Shown: positions 1-63,942, counted from the first letter of the whole stretch. The stretch: 63,942 bases of DNA, filler included, from Globobulimina sp. (GCA_003354225.1; 16 parts of 16 records of this genome joined end to end with filler, not necessarily neighbours in it), one strand, 5' to 3'. Program-made: numbers and translations. Notes: generated by a model from the sequence alone, not told the origin.

Positions 1-1362
1 TTGTGGCTTTTGTTGTGGTGTCATTTGCCATATTTGATTGCCATGCCAATATCCAATACCACCCACTAAATTAGATAAAGCATAGCGTGCTAACAGCATC
101 TCGCCGGGCGTGATATATTTGCGTCCATTTGCATCATACACAGCCTCCATATTTGTATCCTCCTTCGTTCTGGAGATGATATTGAATGTTTTCTCAAACC
201 TTGCAGCAAATTGCTTCATTTGGGTGGAGATAAATGCATCGATTTTGTGCCTGCTGTTGATATGTGTTGGTAAGTCTGATAGCGATGTAATACTTTTTTG
301 ATTGGTTGGTAGATATAAATAATAAATCCGAAATGGAGCAATTAGATAATTCTGCGCTAGGAATATATTCGGAGTATGTGACTGGTTGGCAATTATTGTA
401 TGTTTCAGATTGGGTGAAAATTGTGCATAAATTTGTTGTTGTTGTTGTGGATCGGGGTACAATTTCTCGATGATTTTATAAGATTTTTGATACAATTTAC
501 GTGCCTGTTTTTCCATTAACTGTGAAAAGATAGCTTTTGACTTCCATTTGTTTTGTGCACTCAAATGGATGCCGGTAATATAAGTCCGTTCGGTCATTGT
601 GGTGGCTTTGAGTTTGCCCTTTTTCGTGGGTCGCAAAGCTTGGCCGTACATATTATTTTCATCCATGATTTGCGTGATACTGTACGTGTAGGAATAGGCA
701 TCCATTTCGCCATCGATTTGCACAGTTTGTCCGGAGGCGTACTTCTTTTTGGTTGCAAATATATTTTTGTCATGAACAGATAATACGTTTTTATTTGCGG
801 CCTCATGGTCTCCGGCGATGATATACCAGACTGTACCGACGATGCCAGAGCCCACATTGGGTCCGTTTGGAATGTTGTTACCATCGACTACAGAAAGCCA
901 GGCTTCTTCCGCACTGTTTTCAAATTTAAACTTCATAAATGAGGTTGTGAGGTGGAGGTTTGTCAGCGGATCGAAGATTATCTTTGGTTTATTTTATTGT
1001 TATATATGAGAAATTTTGAGAATATTCTTTTTTAACTTGTTGGCCAAAATCTTTTGCATTGTGTGTGTGCCATCCATATGTACTCAATCGGTCACTATCT
1101 TGACAAGCATGGCGACTTTGGGAGAGACCTTCATATTTCCCTGCATCATACCACATGAATCCAAACAATGGAGATTGTGGATGGCGGGCACGAAGTCCAA
1201 AGTAATAGCCGGGGCGATAAGTTCCCCAATTCAGTGTGGGTCTGAATGTAATCAATTATTTATATTGGTGTGATATGATATTGCTAGTTCTAACAGATTT
1301 GTTGTATTTAACTCTTCTGCCTTTGCGACTATAGCGCACAATGCTAACAGCAAACGCAGCAT
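1..1362 (-). CDS. MOGS: Mannosyl-oligosaccharide glucosidase (glucosidase I, GH63), 3'-truncated at contig edge; introns 1242-1312 and 982-1036
   Basis: Signal-like MLRLLLALCAIVAKA; motifs LNWGTYRPGYYFGLRARHPQSPLFGFMW, RHACQDSDRLSTYGWHTHN and LSNLVGGIGYWHG. Removing two GT-AG introns gives one frame open to base 1. Confidence 0.85.
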
Positions 1363-1435
1363 GGTTTGAGCTCGAGTGGTCTTGAACTGAACCTAAAACA
1401 TTAACAGTTTTATTTAATTATTTTATTAAAGTTAA

Positions 1436-2854
1436 ATGGCGGTTGAACCGAAAATTAATTACAAAAATGCTGTGGTTTTAGCACCAATGGTACGAGTGTC
1501 GACGTTGCCGTTGCGACTGTTATGTTTAAAGTACGGAGCAACGATTGTTTTTGGGCCGGAAATTATTGATTATAAACTCATCAATTGTAAAAGCAAAAAG
1601 TGTGCTGATTCAAATACAATTTCATTTGTGAATAAACAAAAAGAGACTCGATTGATATTTAAAACATTGGCTCAAAAAAAGGAGCCAGTTGTTTGTCAAA
1701 TAGGTAGTTGCGATCCAGTAAAATTTTTGCGTGCAAGCATTAAAGTTTGTAAATTTGTACATGGAATTGATTTGAATATGGGATGTCCGAAACCATTCAG
1801 CATTAATAAAGGAATTGGTGCGTCTTTGTTACATCCTAAAAAAATGGATATTGTTGCGGATATTTTAAAAACATGGAAAAGAAATAAAGTGTCAAATTCA
1901 ATGAATTTATCAGTTAAAATAAGATTGTTAGAATCAAACAAAAAAACAATTGAATTGTGTAGAATGATTGAAAAATGTGACGTAGACTGCATAACAATTC
2001 ATGCGAGATATACAAAGGATAGATCTGATACAGTTTGTGCGAGGCATGAATTGGTTAAAAATATTGTAAATGTAAGTAAAATACCAATTATTTATAATGG
2101 CGATATATTTAAATATGAGGATATTAATAAATACAAAGAATTGACAAATTGCGATGGTGTAATGATAGCAAGAGGAGCAACATATAATCCATCAATATTT
2201 AGTTGTGATGGTTTTATCAATATAAATGAAATTGTGTCGCAATATATTGACTTGAATGTACAGTATAAATATCCAATACATAATGCTAAGTTTGTGATGG
2301 AAAAAATGATATTATCTAAGCCATATTTTAAGAAAAAATCATCCGTATTCCAAGAATTTCATAAAACGTTAACATATGATGACTGTAAATTAGTTAATGC
2401 AAAATTAAAGAATATTGCTAAGAAGTACGTACAACCGCAATATACACAAAATAGCAATAACAATACACAAAATAACGCGTATGGTCCTTCGCGAGCAACT
2501 ATTAAATTACAAGTGAATCATAATTGGCCGTATGCTGCGCCAAAGAATAATAATAATAATAAGTTATCTGTGCCAAACTTAACACTTATGGTTGGTGTGA
2601 GATTATTTTATGAGAATGTGAAAATGGTACAAGCTATGAATGTGTCAAAATCATCGTATAAAGCAACAATGGCATTGTTATGTTACATTGAACATGATGA
2701 TGGTATTTATATCGATGGTGTTAATATTGGATTTACAAAACAACATTTTGTTTCAAATATTTTGAAAACTACTTTAGCTGCCATTCATTTGAAAGTCAAA
2801 AAATTCTTAAAAGGATATGAACCAAATGGTGATAAAATATTCAAATTTAATTAA
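1436..2854 (+). CDS. DUS2: tRNA-dihydrouridine synthase, DUS2-like, with a C-terminal extension
   Basis: LAPMVRVSTLPLRLL, DLNMGCPKPFS, ITIHAR, YNGDI and VMIARGA motifs of the Dus family. Confidence 0.85.
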   Translation: MAVEPKINYKNAVVLAPMVRVSTLPLRLLCLKYGATIVFGPEIIDYKLINCKSKKCADSNTISFVNKQKETRLIFKTLAQKKEPVVCQIGSCDPVKFLRASIKVCKFVHGIDLNMGCPKPFSINKGIGASLLHPKKMDIVADILKTWKRNKVSNSMNLSVKIRLLESNKKTIELCRMIEKCDVDCITIHARYTKDRSDTVCARHELVKNIVNVSKIPIIYNGDIFKYEDINKYKELTNCDGVMIARGATYNPSIFSCDGFININEIVSQYIDLNVQYKYPIHNAKFVMEKMILSKPYFKKKSSVFQEFHKTLTYDDCKLVNAKLKNIAKKYVQPQYTQNSNNNTQNNAYGPSRATIKLQVNHNWPYAAPKNNNNNKLSVPNLTLMVGVRLFYENVKMVQAMNVSKSSYKATMALLCYIEHDDGIYIDGVNIGFTKQHFVSNILKTTLAAIHLKVKKFLKGYEPNGDKIFKFN

Positions 2855-2959
2855 CAGCTAAACAAAAAATACTTGATCATGATTTATTTTATTTAGCCTT
2901 GCTCCCAAAATTAAAAATAATAATTTTACATAAATTGCCAGGAAATATTTTTCCATTAA

Positions 2960-3907
2960 TCACATTTTGAATGATTCAGAAAATCCACTAATTTTGCAAT
3001 CCGTATTGTTAATTTGCAACAGAAGGCAATCCGCTTTACTTACAGCGCTAACATTTACATTTGTTGATGAACAGTTTGATTCCAGCTCTTTCAATAAAAT
3101 GTTTCTGTCAATTCCATCACTCAAATCAGTTAAAGTTAATGTAAACATAAAATCATTTATTTCTGAATAACCCAACCAATGAACAACTTTACCAATATTC
3201 AACATAAAATCATTTGGATTAAATGTATCATCACAAGTTATATTAATTACCATTTTCATTTGATTTCTTTTCCATTTTATGGTTTTAAATAAACCGTTTT
3301 CTATCCCATCCAATAACGCAGCGGTAAATGTAGAATCAACAATAAATTTAATATATTCCAACGATTTACATGATGCTATTAATTTTGCCGCTATTTGGTT
3401 TGTTTCACGTGGGGTCATAAATGATTTCCCTCCCAACTGATTATTACATCACTTTTCTTTAAATTGTGTGCCGTTAATAAGAGATCATTCATCGATTTAA
3501 TTGTTGGTGTCATTAATTCCAATTCTTCCAATTTATTAAAATTTGTATTTTGTAAATTAAAATTAAAGTCATTATGATATTCAGATAATGCTAAAAAATC
3601 CAAATTATTTCCAAATGACTGAATTAATGATCGATTCACTGCCTCAAAGCCACCATTCAAACTCAAACCTTTTAAATTTGGATATAAATCTTTAATTGTT
3701 TTAGTATCCAACCAAGCAATTACTCCATAAAGATCTAAATATTGTATGTTTGCAAACTTTGTTAATAATTTCATAAATTTAACCGATGGAAAACGAATAG
3801 TTGTATTTCCAAAATGTGAACATCTTAATTCTGTCATATCTCCATAAACAACCATATTCGGATGTGATTTCATCCAAGGTCTTAATTTGAGATAAAGTTC
3901 TTCAAGT
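2960..3907 (-). pseudogene. LRR-like protein fragment with a frameshift near 3440; 5'-truncated
   Basis: Two overlapping ORFs (3415-3873, 2960-3436) with LxxLxL repeats (YPNLKGLSL, FNKLEELEL). No plausible intron bridges the frame change. Confidence 0.45.
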
Positions 3908-4007
3908 NNNNNNNNNNNNNNNNNNNNNNNNNNNNNNNNNNNNNNNNNNNNTTAATTAATTAANNNNNNNNNNNNNNNNNNNNNNNNNNNNNNNNNNNNN
4001 NNNNNNN
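3908..4007. other. Artificial contig spacer 44N-TTAATTAATTAA-44N; identical spacers start at 7915, 11922, 15928, 19934, 23940, 27945, 31949, 35953, 39956, 43956, 47956, 51953, 55950 and 59947
   Basis: The same 100-bp linker, with stops in all six frames, separates fragments of steadily decreasing length. Confidence 0.98.
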
Positions 4008-4311
4008 TTTAATATCCACTTTCAATTGGAATTAAAAACATATTTTGGTTTACTTTTTTTTTGTTGTTTTAATTAAATATCTTATGTTATATACTATCGA
4101 TTCAGCTTAGAACTATGATGTGTAACGGATCGCCCCAGTTAGTAAGACTGTTACAAACTTACAAAGTAAAAATATGATGAAATGTTTTGAAGTTGGAAAA
4201 ACATTTTTCACGATTTCCATACATTTTAACATTTCATCATATTTTTACTTTTACAACTTTTGATACAAAAAAAAAAGGGTAAATCAATTCGAAATCCGCA
4301 ATATCTAAAAA

Positions 4312-5643
4312 ATGCGCATGCACCATGCTGTTAGGAAAAGACAGTCCCAATTATTAGTAAGTGGATACGTTAGAAAATATAGGGCTCAGTATATCCATAC
4401 AGATATTATTAGTATCATTCATGCATTCCATTATATAATATATAAAATATTTGAATTATATTCTATTGGAAACAACAGATGTGGACAGCAAGGAAACGGA
4501 GGATATGGACATATTCAAAAAATAACAAAAATAAAAACATTTAAAAAACAAATAAAAAATATTGTTACTTGTGGTGGTGATTATAGTGCAGCAGCATACA
4601 TTTTATTTGATGATGAAACCTATGAATGTTGTGGTTATAATGAAATGGGTGTATTAGGTGTTGGGCATAATAATAATATTAAAATATGGCATCAAATGAA
4701 AGATATGAAAATAAAAAATATATTTGCTGCACCAAACGGATCAAGACACTCATTTTGTATTTCAAATGAGAATAAATTATATGCTGTCGGTGATAATTCT
4801 TATAATCAATTTGGTATACAAACCAATGCATACCAATTACAATGGATACCAATTAATATATCATTATCAATTCAAAAGGTAGCAACGGCAAGAAATTATA
4901 CAACATTTTTAAGAACAAATGGTAAAATATATGTTGCTGGTTATGATATGTATGGTGAAGGTGTTTTAGGATTAGGTAAAGATATTGCATCATCACCAAA
5001 TATTCAAAAAATTCAAATAAAAACAAAATTTAAGGATATATATTGTGGATGTTTACATACCTTAGCAATTGATGATAATTATGGTGTTTGGTCATGGGGA
5101 TATGGTGGATATGGCAGATTAGGCCATGGAGATGACGCTAATAATAGATATTCACCAACAAGAATACAATATTTTATTCAAAACTATATTAAAATTGGTA
5201 AAATATGTTGTGGTGAGTATCATAATATATTATTATCATTAAATAACAAAGTTTTGATCTGTTTATTTATTTTTATATTGTTTTGTCATACAAATACATT
5301 TTAATAACTAAATAAGATATATTGTTTTGGAAGGAATACGGAGTATCAATGTGGCAATGGTTCAAATAAAAATGTATATTTGCCACAACCAAATGAAACA
5401 TTAAAAAAGGAAACAATTATTGATGTTAAATGTGGTGCAAATCATAATATTATTACAACAGCTGAAAATAAATATTATTTATGGGGGAATAATCAATATA
5501 ATCAATGTTTATATGTCCATGATGCAAATCCACCGGGTTCTATTAAGAAACCATTATTATTTAATTCAAATTATTTTGATAAGGAAATAATTGACATTTA
5601 TCCTGGATATTATGAAACACGAATAATAATCGGTAAAGTTTAA
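4312..5643 (+). CDS. RCC1-repeat (beta-propeller) protein with an N-terminal F-box/SOCS-like helix; intron 5251-5316
   Basis: RCC1 repeats GxNxxGQxG, IYCGCLHTLAIDDNYGVWSWGYGGYGRLGHG and VKCGANHNI. The GTTTTG..TAAG intron joins the two ORFs in frame. Confidence 0.85.
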
Positions 5644-5952
5644 ATGAAGAAACCAGTCAAACCACCAATTTTTTGTATTTTATTTTTGTTGTTTCAATTG
5701 TCAGATCGTTTTGTGCTTTGTGATTGTGAATATCTATTCAACTGGCAATACATTGGCATTGCACACTGTATTAAGAAAGAAACAGATGATATTATTGATC
5801 GATGTCAATATTCCGACTGTTCCTATGAAAGTGGACAAAATGTTACATTTAAGCTGTTTTTAATCTTAGTTCAACAAACCAACACCTTTATATACACAAC
5901 CACCCTCCTTAAATTCAGTACTAGTATTCTACATAAAAAAAACCACCACAAA

Positions 5953-7597
5953 ATGTCTCAGAACGCGCAAAAGTCCAAGGCACCAACATCTGCAAAATCA
6001 AGCAGATTTTCAAAATTATTAAAAAAGAAGAAAAAAGGCAAAAAATCCAAATCAAGTAAATCTCATTATCAGTTAGAGGTTGCTGATGAAGTTCCACCCA
6101 TGATTTGTCATAGAAAATCATCCCCATTTATAACAACAACAAATGTTGTTAACGCTATTGATAATTATCGAGGCTCATCAACAGCCGAACGGCAACAACC
6201 GCTTCATTCAAAGCGAGGTAAACGATCCTTATCCCTCCACCAATACAATACGCTACACTCCAAAATAGATAAAGTAACTATGAACACACATAAACGGAAC
6301 GTGCCGCCTCCACCGCCCAAACATAAAAAATGCAATACCACCATTCATAACAAACATAACTCCGTAGGTCAATGGTCAACGTATCAGCCGCACAACGATG
6401 GCAATATAAATATAAACATCGACATAAATAAAAACCATAATTTAAGCAAACAACATTCAAATCGACGGCCGAGACACAAATCCATGCACACAATTAAAGA
6501 CAATACAGATTCACCTTCACCAACTTCACCGCAATCGCCTCAATCCCCCGCTGCTCGATTCATTGCACATATTCCCAGACAAAGCATTGAGCACAAACTG
6601 GATATAAAACAGCTGTTATATGAAATGATTGACATGAAGCGACAAATCAAATCGTTGAAAAAGGTACAGATATATAGCTCTAAAGTGTAAACAAATGTTT
6701 TTTTTTATGTTTTAATGTGTTTTTGTTTATGGTTTTGAGGATGTTAAATTCCTGAAAACGGAAAACAATCTCTGCCATCGAAGGATAACATTTCTGGAGG
6801 ATCAGAAACAAGAAAAACAGACTCCGGAATATGCGCATTTTGTATATGATAATAGTAATAAAATGGTGCCGCCAGCAACTAGTTTACAGCCACAATCACC
6901 AGACACGTCAATCTGTGCCATGGCTGAAATGAATTTGGGTCCTTCACATTCGCGGAAACAAAATGTACAAACACAACTTCTGAATACACAGCAAAATAAT
7001 AATAACAATATGGATGAAGGCATTAATAATAATAATAATATTGATCGGTCGGCGTCATTTCCATCGATGCAATCTTGTTCAACGGAGTCTGTTGAAGCAG
7101 ATTTGGATGGAACTGATATCGATGTCGATATGGAAACGAAATTAAGAAAATTGTCGTATAAGCTAGCCACTGCCAACGTGTTTTCTGACGAATATAGGAG
7201 ATTGGAATACGAATTAGAAAAATTAATACAACAAAATGAGGACACACAAAGTAAACATAATAGCGATTATTATCATAATATGGAGGATAATGGGACAAAC
7301 TGTCAATATAATGATGGAACAATGCGAATTCATAAGAAAGAGAACGAGAAACGATTGTATTGCATGAATAATGATAATGAGAGTAACGGCGATGAGAAAG
7401 TGAGCGAGAGTGAGAATTCAAATCAATTGGAATGTGGCACATTAACGCAAATAAAAAGTTTGTGCACATTAAGTAGAAGGAGTACGAGTGGATTATTTAG
7501 AAAGAAAAAATATAAAAAGAAAAATAGTGATCGTAATGATGGAATTGATGGTAAAAAATGTCAAGAAATGGAATCTACATTGAATGAAGGAATGTAA
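5953..7597 (+). CDS. Low-complexity/coiled-coil hypothetical protein; intron 6664-6739
   Basis: Likely start MSQNAQK at 5953. The GTACAG..TGAG intron joins ORF 5644-6690 in frame to ORF 6863-7597. Confidence 0.55.
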
Positions 7598-7840
7598 ATT
7601 TTTGACTGAATTTATTCACATTATAATTATTGTTTAATTCAGTGACTTATTTTTTTTTCATTAAAAGAATGTATATGATTTGATATTTTATTATATTTTA
7701 GTTTTTAGTTTGTATTTTTTTTTTGCATTGAAAATTGAAATAAATTTCTTTTATCCGTTAAGTTAAAATTATAGCAAAACAGCAATTACACTACGAAGTG
7801 AAAATACTTTTCGAATTAAGAATTTTTCACCTTTATAATA

Positions 7841-7914
7841 ATGAACCATGCTTTCAGTAAAAGACGATCCCAATTATTAGTAAGTGGATACGTTAGAAAA
7901 TATAGGGCTCAGTA
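7841..7914 (+). CDS. 5' start of a third RCC1-repeat paralogue, cut by the contig end
   Basis: MNHAFSKRRSQLLVSGYVRKYRAQ is nearly identical to the starts at 4318 and 21276. Confidence 0.8.
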
Positions 7915-8014
7915 NNNNNNNNNNNNNNNNNNNNNNNNNNNNNNNNNNNNNNNNNNNNTTAATTAATTAANNNNNNNNNNNNNNNNNNNNNNNNNNNNNN
8001 NNNNNNNNNNNNNN

Positions 8015-8498
8015 AACAGCGGTAAAATACAGTGATTCGGAGAGTGACAGTCCAATCCCGGTGAAAATAAAAAAAAAAGCTAAGAAAAAACCGGCGAGAA
8101 AAAAAGTAGCGGTAAAAGTAAAAGTAAAATACAGTGATTCTGAGAGTGACAGTCCTATCCCGGTGAAAAAAAAAGGAGCTAAGAAAAAAACAAAAACGGC
8201 GACGTCGACGTCGACAGCAAAGAATGGGTCGAGGAGAGAAAAAAAATCGAAGGAAGCGGATGATTTTGTGGAGAAAAGGAAGGCGAAAATCGATGAGTTG
8301 AAAAGGTTGGAGAGGGCGGAGAGAGAGCGGCGGAAAAAGAAGGAAATGAGAATGAGTATCGGAGAGAGTGACAGTGACAGTGACGATTCTGCGGAAGGAC
8401 AAAGGATGAGAGACGAAGCGCGACGGAAAAAAATTGCTGAAATGAAACTGTTGGAGAAAGAGGATAGAGAGAGAAGGAAAAAAAGACGAAATAAATGA
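8015..8498 (+). CDS. 3' part of a K/R/E/S-rich repetitive protein
   Basis: Open frame from the contig edge with a duplicated AVKYSDSESDSPIPVK unit. Confidence 0.45.
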
Positions 8499-8994
8499 TG
8501 CTTTTTCAGAGTGTATATAGATATTTTTCAGAGTGAGTGAATGTATTTATTTTTTGTGTTGAATGAATGTAGTTTTCTGGCCGGGCCTTTCTGTGATTTA
8601 CATAATTTATATTATTGGCTTTTTTTGTTGTTGATTTTTGGCAAATCAGTGTTAATTTGAAGAGAGTCATATTATGCTTGCAATTGATTCGTATCCTTGC
8701 ACTCAATCAACTCGTTGTTTTTTGAGTGGTGGTGATCTTTTATTCTTCTGTTTATCCATTTCATTTGTAACAAAAGTGTTACTTTTCTTTCTTGCTTCCT
8801 CTATGGCACTTAACAGGAATTTGATATTTGTTTCCTGCTCTTTTGTTTGTTGTTGTTCAATTTTGTAGTCACCATAATCAACATGATTTTTATTCAAATG
8901 ATATGTGGCACATATTCCAATTATTTTTCTTGAGTTTGCCATGTACAAGTTTTTGATTTTCCAGTACACTTAGTCCCAATCCTGACCTGATACG

Positions 8995-11921
8995 ATGAGA
9001 CTGCACAACCAAGAAATAATAGTAGATATAAACAATAGATACGCAAATATCTCGTATTTACTTGATTTTGACAGAAATGCAATTGCAAATGATGAAAAAC
9101 AGGAAAATAAAAACAATCATGATAGTGGCGCTCGTGCATTGCGACTTGAATTAAGCATAGATCCAAATGCATTTCTGTCGTCATTTGAAGCAGTGATTGA
9201 TACTGATTTGTTCATTGGACAATTGCAAATAAAGGAAAACAAAACAACACAAAGCTTCCCCCAAAATGAAGGAGATATCGATGAAGATATCATTTCAATA
9301 AAACAAATTTATAAAGATATAGAAAATATATTTGAAATCAGAACAAAAGATATAAGACACGTAAAAAAGCTATCATTCCGGCTCAAAATTGAGCAATATC
9401 TCGAAAAAAAACTTGATTCAAACCATTTAACCGTTGAAATATGGCGAAAGTTTACCAAATCTAGTAATATCATACAAGATTTTGCATATATTAATTTCGA
9501 AATAAATATCAGTGATGAACATAATATCTATGATTTTATTGTCAACAATGATGGCATGAAAACAAAAGCAAATATTAGTACCGGCACCGCTAAATCAGTT
9601 AAGATGAGTGGCCAACTTTGGTCTGCTTCAAGCAACACTGAATTAGTCATAAAATATAAAACCAAGCAAGAAAATGAGGAATTGCAAAATAACATTTTGT
9701 ATGACATCAAGTCGCAAACATTTTGTCATGTAATCTCGACTAAAAACATGAATTTTAATTATATCAATTGCAATATGCGTATCCCGCGGAGGGTGATGTT
9801 TGTGATCGATCGGTCATTGAGTATGAAAGGGATGAAATGGGAGAAGACCATCCGCTCCGTCACGCAGTCTATAAAAGAATTGCGATTTGCATGTGATAGA
9901 TTCGGTGTATGTGTGTTTAATAACAATGTCAAAATATTACAAAGCTGCACTAGTGCCAATCCACATAACTGTGATTCTGCAATTTGCGCATTAAAGCAAG
10001 TAAATGTCAAAGACCAAACCAATTTTAACCACACTTTATTACAAAGCATTGCTTTTATTAAAAAAGATATAGTCGGCGGCACAGACGCTTTTTTTATGAA
10101 TGAAATTATATTCGTTACAGATGGCTCTCCCAACCACGGCGAAAATGATGCAAATCGCATCTTACTTAATGTCGCTGCAGCAAATAATTTAGATAACATT
10201 GATAAATATAATGATAAAATATCGATATTTGCGTTTGGAATTGGTGACGATTTAAATCATTCATTTTTGCATTTATTAGCTACGAATAACAATGGCCACT
10301 ATCAACGCGTTAAATGTATGACAGCGGATACAGTGTTGACTCAACATTTTAGTATTTTGTCCAAACCCGTTTTAGCAAATATTAATATTCAATATACAAA
10401 TAATGCTCTCACTATGTATCATGTTACGGACACAAGCTATCATGCATTGTATGATGAGGCCGATTTAATTATTTGCGGTAAAGTTAAGGGCGATGTGCCA
10501 GCTGCAGGCAGTGTAGAGGTAAAATTATCGGCTATTACTGGCACAATGGACAGTACAGAACCGATTGATATTGTAATTGAAATGAAAATGGATATCAATA
10601 CTGCAGAGGAAGAGAATATTAATACAGATAGAATATGGGCATGGTTTAAACTGCGGCAACTTATGAGAGAGAGAGCGAGCGAGAGAGAGAATATATTCTC
10701 ATTTGCATCATCATTGGCGTTGGAATATAATTTTTTAACAGTTTGGACATCGATTGTTATGGTGAAGAAACAGGTGACGTCGAATGAAGAGCCAGATGGC
10801 GACGTCGACGTCGACCATGACCTGACACCAAACATAAATCGGATAATGACTGCGTTGAGGAATACTGCACTCAAACAAAAATACGCAAATAATAATTATA
10901 AACAAGACATCGCCGAGATGTTTGAAGAGTTTTTAAAAGAAGAAAACTTTGAGGATGATGGCATGGAGGATGAATTTGGTGATGGTGTACAAGAAGATTG
11001 TTCATTCAATGATTGGTTAAAAGATGTCAAAGACATCGATGATTCGCAAGTGGATGACATATGGCATGATTTAAATCGAGCATTTAAAGGAGAATTCCAA
11101 TTGGAAGCGGTGCACAATATCCGTCCCGAACAAATTAGCACAGTCTATGATAGAATATGTATAAATTATAATATTAATGTGACGCAGAATAGATTAGAAT
11201 TTATAGCTCAACAGCTAGGCATCCAATGTCCTGACTTATTGCAACAAGGCCAAACTGGGCGGAGGGAATTGGAATTAGCACAAGATCGATATCAAAAGAA
11301 AGAATTAGATCGTGCAACGTACTCAATGTTACAAATCGGGAAACAAAACCATAACCGGCCGATATTAATGTTCTTGGTGGACGCCTATAACCGATATAGA
11401 ATACAACGAAGAAAGCGCTTTGTAGAGAAATTTGCAGATCCGCTGCTGCTGAGTCATAAATTTAAAGACCTTGACATGAAAAGGTTTATCAATGACAAAT
11501 GCAATGGTTTTAGCAAATGGTTGAGTGAATATACAGATGTTCAGGTTGAATTTTTCCGCGATATGTGTCAAGCTTCGATAGCGGTGTTTTGTCACAGATT
11601 ATTACCCAAACCGCCCATGATTGCGCATACCACGGTCATCGACGACTCCATTGTGCAAATTGGTTATTATATACTGGCTTGTTACACTTTCATCGAACAA
11701 TTGACATTGCAGCAAAATGCTCCGTTGCCTGCACAAATTGATATTGTTTTTGTGGCTCGCAATTATAAAAAATTGTTATGGGATGAATTCGATCGCGACG
11801 ATGCGGAGAAGAATCATGATCAGCTGAATGAGGATGATATGGATGCATATGATATGGATGCGGACGACGACGAGGAAAAGAAAGATGATCACCAAGTTAT
11901 TATTGGTGATATTGAGGAAAG
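8995..11921 (+). CDS. VIT + von Willebrand A (ITIH-like) protein with a long unknown C-terminus, 3'-truncated
   Basis: VIT-like N-terminus (IVDINNRYANI, AFLSSFEAVI); MIDAS motifs VMFVIDRSLSM, IFVTDG and FAFGIG; ITIH-like RIWAWFKL..LALEYNFLTVWTS. Confidence 0.8.
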
Positions 11922-12021
11922 NNNNNNNNNNNNNNNNNNNNNNNNNNNNNNNNNNNNNNNNNNNNTTAATTAATTAANNNNNNNNNNNNNNNNNNNNNNN
12001 NNNNNNNNNNNNNNNNNNNNN

Positions 12022-13424
12022 AAGAAGCCAGCCAGCCGCGTCTGTCCATTCATTTCGTATGTCACCGCAGTGCGACGGAAACGGGCCGAAATTAGCTGCG
12101 AACTGAAAAAAGAGCCAAACAAATTGGCAATGCCGTAGGCAAAAAACTCCATATTGGCGTCCACGTTGATGTCCACCGGAGCCAACTTGTGCTCTTTGCT
12201 GTTATTGTATTCGTCGCGCATTTTCTGCTCAAACGAGTTGGCCAACACAATGTTGCTCATATAGTCCACCACCGTCACCACCAAAGCTGGCAGGAAAACC
12301 ACGCGCAGATATTTAAAATCCGGGGCAGCCGGCACAGCAAACCCTGCCTTGATGTCAGCGCCGACAATGTCGACGCCTAAGCTCTCGAAGTCGAACACGT
12401 ACGACAGCACAATGTTGATTATCATCACGATCAATGGGAACGGCACCCATTTCGGGATACGGCTGCACAATTTCGGCAGAAACAACACCGACAGCGACAG
12501 CATTGAGATTAGGGTCGTGTACCAATGAATGGTGTGGAAGTTGAAGATGACCGCATACAAATTGCTGGTGAACAGCGGATAGCGACCGATCTCCAAACCG
12601 AACAGGCTGCGGCATTGCGAGAGCACAATGATCAGCGCGGCGGACATAATGAAGCCAGTCATGACTGGTCGCGACAGGAACACAATCACGAAACCGGCGC
12701 GTAACACGCCCAAAGTGAGGAAAATAATGCCGCAGCAAAACGTGAAGGTCATGGCGATGGATTGGTACTGTTCTTGGTCGGTGGAGTCGAGATCCGCCAT
12801 AATTTGGTTCACTGCGCTGGCCAACATGATGGCGGACGGCGCGCCCGGACCCACTGCGACTTTGGTGGAGGTGCTCCAGACTCCGTATAATAGCACAGGA
12901 ACGACGCTGGCATACAAGCCCCATTCTGGCGGCAAACCAGCTAAAACGGCGTACGCCAAAACTTGCGGCACCTGCAATATGGACACGGTCATCGCAGCGA
13001 AGAAGTCGGGTTTGAGCCACGACAGTTTGTATTGGGGCAGCCAGCCCGCAATGGGGAGCACGGAGGACAGCGTGCAGTTTTTGGTGTATTTTTGGGTGTA
13101 GGTCTCGTCTGGACCTGGTTTTACTATTTTTTTTGTGTGTTGCGGTACAAATGTGAATGAGAATTGTTTTTGAGTGTACGTTTAAAATAATATTAATGTG
13201 TTGAGGCACATACGGGATTGGATGGAATAGGCGGACTGTAAAGTTGGTGGCGATATGATTTCGAATTCACTGAAGAAGCCATGCCGAGTGGGTTCCGATT
13301 GTACGGATTGAGTGGTCAGGTGAGAGAATTCAGGGTCGTCGAAGGAGACTTTTGGTTGTGGTGAATGTGGAGTATGTGGTGAAAGTTGCGCAGTTTCGTC
13401 AATGGTGATTGATAATTTGTGCAT
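12022..13424 (-). CDS. SLC26/SulP sulfate-anion transporter, 3'-truncated; one intron near 13125-13213
   Basis: LPIAGWLPQY, VPQVLAYAVLAGLPPEWGLY, FLSRPVMTGF and GIANLFGSFF..FRRTAV motifs; multiple TM helices. Confidence 0.9.
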
Positions 13425-13553
13425 ATTTGCGTTTGGGGGATTTGTCAGAATTTGTATATTCAATGACAAGAAGCTATGATTAAAGGATGAGTGAAAAGTG
13501 ATTTTTTGAAGCAAAGTTTTTCTTTGTCGTTTATTTTTTTAGTAATTGCAGCA

Positions 13554-14270
13554 ATGGTCGTCGTCAAACGTATTTCGCACAAAGACGCGAAGTTATTGTA
13601 TTGTAAACAAGTTCGTCATGTACTTGTGGAAGCATTTGGTGACAGTAATCTAGAAATGATATTTTTGGAATCTTTATCTGATAATGCGTTTATGGATAAA
13701 TATGTGGATGGATTGGATGACCCTAACGATGTATATTGGTGGTTGGTATTTGAGAATGATATTTGTAATGCGATCAATGTAATGACTGTAGCGATGTGCC
13801 ATGAACCTAATGGCAGTGATTACGTTTTTATATCAAATGTATGCACACAAAAGAAATATAGACGCAAAGGTTATGGACAACTTTTATTCGTTGAGCTGAA
13901 AATAGATTTATTGGAGAGAAACAAATGTGATATTAACTGGATTAAAGGTGATGTACATTCGGACAATCAAAATGCAATAAGATTTTATAAAAAATTGGGA
14001 GCAAAATTACAAGAAGAAAGAAACAAAAAACTTGATCATGATTGGAATTCAGATGATTCTTCAAATTGTATCAAACAAATATATGTTGAATGGCGTGTAT
14101 CAGGCAATGAACAGAGACGATTATTATTAAAACAACTCAATAATCAAAAACAACAATTGATACAACAAATAGCAACTGGGAAATTGTACAATGTGCCAAT
14201 GCAAATCAACAAAATAATATTTGTTGCGTGGATATCTTGTGTACTGCTCATTGTTTATAGAGCAATTTAA
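13554..14270 (+). CDS. GNAT acetyltransferase with a C-terminal membrane anchor
   Basis: FISNVCTQKKYRRKGYG (acetyl-CoA motif A), NQNAIRFYKKLG, hydrophobic tail. Confidence 0.8.
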   Translation: MVVVKRISHKDAKLLYCKQVRHVLVEAFGDSNLEMIFLESLSDNAFMDKYVDGLDDPNDVYWWLVFENDICNAINVMTVAMCHEPNGSDYVFISNVCTQKKYRRKGYGQLLFVELKIDLLERNKCDINWIKGDVHSDNQNAIRFYKKLGAKLQEERNKKLDHDWNSDDSSNCIKQIYVEWRVSGNEQRRLLLKQLNNQKQQLIQQIATGKLYNVPMQINKIIFVAWISCVLLIVYRAI

Positions 14271-14691
14271 ATGCATTTGACTGCGCGCTTAATTTTCTAA
14301 AATTACAAGATCAAAACATGGGTGACATAACGTCCAACGTAGAGGGATTTTGCAGCAGATTATGTGCTGGTAATTGTTTTAAAAGCGATGCAGAAGTTGT
14401 ATGTGTAATTGATTTAATATAATACTCAGTCATATGCAAGATATAAAATATAACTCATTTACAGATAAGAGACGATCTAATCACCACTGGAAACAAAGTA
14501 GCCAATGCAACGTCGGGCGCAATCAATTCTAGTGTTAACACAATAAAATCAGCAACCAGATAATAACTATAAAATCTAAAATATCCTTGCACTCAGAAAC
14601 ACTATTCACGAAACACGCATTTTGTATTTTTTATCAAGACCTTTGCAGTCAAATCATAAGATTATGATTATTCAAAAAGTGGACTAAGTTT

Positions 14692-15251
14692 TCAGTTATT
14701 TGCCGTTCCAACATTCAACTTTTGCTTCTTTGTCTGTGGTTGCTCGTTTGTGCCATTATCCGTTTCTAGCTCTCTCACATTTCGTTTCTTTGACTTCTGT
14801 GCTGTTGCTGGAGCAGACACAGACCCGCTATGTCCAAACTTGTCAGAGAATCCTCCATAATATTGTCCCCAAAATTGTTTACCATATTCGATTCCTACCG
14901 CAATGTTTTTACTTTGCTTACATTGATTCCATATTTCTTGTGCTTGTTCCTCAGTTTTATAGTACAAATCAATTGTAACAGACGAGAATTGCGTATCATT
15001 TAATTTGCTCGTTTTCCCATTGAAATGTTCTGGGAATTCATCACAAAGAAATACCATTGCTCCATTATTCAACAATACTTCTGAATGAAGAATTCGTTTA
15101 TTATCATCGGCCAACTTTTTCCGTACAATTTTGCCACCAAATACATTGCAATAAAAATCGAATGCTTCCTGGCATTTATTGTCTGCAATAAATAAATGCG
15201 GTACGCATGGATTCCATCCATTTCTTCCTCGTTTTTATTATCTTCTGACAT
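14692..15251 (-). pseudogene. PhnB/glyoxalase (VOC)-family gene with a 1-bp frameshift near its 5' end
   Basis: One frame gives PCVPHLFIADNKCQEAFDFYCNVFGG..ILHSEV..VFLCDEFPE..QFWGQYYG..DKFGH. The ATG at 15251 is out of frame by one base at an A-run (~15232). Confidence 0.7.
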
Positions 15252-16139
15252 TGTGTAAAATTAATGATTTTGTATTGCTGATCCATTTTCAAAGAGTTTC
15301 TTCTGTTTTTTGTGTTTTTGCTTTTGAACTTTGAAGGATCAGAGTTTGCGATGAAACCATGCCATTTACACACTTTCTTAATTATGACCACTGTCAATTT
15401 CTCCATTTCAATCGGATTCTGGATATACAATGTCATTCCATCTGTAATCGATCTGCGTTTACAATTTGATCACTATTTTCTGAGGATGCCACAAATACAT
15501 TCACTGTAAAAGCAGCTGCGGTTTCCATTGGTTTGCAAGATTTTATAATTGGGAGTATCTCTTTATATGTCTTTTTAAAACGTTTTCATTTGATATCAGA
15601 GAAAGTTGCTGATGATCCACAATTACTTTCAATTTCTATATAAACGCAGTGTAAACAATATTTTGCTATAAAATAAATTAGACATAAAATTGGATGAATA
15701 TATTGCTGAACATAGTGTGCGATTTAAAGTGAATATAATATTTGTTCGAAGGAATAGCCATTCAAAACATGCAAATCCATTAAAAATAAATACTAAGATA
15801 CATGCGATAATAAATCCAATTTTGAATCCAATTTTGTTGACTTATAATAAAAAATTGCAGCTATTGTAAATCCAACATGTATCAATGAACCTATTCCACT
15901 ACAAATCAGAATTGGCACTGTCCATTGNNNNNNNNNNNNNNNNNNNNNNNNNNNNNNNNNNNNNNNNNNNNTTAATTAATTAANNNNNNNNNNNNNNNNN
16001 NNNNNNNNNNNNNNNNNNNNNNNNNNNAAATTGCTCAAAAATGTGCAAATCACACTTTTTTTGACGACATTTTGAGCAATTTCATCTCACTCAATTCACA
16101 TATATTCGCATTGAGATTTTGTGAGCAAATTATTTTCAG

Positions 16140-16898
16140 AAACACTATAATGTTTTCTTGAGACATTGACTTATTTTCGCTGCAAAATAATATAAAATAC
16201 ATAAACAGAAAGAGGTAACACGTGAAGAGCTATGTTGCCATGGCAACATTTGTAAGGAATGCATTGGGAACTGGATAAAATCCAAGATTTCCGACGAAAA
16301 CATAATACCATTCATCCGCTGTCCCGCCGAAGACTGTGATTATGCCATTCCAATTTATGTCTACTTTGACGCCAAAGTAAAGTTAACAGCGGCGGATTTA
16401 TATAGATTTATCTCCGTATATTGCGAGAAACAGTTGGCGAGGAACAGCAATTGGATCAATTGCAGCAATGCAAAAGGAAAATGTAAATATGGTTTCTTAT
16501 TTGCTTTAAATGAGAATGAGAAACAAGTTAAATGTGAAAATTGTGGAAGCAAACAAACCATTAAAAGGAAGACCGAATTTGATGAAGGATTTAAAGCCAT
16601 GTTGAAATCGGGCAAAATAAGAACTTGCCCAAAATGTAAGTTTGCGCACATGAAAGATAAGGGATTATGCAATGTGTTGCAATGCGGCAAATGTAAGATG
16701 TGGTGGAATTGGAGAACGAGAGAGATGGCCAATACTCAGAAACAGTTGAAACAGCGAGCCAGAGCGAATAGGTCGTTGTGGGAACCGGGAGAGTTGGAAT
16801 ATCAGATGAAATTACAAAGGGATGACCCCGCTGCGTTTCAACATTTATTGGAATCAAATGGTATCAAATATGATGCAAATTATATGCGCGGACAGTAG
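16140..16898 (+). CDS. C-terminal exon of an RBR (RING-IBR-RING) E3 ubiquitin ligase
   Basis: CCHGNICKEC..IRCPAEDC, WINCSNA..C..CENC and RTCPKC..KDKGLCNVLQCGKC. Confidence 0.75.
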
Positions 16899-17113
16899 CA
16901 TATTAACATTTGTATTTTTATTTTTTGTATTGTTTTGAATATGAATTTCAAGTTCAATCTGCATACAGTATGTAGGCATAATTTCTCCTATGACTATATA
17001 GAAAAGAATTAGATTATACGTTACTTGTAAGGTTTTCACAGATTATACTTGTAAGGTTATTTAGTTCACACAGTGGCTGCAGTGCATGAAAAAGTGTAAT
17101 ATGTCAGGATGAG

Positions 17114-17905
17114 TCAATCAGAGTCATGGATTAAGTGAATTTCAACAGGATCATGGTTAAACTGCCCAGCCTCATAACATTGTTGGTAGACAGGGACTTC
17201 CTCCTTCTTATATGGCGTATACGTATACACGTTCTGTGCAGTTGAACTGGCCATGGTTGAAGTGCCAGCATTCATTGAATATTTCATTTCAGCTGGTTTT
17301 TGTGGCTCGGGCTCGTCAGCCAATCTGATATCAAATTCAGGATATCCCCGATTGTACTGTCTCCACAAAGTAATTAATGAAATATCAACATGTTCATACT
17401 TAATGTTATTGTCTTTGGATTCATCATTCTTTTTGTCCGAATTATTGGCAACTATCACATTGCTCGGATTCAATGCATATAGTTTCGAGTAAGTTTTTTT
17501 GATGGTAATAGTTTGTGACACATGCTTGAGAGTGTTAGTATTGTACATATTACGTCTGCCTGGTTTTCCTATATCGCGTAATTTATGGAACCAATCACAA
17601 TGTGATAATGTTATGAGTGGACACGAGAATGATATTAGTCGATCATTAGAGTTAGGAATGTATTCAATCTTTGCTTCATAAAATTGGCTGTTTGTTACTG
17701 TGAAGCAATTCAGGAACCCATCTTTATATGTTTTCGTGTTAAATTTTGGCGATTCATATATCATCAACCCTGTTTTTTCCAATTTTATATTTCTTGTCAT
17801 GATAAATGATTTGTCATTGTGGTACAATTTGAATGATTGAGGTTCCAACTTTGGGTTCCAACTTAATATGGTTACTGTTGGTGTTGTTTGTAAGCATGAA
17901 CCCAT
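17114..17905 (-). CDS. Hypothetical protein with an N-acylation motif (MGSCL)
   Basis: 263-aa intact ORF with an MGxC N-terminus. Confidence 0.55.
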   Translation of the reverse strand: MGSCLQTTPTVTILSWNPKLEPQSFKLYHNDKSFIMTRNIKLEKTGLMIYESPKFNTKTYKDGFLNCFTVTNSQFYEAKIEYIPNSNDRLISFSCPLITLSHCDWFHKLRDIGKPGRRNMYNTNTLKHVSQTITIKKTYSKLYALNPSNVIVANNSDKKNDESKDNNIKYEHVDISLITLWRQYNRGYPEFDIRLADEPEPQKPAEMKYSMNAGTSTMASSTAQNVYTYTPYKKEEVPVYQQCYEAGQFNHDPVEIHLIHDSD

Positions 17906-18059
17906 CTTACAACCTAACTATAAAGTTTTTTTTGAGACAATACGTTCCCAACATTGTTATCGTTTTTGTGATGACTAGTTGTTGAAAAACGAATTAAGGC
18001 TAACTAGTTTGGGTGACTATTCTATACAAAATTATACCATATTATAAAAACGCAAATAA

Positions 18060-19022
18060 TTATTTCTTGCCGACTATGTCTTGATAAATTCCATTTTTTA
18101 TTGTTTTAATCCAAAATTCATAGATGCAACATCTGAACAACAAATAAACGTTTTTACCGTTTTGTGCTGATATTTCGATATACGGCATCTGTTTTTCTTT
18201 AATAAACCTATCCACCACATCCATATCAACCATTGTTTCTGTATCATATTCCTCATTCTCTCTCAAATCACATTTATTGGCTACAACAACACATAAAGGT
18301 TTATCTCCTGCGTTATTTAAAACTTCTTGATACCATTTTTGCATCCAATCAAAAGATGTTTTATCCGTTACATCAAATAATAATATATAAATTTGTAACT
18401 TATTGCGCATTCCACAGCTTTCCATTGCTTTTAAATGGTAGTACCCATTCCCGCCACTGTCATATATTATAACTTTTACATTCTGTAATTTATTGTCAAT
18501 ATGTGGGGCATCATATTGATTTTCATCAACATTCAATGCAAACTTTGTTTGATATACATCTCCGACATATTCGTAAACGTCACCGACATATTCATAAAAG
18601 ATTGTATACAGCGCATTTTTCAGGTTGTCCTTTCCAATAAATGTTGACACCAAACTGGATTTTCCCACTCCTTTTTTCCCAAATACCTTAATTTCAATGC
18701 ATCCATTTTTGTTGGATACATAATGTTTCGTAATATTTTTAATCCATTTCGATGGTACCAGTTTATAACAATTATTTAACGGTGTACAATTATTATGAAT
18801 ATATGTTGTATAGTTTTGGTTATTATGTGATGAATACGTACTGAATGTAAGATATTGCGTTATTATTGACTGCATTTCTGCAAAATTCAAATTATTTTGG
18901 TGTAAATATATCTGCAAAGCTGCTTCATGTTTTGCTGTCCAATGCCATATTGTCTGGAAATATTCAAGTTTGTTATTTGTAACATTGTGTGGAGATAACT
19001 CTGTTGAAGCACAGTTCCCCAT
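18060..19022 (-). CDS. Atypical Ras/Rab-like GTPase with an MGNC N-terminus and an F-box-like helix
   Basis: G1 GKKGVGKSS, G3-like YDSGG, LLFDVTDKTSF, G4 NKCD, G5 EISAQ; no C-terminal CaaX. Confidence 0.8.
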   Translation of the reverse strand: MGNCASTELSPHNVTNNKLEYFQTIWHWTAKHEAALQIYLHQNNLNFAEMQSIITQYLTFSTYSSHNNQNYTTYIHNNCTPLNNCYKLVPSKWIKNITKHYVSNKNGCIEIKVFGKKGVGKSSLVSTFIGKDNLKNALYTIFYEYVGDVYEYVGDVYQTKFALNVDENQYDAPHIDNKLQNVKVIIYDSGGNGYYHLKAMESCGMRNKLQIYILLFDVTDKTSFDWMQKWYQEVLNNAGDKPLCVVVANKCDLRENEEYDTETMVDMDVVDRFIKEKQMPYIEISAQNGKNVYLLFRCCIYEFWIKTIKNGIYQDIVGKK

Positions 19023-19078
19023 ATTTAGGCTAGTTTAAATCTGTAGTACTAAGAGTTTTTTCTGCGTCAGGTTTTAAC

Positions 19079-19828
19079 ATGGCACTGAATATTCAAGTTG
19101 AAATGCAAAACATTGAGTTGGAAAAGACCCGGCATATGAATGGTGTTATTAATTCCAAAGAGATCGGTGCAAAAACAGATATCCTCTCAACAACAGATGA
19201 AAAACAAAATGATACCAAATGCGACATTGGTACGTTTACGTGGCGTCAAACTCGATTACCAAATTTAATATTATACGCATATTTATTTTGGTGGATCTAT
19301 ATAATGTGTGCATTTGGTATTAATTTCGTGAGTTTAAGTGCATGGATAACAGGTCTTATATATTTCTATTCTTTCTACAAAATAAAGCATTGGAAATGAC
19401 ATAATTATACAGCTGCCATATTGGCATCATTTGTGTGCTTCTTTTTAACTGCTGCTGCTTATCAGCGTTAAGTATTTATATTAATCAAACCTTTCCGCCG
19501 CACCGTGTATGTGTTTGTATATTAATATATAGCTCCAGTTTGCGGCAAATATGGATATTTCAAAAATTATGGCAAAATTATTAACTTTTGGTTATGTCCA
19601 TTTTGTGTCTCAACCATCAGTGTTGGTTGTAATGGAGCAAAGGATCAATGTCAATTTTTATTTCCTACTGATCCGATTTTACTGGCCATACATTTGGGCA
19701 CTATGACTGGGATTATTGTAATTGGGCAGATTTATCATCATTGCATCCTCCCCAAAGTGTTAAAAGGTGGAACAAAAGAATTACACAGAACATATTCGTC
19801 ACGATTTTCATCGCGACCGTCTGAATAA
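19079..19828 (+). pseudogene. Multi-pass membrane protein with an in-frame TGA at 19397-19399; intron 19467-19532
   Basis: The hydrophobic frame continues past the TGA (HWK*HNYTAAILASFVCFFL) and, after splicing, to FWLCPFCVSTISV and TAA at 19828. Confidence 0.55.
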
Positions 19829-20033
19829 TGTTTATATGTTTTCATCAAATCATTGCTTTTGTACATATCCAATCGTTCATATTAATTATTATCATTCATC
19901 AACATAGTTAGAAAAAAATTATATTTATATATTNNNNNNNNNNNNNNNNNNNNNNNNNNNNNNNNNNNNNNNNNNNNTTAATTAATTAANNNNNNNNNNN
20001 NNNNNNNNNNNNNNNNNNNNNNNNNNNNNNNNN

Positions 20034-20903
20034 TTCACCTGTACTGTTATCGCGGGCAGCGTGGCCAATTGGTATTTTACGAAAAGAGATGACAAGGGCC
20101 GCAAAGTGAGAGGCGAAGAGGGATTGTCGAAGCATGCCGTCTGTAACTCGTGCTGCAGAACGAGCAGATATCATTTTGGTACCATAATCTATGCCGCATT
20201 GATCATTGCAATCATACAATTCATTCGGTGGTGCGTCCGATATTTGGAAAGAATGTTAAATTCCTCCGGCAAACAACCAAATAAGTTACAAAAGATATTA
20301 TTCAAATTAGTAGATTGCTTATTGTGGTGTTTAGAATGTTGCTTAGATAAAATATCACGCAACGCATTAATATGGGTATCCATATACGGCGATGCTTTTT
20401 GTCCGTCGGTTGCCGGCTCCTTTAAATTGATCTGGACAAATTTAATGAGAGTAGCTGTCATTACCTTTTTTAGCACAATCGTTACAATGTTGGGCAAGAT
20501 CATGATACCATTAATAACCACCGCCATTTGTGCCGCCGTACTATTGTTTGTGCCGCCGTACAGCGAGGAAATATCATCGCCAATATTGCCGTGTCTCATT
20601 ATATTTATTATTTCGATCGCTGTCTCGATGATGTTTTTGACTGTTTATGACACTGCGATTGATACCGTTTTTATGTGTTTCTTAATCGACGAAAAGCAGA
20701 ATAAAAATAGTGGACAACCAATGTTGGCGGATGACGGATTGCGAGAAATTGTACAAAAATATGAAGAAGAATCCAAAAAATTGGCACAAACTGTTCAAAG
20801 AAATAATAATAATAACAAACAACACGCGAAAGTTGTCAATGTTGAAGATAATAAAGGCGATGATGGAAAAGTATTGATTGGCGATACAACTGTTGAAATA
20901 TAA
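20034..20903 (+). CDS. Choline transporter-like protein (SLC44/CTL), 3' part
   Basis: VANWYF, RYHFGT..ALIIAIIQFIR, CLLWCLECCLDKISRNA, YGDAFC and FLTVYDTAIDTVFMCFLIDE. Confidence 0.9.
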   Translation, partial: FTCTVIAGSVANWYFTKRDDKGRKVRGEEGLSKHAVCNSCCRTSRYHFGTIIYAALIIAIIQFIRWCVRYLERMLNSSGKQPNKLQKILFKLVDCLLWCLECCLDKISRNALIWVSIYGDAFCPSVAGSFKLIWTNLMRVAVITFFSTIVTMLGKIMIPLITTAICAAVLLFVPPYSEEISSPILPCLIIFIISIAVSMMFLTVYDTAIDTVFMCFLIDEKQNKNSGQPMLADDGLREIVQKYEEESKKLAQTVQRNNNNNKQHAKVVNVEDNKGDDGKVLIGDTTVEI

Positions 20904-21275
20904 TGTTTTTAATTAATTATTTCTTAATTGCTTCTCTTTAATTTAAATTGCTCAAAACAACCATATTGTTTTTGTTTTTATGGATATAGAATTCCTCGCC
21001 GTCACAATTTATTGGAGAAACCTTTATGTCCGATTCGAATTTGTATATATACTACAAACACAACATATAAATTGATTATGACACTTTTTTTTTACGGTGT
21101 GTGTGAGAAACAAGTTATATTTTGGTTCGATTCGAATGCGATTGGTTCTGCTTCGAATTGCATCTCTGCCACATTCTTGCGGGAGCTTTAAGTTTAAGCA
21201 TCGTATCTATCGACGTATTGCAAGGAATTGCCTGAAATTATTGCTTAATTACGCAGTTTTGACATTTGAGGAAAA

Positions 21276-22632
21276 ATGAACCATGCTGTCAGTAAAAGAC
21301 GATCACAATTATTAGTAAGTGGATACGTTAGAAACTGTAGCACTCAATACATCCATACAGATATTATTAGCATCATTCACGCATTCCATTATTATATTTT
21401 ATTGCTGCTATATTCTATCGGTTACAACAAATCGGGGCAACAAGGAAACGGAGGAAATGAAGATATTAAAAAAATCACAAAAATAAAAACATTTGAAAAA
21501 GAAATACAAAATATTGTTACTGGTGGTGGTGATTATGGTGTATCAGCATATATTTTATTTGATGATGAAACCTATGAATGTTGTGGTGATAATAAAGTGG
21601 GTGTATTAGGTGTTGGGCATTATAATAATATTAATAAATGGCATCAAATGAAAGATATGAAAATAAAAACAATATTTGCTGCACCAAACAGATCAGACCA
21701 TTCATTTTGTATTTCAAACGAGAATAAATTATATGCGGTCGGATGGAATGATAATAATCAATTTGGTATAAAAACAAATGAAAAAAATAATAATCAATGG
21801 ACACCAATTAATACATCATTATCTATTCAAAAAGTAGCAACAACAAGTTGTTATACAACATTTTTAAGTGTTAATGGTAAAATATATGTTGCTGGTTATG
21901 ATTATTTTGGTTGTGGTTGTTTAGGATTGGGTAAATATATTAAATCATCACCAAATATTCAAGAAATTCAAATGAAAATAAAATTTAAGGATATATATTG
22001 TGGATGTTCTCATACCTTAGCAATTGATGATAATTATGGTGTTTGGTCGTGGGGATATGGTGATTGGGGTAGTTTAGGTCATGGAGATTATAATAATAGA
22101 TATTCACCAACAAGAATACAATATTTTATTCAAAACAATATTAAAATTGGTAAAATATGTTGTGGTGGTTGGCATAATATGTTATTATCCTTAAATAACA
22201 AAGTTTTGATCTTTTTGTGTTGTGTTTTGTCTGTCATATACAAATATATTTTAATAAATAAATAAGGTATATTGTTTTGGAGGGAATGGTGAGTATCAAT
22301 GTGGCAATGGTTCAATTAAAACTGTATATTTACCACAACCAAATGAAACATTAAAAAAGCAAACAATTATTGATATTAAATGTGGTGAGTCTCATAATAT
22401 TATTAAAACAGCGGATAATAAATATTATTTATGGGGCAATAATGAATATAATCAATGTTTATATGTATCAACATCAATTTGGTCCTATTTTTCGGATGTA
22501 AAGCCACCAAAACATATTAAGAAACCCTTATTATTTAATTCAAATTATTTTGATAAAGATAAAGAAATACTTGATATTTATCCGGGATATTACGAAACAC
22601 GAATAATAATTGGTACTGACAGTTGGCTTTGA
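21276..22632 (+). CDS. RCC1-repeat paralogue; intron 22203-22266
   Basis: Highly similar to 4312-5643, with the intron at the same position. Confidence 0.85.
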
Positions 22633-22756
22633 TCGATCCGGTTTCTCTTTCTTGACTACAATTAATTTATGAATTTAGATATAGATTAAATATAATTCCA
22701 CTTTTTGAGATAGAAATGAATACTTTTAATTAAGCCACGCTCTTGGCCATGGCATG

Positions 22757-23092
22757 CAAATATGAAGAAATAATAATAATAACAAACAACACGCGAAAGT
22801 TGTCAATGTTGAAGATAATAAAGTCGAGGATGAAAAAGTATTGATTGGCGATACAACTGTTGAAATATAATTGACTTTTTAGGTTCTCACTTCTAAACAC
22901 TTCTTTTGTGATTGACTAAGTTTTTTAAAGGCGCGCACGGTCTGGGCGCTGCCCCTAAATGCTAAATGTAGGTGCAAAAAGCCTGAAAAAACTTAGTCAA
23001 TCACAAAAGAAGTGTTTAGAAGTGTAAACCTAAAAAGTCAAATGTTTTTAATTAATTATTTTTTGCTTCTCTTTAATTTAAATTGCTCAAAA
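22757..23092 (+). repeat. Second copy of the SLC44 3' end and downstream flank (original ~20755-20957), interrupted by a MITE
   Basis: AATAACAAACAACACGCGAAAGTTGTCAATGTTGAAGATAATAAAG..GGCGATACAACTGTTGAAATATAAT and TGCTTCTCTTTAATTTAAATTGCTCAAAAC occur in both places. Confidence 0.85.
22872..23040. mobile_element. 169-bp MITE, family A (TGACTTTTTAGG termini, ~55-bp TIR, AAT target-site duplication)
   Basis: Inverted termini flanked by AAT at 22869-22871 and 23041-23043. The empty site GAAATAT-AAT-GTTTTT is at ~20895-20910. Confidence 0.9.
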
Positions 23093-23939
23093 CTTACGTT
23101 TTTATGCCAGCTTCTTACGGGAACTTCAAGTTTAAGCATCATATCTATCCGCTGGAATAAACGGCGTATTGTGTAGCCGGTCCATATGTGGAAATGTACT
23201 CCATTCATTTGGTTTTGCTTATCCTGTGCCATTAAACGGTGCACTCTCCTCACACCGAAACTGACAACACCAATCATAAGCCGCTGCTGAATATTTACTG
23301 AAATAGCAACAGATAAACCATTTTCCGCTTTTATTCCACCAAAACAAAAAAGCCAGACACACAAATCCATCCACTTCTCTTCCTTCACATTTCTTTCTTG
23401 ATCCCGCAGTATTCCATCCATTCTTAAATATATTGCATGGATTTGATCGGCATTGAAACCAAAATGAGATGCACACAACATATAATTTAGAAAAAATTGT
23501 ATTGCTTTCACAACAAAAGCGTGGTTTGATTGCATGCAAATACAATGCAGATCGTTTAGTAATGATGAATTGGTCAGCAATGATTGCAGCATAATCTTAA
23601 CTCGTTTATTCCGCTGCCTTTGCGCCCTTTGCCCATTGCCGTTGTACCAATTTGTCCTCTTCTTTGACGCACAGCAGAACATAGCGAGGAAAGCCACAGA
23701 ATGTGCATCGTCGTCCAGTTGACGGATCCAATTATTTTGCACGATGCAATTGAGCCAATGCTGCCACACTTGATATCTCAGCAGAAATGTGTCAGTGTCA
23801 TTTTTTTGCAGCACAGCAAATGGCATGGGCTCAGAAACCAACATGTAATGAATTCTAGTAAATTGAGTGATATTCGATTCATTCTGCGATTCTTGTAAAA
23901 TAATCTCTGCGTTCAAACCAGCATCAGTCAAACCATAAT
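23056..23939 (-). CDS. Hypothetical helical protein, 5'-truncated
   Basis: 291-aa open frame. A degraded paralogue of its 3' end (IDTMLKLKAPARMW versus IDMMLKLEVPVRSW) lies at ~20915-21225. Confidence 0.5.
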
Positions 23940-24143
23940 NNNNNNNNNNNNNNNNNNNNNNNNNNNNNNNNNNNNNNNNNNNNTTAATTAATTAANNNNN
24001 NNNNNNNNNNNNNNNNNNNNNNNNNNNNNNNNNNNNNNNTTTGATTTTTGATCATGACATTCTTGCTTGATTACAATATTTAAACATTTTGATTAAAAAC
24101 TAACAAGTTTTTTTTTTGCATGCACCGCTCTAAGAAACTGACC

Positions 24144-26015
24144 ATGTCTGTTTTCCTCAAGCCAAGATTGGCTCGACTTATCAGCCCCAAATGGACAGCC
24201 AAAAGGAATATAATCTCCAATCCCGCCTTAAACACCAACCCAGCTTTCCGTAACCCAGCAATCGTACCCTTTGGAATTGACTTCATCGACGATCCCCTAC
24301 GCGAATGCTTATTAGCTCGCGGCGTCGATTGCGATGAGTTGGAGCGTTTATATTATGCGCAATGTCAAGACGACGCCGAGTTTAATTCTTCCCGCTTACC
24401 CCGTTCATATGACAGCAAATTGTGGGGCTTCATCTATGGTCAACGCTTAGTTTCGGCCAAATACCAATTACAAACTCTCAGCAAAGACGAAAAATACCTC
24501 ACGAACTATTTAAACGAAACCGTCACAGAATTGACGATGCGAATGAACCGATTTTATCCCGATTTCGATTACAAAGCGCAAATCAGCGCATATACACCGC
24601 CACAAATCGACAACGATGCATATAACGAGGCCTACAACGAGGCCTTGGCCGATATCATCGCCTCCGACCCACTTCAATTCATCTCGATTTTCAAAAACAA
24701 CGCCTTCATTCCAGCCCAAACCACCACAGATTCCGGCGACAAATATGGCGATTATTTACCGGAAGACGTCGAGACGGAATTGATCGCAAATTACGAATTC
24801 GAGTGGGATTTCAATAGCAATTTGCAGCGATTTGAGGCGTATTTCGCTCGCATTCAGAAATTAGAACAGATGGTGTCGCCCAAAATCGACGCGTTGAGCA
24901 ACAATTTGCGCAAGAATTTCGCGGATTTTTTATTGGATTCTTTCAACAAAAACAAGTTAAACAACGTCAAGTATGTCATTGCTTTGGTGCAGAATGCCAC
25001 AAATAGCATCGTCCCGGATTTGGAGGGCGTGGCTGGCGAGGTTTTGGTGGCGAATTCGTTGGAGATATTGGCCGAGATGGGCAGCTCCGGCGAGTTGATT
25101 AGCAAATTATTTTATGGCAACAACGGGCTTCGCGATGCCAACTTATCCGGCAAATCCACGCAGGAATTAACTGCGATATTGTCCTGCTGCGACGTGGAGC
25201 GGTTGTTGTTAATCAACAAATCATTGGAAATCCATCAATATTTGAAGCATCATTCCATGGCACGCTTGCTTTTAACGTGTGCGATGCATGAATATCGCGA
25301 CTATTTTGCGCCGTTTTTGAATGGACACAACGGTGAGGATAATATCGGCGCATTTTGGCAGCGCAATGATGAGATTATGGATCAAATCATTTCGTATCAA
25401 AGCATTTATTATGAGAATCAGGACGATTTCTACCATTGTTTCAGTGCATTGGGCAAAGCCATTGAACAGCGCTGTGGCAACAAAGTGAAATTAGACTTGA
25501 CTGCATTCGCCGCGCCGCCATGTTGGATCAGTGCGATATTGACGGCGTGCATAGAGAGTGCGAGGATGGACGGGGACGTTTTGAGTGAGATTAAGTATTT
25601 GACGTATTATAAATATGTGTGTGCGCATTCTGGCAATATGGGCGTGATTGCGCTGATTAAGGCGGTTATGAATGGAGGGAAGCACGGTTTGAGCGGCGAT
25701 GAGTTAAGTAATATGGCGCACGAATTTGCGACCAATGCGTCCGGCGCGAATGAGATTGTTTTGGGGCAGATTGAGAGTGCGATGAGGGACAATGCGACGA
25801 GCTGTGATAAAAGCGAGTTAATGGGTGGATTGCAAGGGGAATTTGAGAATTTGCGGAGTGTGGCGACTTCGTATAATGAGTCGAGAGTGAATTTGGAGAA
25901 TGCGATTAAAGAGATTTCGATTGATTGTGGTGGCGTTAATTTTGAACATGCGAAGGCAAATTATGATCCGTTGTCGACATATTTAGCACAGTTTAGATAT
26001 TATAATAACCGATGA
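24144..26015 (+). CDS. Intronless hypothetical protein with a putative mitochondrial presequence
   Basis: ~620-aa ORF with GC-richer codons. The N-terminus MSVFLKPRLARLISPKWTAKRN is basic and lacks acidic residues. Confidence 0.7.
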   Translation: MSVFLKPRLARLISPKWTAKRNIISNPALNTNPAFRNPAIVPFGIDFIDDPLRECLLARGVDCDELERLYYAQCQDDAEFNSSRLPRSYDSKLWGFIYGQRLVSAKYQLQTLSKDEKYLTNYLNETVTELTMRMNRFYPDFDYKAQISAYTPPQIDNDAYNEAYNEALADIIASDPLQFISIFKNNAFIPAQTTTDSGDKYGDYLPEDVETELIANYEFEWDFNSNLQRFEAYFARIQKLEQMVSPKIDALSNNLRKNFADFLLDSFNKNKLNNVKYVIALVQNATNSIVPDLEGVAGEVLVANSLEILAEMGSSGELISKLFYGNNGLRDANLSGKSTQELTAILSCCDVERLLLINKSLEIHQYLKHHSMARLLLTCAMHEYRDYFAPFLNGHNGEDNIGAFWQRNDEIMDQIISYQSIYYENQDDFYHCFSALGKAIEQRCGNKVKLDLTAFAAPPCWISAILTACIESARMDGDVLSEIKYLTYYKYVCAHSGNMGVIALIKAVMNGGKHGLSGDELSNMAHEFATNASGANEIVLGQIESAMRDNATSCDKSELMGGLQGEFENLRSVATSYNESRVNLENAIKEISIDCGGVNFEHAKANYDPLSTYLAQFRYYNNR

Positions 26016-26313
26016 TTATGTGTCATTTGTTGGGCTGATATGTGTTTAATTTGCTTTTTGTAATATGACCTAACATATATTTTCAATTTAAAACAGTTGT
26101 GCAACGATTGATGTTTTTTGTTCGTAGCGTGTAAGGAATAAGGATTTTGAATATGTGTTATTGTGTCACTCTTCATATGCGCTTTGTTTTCGATTTGTAA
26201 CAAGCCGAAGAATATATTTTAAGATTAAAACGGCTTAAATAAATCCTATAATTTAATGTCGGATTTATTCAACGAAAACCAGAAACGCGATTTACAGGCA
26301 ATGTTTTAGCAAT

Positions 26314-26471
26314 TGACTTTTTAGGCTTAAACTTCTTTTGTGATTGGCAAGGTTTTTGGGTTAGCTAGAGTGGTTTTCAACTTTGAATACTAGGTTGAAA
26401 ACCACTCTAGCTAGCCCAAAAACCTTGCCAATCACAAAAGAAGTGTTTAGAAGTTTAAGCCTAAAAAGTCA
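26314..26471. mobile_element. 158-bp MITE, family A, almost fully palindromic
   Basis: TGACTTTTTAGG..CCTAAAAAGTCA termini; AAT at 26311-26313 and 26472-26474; arms pair up to a ~12-nt loop. Confidence 0.9.
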
Positions 26472-27189
26472 AATGTAATTGACGTGTCTTTGGTTTGTAT
26501 CAAACGATCGTTATGCCACTTCTGTTCACGCTGCATCTCTTCAGACTCATGAAAGGTCACAACGTGTCGGAAACACAAACATTGCAACAAAAAGACTGTC
26601 CATTACTGGTGCTGATCAATCTGTACGCGCATCAGACTTTAATTTCCAATCAATATGAATAACACCCCTATAAGCGTGTGTATTGACATTATGCCGTATC
26701 CATTGCATAACTATCACACGCCACACACGAACAAACATGGATAAAAAGCAGTTTAGGGAATGGAACTTGACACAGAAAGCGAGTACCTGACGAATATGGT
26801 CAGAAATATTGATTATTCTGAAGATACAGCACGGGAATGGAACTCGACAGTGTGCAAATATAATCCCGAATGATATCAGCTTGACATACAATGTCTGTTT
26901 GTGTGTGCACTGTGATCGTTATTCACAGACTTGAAATTCCAATTCATTACAACTGTTTTGTAACGCACTTCGGGTTTGATTTATATGAATGTGTGCTTGG
27001 TCGTAATATGACAAGTCGGTTTGGTAATTGATCTGAATAGATCGATTCTGAATCAGATTTGGAGTCGGAGGCGTCAGGTTGGTCTGTGTCTATGGGCATG
27101 GGTTGTGGCTCTTCCTTTGGAGACGATTTGGTTTCTTCTGATGCGTCTGCCATGGTTTGAGAGTGTTAGTATGAAAGAGTGAAGGAAAG

Positions 27190-27850
27190 TTTTTTTTGTA
27201 GTATCAGCCATAGGTGCGAAAAATTGCGTTTTTCCTTTGAAACAACACTTTACAACAGATAAGTGACAATATTTACAACAACAAATGTATTTATTATAAT
27301 TAATCCTCAAAACCAACCATAAAATCAATATATTTATTGCATTTTCCAACGCACGAACCGAAAAAGTCGATAAAAACATCTCATACTCCCCCAAATACCT
27401 ATCATATCAAAATATAAATTTACGAAAAAATAGGATTGATTGATTATTACTGCGATGCCAAACAATATGGAATGTTTTACGATTACATTTGATATTAAGT
27501 TTATATTTTGTTCCATTTAGCTGGAAGATGGTGTTATAGCCTCATTTTGAATACGAATATTATGAAAATGGATACATTTAATAGCATATCATGACACATC
27601 TGTGTACCTGTCATTATGCTCCAATACAACAAATGTGAATCACTAATCAGAAAAGTCATAACCAAATCAAGGATGAAAATCCCAGCAGTCATAACTATAA
27701 GAAATGATAAAAAATAAAGCATACATTTATTCAATCCAAATGGAACATGTATGCCCAGTAATATTAGAACGTAAAACATGACATCCCCAAAAAAATACAT
27801 AAAATCAGAACATGCTAATATTGTGTACAGTAGTGTTCCCGATAAGAGGT
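27190..27850 (-). pseudogene. Degraded multi-TM (GPCR-like) gene
   Basis: Three hydrophobic ORF pieces in different frames (LLNVSIFIIFVFKM, KHSILFGIAVIINQ, INILILWLVLRINYNKYICCCKYCH). Confidence 0.45.
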
Positions 27851-28265
27851 ACGCATATTAGTACTAATATTATATATTATACAGCTAATATATAATATTA
27901 TATATATTAGACTGCGAAGTTTCCCTTAGGATTCTGATCATATANNNNNNNNNNNNNNNNNNNNNNNNNNNNNNNNNNNNNNNNNNNNTTAATTAATTAA
28001 NNNNNNNNNNNNNNNNNNNNNNNNNNNNNNNNNNNNNNNNNNNNTTATGTTTTCACGGAGTAAACTCGTATTATAAAAGAATCCTTTTTTCTTGAAGTGA
28101 GTTAGTACACAAAAAACTGTCAGTTCGCACCATTCTTGCTGATAGTTGCATGCTTTGATAACGTGGGAGAGCCACCCACACGAACCACAACCATATATTT
28201 ATTAAACAAACAATTCGGGCAAACTTATTAATTCAAGCAACGAACACCAAACTACAACGTACACA

Positions 28266-31200
28266 ATGACCGACATAGAATACCAAAATCTCTTAGCTCC
28301 CGCCACTTCAATGAACGAACGTGAAGCAGCCGGGCATTATTACAATCTCGCCGAACAATGGTATCACTTACAAAACAACAAAGCCTTCAAAGCCTTCAGC
28401 AAACACTTATGTCGCATCACTAAATTACTCGAATCCCGCGACAAAAATACCTGTTTGGACGCCATCCGCGCATTAGCTTTCATCGCCGCCTGTCCTCGTT
28501 TACATCGTCAACTGTTTGAGGCCAATGTGCTGCATATGATCGTGTCCATTTTGGGCTTCTCGCCGGAAGCCGCCAATTGCGAGGCGGCCTTGGTAGTATT
28601 AAACCATTTATGTACACAATCTCCCAAGGACCAAAAACATAAATTCTCGTTGGTCACCGACTTCTGCAAAGACAAGAACTCGTTAGTCATTATCTTCAGA
28701 TACGCGCACGTCGAAGATCGCTGTCTCTCCATCATCGCAAATGTGATGTCCGTATTAGCTGCTTTATGCACCGAACGACGTATGTAATGCCCCCATTTTA
28801 TGTAACAATCCCTGCGCAATTTCGCACACAAAATAAATATTCAGCCAACATCCAGGAGCAATGCGTGCGTGCCGGGATAATGGAACGCGCCTTCAATCTG
28901 AAAACGTCCCACCATGATCGCATCGTGGTGACCAATGTGAACCTATTCTTGGCCTCCATGCAGTTACAGGATTATTCTGTGGACAAATTCAACGAAATGC
29001 ACACTTTGATGTGCATAAACATGGGCTATTCCTCTCGCGCCCTCTGCCTCGGCATCTGGCGCTTAATCGTGACCAAACCGTCGCGCTACCACGACGCGCT
29101 TAAATCGAATACGTTGTACACCGCCGTGCATCAGATATCCGTCGAGGACCCCACATTGGAGGAAGAATGGAACATTGTGGCCCGGTTTGTGAAACCCGAC
29201 AAACCCTCCTCTTCTCCGCAACCGCTGCCGCTGCAAAAGCATGAGGAGAAACACGAGGAAAAGCACTGTGAGGAAAAGTATGCGGAGAGGAATGGAGTGG
29301 AAAAGCATGAGGAAAAGAACGGTGTGGAAAAGCCGTATAAGTTGATACGTAATCCATCATTGTATAAACAGGAATTGATGAATATGGATAATAACAGCGT
29401 CAGTTTACCCATATTGGAACATAAAAAATCGTGGTTGCAGAAGGATGTCCATATCGCGATATTGCAAACCAACCCCATTGAATCCGATGACGGTGGCAAT
29501 TTGGCGCTGAATGCGGAACGCAAACGATTACAGGATATCTTTTTTAAGACCAGAGGGCTCAAGATTTTCTTTGGCGTTTTGACCAAGGACTCATTGATCC
29601 GCTGCATTCAAAGGGGAGCGCAGATTGTGCATATTAGCGGACACGGTCCGTACGAGAAGAAGTTGAAAGTGGAGGATAAATACGGCCGTTTGGAAGATTT
29701 GTCTGCTTCGAAAATAGGTTTGTTTTGTGCTTGAAACTGCAAATCTGCACCGTATTTTCTTTCTGATTGTTTGCAAACAAAACAGGCGAAGCTATCGAAC
29801 AAACCAACAACGTCTCCAACGGCAAGAAGAAGGGCGAAGGCCTGCAATTAGTGTTCGTGTCGACCTGTTACAGCGAACATGTGGCCCAATCCTTTTGCGA
29901 CGCCGGTGTGCCGCACGTGGTCGCCGTGCATGCCATGGTGCAAATCCTCGACGAAATGGCGACGAAATTCGCCAGTGCTTTCTACGAAGGCTTGATTGCG
30001 CACAAAAAGACGGTGTTGGAAGCCTTCAACAACAGCAAAGCGGAGTTATTATTGGAGTGCGAGATGGATTGTTGTTGCCGGCACGAAGGCCACGTGGCGG
30101 AGTGCCGCTGTCCGATTTGCAAAATCTACCGTTGCTGCTCGCATCATCACGGCGCGAACTCCCGCTGTCCGCAGAAGAAAAACATCGCCTGCTGCCAGCC
30201 GCGAGTGCCGCACAAGCACAGCGACAAATTCCTGTTATTGCCGGCCGGCAACGAGTCGCACCACGACAAGATCCGGTGGCAGCGAGTGGAGAACGCGCCG
30301 TGTGAGCGCATCGACAGTCGGCCCCCGACCAACATCGGGCAGCCCAGCCAGAAAATCATCGGGCGGGCGCGCGACACGCGCATTTTGGTGGACTTCCTGC
30401 ATCCCGACAACGAGAACCAGGGCGACGCCGTGTTCATTTACGGGCGGCCCAAGATCGGGCTGACCACCGTGGCCATGCAGGTGGCTCGCTTCTTCATCCG
30501 GCCGTGGTATCAGGCCATTTTCCTGGGCGGCGTGTTCCGGATCAATCTGCAGAACTGCGACGACCCCAACTTTCTGTACAGCTACATCGCGCAGGCCATG
30601 CACCACGGAATGGGCTTCGGCTCCTACTCGTACTGGGACGGCGAGGCCCGGAAATACATCGAGTACGACAGCGAGATCCAGAAAGATCTGCACCGCGCGC
30701 TGTCTGGCGACGACATCACCGATCCGATCGAGATCTTTTCTGGCGGCTCGTCGTCGCATTTCATCATTTTGGACCAGCACAAGAACAACAAAGAGCTGCT
30801 GCAGTACAAGTTGCCGCCGCTCATCTACCTCGAGTTCGAGAAGCGGATCCGAGTGCTCCCGATGGAGTTTTACATCGACGACGACGGCGATCTCGACGAC
30901 GACAGCCAAAAAAAAGTGAAAGTGCGCCGCATTCGCTTCACGCCGCCCGACGAAGAGACCATTTTGCAGGAAATCAAGCAGTACGGCAGCAAAGAAAAAA
31001 ACAACTTGGAGTTCCAGAAGTTGCTCATCATCGACCACATCAACTTGCCGCAGCCCAAAATGAAGCAGTTTCTGCAGAAAATCAAGCGGCTGATCGAGAA
31101 CATCAAATGCAAGCTGTTGTTGGTGTGCCACGACCGCATCGAGAACATCATCCATAAGATCCAGCAGCAGGATGTGGCGAATTGTATGTTGAAGCAGCGG

Positions 31201-31584
31201 CTGTGGCGCATTAAGCCCATTTTGAAGAAGGACGCGGCGAAGTTGCTGCTGGAACAGGCGCGCCAATTATACGAGTTCGACTTTCAAAATATTATCACGC
31301 CCTCGACGGCCGAGGAGACGTCGCAGTTCGCGCTGTTTGAGTGGTTGGCGAAGAGTCCCGCGCTGATCCAGCAATGCTGCACGGTGTTGGACCGCAAGGT
31401 GCCGTTTTGTGTGATCGTCAAAATGATGAACGAGCAGCCCAAGAAATGGTGCACGAGCTTGATTTCGTGGCAGCAGCCGCTCAAATTGCAGCAGGACGAT
31501 TTGCAGGACGCGCTCAACGCGCTCACCACGTTGTTGACGGAAATCAATGTCGTCCGATCCATTTGGAGCGACATCATCAAATAA
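28266..31584 (+). CDS. ARM-repeat + CHAT (caspase-like) protease + Cys/His cluster + degenerate STAND P-loop NTPase with a WWE-like insertion; introns 28780-28844 and 29718-29785
   Basis: CHAT dyad motifs IVHISGHG and LVFVSTCYS, then FASAFYEGL..TVLEAF. IIGRARD, Walker A-like GRPKIGLT, Walker B-like LLIIDH. Two GT-AG introns join three ORFs in frame. Confidence 0.8.
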
Positions 31585-32205
31585 TAATTTTATCAATTTT
31601 ATGTTTTATAATTTAATTTCATTTCATTTTTAATATTGTTGTAATTTTGTTTTTGTTTTTGTTTGCTTGTTATTATTATAAATGTTTAATATCTTCAATT
31701 TGTTTCAATATTCAATTCAATTTGACTTTTAATAAGAATTACTTGTGCTCTGACAATAAGTGCGTATACTTTATACATCTTAATTGTTCTCATCTCATCT
31801 CAAACTTGTTTGCGGCTAAAGCGGGGTTGGAGGGCGGAGTGGGTGGTGCGGTGTGGGCGTGGTGGGTGTGTCCTGGCTGTTTGTTGTGATGAGACATCAC
31901 TTTTTTTTTGCTGGCGAGCGAAGCGAGCCCTCCACGAGCACGAAGTGCNNNNNNNNNNNNNNNNNNNNNNNNNNNNNNNNNNNNNNNNNNNNTTAATTAA
32001 TTAANNNNNNNNNNNNNNNNNNNNNNNNNNNNNNNNNNNNNNNNNNNNTAAATTATTCAAAATAAAAATTGGCTGTGCAATACTTATGATTATGATTGTA
32101 TGCGCAACATTCTATTATGTCTTTAGTTGAGCTGTTTCTGCAATAACTTGAAGGATCTTCTTCAATCCAGAATTACCTACATTTTTAATATCATAAAGTT
32201 TTTAG

Positions 32206-32264
32206 AAACCTTGATATCGTTGCTGGGGCGAATAAAATTGTACTGAATTAGTGACTTTGCTTTC
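32206..32264 (-). mobile_element. Fragment of MITE family B
   Basis: AAACCTTGATATCGTTGCTGGGGCGAATAAAATTGTACTGAATTAGTGACTTTG matches the reverse complement of ~63697-63755 with few mismatches. Confidence 0.7.
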
Positions 32265-32437
32265 GACTTTGATAATTATAATCTTTAATTTTATTTCATC
32301 TTTTTGTTGTTGGATTTCATATTTTAATTTATCGACTATTGTTTCATAGTTTGTTGGAATCGTTGTGAAGTTTTGGAACAAAAAAAAACGTTTTGTGGTA
32401 TCGTTGACTGTCAGACGTTGAGTTAACTGAAGTCAGC

Positions 32438-35400
32438 ATGTTTCGAATTGCGACAGTACTCTGTATCGCAATTTTATTTGCTGAATGTTATGGCTTATAC
32501 AACTCGGAAGAATGCATTCAGCCATGTCCACCATTCTTCGAAGAATATGAAACACCGCAAGCTGGTGAAGGGCAAGATTTATTGAAAGAATTGATGGAAA
32601 TGACTGAAATGCAAGAATTTGCTCCAAGATGTATCGCCAACATTGCTAATTATCCTTATATGGCTGGAGAATCATTGGAAGAGATTGATTTGAAAACTTA
32701 CCAACAAACATTGGACACAACATCCCCAAACTCAGCACATTTCTGCTTCAAACAACTGAAAGGATTAAACTTTGAAGACGCAAAAAACGACAATCTCGAT
32801 CCAAGATGGAATGGCTTAAAAATAAAAATGGATTTGTGTGATAAATACAGCACAATGAAACTGTGCAATATATATTGGCCGTGTGTTGCGAATGCAATTA
32901 AATTGGCATGCAATCATCGAGGAGCATATAACTGCACATCTCAATCTTGTGATTGCTTTGATGGTTTTACAAATGTTGCCATCCGCTCACGATCTGAAGA
33001 TACATTTATTTCTTGCGATATCGGAATAAGGGCCTTATTCAACCATTCTTTGCCAATTATACCCGACGACTTTATCATTGACGGCAACTTTAAAGCAAAA
33101 GTCGTCAAAATCGAGCAATACAAAGTGCCGTCACCAATCAAGTTCCGGTTTTGGAGTCAGGCTTATTTGTTGGATGAATTTAATCGAGTCATTGACGACG
33201 AAAATGGCACTTTTGTAGATTTAAAGCAAAGGAAGTTAATTGATACATATTTTGCAATTAAATCAGCAAATTTATAGATGTTTGATCAAACCGCAGGAAA
33301 TATTTACCATATTTTACGCAACGGAAAGAAGACATTATCCATCAAAACAGCACATTATTAATCGGCGTATCTGCGGATTATGTCGATTGGAACGCTGCTC
33401 CTGACCTTCGTGCTGAGTCCTTGTCAGAATTACAAATGAGATACAATCAGCAAACACCGCTTGCGGCACAAACAAAAAGTTAACACTTCTTGTCACATTT
33501 AGTATTATTATATACACAAAAAAAACAAACACAGCAACAAGGAGCAATGCGCCCGGATGGATTGCAATAAATGAAAATGGATTATATGTCGTTGGTAATC
33601 AATACTGGACATCCAACAAAACCACACAATTACCGCCCAAATCCGGCATAGGATATACAACCAATATCGACATCGCGTGGTATTCATCTCAAACATTACT
33701 TAAATTTTCCAGCATCGGCAAAACTGAAATTCAATTCGAATTTGCAAATAAAATGCAAATATCCGCAATGCGAATGACATGGACTAAATTGATTCAGTCC
33801 AATGCAACCAACACAGACTTGCCTCCATTTAATATATTGATCGATACAGCATTTACTATTCGAAGCAATCTGGAGGAGGTTGTCAAATATTTCAAGGCCA
33901 AACACCAAACCAATACAGAATTAACGCCACCACATGACTCAGATGGAGCCATTAAATCAATATTGGAATCCAGAAAGATTACAGTTAGGCAGCGGAAATA
34001 TGGCGCCATGGTAATTGGACAGATTCGTTATCCACAAATCAAACAATCAGTTGGTGCGGTAATGAGTGACAAAAATATATCGCATGCATTCAAAATGGGG
34101 TTCCACAAAGTTCTGCGTATAAACAGCAAATATATAAATGTTGAAATTGATAAAACTGCAAAAATGCTCAATATAATAATATTTGAGGACGAAGCTGATT
34201 TCGCGTCGTTGTATGCTCGGTTGAAAGACGAAGAAGATCCATTTACGGGCTACGTATCAGACAAAGCATTCACAAACGTATTGCGAAACGAGATGAAATT
34301 TGTTGAAAATAAGTTAAGCATTTCCTTTGATTCTTGGCAGGTAATATCAGACAATAATTTGTTTGCGGCCTGGTATGAAATATCTGTATTCGCCACTTTA
34401 TCAGAAATAAATTCTAAAACCGGAATCAATGTAGCAACGGCACAGCAATATTTGAATGGATTTAAACAGTCGTTATTGGATGGAATGGATAGTTTGAATG
34501 CGCAAAAAACAGAAATAACATACTTTGATATTCAACAAAACAGTGGCTATAAATATGAGGCAGAGATAAAAGTGATTGCTGAGTCTGTGACAAAGACACA
34601 AGACATTCAAAGCAATGCTATTTCATCATTGACAGAGATATCATTGAATAAAGGCTGGGGAATGGTTGACACACATAAAAGCATTGCCGTTTCAAGTTAA
34701 TGTAATATTTATATATCCAGTAAATGCAATAATAATCATTTAATTTAAGGAGTCAGTATATTTGCGACCATATTGCTGGACGAAAATACAAATAATGCTA
34801 ATTCTGATGCATACTTTGCTGGCTTTCCGAAAGGAGATACTCTGATATTGATTTTAAAGGAGTTGGTTATTGATTCGGCTCAATCAGTAAATGTAGACAT
34901 TTTAAACAGTGAAAAAACGTCAAGGTCAAATGTGCTCAGAGTAACAGTCGAATTTTATCTAAGCATTGAACAGGAGTCCTTTGCAGATGATATACTTAAC
35001 AATGTAAGAAATGCAAAGTTTGTTAAATTAATAAACGAGAAAGCTTTGGAGAAGAACGTAAATATCTTTGCCACCGAGATTACGATAATTTATCCATGTA
35101 AGTTGATGTATGTATGTCTGTAATTAAATTGATGTTAAACCGCAACGTACAGCTAAACTCAATTCAAATGTGGATACAATCATAGATTCGAGAGTTGAAT
35201 TATTAGCAAATGATGGTTCGAATACAATTTTAAACCAATCCGGTAATACACAGCTGACTGATTCAGTTTTGCCGCGCTTTATGAATAAATATTGGCCCAT
35301 TAGGCTGCCAGCAAATATATTTTGCTCTCAATTTTATACAAATCTACAATTTGGCACAGCGATTTCCTTTGGATTTTTAAAACAATATTTCTGCATTCAA

Positions 35401-35952
35401 CTAACAAATATAATGCCTGGCAGCAAAGGTATGGTGCTGCTAAAATCGAAACTGATTTTCAAGCCAACCGAACCCGGAGCGCCTGATGAATTGAGTGCGT
35501 TATGTGATTATTGGATGAAAGTACAAAATGGAGAAACTGCAGCAAACCCTTCAATGGATGAAAAAATAAGAAATGCGGGCAGCGGAATGGAGGATACGTG
35601 CCTTTTATTGTTGGCGGGGAAGCAATTAATGCCGGACAACTTACCCGATACAATGGGGAATGTGGCAGCAATGTTAGGCACACAAATTGAAATCATGCAG
35701 TTACCGGATATCATATTAAATGGTGTGTATACGTATACTATCTGACTATCTGTACTTGTTACAATTTGCAAATTGCTGTATATAGTCATATTTTATATTG
35801 TTGATAAGATCCAAGACCGAATGCAAAATTTCCAGCACCTGATTTGTTGAAAACATTAGGATTTGAGGATGACGCTTTAAACGAATCAAACATAACAAAT
35901 ATGACAGAGAATGCATATGCAAGAAGGACAGTGGTTGACAGAGTGCGGCCGG
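32438..35952 (+). CDS. Large secreted or cell-surface multi-exon protein, 3'-truncated (introns 33235-33296, 33479-33534, 34696-34749, ~35099-35152 and one more near 35730-35807)
   Basis: Signal peptide MFRIATVLCIAILFAECYG and a Cys-rich N-terminus. The first three GT-AG introns join successive ORFs in frame. Confidence 0.65.
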
Positions 35953-36052
35953 NNNNNNNNNNNNNNNNNNNNNNNNNNNNNNNNNNNNNNNNNNNNTTAA
36001 TTAATTAANNNNNNNNNNNNNNNNNNNNNNNNNNNNNNNNNNNNNNNNNNNN

Positions 36053-36340
36053 ATTTATACATAAATCAACACAAAAATCATTACAAAATGATTGTTCACC
36101 ACCTGGCATTAAAACCATATCATTGTCAAAAAAAATATGCATCATTTTACAGACTTGATGCGAAATATGCATAGTTAATAAGAAATTAATTACCAATAAA
36201 AATGTTAAACAACAACATATTTTTTTCATTTTACGTTTACAATGTTGTGGCGGTCCAGTTACTATCGGTGATGGTGTAATTTCTCCATTCATTGGAATTG
36301 CGGTTGGTGTTGCCACTGTATATAAATGTTAGCCATATGA
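36053..36340 (-). CDS. Hypothetical single-pass membrane protein, 3'-truncated
   Basis: Pro-rich N-terminus, KKICCCLTFLLVINFLL TM segment, frame open to the contig edge. Confidence 0.45.
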
Positions 36341-36538
36341 TCATCACAGATCCAACATCATATACCATTATTGCTTAACTTTTCGACACTGTAGCTACGA
36401 ATTATTTAAATCTATCGGATGGACTGAAGCTAGAGTTTTTTACAAAACTTTAAACTTTATCTTTCTAGCCTGAGCATCTGTAACATCCGAACGTTGTATA
36501 CGTATTAGTTCGCATCTACTGGGTGTTATAGCAAAATA

Positions 36539-39500
36539 ATGTTATCATCAACCCTGTTATTTGCTATATCAATAATTTCAGTATATGGTCGTTCAGAGGA
36601 TACTTTACCAGCCTCTGATTACCCGATTGATGTAGAAAGTCTACCATCCGCATGCAATGACCTTCCAGACGGATATCATTGGATCCGTCCATTGGTAGAC
36701 TCAGAAGATGAATATCCAAATATTTATGTCAAATGTGACAACGGATATACCATGTTAGATCCCTCATTGTTTGAGTTTTCCAATTACCATCACATTAAAG
36801 CTCTATTCTCCACCTATTCAGAGTTAAGTACTCAGTGTAGATATACATCTACGCAAAATCGCAACACCCACCAACTGACATATTTTGTACACACAATGAA
36901 ACAGCGTGACAGATTTTGTGGCTTCCTCCTCATTAAACGACCACGTTACTTGGCGAGAATGGTATTTACCCGCCGACGAAGACACAATCTTCGCCGTAGC
37001 GGAGCAATGCGACACCTGTGTCGAGACTGAAGATTTCAAGGAGTCCTCCGTGTATTACATGACTGGCAATTATAACGGCTGTCTGTGGGTCACCAAAGGT
37101 TATTGTGATATGGATCCAGATTCATACGAATGTTATGAGTGCGTGGCACCGTATGTCGATGAGCCATTATCCGGGCTCTGTACCCATATGTTTTACGACG
37201 CGGACCATCCCGTTAATTCTGCACACGATGATTGTGTCGGTACCTCGTATAACGCAGATCCGTCCATTGGCACCGAAGGCGAGTTTTGTGTCTGTTATAA
37301 ACCAAAAGCATCGGTTGTTAATGCCGTATCGAAATGGGTAGTACCTGATATCGAAGAAAATTTAGTACAGGACAAAGATACAGTAATTGAAGTGTACAAT
37401 GTTGATTTTGCGAGTGGCACATATCGCATATTAAAACCTGGCATATATCGCGTGATGGAAGATCTGGAATTTGATATGAATACAGGTTCGGATTCATTGT
37501 GTTTTTAGGACTAGTTCGCGTATAAAACTATGAATGTTGCTCCGTTTTTTCGCATATTCACATCTTTTTTTTGCATAAATTTGCATGGATTCACAAACCT
37601 ATATACCTTAAAAAATACAAATTTCGCTCGAAAATTCCATTTTTTTCCTCAAATCGCACCCATTTTTGTATGTTTCAGGTGATTATCACAGCCCTAACGC
37701 AGCGGGAAAGTGGTATCCTCGCGAGGACCAAGAAGAAGACTATATGGGCGCTGGCGGCACCTTTATCGGTCCGTACGCCATGGGCTTCTTCGCCGGCTTT
37801 GCCATCGAATGCGACGACGTCACCATCGACTTAAACGGACACGAACTCAAAATGAGCAGAGTCTTCCATATGCAGCAACGCTGGTTTTCCATCATCGAGG
37901 TCGGTTCCAAGGCCTTTATCTCCGGCCAAGGCCCGGCCAATTTCGGTCCATATATGGTGTACGCCAACAACGTCATGATTTGCGGCCCCGGCGTCATTGG
38001 CCGCTCCTCGCATCACGGCATCCACGCCAACGGCTTTGAAAACCTGGTGGTCAAAGACCTGATTGTACGCGATTTCGAAGTGGGCGGCATGTCTATGAAC
38101 GGCTTCATTGGTTTGAAGCTGATAGACGTCGAAATTGGGCCCGTGTACCAAGAGGTTCCCGTAATGGGCGTGTACACGCAAGCTCGTATCATGTTGCCTC
38201 GGCTGCGCAAAGCCTGCGAACAGAACCCGACGGGACAGGTTGAGTTTGCCGGCCGTGGCTCGTTCACTGGCGACGAGGTGTTGGACGAGTTGGAGCTGCA
38301 AATGGATATAATGTTCGACCATTTCATCAACGGCAGGGAGTATGCGGACATGGATGCGGATGAAGATAGGATCGCTTCTGCACGCAAGACGTTTGAAAAT
38401 GTGATTGGTTTGCCCTCTTCGTCCACGGTGTACGGCATCTTTTTAAATTCTTACGGTGCGTCGGTGTTTGCTATATCGGGCGCCCCGGGAACGTCTGATG
38501 GAGTGTATGCGCACAATGTGCATATCCATGGCTTGTACAAGGATCCATGGGAAGTGCCGCGCATTGTGCTGACCAAGGGGCCGTTCAACGATATTATGGA
38601 TTTTACGCGCGTCACGGACGATGGCTTGGAGACCACGCAGAGTAAATACATCGGCAGTGCCTATACCGATGCACAGTATGCCTTACATAAATTGTCCGAA
38701 GATTGGGGTGTTTTAGGTATGCTTTCTCGATATCTGACCATGCAAAAACACATGGAATCTGCGGCAATACTCAGGTCATTCCGTGATTGGCACCAAAGTG
38801 GATACGTGGATATCGCAAGGAAAGTCCATGGGCAGTGCCAAAGTGCGCTGCAACGGCGATATTATGCTGCATGTAACCAAAGGGGTGTTCGGTTTCCGTA
38901 TTGACAACGTGGACAATTTGGATTTGAATAACGTGGAAATCGACGATTTGCAGAATGTGGGTGAATTAGGCTCGTATGTGTGCGGCAATTACGAGTCTAC
39001 GGATGACGGAGGGCACAGAAATCAAAATTTCCCGTTGCAGCGCGGCTTCACCGGCACGGAAGTTCATGCTTTGTCCTTTGTGGGCTGTACGGGCAAAATG
39101 GACAACATCCATATTCATAATATAATATCCGCGCGCGGCGACGCCTTAGCGATCCAATTCTTCCCTTCCAATCAAATTGAGATCGGCGCAAATATACAGA
39201 TCGAAGATATCCATGCCGGCGCACATTTGCCCAAAGACTTATTGGCTGCGTTGGACGATCCGATGCCGAATAAAATACCGCGTGCCTGCGCTGTGACGAT
39301 ATGGACGTGGACCGATGAGGAGGCTGAGTTTTATAGCAATGAGATAAGTTTTGTGGATAAAGGCGCCATCAAAGCAAAGTGTTTGACCACGCATACGTTT
39401 TGCAGTAATTCTGCCTATGATCATGAGGCCATTTTGCCGCAAATCAAACCGTGCGATGACTCGTCGATTGTCAAGGCGCAGGATGTGGATAATCATGTTA

Positions 39501-39799
39501 TTTATGAGAAATATGTGCGGCATTTGTCGGAGGATCATGCGAAATTATTTAATGTGTTGCAGGATGATACGGAGCATAATTTTTATCCGCAACGAGCGTT
39601 TCCGAATGGAGCTCCTAAGAAAAAGATGGCAGTGGGAATTGGTGCGTATGTCATGGTTGGTACCGTGTTGTTGTTTGCTGCTTTTGCGGTGTGGAAATTT
39701 ATTGGATTGAAACGGAAGAATAAAGTAAAAAATGTAACGACAGATCATGAATGTCAGCCGTTGGTGGTTCATGATTCTGTTTATGGCGCTACAACGTAA
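36539..39799 (+). CDS. Type I membrane protein with a Cys-rich N-terminus and a beta-helix-like ectodomain; introns 36823-36904, ~37487-37678 and ~38718-38775
   Basis: Signal peptide; GFFAGFAIECDDVTIDLNGHE, SSHHGIHANG and repeated NVxIxxL strands; C-terminal TM followed by KRKNK. Confidence 0.7.
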
Positions 39800-40055
39800 A
39801 AAAAAATGGTGCTATACAGTAATTTCCAATCACTTTTTTTTTATACATTTCATTTTTTGCAGTAATTTAGATTTCATTTTTTGTGTATTTTAATTTTTAT
39901 ATAAACTTTTTTTGTTTTTTGGCTTTGTCATTTTTTTCACTCCACTTGATCCGTGNNNNNNNNNNNNNNNNNNNNNNNNNNNNNNNNNNNNNNNNNNNNT
40001 TAATTAATTAANNNNNNNNNNNNNNNNNNNNNNNNNNNNNNNNNNNNNNNNNNNN

Positions 40056-43000
40056 AATATCGGTGCTATTGTCCTCAATCTGGATATAAAAAGTAGCGTT
40101 GAAATGCTCATCAAATAGGAATATTGTGGGTGATCTGGTTGGAGCAGTGGTTGGTGAACTAGTTGGTGGGAATGTAGGTGCTGTCGATGGTGAAAATGTG
40201 GGTGCCATGGTCGGAGATGTTGTAGGAGCATAACTAAATATATAATCGCAACATTCTCCGATACAATCTCCATTATACCGGTTAAATGTACTGTGATATA
40301 AATATTCAGTAACACTATTATTAATATTCAAATTGCAGCTATACGTCACGTCATAACATGTACTTTGATTTGTTAATGGGTTAAAGGCACATTGCAAATC
40401 CAATTCGTTAAAGCCTTTGGCAAAGAATATGAATATGTCCCATGGGTCCACATACAATGCTTTTTCAATATTTATATTGCAATTCGTAAATGGACAATAA
40501 ATCCATAAATCTCTGCATGATGTAAAATATCGGTCATCTGTTGGAATAACTAGTTCTGTTTTGGTGATATCAAAACATGTCAGATTTAATCCTTTTGCCG
40601 GGTTCGACGCATTCGAATAATAAATCCGCGTTCTTGGACATGAATTGGTATTTAAACAATTTACTTCTACGTAATCAACATCGTTGGCAAATATTTGCAA
40701 GTAATGACATGCTGCCCAATTTTGACAATACACTTTTAAGCTTTTCTGTGTGGATTTTACATCTCCGATGTAATAATTTGTATAAATTTGCGCATAGACA
40801 CAACTATAACGGCCTTCACAGTGCAAAATACACTCATCGCCAACGCAATATATTTTGCTATCAGCGCACGATTGATATGGAGAACAGTAAATAATTTGCG
40901 AGGTTATGTTTTGTCCTGCGAATTGATTCTCGAATGATGCAATAACCGTTGATTCAAAGACTGGGTTCGATTTTAAGCACTCAGTCTCGTTGACTGCATC
41001 AAAATTATCGTATTTATTATAATAATCTGGAGCGCCGCAATAAAACTCAATATCTGGGTCTTCTGAAAAATTATAATTTATATCCAATTGATTAAATCCG
41101 TACAAACTATGCATTTTAATACCGGTGGATATATCCAATAAATTTAGATTATATTCGTATTTCTCATCAATATATGAAGAATAATTTGATATTTTTAAAA
41201 AAATCGATGTGTCATCACATGTCCCGTAATCATAACAATTTATGTCAATATTGGAGTCAGTGAATGTTAATAATGATTGACTGCAACTTCCATAGCAATG
41301 AAACTCGAATGAAGTAATGCTCCAAAAATTAAAATCTGTTCCTGAGCATTCCACACATTCTAATTCCACCGATACATTTCTATCATCATAGCCACTGATC
41401 GTAAACCAATCGCTGTAACATCGATCACATAAAATCTTAACAGATAATGGCCTTTGTGCTTCATTCGTATTTGCAACATTAAGAATCCTCCAATCTGATT
41501 TCACATCGTGTTGATCTGTCCAATTTAACAAATGATCGCTGTTCAATATCCTAAACTCGGCCTGACTCATTCCGTAATCATATATGATTGCTGCCAAATT
41601 GTGTGATACCTCAAAATCTACGTAATTCCCTTCTTGGGCATCAACATAATAATTTGTATAAAACTTACCATATTCGGATGGCAGTAATATTGGATTAATA
41701 AAAGCTGAACAAATACTGCCCGGACTGCTGGAGCACTGCAAATGAATTGACTTTGGGTAACTATCTTTTTTACAGGACTGCAAACCAGAACATTCAAAAT
41801 GGCATTTGGATGACACATCGTTGCAATAAACGTTATGCACTTTGCATGAATATGCTGCATCACAATATATGTAACATTCAGCCAATGATAATGATGGGTT
41901 ATATTTCTTGCATGATAAGCTAGTGTCACTTGTGTAGTTTGGAATTTTCGTGGTGTGTATTATGGCAACATCGTTTAACCAGATATATGCATCACAGCCA
42001 TAAGAGTAGTTTGCATCGAACACATACAAATGATCATAGTTGTCACAAAACCAACTGTAGTTTGCATGGTTATATTCCATATCACAGTAATACAAATAAT
42101 CTGAATATTCTGTACAATATAAAATAATGCCATCACATATTAAATCATCCGCATCGTTACATTTCAAATCGATTGTATTCATGCCGTGTTTGGAGAATAT
42201 TGATATATGATTATGGTAGGAATTATTTAATTCAATGTGACATTTCTGTGCTTGGTATAGATAATCATACATTGTATTGAATGGTATTAAATCGGGACAG
42301 GTAACATCCATAAACACACAGCTTTCATTTGTCTGAGAACAAACAACATATAAATCCGCAAATGTTGAGTCTGCGTTGATTTTTAAATTTTGTGTATTTA
42401 CAGAAACATCGTGACAGCTTTGTGAGTGATTACAAAACAATGAAATTTCAAAATTGTCCCATTTCCATAGCTGAGAAACATTCCAATCGTCAGATACAAA
42501 CAACATCATATGTTTACAGGATTGCTTCCCTGCACAATAAATATTCATATTGAGACTTAAATTATTGATTTCATGCTCAGAGTGTATGTTATTTATCTCT
42601 ATGACCATTGCTTCGCAACTGCTGTCAGATAAACAATGTATTGTATATTGTGCAAACGTTGCGATGTCGGATAACGACAGTGATGGACTGGAAGACGTGT
42701 TTAACGAATTTAATATTAATGATCTGTTGCTAAATTGATTGTAGTGTTGTATGATATCTGAACTAGTTTCGTCGGATTTGACTGTTAAATGCTTGCAACT
42801 GTCGGGATATAGACAATCGATTTGGATATCTTGATTGAAAAATGTATGATAAATTGTTGTAAAACCACAGGATTCTCGTTGACTGCAAATAATATTACAT
42901 CTGGTTGAATTATTACAAAATATCGATGATAATGCGCAGCTTCTATAGGATGAACATTCTATGATACATTCTGACTGATTTGAAGGGCAATGTATATCTT

Positions 43001-43082
43001 CATCTATGAATTGACTAAAACTGATACGTAGTGATGATAGAAACAAAATCGACAAAAATAATGAACGCGAATTGGTGACCAT
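40056..43082 (-). CDS. Secreted Cys-rich repeat protein (C-x4-5-SC repeats) with a Pro/Thr/Ser stalk, 3'-truncated
   Basis: Signal peptide, many CxxxxSC..IxC units and APTTSPTMAPTFSPS repeats. Confidence 0.75.
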
Positions 43083-43219
43083 GAGTGTTTTTAACAAACA
43101 ACAAAGAAGAATGCAAATAGGTTTTTTTCTGAACTGTACTTGCTAAGTTTTCTGCAGGTTTTCCTGTTTTTCGGCAACTGTGATTTCATTGGCTGATTGG
43201 CACCAGAAATATATGACTG

Positions 43220-43327
43220 ATGACTCGTGGTAATCAACGTAATCAGGACAGACAAAGAGCTCAAAAAAGGAATGCAAAAAATGCTAAACAACCAAAAAAT
43301 GCTAAACATTGGGGTCACTCATTCTGA
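43220..43327 (+). pseudogene. SERF: SERF/4F5-like small protein: N-terminus intact, C-terminus replaced at a rearrangement junction
   Basis: MTRGNQRNQDRQRAQKRNAK matches the 4F5 signature (MTRGNQR..R). Below the ORF-track size cutoff. Confidence 0.65.
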
Positions 43328-43802
43328 CACCCAACGCATTTTCATGCTTTTGTTGTAGTATGAACTGTCTTTTTGATTTTCTATTTTGTATGTTCTCATT
43401 CATATGATTATTAGTCATATAATTGTCAGTCATATCATTTCTCTTTGTATTCGTTGAAAAGCCAAACCAAGCACTCGGGTCACTCATTCTTACACCCAAC
43501 GCATTTTCATGCTTTTGTTGCAGTGCGAATTGTCTTTTTGATTTTCTATTTTGTTCAATTGTTTCTTGTCGCGTTTTAATACCATTTTCGTGTAATTTAT
43601 TTGAGTGAGTTTGAAATTCTCTGCTTTTCTTATTATCACTTTTTTTTGCATTTGCTTTTGCATTTCCATTCATTGCATTATCATTATAATTTTCATTATT
43701 TAACGGTTGCAGAGATATTCTTGCTCGTTTTTTTGGTCGTTCAGGAGCTTCATTGTTATTGTTGTTATTTGGTTCAAATTCTTCTCTACTTCTTTTACTC
43801 AT
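43302..43802 (-). pseudogene. Truncated protein with a basic IBB-like segment and an internal duplication
   Basis: RQETIEQNRKSKRQFALQQK resembles an importin-beta-binding helix. QNRKSKRQF..LGVRMSDP occurs twice (~43311-43390 and ~43477-43554). Confidence 0.4.
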
Positions 43803-44055
43803 TTTTTTAATTTATTCTGTTTTGTCTGAAATTAAATAAACTTATTCTCTGAATCAAAACGCCATGCTTTTTGTTTTATAAAAAAAAACAATAAATTCCA
43901 AAATTTAACCCCACTCAGTTGTTTAACCCCTTTGTATTCCATTCCGTTTCCAAATNNNNNNNNNNNNNNNNNNNNNNNNNNNNNNNNNNNNNNNNNNNNT
44001 TAATTAATTAANNNNNNNNNNNNNNNNNNNNNNNNNNNNNNNNNNNNNNNNNNNN

Positions 44056-47000
44056 AATAAGACGCAACACCAAAAAGTATCATCAATATCATCATGCTAT
44101 GAAACCATCCTAAAGTGTGGATCCCTTACATCTGTGAATACATCATCCAATTTAGCCGCCAAAGCATCAGATTATGCATTTTTATGCTCAAAGTACGGAT
44201 TTACAGATCGTGCAGACAGATTATACGAATGTATGGATCAAATAAATGATGAAAATGTGAAAGAACATCACTTGGATTTAGTATCGATATTATTTCAACT
44301 TTCTGAATCAAGCCAACATTCATTTAATCCGATTGAGAATAACAAGCATGATAGAAATAATTTTTTTGAATTAAATGATGCAAATATTAATCCAGCAAAT
44401 AATAATCAAACAATCAATAAACTTAATAATTTGTTTAAAGCCCTACCATCGACAGATATGAGTACAGTCACTCAGTCAATGCAAGATATTAAAATACCAA
44501 ATGGAGCGGAAGAAAAACAAAGTATTGATATAAATGATGAGAATGTGTGGTTATCAGAGGAGAGTCAGAGTGATATTAATTTTATGAATCCATTTTCATC
44601 GGCAATCTCATATTCAATTTCAAATGAAGAAAATAGCATAAATACAATGCATATATCATTTGACGATAGCATTCAGGATGAAATTGACAGCAATTTTATG
44701 GGTGTTGCTGTTTGTGATAATTGTAATAATTCTGTTGGTGACAGTTTGTTTGCTTTGCAATCATCAGATTTGCCATCAACACATACAACAGATACAACAT
44801 ATAATAATGACACCATCTCATTATTTCGCGAGGAATGGAATTATGTGAAACAAGAATGGCGCCATTTAGATGAAACAAATAATAAATCAAATATACAAAG
44901 TAAATATGGATCGTATTGCGAAGATAAACAAGTATTTATTCCATCTGATAGTTATATATCATGCTCATATTTCAATGGGTCATATCCGGATGAAACAAAT
45001 CATAAAATAAAAGAAAATGAAAATGATTATTTATTATCCGATAAACAGCTCAATATTTACAATAAAAGATACATACAATGCACTTTTAAACACAATGCAG
45101 AAACACCTGTTTTTGCACATAAATCCGAGATAATATCATCGATTTTAAATGCGTTGTTAGGCATTGCAGACAATAAAAATGTAATAATTTATGATACAAA
45201 ATGTAATGAATTCTTTCCAATTTGTTGTTTTTGCATTGGATATACAGTGGAATCCATAAAAGATATATTACACAATATTTGTAATACCGCCACAAAATAT
45301 GTTCGTATCACGCAAATCATCAATCAATTTAAAATAAGAAATAGTTTCATTTCACAATGTTTATCGCATTCCCTCGGTCAATATTTAAATTTCTATAAAC
45401 AATGTGTATTATTGTTACCGTCATCCATTCAAAACCAATATGCTGTCTGTGATGGCATGCATAGTTTAGAAATAATGGATATAATGGCACATATTTGTAA
45501 ATTACAAGAAAGCATAACATTTCTATATAATTTATGCAATTCATTGTCGAATCTGAATGGATTTGGTGTTGCCATTTTAGAATATTTATATGAAACCATC
45601 CTGCAAACAATCAATAATAATCATAGTTTATCCATTTATTTATTTCAATCCTGTTTTGAGCCATTAATCGATGTTATTTCTTCTTGGATTTATTGTGGCG
45701 AAATCAATGATTTTTATAACCAAATTACTGAAAACAATACAGATGAAAATGTGGTAAAATTTAAGAAATTGCCGTATTTTTTAGAATCATTGAAAGAGGA
45801 CATTGAAAGAACTGGCTTTCAATTAAACATTTTAAAAAAATGCGACTTTGAGTTATTTGGTTGTTGCTATGTTCCAAAGTTTGTTGATGATAAAGAAAAG
45901 AAAATAAATTATCCCATTCACGCAATATTCAAATACAAACAAATCAAAATCTGTTCAAATAAACAGAAAAAATTAATTAAACTACAAATGTCATTCTTTG
46001 ATGAAATAAAATCTAAATTTTATCAGCAACAGAAAGAAAAAAAAGAATTAAATTATCAGCAAAACATGAAACAAATTGAAATGCTAAAAAAAGAAAAAGA
46101 AAATCAAGAGAAAGAGATTGAAACTCAAAGACGAGAAATTGTAGAAAAACAAAGGAAAATAAGATATGCTTTGCAAGAAACAGTGAATGAAAGAAAACAT
46201 AATAAAAAACTGAAAAAATTGCAAACAATCAAAGATGAAAAAAAACAATTATTTGAAATGGAAATGAAAGAAGAAAATGAAATTAAAACAGAACCAAACA
46301 AACATTCATTATTAATGCAATGGAAAATCGAGAGAGCAAAATTAAATTCAAAACGGACAGAATTAATTCGCCAAATTGATAATAAATATTTTGATGAATT
46401 TCAGCAAATTAAAAATCAAATTAAAAAACCGCAAACTATGACTGATAATGTCACAAAACAAAGAAATGAGGCAATTATATCCAGATTGACGCAACAAACA
46501 TTGTCACAGTTTGAATCATTAGAAATTGCAATGGATTCGGAGCAGGAGAAAGAGCAAGAAAATGGGGATGAGGATGGCGATGAAGATATGAAATTAATGG
46601 AATTGCCACAGAATGAAATGGAAATAAACGAAGAGAAAAAGGTAAAATACGCCGCAAAGCCATTTCAAAGAGATTTTGAGTTTGATTTTGATGAAACAGG
46701 AAAAGGAAAAGAAGAAAAAGAGTGGAATGCAATGAACATAACAAGACCGAATGGGATGGGATTTATTTATGATTATCGCAACAATGAGAATGAGAATGAA
46801 ACCTTTCTTCCAATCAAAGAATGCCTGAAACAGAGCATTTTTGGTGGCATTCAATTACAATCATTCATTGTGGACAAAGTGACATTATTTTTATTTGAGG
46901 ACAAACTAAAATTATTAAACCATTTCCAATCATTAAACAGATTTTATTTGATGAATAATGGCGATTTAATGAATAGATTTTGTTGTAATTTGTATAAAAA

Positions 47001-47949
47001 AGAAAAAGAAAAAACAATCAATGCATTAAGTCCATCCATTATAAATTTAATATTTTCCAAATGTATAAAGACAATGAATTATGAGATTGATCCATTTGTA
47101 AAACGATTAAAATTTATCCAATCGCAGTTTACTGCAAATAACAAAGTATTGTTACAGGAAATGGTCGGTAATTCACACAAAGATTCTTCCTATTTTTTAA
47201 TTGATATATATTTGGATTATGAGATTGAATGGCCACTGACAGAAATAATAAGTGGTGCTATTATAAGCAAATATAATTTGATATTTCTATTTTTTTTATA
47301 TTTACATTATGTGGAATCGCAACTAAATGAATGTTGGAATGAGATGAAAAGAGCCAGACACGATGACATATTGAGAAAATATAATATTTCATGGTACGAA
47401 TTGCTTTTATTTCGTCGAGAATTATACCACATACTCAATAATTTAATGGCTTTTTTTAATAATCAAATATTGAATGTTTCATGGAAGAAATTCAAAAATA
47501 AGCTAAAAAATGAGAAGAATAAGAAGAATATTTTGCAAATTAAGAAATTATACAATGAATATGTTCAACATTTATTAGAAAGTTGTTTTTTGAGCAAACA
47601 TCAAAGTGATTTAAGAAAACGGATCCATAAAATGTTAGAATTAATGGTTGAATTTAAAAGTAATATAACTCAGTTATTGGTTTTATTGCAATTGGATCTA
47701 AACAATGTCAATGAGTGTAATATTAATAATAATTATTATGTCCATATCAATAATAAGAATATTGAGAAGCATATACGAGCCATTATCCATTGCATGAAGT
47801 CATTCCAATCGGTTTCAAGATTTGTATTTAAGGTTCTCGACAACTTAAATAAAGCGCGAGTATCACATATCATTCATCAGTTATCCTTACAACTTGATTT
47901 TAATTATTATTATAAAAATAAAAATAATAATAATAATAATATGACATAA
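44056..47949 (+). CDS. TUBGCP6: Gamma-tubulin complex component, GCP6-like, 5'-truncated
   Basis: GRIP1 (LPYFL..IERTGFQLNILK) and GRIP2 (LLNHFQSLNRFYLMNNGD, LDYEIEWPLTEII..KYNLIFLF, LQLDFNYYY) separated by a long coiled-coil insert. Confidence 0.75.
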   Translation, partial: NKTQHQKVSSISSCYETILKCGSLTSVNTSSNLAAKASDYAFLCSKYGFTDRADRLYECMDQINDENVKEHHLDLVSILFQLSESSQHSFNPIENNKHDRNNFFELNDANINPANNNQTINKLNNLFKALPSTDMSTVTQSMQDIKIPNGAEEKQSIDINDENVWLSEESQSDINFMNPFSSAISYSISNEENSINTMHISFDDSIQDEIDSNFMGVAVCDNCNNSVGDSLFALQSSDLPSTHTTDTTYNNDTISLFREEWNYVKQEWRHLDETNNKSNIQSKYGSYCEDKQVFIPSDSYISCSYFNGSYPDETNHKIKENENDYLLSDKQLNIYNKRYIQCTFKHNAETPVFAHKSEIISSILNALLGIADNKNVIIYDTKCNEFFPICCFCIGYTVESIKDILHNICNTATKYVRITQIINQFKIRNSFISQCLSHSLGQYLNFYKQCVLLLPSSIQNQYAVCDGMHSLEIMDIMAHICKLQESITFLYNLCNSLSNLNGFGVAILEYLYETILQTINNNHSLSIYLFQSCFEPLIDVISSWIYCGEINDFYNQITENNTDENVVKFKKLPYFLESLKEDIERTGFQLNILKKCDFELFGCCYVPKFVDDKEKKINYPIHAIFKYKQIKICSNKQKKLIKLQMSFFDEIKSKFYQQQKEKKELNYQQNMKQIEMLKKEKENQEKEIETQRREIVEKQRKIRYALQETVNERKHNKKLKKLQTIKDEKKQLFEMEMKEENEIKTEPNKHSLLMQWKIERAKLNSKRTELIRQIDNKYFDEFQQIKNQIKKPQTMTDNVTKQRNEAIISRLTQQTLSQFESLEIAMDSEQEKEQENGDEDGDEDMKLMELPQNEMEINEEKKVKYAAKPFQRDFEFDFDETGKGKEEKEWNAMNITRPNGMGFIYDYRNNENENETFLPIKECLKQSIFGGIQLQSFIVDKVTLFLFEDKLKLLNHFQSLNRFYLMNNGDLMNRFCCNLYKKEKEKTINALSPSIINLIFSKCIKTMNYEIDPFVKRLKFIQSQFTANNKVLLQEMVGNSHKDSSYFLIDIYLDYEIEWPLTEIISGAIISKYNLIFLFFLYLHYVESQLNECWNEMKRARHDDILRKYNISWYELLLFRRELYHILNNLMAFFNNQILNVSWKKFKNKLKNEKNKKNILQIKKLYNEYVQHLLESCFLSKHQSDLRKRIHKMLELMVEFKSNITQLLVLLQLDLNNVNECNINNNYYVHINNKNIEKHIRAIIHCMKSFQSVSRFVFKVLDNLNKARVSHIIHQLSLQLDFNYYYKNKNNNNNNMT

Positions 47950-48055
47950 ATTGTANNNNNNNNNNNNNNNNNNNNNNNNNNNNNNNNNNNNNNNNNNNNT
48001 TAATTAATTAANNNNNNNNNNNNNNNNNNNNNNNNNNNNNNNNNNNNNNNNNNNN

Positions 48056-48209
48056 GATACTCAGATCCAGCAATCTCAAATATATATATATATATGTGTA
48101 TAGGCAATATCAACTGATACACTGATCCTGATACTCAGATCCAGCAATCTCAAATATATATATATATATGTATATAGGCAATATCAACTGATACACTGAT
48201 CCTGATACT
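48056..48209. repeat. Tandem repeat with a 74-bp unit, two copies plus a partial, at the contig start
   Basis: GATACTCAGATCCAGCAATCTCAAA(TA)n..GGCAATATCAACTGATACACTGATCCT starts at 48056 and 48130. Confidence 0.9.
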
Positions 48210-48317
48210 GTGATCCCAAAGTGCTGTCACATATATACAGATAAACTTATACACTGATAGTCTGATAATTAGTGTTACTTAATGTTTTTTTTTTCTCTAA
48301 GTCTGTTCAATTGCATC

Positions 48318-48975
48318 ATGTTGAATTGCTTTCGAAATTTATGCAAAGTTCGTAAAAACAAAAATAAAAATAAGACGTTGGATTTAAAAAATTCGCAGCA
48401 AATACCTTCGTCTCAGCAAGAGAAAAAGATATTAAAAACCACAATAATAGTCGGCTGCCCGTTATGTCAAGCAAAAGGATATGAATGGTTAGTAACGGCA
48501 TGTCCGTTTTGTTCCACTCAAAGGTAGCATGTATTTTCGTTTATACAAATAAATACGACGTTAAATATGTTTTAGATGTAAATGTGAAATTGACGACCGC
48601 TGTGAATATAAAACTTACTGTGAACATTGCAAAATTACCTGCAGTGCTTGCAAAACATCTGTATGTGAAAATTGTGTCCATCGGTGCACGATCTGTAAAA
48701 AACGGGCTTGTATCGGATGTATTTATTGGAATCCGTTAATGCATGAAGACATTTGTAAATCATGCATTCAAAATTCAAATTCGGATCGGTCTCAGCCTTG
48801 GTTAATGGAAGAGCAGCGAAGTGAAAGGAAAAGTGATGAGGAAAATGAGAAAGATGGAAAAGAAGAGAAAAATGGAAAAGAGGAGAAAGTAGAGTATTCA
48901 GATTCAAGCAGTGGCAGTCCAAGCCTGTCAGAATATATGGAAACGATGGGCGTCGGTGAAGTAGGTTATGAATGA
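48318..48975 (+). CDS. Cys-rich zinc-binding protein with an acidic tail; intron 48524-48575
   Basis: Spliced product reads CPLC..CPFC..CKC..CEHC..CSAC..CENC..CTIC..CIGC..CKSC. The start codon is uncertain. Confidence 0.6.
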
Positions 48976-49207
48976 CTGAAACAATTTAAATTAAAATAAA
49001 AACACAAAAAACCCGTCAAAATACGAGATCTCTAAGTCGACAGAAAAAAACTAAAAAAACAAATACAATTACAATTATCAATCCCACAAAAAGCCTACAT
49101 AAAAAAATAAACCCGCAAAAACGATACTCTAAGTCCACATTAAAAAAAAATGTAAACAAAAATAAAAAGAACAGACAAATAAAGAAAGATATAGATATTG
49201 AAAGAGG

Positions 49208-51040
49208 TTAGTCGATAATCATCGGTGTGTTCCAACTTCCACCTCCCAAAGGTTGTTTGTTTTTTAATGCCTTTTTCTTATTTGTTTTTTTCCGTTTCCT
49301 TCGGGCACTACGTACATGATTAATCTTTCGTAATTTACGTGCATCAACTTTTTTTACTCCATGCGGTGCGCGATTAGTTCGTTTCGAAAAAGCAGCGATG
49401 GTTTTGGGCGGTCGGGCATTACGTCTAGTGGACAATAATAATGAACGTGGTAGTTTCGTAGGACATTGTTTTTTTAATTCTCCGGATTTTGCTAATGCCT
49501 TTGCCTTTTGGTGCCGAATCGTCTCTTCTTTTTCTTCTATTTCTGCGCGTGCTTCATCCCGAGCAATCTGCCTCAACTTTTTTTTGGCGTTGTTTTTCGC
49601 GATTCTGTTGGCGCCCATATCGACATCGGATTCATCGGATCCCAAAACCAATTCCATTAACCGTCGAGATACATATTCTTTGCGTTCATCGGAATTGTCA
49701 GAAACGTCATCATATTCGTCTGAATCGTCTGAAACCATCTCTGTTTTTTTATTTTTATTTTTATTTTTATTTTTATTTTTACTTTTTGTATATTCGCGTT
49801 GGATCTGTTTTGCTTTTTCTTTAAGTCCACGGCGTTCTGCATATTGTTTTTTTTCTCTTGGTTTCGTTGTTCTTTTCGACCGGGCACCCCATCGCATCGC
49901 ATCCGTCAATTGGTTCAAGCTGGCATCTTTAAGCAACAATTCCTTCATTTGTTCGATCCTTATTCGGGCTAAGAAAGGCACTTTAATCTCAAGAAAAGCC
50001 CGAGCGTCATCAATTAAATTTCCAATCAATAATCCGGCAGAGCAGGCCCACGTAGCATTAAAAGAGAATTTGGCAGCTAATAAATAACACTCTTTGTTGG
50101 GATTCAACTGTGTTGCACGTAAAAAAGAATCGAAGGACCAGGTCAAAATCCCCCGATCACGCATCCAGGCCTCAATCAACGTCATTTGTAATATAATAAT
50201 GTACACATAACATGCACTGGCGGTCTCGAAAATATCTTCATTGCCAATTTCCACCATTTTTGTATACTGGTTACTAAATCCACTGGTGAATATTATTTGC
50301 GCGAACTTACCCGTTGCACCGCGTAACCAAACGAACTTATTTTTCTTTTGCCCAATTCCATGCCTTGCCAAGAGATTTTTAACTGCGCGCACTTTTTTTT
50401 TTGTGATTTTTCAATAAGATGCGAATTTGCGTAATGCGAATTTGCGCATAATGTAGGTCTACATACCATTTAATTCACCCCCTAAACGGCCGTTGTTTAT
50501 ATCGCCAATGGCCATTATACCCCGATAACGATCGCTTCGCAAATCAAAAACGCCAATAAGTAACCGGCAATGGACATCCACGTCACTTCTTTTTATACGC
50601 ATAACATTCGGCTGCATAATCACAATTCGGTCATATTGGGCCAGCTGCGCGGTTTTAATGGCTTTATCCCAATCTTCAAATACTGGTACCATTTCAGACA
50701 TAATTGTTGGCTCTAAACCTTCAACAAATAATTTGCGTATCGGGCATGATTCAACGAATTGAATTTCTTTAATTAATTGTTTCGTAGCCAAATACTGTTC
50801 AGAACAATAAAAAAAAGTTCCGTGATTTTCGTTTTGATTTTGAGCTCGTGCTAATGATGTATGAACAATTTTTTCCATCGGTTTCATGCTGTCGCACATG
50901 GCATATATTTTCCACGCTTCATCTCTCAATTCGAGTATTGCCTTCTTTTTGTCTTCAAATTCACTGTCGTCATCCAAATAGATTTGAGCGTTGGTGGTAA
51001 TTGATTGCAACAGAGATTCTTTGGTCTGTGCCGAGTACAT
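49208..51040 (-). CDS. Orphan protein with a basic/acidic C-terminal half; probable intron ~50392-50466
   Basis: A GTATGT..AAAAG intron joins ORF 50459-51040 in frame to ORF 49208-50392. Confidence 0.55.
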
Positions 51041-51177
51041 GATGGACTGAGTAGTGGAAAGTTTTTGTTTTGTAGGAAGTTAAATGGAAACCGACTGTTA
51101 TTTTTATATACTAAGTTTTTTTTTTTGGTCGATTGACAACTAATTATTGCGTAAATTGTCCGGTTATTGTCCGGTTA

Positions 51178-51465
51178 CTAAAACTCTTGGAACAAAACTC
51201 CAACAATCCAATTTTCCATATAGTCACAAATAATATTTATAATATCAATTGTAATGTTTTTCCTGCATATTAACCTTGAAATGTGGATAACAATTTTCTC
51301 TTTGTCTACGTCAGGTCGGTACATATATGATTCACCACATTGACTGTTAATTGCATATTTTTCAACAGACAATAACACTATATCGACGGTTACACATTGG
51401 CTACAATAACACTGTAAGCAGTAGTCATCATAGTTTACTTTGCTTGTTTCAACGTAATGGTCCAT
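51178..51465 (-). CDS. Small protein with CxxCxCxxC and a C-terminal F-box/SOCS-like helix
   Basis: CLQCYCSQC and NITIDIINIICDY. Confidence 0.4.
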   Translation of the reverse strand: MDHYVETSKVNYDDYCLQCYCSQCVTVDIVLLSVEKYAINSQCGESYMYRPDVDKEKIVIHISRLICRKNITIDIINIICDYMENWIVGVLFQEF

Positions 51466-52052
51466 TAGGTGTTTGTAGAAACAGTGAAAGTTTTCTCTAG
51501 TGAAGTAAAGATAGAAATTGAGAATGAAAAAAAAGAAATACCAAAAACAAGTTTAAACACGCAAAAAAACAAACTCAATATTAAATAATAAATAGAAAAA
51601 ACCCACAAAAAAAAATAATGTCGTTGTCGTTGGTGAATTTAAAAAAAAAAAGTCAAATGCAAAAAAAATAATGTTTATTCTGTTAACTTTAGTAAAAGAG
51701 TAACTTTTTTTTTTTCGATCGAGGCCGTTTGTTGTCGGTGCCAAATTTCCTTTTACGTTTTTTCGAGGATTCAGTTGGCATATCATAGATATCAGGCAAA
51801 GCAGGTGCGGATGTCTTGGATGGGCTGATAATCAGCGGATAATCAGCGGATATTGTGGAATAATCTTCCAAATTTTCAATGTTGCAATCTGGAGATATGA
51901 TTCCATAAATGGGCGAACAATCATCTGATCCTCTCACTGGCGATTTGGGCGANNNNNNNNNNNNNNNNNNNNNNNNNNNNNNNNNNNNNNNNNNNNTTAA
52001 TTAATTAANNNNNNNNNNNNNNNNNNNNNNNNNNNNNNNNNNNNNNNNNNNN

Positions 52053-54601
52053 TTGGTACAATCAGCACATCGCACTGAAATACTACAATGGCAAGCATGG
52101 CTATTAGGACAATTTAAACTCGCCAAACAAACCCGAATTGTAATTACCTGTACAGGTTTAAATACTTTTTGGATCGATGCAGAGGTTTAAATAAAATCGG
52201 CCCTATCGCTGCAGATCAATATGGAAATCGACCCTTTCCTCATATTACTATTTTACCAGCCGGCACTCACACTATCACTGCTTTAATCCGTGGCAAACAT
52301 CAAACACAATTACAATGTCGCATTAACACAGCAAGTAATAACCAACCTATTCACATTGCAATTGATTCCAAATATGTTCCTGATATCATTGATGGGACAT
52401 TAGCAAGCTCTGTGCTTGGAGTTACAATACAAAATCTGTCACCAATACATCAACTTTTATTAACAAATGTTGATATTGTGAATGAAATGGATTATGAATC
52501 TATCTTTCTATCTGATAAACAGCCAAATTGGTCATTGTTATATCCAAATCAAATTGGCATCGTACCGGTATATATTGATTCTGTATCACATAAATCAATG
52601 CAACAATGTACAACATTATCTATTAAAATTAATTTTTTATTTGAAATTACATCATTTAATATTAAAAACACAAAGCAACAGAGTATGACTCACAGATTAG
52701 ATGTTCGCTGTCGTCAACAAGGTCAAAGTTTTAAATTCACTTTTTTAGACAGTGATGGATCCGTTCAACATTCAGCTGCGATTCACCCACTTCCGTCAAC
52801 CTCTACGTTACAGATAACAACATTCCCAGTGTTGATAAACTTGCATGGTACCGGTGTCACAGCGTCAAACTCTGCGGATTCATATAAATATAAACACAAT
52901 GCATCCCAAAAAGATTACAGATTTGGTGTTGAAAACATGTGGGTATTGGCACCAACACGGCATGGTGCACATAACTGGGAAGGTGTGGGGAAAAATACTG
53001 CCATGCAAGCATTGAAAATATTGATTCAATTTACAAAGCAAAAAACAACTTATCCCGCAGATGAAAGCCGCATTATATTTGCTGGTCATTCAATGGGAGC
53101 TCATGGAACATGGGTTCTTGTCACAAGTTTCCCTGATTTAGCATTAGCAGTGATACCGCAATCCGGATGGTCCCGGAAAGAATATTATGGTGATTCTAAC
53201 ACTTTATTCATGTATGATATACAAAATAACTTTGTTGGCAGTGCGTTGAAATCCATTTTAGAAGCTACCATTCAAGAAAATGCCATCGAATTACATGTGT
53301 CCAATGTGAAGAATGTGCCATGTTTTGTTAGGGTTGGCAGTAACGACCAGGTGGTCCATCCGTGGTGGAGCCGGAGAATAATCCGTTTGCTGTATGAACT
53401 GTATCCAGATACTAAACAAAGTGACAATCCGTATATCAAATATCATGAAGTGGGAGCAAAGGAACATTGGTGGTGGGATACAATACGTGCAAACGATGGC
53501 GGTGTGGCAAATGACGAAGAGCTTAGATTATATTTTCAGCGAATTTTGTTAGAATCTGTTCACAACGAAAGGACGCAATTGCAACAAAAGCTGTGTGCTA
53601 ACTATGCATTTACATTAACTGTATATAATCCGGCCAGTGTAGCTTCGAAAAATGGTGTGCAGATATTGCAAACATGGAAATCATATCAAAAGGCGACAGT
53701 ATCTGCGCAATGTCAGAGTGAAAATGTATGTGTTTGTCGTATTTATACAGTGAATGTACGTCGGTTGAAAATTGATTTGCAAAACTTATTTTTGAACGCG
53801 TATGGCGAGAATGGTTGGAGATTGTTTGTAGATGATATAATGTTTGATTTTAAAGAGAAGAATACAAGAAATTGTATGGTGTGCTCTGAAAATGAAAATG
53901 AATGGGAAGAATGTGTGGATTCGACGGGTTATGAGTTGGTACAAAGATCGCCGGCATCATATGGTCCAATACGACAAGTATTTGAAAGTAGATTTAGGAT
54001 TGTTTATGGTACCAAGGGCAGTGATGAGATGCGAGTCAAATATAAAGAGTGGGCTCTATATTTGAGTAACTTATGGTATATGACAGGAGATAATGGTAAT
54101 GTAAGAATACATTCTGATATGGAAGAAAATATTAATTTGCAGGAAGGGGAAAATATATTATTAATAGGTGATAGTGGGACTAATGAATGGAGTAAAATAT
54201 TGTTAGAGGACAATGCAAATTTAATTGATTTTGAAATTGATGCAGAATTTGTACGAATTGGACCGTGTGTATATGCGAAATCGGTTGGTTTTATGGCAAT
54301 GTTTCCTATTGTCGATGGATATAATTTGCATTTAGGAGCTGTTATTGGTGGGAGTGGCTTGGAGAGAATGTATGAAATTATTTTAATGGCAAAACCAACC
54401 ATTCCACCAATGACACGGCAACCATTTAGTAATACTATGCCTGATTATATTGTAACAGACAAAGACACTTTTTCAAAAGGATTTGGTGGAATTTTAGCTG
54501 CCGGATTTTGGAAATTTGATTGGAAATGGGATGCATCAACGTCTTATATGTCTTTTTGTCATCAGCTTGATAAAAATAAAATGAATAAGGAGGAGTTATA
54601 A
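52053..54601 (+). CDS. Alpha/beta-hydrolase (esterase/peptidase-like), 5'-truncated
   Basis: LINLHGTG, nucleophile elbow FAGHSMGAHG, VGSNDQVV and EHWW. Confidence 0.8.
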
Positions 54602-54902
54602 ACATAATTTATTAACTTGATCGCGAACAAAAAGTTCCATTTAAACGATGTTTGGCTTAGATCATCTTAAGACATCTTTAAAGTTTTTAAATAAAACAAT
54701 GGAAACAACAAAGACTACCATATTAAAGTCTGTCTTTAAACTGTAGTCTGTAGATCAATATATGAAGATAGTAGTACTATAATAAATAATATTTAAAAAA
54801 TTAGACATTTTGGCTCGATCAAAAAAAATTATTGGTATGTTTTTAAATTATAATTGGAAAAACAGATTATATATAAACTCCATGTCGTGTGTTATGTCAC
54901 TA

Positions 54903-55949
54903 TTAACTGAGTTTGACAGAATATTCGCGAGTATCAAAATTATGATAGTCATTATCACCAAAACCAAAATAGTGATCCTCATCCGTAACATCATTTAATT
55001 GAACCCAAAAATTCATGCTATTTTTATATTGTTTTAAATTTGGAAATATTAATTTTAAGTTGTTGTTATTAATTAAGTAGTTATTATTATTTTGGTCATA
55101 AATAAATAATACGTTTATTAACTCATTGTGCATTGACTCTATTTCTGTTTTAATACATGATAAATTGATATAATCTCGTTTTGAATCGCAAAAATGTTCA
55201 AATAATGCATAAATATAATCAATTTTATTATTTTCATGTCCGTTTCCATTTAAATTTCTATTTATTTGATGATCAATTAACGGGATTAAGTGTTTCATTT
55301 GCAATTTTTTGGATAAATAACCATAATTATAATAATTCTTTTGATGCGCTGTTTGTTGTGTAATCCTTTCAAAATATAGAAAAGTGCTCACTTTATCTTT
55401 TAACGAGGTCCATTTATTACTTATAATGCATTTAATATCAGTAATAGTTAAAACTGTTAATCCCGCAAATAATATTTCGGATTCTTCATCGTAGGGCGTA
55501 AATAATTCGACATTTAGACATTTACTTTCATTTAATTCATTTTTATATTTTGGACTCAAAGTCAATATAATCCCGGCACCATTTCCTGTAAATCGATCTC
55601 TTGCAATCTTTATATTTTTCGTGGTTGAAGTTGGTGCTTCAAAATTGGCACTAAAATGATTAAATAAAAATTTACATTGCAAACCGTGAAAAAATTGTTG
55701 GTTTTCTGACTCATTTTTGTGTTTTTTAACGCCATAAAATTGTATTGCACAATAAATAAATCTCCCAAACCAATAATGATTATTACAGTGAAATTTGTTT
55801 ATATTTATGTCACGATATGATTCTCGAAAGACTCTGCATAACTCACTGTTGCTGCAATATAACCCCAACACTAATATTAATTCAATAGAGATTGCATCAT
55901 TTATTTTTATGCCATATTTTAAATTGGTTTCATTCGATTTCATATTCTT
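54903..55949 (-). CDS. ADP-ribosyltransferase-like domain protein, 5'-truncated
   Basis: FFHGL, PTSTT, GIILTL and EESEILF correspond to the (R/H)-S-E motifs of ART folds. Confidence 0.6.
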   Translation of the reverse strand, partial: KNMKSNETNLKYGIKINDAISIELILVLGLYCSNSELCRVFRESYRDININKFHCNNHYWFGRFIYCAIQFYGVKKHKNESENQQFFHGLQCKFLFNHFSANFEAPTSTTKNIKIARDRFTGNGAGIILTLSPKYKNELNESKCLNVELFTPYDEESEILFAGLTVLTITDIKCIISNKWTSLKDKVSTFLYFERITQQTAHQKNYYNYGYLSKKLQMKHLIPLIDHQINRNLNGNGHENNKIDYIYALFEHFCDSKRDYINLSCIKTEIESMHNELINVLFIYDQNNNNYLINNNNLKLIFPNLKQYKNSMNFWVQLNDVTDEDHYFGFGDNDYHNFDTREYSVKLS

Positions 55950-56167
55950 NNNNNNNNNNNNNNNNNNNNNNNNNNNNNNNNNNNNNNNNNNNNTTAATTA
56001 ATTAANNNNNNNNNNNNNNNNNNNNNNNNNNNNNNNNNNNNNNNNNNNNAATAATATTTGCATAGTTAATTTAAAATATATCACTTCCACTAAAATAATA
56101 ACCACAAAAACAAACACTTAACACGTCACTATATATATACTTAACATATATTGGTAGAATAATATTA

Positions 56168-58044
56168 TTAATGCCCACCAAATAATTTAAAGAATGATTT
56201 CTTTGCTCTGTTAGCTTTTTTTTGTTTTTTATGTTTTGTCTTTGATTTTTTAGTTTTCTGCTCATGTTTATCCAGCGCAGCAAAATAAAATGGATGGTCG
56301 TGTTTGCTGGTTCGAGATTGCATGATCGGTGTCGGCGAGCCCGTGCCTGGGTTATTAGTATTAGGATGCGGTGAATATGGAGTGTATGGCGAATACGGTG
56401 ACGAATATCGATGTCGATTGGTATAAAGATGCGAACTCTGCGAATGCGACACGGATTTCCTCGATACGGAATATGAAATACATTGTTGAGGTACCATTGC
56501 ATTGACTTTCTGATTATGTGCGTGGGCGTACGGCTGCTGTGATAATGACATGGAGACAGAGGCTCTATTCATTATTTCTGGGGAATTTGGAGGGAACTCG
56601 TCGTCTGTTTGGGGTACATCATCAAAGGTTGTTTTTATTGGTGCTGGAACATGTACAGGTTGTTGTTGTTGTTTTTGTTGTTGTTCCTCAAAATAATGTT
56701 TAATCCACGGATGTCTTACAATTTCATCCAATGTGATACGTTGCGATTCGTCATAGGTTAACATTATAGTTAACAAATCGTGTAAATTGGAGGTTACATA
56801 CTTAATTCTGCCCCATTCTTGTAGTAATTTTGAGATCTGTTTATATTTTATAAATTGATAAGTAACGTCTTGGTCCACTGGTTTGTTGTATGGCGGCGCT
56901 CCGATGACCATCATAAATAAACAAACGCCCAAACTCCATACATCTGCCTTATCTGCGCAAAATACCTCTTTCTTACCGTACACTTTTGGCGATTTATAAT
57001 GCGTTTTACCTGCATATGCACAAAAAAAAAAGAACACATCTGACCATACATGAACATATACATACATACCGACATATTTTTGGCATAAGAAATTTGGGTT
57101 TTTATCGCCATCAAAAAACTCAGATAACCCAAAATCTATAAATTTAATATAACATCCACTCAATTTGCCAGTTTCCGCATCAAACCGCGCACTTTCTTTA
57201 ATCAACATATTTTCCAATGACATATCTTTTGTATTTGAATATGGATTAAAAGGAAAACACATTCAATTCCAAACAAACCTAAATAGCAACAATTCATTCC
57301 ATGCATCCAACGCAGGAATTGCACCATTTGGGCGAACATAAATTTACAATGTTTGCGCCATTCGGATAGTGATAACTTATCATTTACGATACGATCCTGA
57401 CATTCCACCACAAAGTCAAAGAAATCAGTGCCACCATGCTCCATTACCAGATAATAATAATGCGAATCTTCGAAAAAATCATAATATTCAATAAGTGAGG
57501 TTGGCGGTGTATTATTTGTAAATTTTTCAAGTAATTGTGCCTCCGCAACAATATTTTCTTTGACTTTGATAACTTTGCCAGATTTGGTGACCGTAATACC
57601 CAATTTATGTAATTTTTTGCTCGTTTTTTTAATAACAACGGTTTGTGGTAAATTACTAATTAATTTACCATTAAATACCTCGCCCTGCAGAGTGGTGGCA
57701 ACATATTTTGTGCGAATATATCCGTGTTGTGATAATGTTTGTTTTTCTAATTCATTGATTTGCAGAGTGGTTAACTCTCGCTCGGAGCTGATAAAGGTTA
57801 ATTTTTCATCAAAGTATGGAAAGGGACCCGATAAATCTAAGCAGTGTTTTTTACTGCCATTGGCTCTGGCTTTGCTGTAACTATTTTGTTGGTGGTTATA
57901 TGGTGAATCATCTGGCGGTGTTGGTGGATATTGTAATGATGAGGCATCAGATAATGAGCCTGAACCTATACCTCGACCAATGTCAAAGGAATTTGCAGTG
58001 AGATTTGCACCAAACTGAGGAGAATAATCAGCAGGAGTTGTCAT
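56168..58044 (-). CDS. Ser/Thr protein kinase (CAMK-like); introns 57226-57278 and 57010-57069
   Basis: TTLQGEVF, VVIKK, LVMEHGG, YLDMSLEN, DFG, YKSP and DVWSLG. Confidence 0.9.
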
Positions 58045-58331
58045 TGCTAGCTAATTTGTAAACTCAGCGAAGAAGTCTGAGGAACGTTTTTGTGTTTTTA
58101 AACTTAATAATAAAACCATGCTGTTAATGCTTCTTCAAGTTGCAGGAGGATGCTTATGCATTGTTGCGGTTCATTTGTATTTGAAATATAAAGTGTTCTT
58201 TTCAAGAGGTATGCTATTATAATATTATTATATAATATATCAATATAAATCATAGATAATTTAATATGAATAGAATTGGCAGACAAAGAACTGCAAAAAA
58301 GAAATAATATTTGCGCAGAAATATGGGAGAG

Positions 58332-59502
58332 AATGGATGACCGAAATGAGAATGAAATGGATTACAAATCAGATGTGAGCGCAACAAAAGAAATACAAAA
58401 TGGAGCACCAAACAAATGTATTGTGACTGGTGGGAATGGAATGGTTGGTCGGCAATTAATAAATATGTTATTACAACGCGGAACAGAATATATTATCTCA
58501 ATTGATATTGTTTTACCAGACACAAATTCAAAGCTTTTCAATGATAAACGAATTGAATGGATTTTGTGCGACATCACAGATTTTGAGGGATTGTGTTCAA
58601 AGTTAGGCGGTGCAATGAATGGGAATGGAATGGATTGCGTCTTTCATATCGCTGCGTTGGTTGGTCCATATTACAAACATTCACTATATTTATCTGTAAA
58701 TTATTATGGAACCTTGAATATAATAAAATGTTGCCACAAATATAAGATTTGCAAATTAATTGATTGTAGCAGTCCATCGACGCGATATACGTTTGATGAC
58801 ATAAATGGTTTGAATGAGCATGATTTCATTGAGAAAGGAAATGGCAATCCATACCCTCAAATATTCACACATCAATATGCAAAAACAAAGGCTTTGTCGG
58901 AACAGGCGGTCTTAAATGCAAATGGTAAGAATGGTTTGTTTACGATTGTCATTGCACCGCATCAGATATATGGACCGAAGGACAACTTGTTTTTACCGAA
59001 TATCATCAGGGCGATCAAGAAAAACTTATTATTCATAATGGGTTCTGGCCGCAATATTGTGTCATTCACACACGTCGACAATGTTTGTTATGCACTGATT
59101 TTGGCTGCAAACTCTTTGTCAAATGAAAAAACAAAGAAAATCTCCAATGGACAGTTTTATTTTGTGACAGATGATGGTGTCTACAATTTTTGGGATCAAA
59201 TTGATATTATCTTAGATATTTATAATAAAATACATCACACTCAACACACGCCATTAAGATATAAAATGCATTTAAATCGGTATTTTTTATTAATTATTGC
59301 ATATTTCTGCTCATTTTATACATTAATCACATCAAAGTTTACCACCTTGAATCCATTCAGCGTCAAAATGACAACAATGAATCGATATTTTAATAATGGA
59401 AAAATTAAAAAAGAATTGGGATATAAGCCAGTGGTGCAATTTAATGAGAGTTGGCGCAATGTGGCAAATGTTGTTGTTAAACGAATGAAAAATGAAAAAT
59501 AA
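58332..59502 (+). CDS. NSDHL: 3-beta-hydroxysteroid dehydrogenase/C4-decarboxylase (NSDHL/ERG26-like extended SDR)
   Basis: VTGGNGMVG, VFHIAA, VNYYGT, YAKTK, IYGP and FTHVDN. Confidence 0.8.
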
Positions 59503-60046
59503 TTATTCTCAAATATTTGTACGTACAGACTGACTTTTAATTTAATTTAGATTCTAGCGCTCTGTTAAGTGGATTATAGATATCGTAATTGGATACAACT
59601 CACAAACATTTTGAGAATACGTTTATTCAACAAATCCGAACAAATCCAGACACAGTGTCTCACTTTCTTGTTTGTTGCCTAAGATAGCAGCATAAACCAT
59701 TAAATCTAAAACATAAATAATGCTATTTTTTTTAAACACCGCCAATGACGGCCAATCAAATTGTAATTTAAATTAATATTCCATGCTAAAGATTTATTGA
59801 TTAATTTCAGGCATATATAATTACGTTGCGATCATTCTTATATTACTTTTTATTTTTTTCCATCAAAAATGTCCCATAAAATAAATTGATATCATATGTT
59901 TGTACTATAAATATATGTTTGTAATGCAAGGAAAGAATAAGCCAATNNNNNNNNNNNNNNNNNNNNNNNNNNNNNNNNNNNNNNNNNNNNTTAATTAATT
60001 AANNNNNNNNNNNNNNNNNNNNNNNNNNNNNNNNNNNNNNNNNNNN

Positions 60047-60163
60047 AATACGGTTGACATAATTCAGTATTTATTCGTTTAGTCTGTTAAAATTGATTGT
60101 AGACGGATAAAATCAACTGAATTATCGACTTTACTTTCTTTTCACTTAAATGCACTAACTCTA
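60047..60163 (+). repeat. 117-bp direct terminal repeat of the last contig (identical to 63826-63942)
   Basis: AATACGGTTGACAT...GCACTAACTCTA is present at both contig ends. Confidence 0.95.
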
Positions 60164-61058
60164 ATTCCATATTCTTTGATATTCTTTATATGTAACTCAA
60201 TCTCAGTTATTTGTTGTGTCCATTTTGTAAATGATTTAATAATAAAATCTGAAGTGTTTCCCACTGATAAATCAATCATTTTATTTATTATATCCATACA
60301 ATCCGTTGATATTCGTTTATATAAATACTCACCGCCACTCACTATTGTTTGTAAAGCAACCAATGCTTTTATAAAAACTCCGTAATTTTCATTTGTTTTC
60401 ATATTACGAATTGATTGAAATTGTAATTTATCAGAATAAGTTGGTTGAATAAATAATCTCTCCGCTTCATTAGCAAAACAACTCATAAATGAACAATTAA
60501 AATATCTTAAGTAAATATCATATTTATTTAATTCCAAAATAATTCCATCATTTTTAGCAAATATAGTGGCAACCTGTAATTTTGTGGTGGTTGATGTCGG
60601 TGAATTAAATGTTGCAATAAATTGATTAAAATACATAAATGATACTCCGTGGTAAAAAATATTAATATTTGTTTTATCCATTCTTGTACCAAAACAATTC
60701 ACTGTTTCACTTAAATATTTGCACCAATTTCCATATTCTTTATTTTTATTTTCTAAATCTTGCCTACTTTAATTACCATTTATTCTTCGAAATGTGCTGC
60801 TAAAATGATATGATAAACTATCAAAATCCGTGTATAAGATCACAGATAAAATATTATTTAGACATAATGCTACACCATTTGTAATACCATACACTTTTTC
60901 TGACCTATGATATGTACATTTTATTGTTTTAATTACATTTGAATCGGTGATTAAATTCATAGCTTTTTGTATTGCATTTTGAAATATATTCATATCTAAA
61001 CAAAATATTTGGTTTGATGTTATTTCTTGTTTTAAATTATTATATTTTGGGGTTAGTC
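60163..61058 (-). pseudogene. ART-like pseudogene, upstream part (5'-truncated, in-frame TAA at 60769-60771, interrupted by a MITE)
   Basis: PKYNNLKQEI, VILYTDF..FSSTFR, FYHGV, PTSTT, GIILEL and NEAERLF; paralogue of 54903-55949. Confidence 0.7.
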
Positions 61059-63031
61059 TAAATGAAAAACACATTGATGATGAAAATGAAAAAGAATCGA
61101 ATTTAGAAAATGCGAGTTTCCATATAAAACATATAAATTTATGCAATAATTTGCAATGCATAAATAGTATAATATCATCGGAGCAAAATAATAATTTATT
61201 CTTGAGATTCATCCATTGTCCAATATTACACCTACGACGCAATGAGATATTGATAATTACCAATCACTGTGTTAACATCGCCAATTTACTAAATATGTTA
61301 AACAAATTGGACCGACATTTATTATCGCGGTGGTCGATGGGCGTTCGCTGTATTTCCAATAAAATCAATGGTTTGCAGGAAAATATCGAATCATATAATT
61401 TGGCGTCGAGCTGGCAACACGAATTCAAACACAATTTATTGATCGGATCGCCATCCACTGCCTTCTTACAATATGTGGAGCAGAATTTAAATGTAACTGC
61501 TTTGCAACGCGGATATAAACAATTTGATCAATTTATCAATGAAATGTTTGATATCATTCAAAAGAATTTGATTCATATTATTAGTGAACTAATATTTCGA
61601 TGTTGTGAGTTGAAGGGTTTTTCATTATGGATGGAGCGATTTGGCTGTTTGGGACTGACAGAGAAGAAATTGAATGCATTCATTGACAAATTAAAATGTT
61701 TATATATCAAATTGGATCAATTACAAATCCTAACTACCGATGCAAAATTAAACTTGATTGCGTTTAAGGATTATTTGATATTTTTGTCGTCCATTCATAA
61801 CAATGAAAGCGAGGACAGTGCCATTAAAAAAAACGGATTTGACAAATTAAATTGTAAACGGATATTTGCTGCGATTGATTACGATTTAAAGCCAAATCGA
61901 ATAGCATTGTTCTTACAAAATGGGTTGTTGCCAAAGAAAGACTTAATTTTATTTTCAGTCCGCGCATTGACACCAAATCAGAGTGAAAATGTTAATCAGA
62001 ATCCAGTCATTAAGAAATTATTAATAAAACTGAAAAAAAAATGGAAAAGATTTGAAAGATATTCATTTTCATATTTAATCGGAGATATTATTCGTTCGTG
62101 GAAACCAATCGTAAATGTATTATCGCCCACTATTTCAAAATCGTTTAATACTGAAAATAATGAGTACGGACTGCTATATTTATCATCAAATAATATGCGT
62201 CGCAGTCGCGACGTTAATAATATGTATATTTATACGGCAATTAATTATAAAAAAGATATTACGTTTATAACAACAAACGTTTTTAATGATTTATTTGTGA
62301 TTACAAATGATATAAATTTATGTGTATTAAATGCCAAAAGAACATCAATAAAAACAAATAACACGCAATCAAAATTAGTATTTATTGCCATTATACCGAC
62401 CATGAATGATATTACATCGTCAGTTGCTTTGTCGAATGAGATTTGGACAGATGATTTTGATGCATTTGAAGAGATAATGTGTCATTTTCCAGTGCAATCA
62501 TCGATAAATGACATAAAAATGTGTGTGCTTGATATTAATCCATTTATTGAGGAAAAGGAATTGAATTTTGATTCCATTGATATTGTACAAATTAAGTTTA
62601 TTAATGGTTATCGTTTGGCAGTTTTAGCAAAATTGGATAAACGGACTTGTTTATTAACAATCAATTTGAAAAGAATACAATTTGAATTTCAAGACAACAA
62701 AGCAAATGATTATGAAATGAGTATAAATGAAATGGCATTTGATTTTGGAATGATTCCTGTTCAGATTAATATACATAATTTAAATAAATATTTATTTGGA
62801 AATGATGTGGATGCACAAATGTTATCCATTAATGGACCAAGGAAATTAGCAGCAATTTCATGTGATCCATTCATTGATAATAAATGTAATCGGATAATTG
62901 TTTTGGATATAAATGCTGATAATGATAGTGATGAGGAAAAAGATGAGGATGAGGATGAAGAAGAAGAAGAAGAAAGTTATTCATTTACAAATGAAGATAG
63001 TGATCTACAGAAAATTATTGATGTTGATTGA
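61058..63031 (+). CDS. ANAPC4: Anaphase-promoting complex subunit 4, lacking most of its N-terminal WD40 region
   Basis: LLIGSPSTAFLQY..ELIFRCCELKGFSLWMERFGCLGL..LIAFKDYL matches the APC4 long domain; C-terminal INGPRKLAAI..RIIVLDI and an acidic tail. Confidence 0.7.
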   Translation, partial: LNEKHIDDENEKESNLENASFHIKHINLCNNLQCINSIISSEQNNNLFLRFIHCPILHLRRNEILIITNHCVNIANLLNMLNKLDRHLLSRWSMGVRCISNKINGLQENIESYNLASSWQHEFKHNLLIGSPSTAFLQYVEQNLNVTALQRGYKQFDQFINEMFDIIQKNLIHIISELIFRCCELKGFSLWMERFGCLGLTEKKLNAFIDKLKCLYIKLDQLQILTTDAKLNLIAFKDYLIFLSSIHNNESEDSAIKKNGFDKLNCKRIFAAIDYDLKPNRIALFLQNGLLPKKDLILFSVRALTPNQSENVNQNPVIKKLLIKLKKKWKRFERYSFSYLIGDIIRSWKPIVNVLSPTISKSFNTENNEYGLLYLSSNNMRRSRDVNNMYIYTAINYKKDITFITTNVFNDLFVITNDINLCVLNAKRTSIKTNNTQSKLVFIAIIPTMNDITSSVALSNEIWTDDFDAFEEIMCHFPVQSSINDIKMCVLDINPFIEEKELNFDSIDIVQIKFINGYRLAVLAKLDKRTCLLTINLKRIQFEFQDNKANDYEMSINEMAFDFGMIPVQINIHNLNKYLFGNDVDAQMLSINGPRKLAAISCDPFIDNKCNRIIVLDINADNDSDEEKDEDEDEEEEEESYSFTNEDSDLQKIIDVD

Positions 63032-63329
63032 CAACACTATGATGTTCAGCTAATTATAATTTAATACGGTTCCTTAGCTACATTCTTCTTCTATAAAAGG
63101 TTGAAAACCACTCCAGAATTACTGCAGCAGTCGGAATTAATAATATGAATACAAACATTACTGCAAATTATGTCGTTTTACCATTAACTTCCAGCTCAAA
63201 TGCAAAAAACTCAAAAATATTTAATTCAACGAACAATCCATATTATTCTACAGCTAGTAGGTGAAGTAATGGCGCTAACAAATTCAAATTTTTGTCAATT
63301 TATATTACATTTTGTTCACAATATTTTAC

Positions 63330-63672
63330 ATTAATAAATATTTCGAGTAACTCCCAAATAATATTTATTTTTTACTATTTTCCAATTATTTCCAGAAAAT
63401 AAATCTTCATATTTTGCAAATTCCGAGCTTGAATACATAATTGTACATTTTGGATGCCATAATTCTATTCTATTCAATTTTGAATATTTGAGTTTATTCA
63501 CCAATTTTAATGTTGAAACTAAGGATTCTAAATAGGATTCATTGATACGTCCAATATCCCAACATCTTATACGTGAAACTTGTTTAAATATTTTATTTAT
63601 TTTCTCATATTGTATTAAATTATCCTCTGTTTTATCTTTAATCTCATTTATTCCCCAAATTTGTAATCCAAT
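63330..63672 (-). pseudogene. ART-like pseudogene, downstream part, continuing from 60163 across the contig junction
   Basis: Removing the MITE and one AAT gives in-frame KEYG-IGLQIWGINEIKDKTEDNLIQYEKINKIFK. Confidence 0.7.
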
Positions 63673-63941
63673 AGAGTTAGTGCATTTAAGTGAAAAGAAA
63701 ATAAAGTCACTAATTCAGTGCAATTTCATTCGTCTCAGCAACGATATCAAGGTTTTCAACTCAATTAAACACTTAATGTGCTACAAAATATGTAAGTAAT
63801 TGTTTATTATGTCCTTTTACATATAAATACGGTTGACATAATTCAGTATTTATTCGTTTAGTCTGTTAAAATTGATTGTAGACGGATAAAATCAACTGAA
63901 TTATCGACTTTACTTTCTTTTCACTTAAATGCACTAACTCT
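63673..63941. mobile_element. 269-bp MITE, family B (AGAGTTAGTGCATTTAAGTGAAAAGAAA TIR, AAT target-site duplication)
   Basis: 28-bp perfect and ~60-bp imperfect TIR. AAT at 63670-63672 on the left and at 60163-60165 on the right (via the terminal repeat). Confidence 0.88.
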
Positions 63942-63942
63942 A

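What the first reader, a model, noticed from the sequence alone, without database searches (positions are those of the whole stretch)
28266..31584. NLR-like ARM-CHAT protease-STAND protein: a candidate protist immune or cell-death switch
Seen: after splicing two introns, a ~1060-aa protein with N-terminal ARM-like helices, a CHAT domain with both catalytic motifs intact (HISGHG ~29629, STCYS ~29860), a Cys/His cluster, and an NB-ARC/STAND-like module. Known: CHAT domains are caspase/separase-clan His-Cys proteases, and CHAT or STAND fusions act in bacterial antiviral and cell-death systems and resemble apoptosome/NLR designs. Inference: a ligand-gated protease in a protist where no such pathway is known to me. 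The repeat domain is N-terminal, the reverse of the usual NLR order.
Basis: partly seen in the sequence, partly recalled or inferred. Interest (0 to 1): 0.75.

Follow-up and report, generated by a model that had tools for sequence, protein, structure and literature searches.

The report
Caspase-like protease fused to dead NTPase
A foraminifer-type gene encodes a caspase-like (CHAT) protease joined to an armadillo-repeat arm and to an NLR-type switch module that has lost its ATP-binding lysine: a conserved, uncharacterised variant of the protease switches used in cell death and immunity.

Summary
Exons 28266-28779, 28845-29717 and 29786-31584, joined across two GT..AG introns of 65 and 68 nt, give an open 1061-aa frame. 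One intron-less contig from a public run lacks both introns. Full-length relatives, one from the foraminifer Ammonia, align end to end at 68-73% identity.

The protein has five parts:
- an ARM solenoid
- a disordered linker
- a CHAT protease with the His438/Cys490 dyad intact
- a 50-residue stretch with 11 Cys and 7 His
- a STAND/AAA+-fold NTPase module

It belongs to a protist family of CHAT-Cys/His-STAND proteins. Named members come only from oomycetes and foraminifera.

The second Walker B acid is His or Gln, the sensor-1 Arg is not kept, and about 110 residues are inserted into the NTPase core. There are no C-terminal repeats. The ARM domain is as conserved as the protease.

So this is most likely a protease regulated through an inactive STAND scaffold, not a classical ATP-gated, fast-evolving immune receptor. 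I call it a new variant of a known kind. The biological role is unknown.

The parts
28222..28265 (+). 5' untranslated leader, minimum extent
   Evidence: The intron-less X7 contig begins at 28222. The ATG at 28266 aligns with the start of P0001, P0002 and P0164.
28266..28779 (+). Exon 1 (residues 1-171 plus the first base of codon 172)
   Evidence: ORF; splice arithmetic; joint seen.
28780..28844 (+). Intron 1, 65 nt, GT..AG, GC 0.37
   Evidence: X7 contig skips exactly 65 nt with ends GT..AG. X6 and X8 loose ends behind 28779 read the start of exon 2. GC.
28845..29717 (+). Exon 2 (residues 172-463)
29718..29785 (+). Intron 2, 68 nt, GT..AG, GC 0.35; it splits the CHAT domain between the catalytic His and Cys
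   Evidence: X7 joint reported as 29712 -> 29785 with 4 letters between. This equals removal of 29718-29785 plus two synonymous changes (29713, 29716), worked out.
29786..31584 (+). Exon 3 (residues 463-1061 and stop TAA at 31582-31584)
   Evidence: P0164 aligns up to residue 1061.
28266..29155 (+). ARM-type alpha-solenoid, residues 1-275 (interrupted by intron 1)
   Evidence: Sub-threshold Pfam ARM_ARMC5 (23.6 bits), ARM_PUB and Arm matches. The ortholog model has about 18 helices at residues 4-275, mostly pLDDT 75-93 with a dip to 57-63 at about 121-140. Foldseek hits designed armadillo proteins (4hxt, E 5.8e-06), importin-alpha, SARM1 and Armc8. Weak homology to the ARM part of P0027 (E 3e-06).
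29156..29434 (+). Poorly conserved, probably disordered linker, residues 276-368, with an in-frame 27-nt x 2.9 repeat at 29255-29333
   Evidence: Ortholog model pLDDT below 50 over 281-386. Identity 10-49% against 63-83% in the CHAT domain for the same four relatives. TRF result.
29435..30063 (+). CHAT (caspase-like, clan CD) protease domain, residues 369-555; His438 at 29642-29644, Cys490 at 29866-29868
   Evidence: Pfam CHAT 20.1 bits on exon 3 alone (cut-off 24). It is above the cut-off in P0001 (32.0), P0002 (33.2), P0003 (28.4), P0013 (30.4) and P0014 (28.2). His and Cys columns are invariant in A2. Profile versus 8tl0 SAVED-CHAT gives E 1.7e-13. Foldseek on the ortholog model versus 8tl0 gives E 1.7e-06, about 190 columns, rmsd 2.7-4.0.
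30070..30219 (+). Cys/His-rich stretch, residues 558-607 (11 Cys, 7 His), presumed zinc-binding
   Evidence: The Cys and His columns are invariant or nearly so in A2 and A3. The motif is present in 38 of 67 fetched CHAT proteins that could be judged. No Pfam family matches it. Model pLDDT 64-75. Metal binding is inferred, not shown.
30364..31233 (+). STAND/AAA+-fold NTPase-derived module, residues 656-945
   Evidence: Model of window:30292-31581 has pLDDT 90 and pTM 0.83. VIA-align: Cdc6/Orc1 Z 15.2, ZAR1 14.0, Apaf-1 13.8, CED-4 13.4, Dark 13.3. hhalign against canonical CHAT-STAND relatives gives probability 100, E 1.4e-70, 517 columns.
30442..30468 (+). Degenerate Walker A, GRPKIGLTT (Leu in place of the conserved Lys)
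30610..30948 (+). Clade-specific alpha/beta insertion of about 110 residues (about 738-850) between strand 2 and Walker B
   Evidence: hhalign leaves it unaligned to canonical relatives. phmmer finds it only in close relatives. It is folded in the model, with block-mean pLDDT 73-95. The protein atlas gave no lead.
31021..31041 (+). Walker B strand LLIIDHI (Asp kept, second acidic residue replaced by His)
   Evidence: Model strand 243-250. It aligns to the LLvLD of relatives. D248 is invariant and H249 nearly invariant in A4.
31114..31137 (+). Sensor-1-type strand LLLVCHDR
   Evidence: Model strand 273-280. It aligns to the ..TSR strand of relatives. The Arg is not conserved in the clade.
31234..31581 (+). 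C-terminal helical lid/tail, residues 946-1061, with SPALIQ at the place of the STAND GxP motif; no repeat domain follows
   Evidence: Helices in the model. The Pro is invariant in A3 (P524). No Pfam repeats.

Best explanation
This is a real, spliced gene of a foraminifer-type rhizarian. It encodes a 1061-aa (about 122 kDa) cytosolic multidomain cysteine protease with the order ARM solenoid, disordered linker, CHAT domain, Cys/His (probably zinc) stretch and STAND-derived module. The architecture, fold, conservation, splicing and intact His438/Cys490 dyad are shown. How it works is inferred. The CHAT domain is the effector. As in other caspase-fold enzymes attached to oligomerising platforms, its activity is probably set by self-association or a conformational change of the adjoining STAND-derived module. 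In the foraminiferal branch that module has lost the residues for canonical NTP binding and hydrolysis, gained an insertion of about 110 residues and carries no C-terminal repeat sensor. It therefore most likely acts as a nucleotide-independent scaffold or regulatory platform, a eukaryotic counterpart of bacterial 'inactive STAND' modules. The strongly conserved ARM domain would be the surface that binds a conserved partner, either a regulator or a substrate. The conservation pattern points to a conserved proteolytic signalling role, possibly regulated cell death or a developmental transition, rather than a variable pathogen receptor.
For: Gene model and splicing.

Purifying selection: by my reading of the codon positions, 36 of the 40 listed differences between the window and the run contigs fall on third positions (138 further differences were not listed).

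CHAT domain:
- Pfam is above its cut-off in 5 close relatives.
- The dyad columns are invariant.
- There is sequence-profile and fold similarity to SAVED-CHAT 8tl0.

STAND origin of the C-terminal module:
- Alignment is colinear with proteins that pass Pfam NACHT, NB-ARC or nSTAND1.
- hhalign gives probability 100, E 1.4e-70.
- The fold matches Cdc6/ORC, ZAR1, Apaf-1, CED-4 and Dark at Z 13-15.
- The family profile A2 hits AfsR (1.6e-13), Apaf-1 (2.9e-11) and Roq1.

Inactivation of the NTPase:
- 91 of 108 aligned relatives have the Walker A Lys.
- The window and all rows of its clade have L, I, C or T instead.
- That clade is one side of a branch, SH-aLRT 100.
- 5 of 5 later-found close relatives also lack the Lys, among them Reticulomyxa RFI_01212.
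- Walker B reads hhhhD[HQ].
- The sensor-1 Arg varies.

No C-terminal repeats.

Conservation: ARM 80-83%, CHAT 81-83%, linker 26-49% identity to the two nearest relatives.

Precedent: inactive STAND modules in bacterial conflict systems (PMC8195603, passages).
Against: No biochemical data exist: protease activity, oligomerisation, metal binding and lack of nucleotide binding are all inferred. The two-chain fold of the ARM part against the rest gave no answer (see Tried and rejected). In the Lys-less proteins a basic residue often sits at P-loop position 4 (K or R in 11 of 17 rows, against G in 81 of 91 canonical rows), so non-canonical nucleotide binding is not excluded. The Walker B Asp is invariant, which would be unexpected if all nucleotide or metal contact were lost. 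By structure alone the module is tied between ORC/Cdc6, TnsC/MuB and STAND proteins. A profile of the foraminiferal clade alone finds no STAND protein among solved structures by sequence. Copy number in the genome could not be checked because no genome is held, so 'conserved, not expanded' rests on the database hits only. The runs that show splicing are only guessed to be RNA.
Confidence: 0.55

Rival explanations
1. This is a bona fide NLR-type innate-immune or cell-death receptor. A ligand bound by the ARM repeats would trigger nucleotide exchange in the STAND module, oligomerisation and activation of the CHAT protease, which would then kill the cell or cleave a pore-former.
For: The architecture is that of an effector fused to a NOD, with a repeat domain. 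Relatives with intact P-loops, some also carrying TPR sensors, exist in oomycetes and unnamed protists. CHAT proteases in fungal NLR-like proteins sit next to gasdermins and one cleaves its gasdermin (PMC8851545, passages). SAVED-CHAT, the closest solved CHAT, belongs to an antiviral system.
Against: The Walker A Lys is lost throughout the clade, the second Walker B acid is lost and the sensor-1 Arg is not kept. There is no C-terminal sensor repeat. ARM is as conserved as the catalytic domain. No second copy lies in the 64-kb window. No recognisable substrate gene sits beside it: the neighbouring ORFs have no Pfam family.
Confidence: 0.2
2. The NTPase is still a working switch with a re-wired P-loop. 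The lysine at position 4 of the loop (GRPK-IG) would replace the lost position-7 lysine, much as the catalytic lysine is relocated in WNK kinases (recalled, not from a call).
For: Position 4 is K or R in 11 of 17 Lys-less rows but G in 81 of 91 canonical rows. The Walker B Asp and both P-loop glycines are conserved in most clade members. The core fold is modelled with high confidence.
Against: Position 4 is Q in P0004 and P0162, G in P0021 and P0127, and Y in P0019 and Reticulomyxa, so the 'shifted' residue is not universal. The catalytic second acid of Walker B and the sensor-1 Arg are also gone. No coordinates were available to check the geometry.
Confidence: 0.15
3. The protein is a non-proteolytic scaffold or adaptor. 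The CHAT domain would serve only as a binding module, and the protein would act through ARM- and NOD-mediated assembly.
For: Two of its three main domains (ARM and the degenerate NOD) are non-catalytic interaction modules.
Against: The His and Cys of the dyad, and the residues around them, are invariant across 22 aligned family members including distant ones. This is hard to explain without catalysis.
Confidence: 0.07
4. It is not a functional gene: a decaying pseudogene or an assembly chimera.
For: One short DNA-run contig shows a 4-nt insertion and odd joints inside exon 3.
Against: The 1061-codon frame is open. Full-length colinear relatives exist. Differences fall on third codon positions and a spliced contig was found.
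Confidence: 0.02

Closest known systems
Uncharacterised oomycete SAM-CHAT-NACHT/NB-ARC-TPR proteins (for example Aphanomyces euteiches Ae201684P_018088, Saprolegnia parasitica SPRG_10776, Thraustotheca clavata THRCLA_05922) and unnamed ARM/UBA/SAM-CHAT-STAND proteins
   Same: They are homologous and colinear through CHAT, the Cys/His stretch, the KFLLLP motif and the start of the NTPase module (24-32% identity over about 300-400 aligned columns). The ARM part is weakly homologous to that of P0027.
   Different: They keep GxxGxGK[ST] and a standard Walker B, and several carry C-terminal TPRs. They lack the 110-residue insertion. None has a tested function.
Fungal HET-Q2-like CHAT proteases and NLR-like proteases that control gasdermins (PMC8851545)
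   Same: A eukaryotic caspase-like CHAT domain sits in multidomain proteins that carry repeats, and some have a NOD. The proposed logic is a regulated protease that cleaves a downstream executioner.
   Different: The paper's tested example is TPR-CHAT encoded next to a gasdermin gene. Here there is an N-terminal ARM, a Cys/His stretch, a degenerate NOD and no recognisable substrate gene nearby. Homology beyond the CHAT domain was not tested.
Apaf-1 / CED-4 / Dark apoptosomes with caspase-9 / CED-3
   Same: The NOD fold matches (Z 13.3-13.8, about 220-258 residues aligned). A caspase-fold protease is coupled to a NOD platform; here the two are in one chain.
   Different: Apoptosome NODs bind (d)ATP/ADP through an intact P-loop, have WHD/HD2 domains plus WD40 sensors, and recruit the caspase through CARDs (recalled). 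Here the Walker A Lys is lost, there are no sensor repeats, and the protease is of the CHAT family, not a caspase proper.
SAVED-CHAT of type III CRISPR systems (PDB 8tl0)
   Same: It is the closest solved CHAT domain by sequence profile (E 1.7e-13 with A2, 2.4e-05 with the clade-only profile) and by fold. That protease works in an oligomeric filament (entry title).
   Different: It is bacterial, is regulated by a cyclic-oligoadenylate-binding SAVED domain, and has no ARM, Cys/His stretch or NOD.
Bacterial inactive STAND modules (iSTAND, iSTAND2; PMC8195603)
   Same: They are STAND-derived modules whose NTP-binding motifs have eroded and that are thought to act as assembly or sensing parts of conflict systems.
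   Different: They are separate bacterial lineages within MoxR-vWA ternary systems. The authors state that inactive versions have no functional precedent in well-studied eukaryotic STAND systems (passage). Direct homology was not tested here.
SARM1 (ARM-SAM-TIR)
   Same: An ARM solenoid precedes an oligomerising part and an effector. The SARM1 ARM appears among the fold matches (9l2d_E). Nearer relatives of the window protein have ARM-UBA-SAM before CHAT.
   Different: The effector (TIR NADase) and the oligomeriser (SAM ring) differ. Autoinhibition of SARM1 by its ARM is recalled, not tested here.

Membership tests
CHAT domain (Pfam PF12770, caspase-like clan CD peptidases) | Profile score above Pfam's gathering cut-off (24 bits) | tested here: inconclusive
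   The window's domain is split by intron 2 and only contiguous pieces could be scanned. Exon 3 alone scores 20.1 bits and exon 2 nothing. Unsplit close relatives pass: P0001 32.0, P0002 33.2, P0003 28.4, P0013 30.4, P0014 28.2. P0004 scores 18.0 and does not pass.
CHAT domain (Pfam PF12770, caspase-like clan CD peptidases) | Catalytic His (..SGHG) and Cys (..[ST]C.S) after consecutive core strands | tested here: met
   HISGHG at 434-439 and VSTCYS at 487-492. The columns are invariant in 22 sequences. They align to the GHG and AC of 8tl0.
CHAT domain (Pfam PF12770, caspase-like clan CD peptidases) | Caspase-hemoglobinase alpha/beta fold | tested here: met
   Tested on the 68%-identical ortholog P0001, not on the window protein itself. 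Foldseek versus 8tl0 SAVED-CHAT gives E 1.7e-06, 188-191 columns, rmsd 2.7-4.0.
CHAT domain (Pfam PF12770, caspase-like clan CD peptidases) | Peptidase activity | not testable with these tools
   Needs an enzyme assay with a C490A control.
STAND NTPases (NB-ARC / NACHT class) | P-loop NTPase core of the AAA+/STAND type with a helical lid | tested here: met
   Model pLDDT 90. Z 12.6-15.2 to Cdc6/ORC, ZAR1, Apaf-1, CED-4, Dark, NRC2 and MalT. By structure alone STAND and ORC/TnsC-type AAA+ proteins are tied.
STAND NTPases (NB-ARC / NACHT class) | Sequence-profile membership (Pfam NB-ARC, NACHT, nSTAND) | tested here: not met
   The window gives only AAA_16 at 16.5 bits (cut-off 32.6). The clade-only profile finds no STAND among solved structures. 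Homology is shown indirectly: hhalign to canonical relatives gives probability 100, and those relatives pass NB-ARC, NACHT or nSTAND1.
STAND NTPases (NB-ARC / NACHT class) | Walker A GxxxxGK[ST] | tested here: not met
   The motif is GRPKIGLTT. The Lys is replaced in all close relatives that cover it.
STAND NTPases (NB-ARC / NACHT class) | Walker B hhhhD[DE] | tested here: not met
   The motif is LLIIDH. The Asp is invariant, but the second acid is His (Gln in P0014).
STAND NTPases (NB-ARC / NACHT class) | Sensor-1 Arg on strand 4 | tested here: inconclusive
   The window has R913 (LLLVCHDR), aligned to the TSR of relatives. P0001, P0002 and P0004 have T, K and T there.
STAND NTPases (NB-ARC / NACHT class) | GxP motif in the helical domain after the core | tested here: inconclusive
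   The Pro of SPALIQ is invariant (P524 in A3), and hhalign puts the segment opposite the corresponding helix of the canonical relatives. In the one MAFFT block that reaches that region, the relatives read GNPRLIE / GxLPLA there. The Gly is not kept.
NLR-type receptor (effector - NOD - C-terminal repeat sensor) | C-terminal LRR, TPR, WD40 or ANK sensor after the NOD | tested here: not met
   Only about 116 helical residues follow the core. No repeat family appears in the window pieces or in P0001-P0004.
Armadillo-repeat proteins | Right-handed solenoid of three-helix repeats | tested here: met
   Tested on ortholog P0001 (80% identical in this part). Helices span 4-275. Foldseek hits designed armadillo proteins, importin-alpha and Armc8 at E 6e-06 to 6e-04. 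Pfam ARM families are sub-threshold on the window.

The most novel reading that the evidence does not exclude
Foraminifera, from naked Reticulomyxa to calcareous rotaliids, have kept a single-chain 'caspase on a dead NOD'. This would be the first eukaryotic case in which an inactive STAND module, with an inserted domain and perhaps a lysine-shifted P-loop, rather than an ATP-driven switch, controls a caspase-like protease. Together with the conserved ARM arm and a family-specific zinc-type stretch, it would be the executioner or trigger of a rhizarian regulated-cell-death or life-cycle proteolytic pathway that has no described components so far.
Probability: 0.3. Interest if true: 0.7.

Novelty: new variant of a known kind. 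Interest (0 to 1): 0.5.

Why it matters
Regulated cell death and innate immunity in Rhizaria have almost no molecular handles. This gene gives a concrete, testable candidate: a conserved protease with an intact caspase-type dyad, built into an apoptosome-like chain. The family also links two themes. One is caspase-fold proteases fused directly to NOD modules, known from bacteria and fungi. The other is erosion of the NTPase into a scaffold, described for bacterial iSTAND modules and said to lack a eukaryotic precedent (PMC8195603, passage). The contrast between canonical oomycete-type members and the Lys-less foraminiferal branch is a natural experiment on how a NOD switch can be re-wired. If the role turns out to be housekeeping, the finding is still a clean new domain architecture with a family-specific Cys/His module. 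It is not a new kind of system.

Tried and rejected
Searches that gave no useful match:
- NCBIfam on the three exon translations gave nothing meaningful.
- phmmer of exon 3 against solved structures gave nothing.
- No tRNA genes lie in the window.
- The listing of cluster members returned no organism names for 10 relatives.
- The protein atlas on the NTPase insertion scored at best 0.82, and on the Cys/His stretch at best 0.84. Both are below the level of a lead.
- Net charge gave no hint that the insertion binds nucleic acid: pI about 5.

Closed or unavailable resources:
- No genome is held for this window, so paralogue counts and a search for gasdermin-like substrates were impossible.

Searches in other sequence collections:
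- With A3 in prokaryote genome contigs, 140 pattern matches gave 0 relatives.
- With A3 in viral contigs, 33 pattern matches gave 0 relatives.
- These pattern scans are narrow and do not show absence. One bacterial CHAT protein with a canonical P-loop (a Blastocatellia MAG, P0154) did appear in the protein searches.

Sequencing runs: no RNA holder is listed on record. The spliced contigs come from runs only guessed to be RNA.

Complex prediction, ARM (P0001 1-280) against CHAT-to-NOD (P0001 388-1085): no verdict, score 0.00. This is not evidence either way.

Ideas rejected:
- Recent horizontal transfer, suggested by the gene being GC-richer (0.46-0.56) than its flanks (0.28-0.30). I rejected this because it has two spliceosomal-type introns. 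Other coding blocks of the window are equally GC-rich, and the family is shared with other foraminifera.
- FIILDQ (residues 788-793) as Walker B, as MAFFT first aligned it. I rejected this because it is not conserved in the clade, lies in the insertion, and hhalign and the model put Walker B at LLIIDH.
- The long antisense ORF 30235-31266. I treat it as a by-product of the GC3-rich coding strand.

Literature: five searches for a prior description of foraminiferal or protist CHAT-STAND proteins found none. The library omits most subscription journals.


Full report
1. WHAT IS IN THE SEQUENCE

Between 28266 and 31584 the + strand carries three ORFs in different frames.

Reading the DNA, I placed two short introns with GT..AG ends:
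- Intron 1 is 28780-28844, 65 nt.
- Intron 2 is 29718-29785, 68 nt.

Removing them gives one open frame of 3186 nt, which is 1061 aa plus the TAA stop. Exon GC is 0.46, 0.48 and 0.56. Intron GC is 0.37 and 0.35, and the flanks are 0.28 and 0.30. Other coding blocks of the window are similarly GC-rich.

The neighbouring ORFs are ordinary eukaryotic genes: dihydrouridine synthase, a VWA protein, an RCC1 protein, a gamma-tubulin complex component and APC4.

2. IS THE SPLICED MODEL REAL?

Three lines of evidence agree.

(a) Relatives align end to end.
- The spliced protein aligns in one piece with P0001, a 1137-aa transcriptome-derived protein labelled taxid 29189. That taxid is the genus Ammonia, Foraminifera. 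Identity is 67.8% over query 2-1058.
- It aligns with P0164 (1031 aa) at 73.2% over query 1-1061.
- The multiple alignment has no gap at either junction.

(b) Public runs hold the spliced form.
- A 2386-nt contig of run X7 lies on 28222-28779, 28845-29712 and 29785-30740. X7 is only guessed to be RNA, and it carries the same organism label as the best DNA holder.
- Its first joint skips exactly the 65-nt intron, with ends GT..AG.
- Its second joint is reported as 29712 -> 29785 with four letters between. Compared with the window sequence, this equals removal of 29718-29785 plus two synonymous substitutions.
- Contigs of X6 and X8 stop at 28779 and go on with the first letters of exon 2.
- A contig of the DNA run X1 runs unspliced through intron 1.

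(c) The differences look like a gene under purifying selection.
- The X7 contig differs from the window at 158 of 2382 aligned letters.
- Of the 40 differences listed (138 more were not shown), I count 36 on third codon positions of my frame.

Two caveats apply. No run is on record as RNA. The contigs are 5-7% divergent, so they come from another allele, strain or close species.

3. DOMAINS

The tools take only contiguous window pieces, so the window protein was scanned exon by exon.
- Exon 1 gives sub-threshold ARM families (ARM_ARMC5 23.6 bits).
- Exon 2 gives nothing.
- Exon 3 gives CHAT at 20.1 bits (cut-off 24) and AAA_16 at 16.5 bits.

Intron 2 splits the CHAT domain. In unsplit close relatives CHAT passes the cut-off: P0001 32.0, P0002 33.2, P0003 28.4, P0013 30.4 and P0014 28.2 bits. 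P0004 scores 18.0 and does not pass.

Two structure models were made.
- The first covers the window's own residues 632-1061, folded with a 22-row alignment. It has pLDDT 90 and pTM 0.83.
- The second is the full-length ortholog P0001, with pLDDT 76.5 and pTM 0.61.

The ortholog model shows these parts:
- an all-helical solenoid at residues 4-275
- a disordered stretch at 281-386
- an alpha/beta domain at 395-568
- a poorly ordered Cys/His stretch
- the NTPase module

Foldseek with the ortholog model puts SAVED-CHAT (8tl0) first: E 1.7e-06, about 190 columns, rmsd 2.7-4.0. Designed armadillo proteins, importin-alpha, SARM1 and Armc8 follow. Passages of 10.1101/2024.05.08.593092 identify 8tl0 as the SAVED-CHAT structure.

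The window's own C-terminal model matches AAA+/STAND NTPases, and these scores are effectively tied:
- Cdc6/Orc1 2qby_B: Z 15.2, 242 residues aligned, rmsd 3.8
- TnsC and MuB: Z 14-15
- ZAR1: Z 14.0
- Apaf-1: Z 13.8
- CED-4: Z 13.4
- Dark: Z 13.3

Their columns are invariant in a 22-sequence family alignment.

4. THE FAMILY

An exhaustive phmmer search with exon 3 found 661 proteins at E <= 0.001.

A small close group shares the whole length at 36-76% identity. It comprises P0001-P0004, P0013, P0014, P0016, P0017, P0163-P0166 and P0168, plus fragments. Its only named members are from Ammonia and from Reticulomyxa filosa (RFI_01212, partial). Both are foraminifera.

More distant proteins align colinearly through CHAT, the Cys/His stretch and the first part of the NTPase. 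On 23 of them Pfam lists, at E <= 1e-4:
- CHAT in 17
- NACHT, NB-ARC, nSTAND1, AAA_16 or NPHP3_N in 15
- SAM, UBA, ARM, PAS, F5/8-C or RRM domains before CHAT
- TPRs after the NTPase

The named members of this wider set are all oomycetes: Aphanomyces, Saprolegnia, Thraustotheca and Albugo.

The Cys/His motif is present in 38 of the 67 fetched CHAT proteins that could be judged. The following KFxLL motif is present in 56 of those 67. The Cys/His stretch therefore marks a subfamily.

One bacterial CHAT protein with a canonical P-loop, from a Blastocatellia MAG, is among the distant hits.

Profile tests gave the following.
- A profile of the wide family (A2) hits AfsR (1.6e-13), SAVED-CHAT (1.7e-13), Apaf-1 (2.9e-11), Roq1 and many plant NLRs among solved structures.
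- A profile of the foraminiferal group alone (A4) hits only SAVED-CHAT (2.4e-05).
- That group aligns to the canonical relatives with hhalign probability 100, E 1.4e-70, over 517 columns. The alignment covers CHAT, the Cys/His stretch, the P-loop, Walker B, the sensor-1 strand and the helical lid.

The STAND origin of the window's module thus rests on homology to canonical relatives plus the fold. It does not rest on a direct family match.

In an HMM alignment of the P-loop region, 91 of 108 rows have the Walker A lysine.

The 17 rows without it include two near-duplicates and two probably misaligned rows. They include every close relative of the window:
- GRPKIG[LI]TT
- GRPKVGLT[AS]
- GKRQVGCTT
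- GPPRSGLSS
- GLQRSGLSL
- SRPKVGLTT
- GAPKIGTTS

The five close relatives found later also lack the lysine, among them Reticulomyxa with GPKYVGCTT.

I built a tree of 25 rows. Seven near-identical rows were dropped beforehand, and the root is at the midpoint only. The eight Lys-less close relatives form one side of a branch with SH-aLRT 100. With P0021 added the support is 98. One change of state suffices.

The other NTP-related features are also altered.
- Walker B is LLIIDH. The Asp is invariant. The second acid is His, or Gln in P0014.
- The sensor-1 Arg is present in the window but is T, K or T in P0001, P0002 and P0004.
- About 110 residues, roughly 738-850, are inserted between strand 2 and Walker B. 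They are predicted to fold. They are unaligned to canonical relatives. They are found only in the close group.
- After the core only about 116 helical residues follow, with no repeat domain.

Two observations keep a non-canonical nucleotide site possible.
- P-loop position 4 is K or R in 11 of the 17 Lys-less rows, against G in 81 of 91 canonical rows.
- The Walker B Asp is invariant.

6. CONSERVATION PATTERN

Identity of the window protein to P0164, P0001, P0002, P0162 and, where given, Reticulomyxa is as follows:
- ARM: 83, 80, 63, 39%
- Linker: 49, 26, 30, 10%
- CHAT: 83, 81, 71, 63, 48%
- Cys/His: 80, 76, 60, 64, 64%
- Insertion: 68, 60, 40, 33, 29%

The ARM domain is as conserved as the protease, which is not what a diversifying pathogen sensor looks like. 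No second copy lies in the window. The genome could not be searched.

7. HOW IT MOST LIKELY WORKS

Shown:
- an intact caspase-type dyad in a CHAT fold
- its fusion to a NOD-derived module
- an ARM solenoid joined through a disordered tether

Inferred: the CHAT domain is the effector, and its activity is set by assembly or conformation of the neighbouring module. Two comparisons support this. Caspases on apoptosomes behave this way (recalled). The title of entry 8tl0 calls it an activated SAVED-CHAT filament.

The NTP motifs are eroded across a clade that spans Reticulomyxa and rotaliids, while the dyad is kept. So the module probably works as a nucleotide-independent scaffold. It would be comparable to the inactive STAND modules described in bacteria. 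For those, the authors note no precedent in well-studied eukaryotic STAND systems (PMC8195603, passages).

The ARM domain would bind a conserved partner, either a regulator or a substrate.

I give this reading 0.55. The rivals are:
- a classical immune or cell-death NLR: 0.2
- a still-active switch with a relocated lysine: 0.15
- a non-catalytic scaffold: 0.07
- a pseudogene or artefact: 0.02

8. COMPARISON WITH WHAT IS KNOWN, AND NOVELTY

CHAT domains fused to, or working with, repeat and NOD modules are known. In fungi they occur in HET-Q2-like proteins next to gasdermins (PMC8851545, passages). In animals they occur as TPR-CHAT proteins (PMC12314368, passages).

Four features differ here:
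- a family-specific Cys/His stretch between CHAT and the NOD
- the N-terminal ARM
- the eroded P-loop together with the inserted domain
- the absence of a C-terminal sensor

Five literature searches found no description of foraminiferal or other protist CHAT-STAND proteins. The library lacks most subscription journals. Supplements were not consulted.

I rate it a new variant of a known kind, interest 0.5. It is a well-supported, expressed and conserved candidate for proteolytic signalling in a group with no known cell-death machinery. Its biological role and mechanism are untested.

Noticed in passing
window, about every 4 kb (e.g. 27945-27988 and 28001-28044; 31949-31992 and 32005-32048): Pairs of 44-base N runs recur at regular intervals of about 4 kb through the whole window (30 runs). 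They look like masking rather than assembly gaps. None falls inside the gene.
   Followed up: no
window 28266-31584: Third-position GC climbs along the gene, from 0.54-0.71 in the first 500 codons to 0.79-0.89 in the last 460. I have no explanation for this.
   Followed up: no
window 30235-31266 (-) and 30504-31157 (+), 29727-30305 (+): Long ORFs overlap exon 3 on both strands. They are most likely by-products of the GC3-rich coding frame, not genes.
   Followed up: partly
window 29255-29333: An in-frame 27-nt tandem repeat (2.9 copies, 73% matches) encodes the His/Glu/Lys-rich part of the disordered linker.
   Followed up: no
window 30030-30141 and 30141->30748: In the DNA run X1, a 156-nt contig matches with a 4-nt insertion behind 30085, has loose ends on both sides, and has a joint that skips 606 nt. 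It could be a second, rearranged or decayed partial copy in that sample, or an assembly artefact.
   Followed up: no
window 28200-31650: Contigs of X6, X7 and X8 are only 90-99% identical to the window, with mostly synonymous differences. Closely related alleles, strains or species carry the same gene.
   Followed up: partly
window 1436-2854, 8995-11973, 21276-22265, 44134-47949, 61151-63031: The neighbouring ORFs hit Pfam Dus, VWA, RCC1, gamma-tubulin complex (GCP N and C) and APC4. This is an ordinary eukaryotic nuclear context.
   Followed up: partly
window 24120-26015 (+), 32438-33277 (+), 33753-34700 (+), 40008-43097 (-): Sizeable ORFs flank the gene without any Pfam family at E <= 0.001. 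The 279-aa ORF at 32438 starts with a hydrophobic, signal-like N-terminus and is Cys-rich.
   Followed up: no
P0175, P0178, P0179, P0012 (database relatives): The CHAT-STAND core is combined with many other N-terminal modules in unnamed or oomycete proteins: SH2, FHA, protein kinase, SPRY-ARM-LRR. This suggests a versatile signalling chassis in protists.
   Followed up: no
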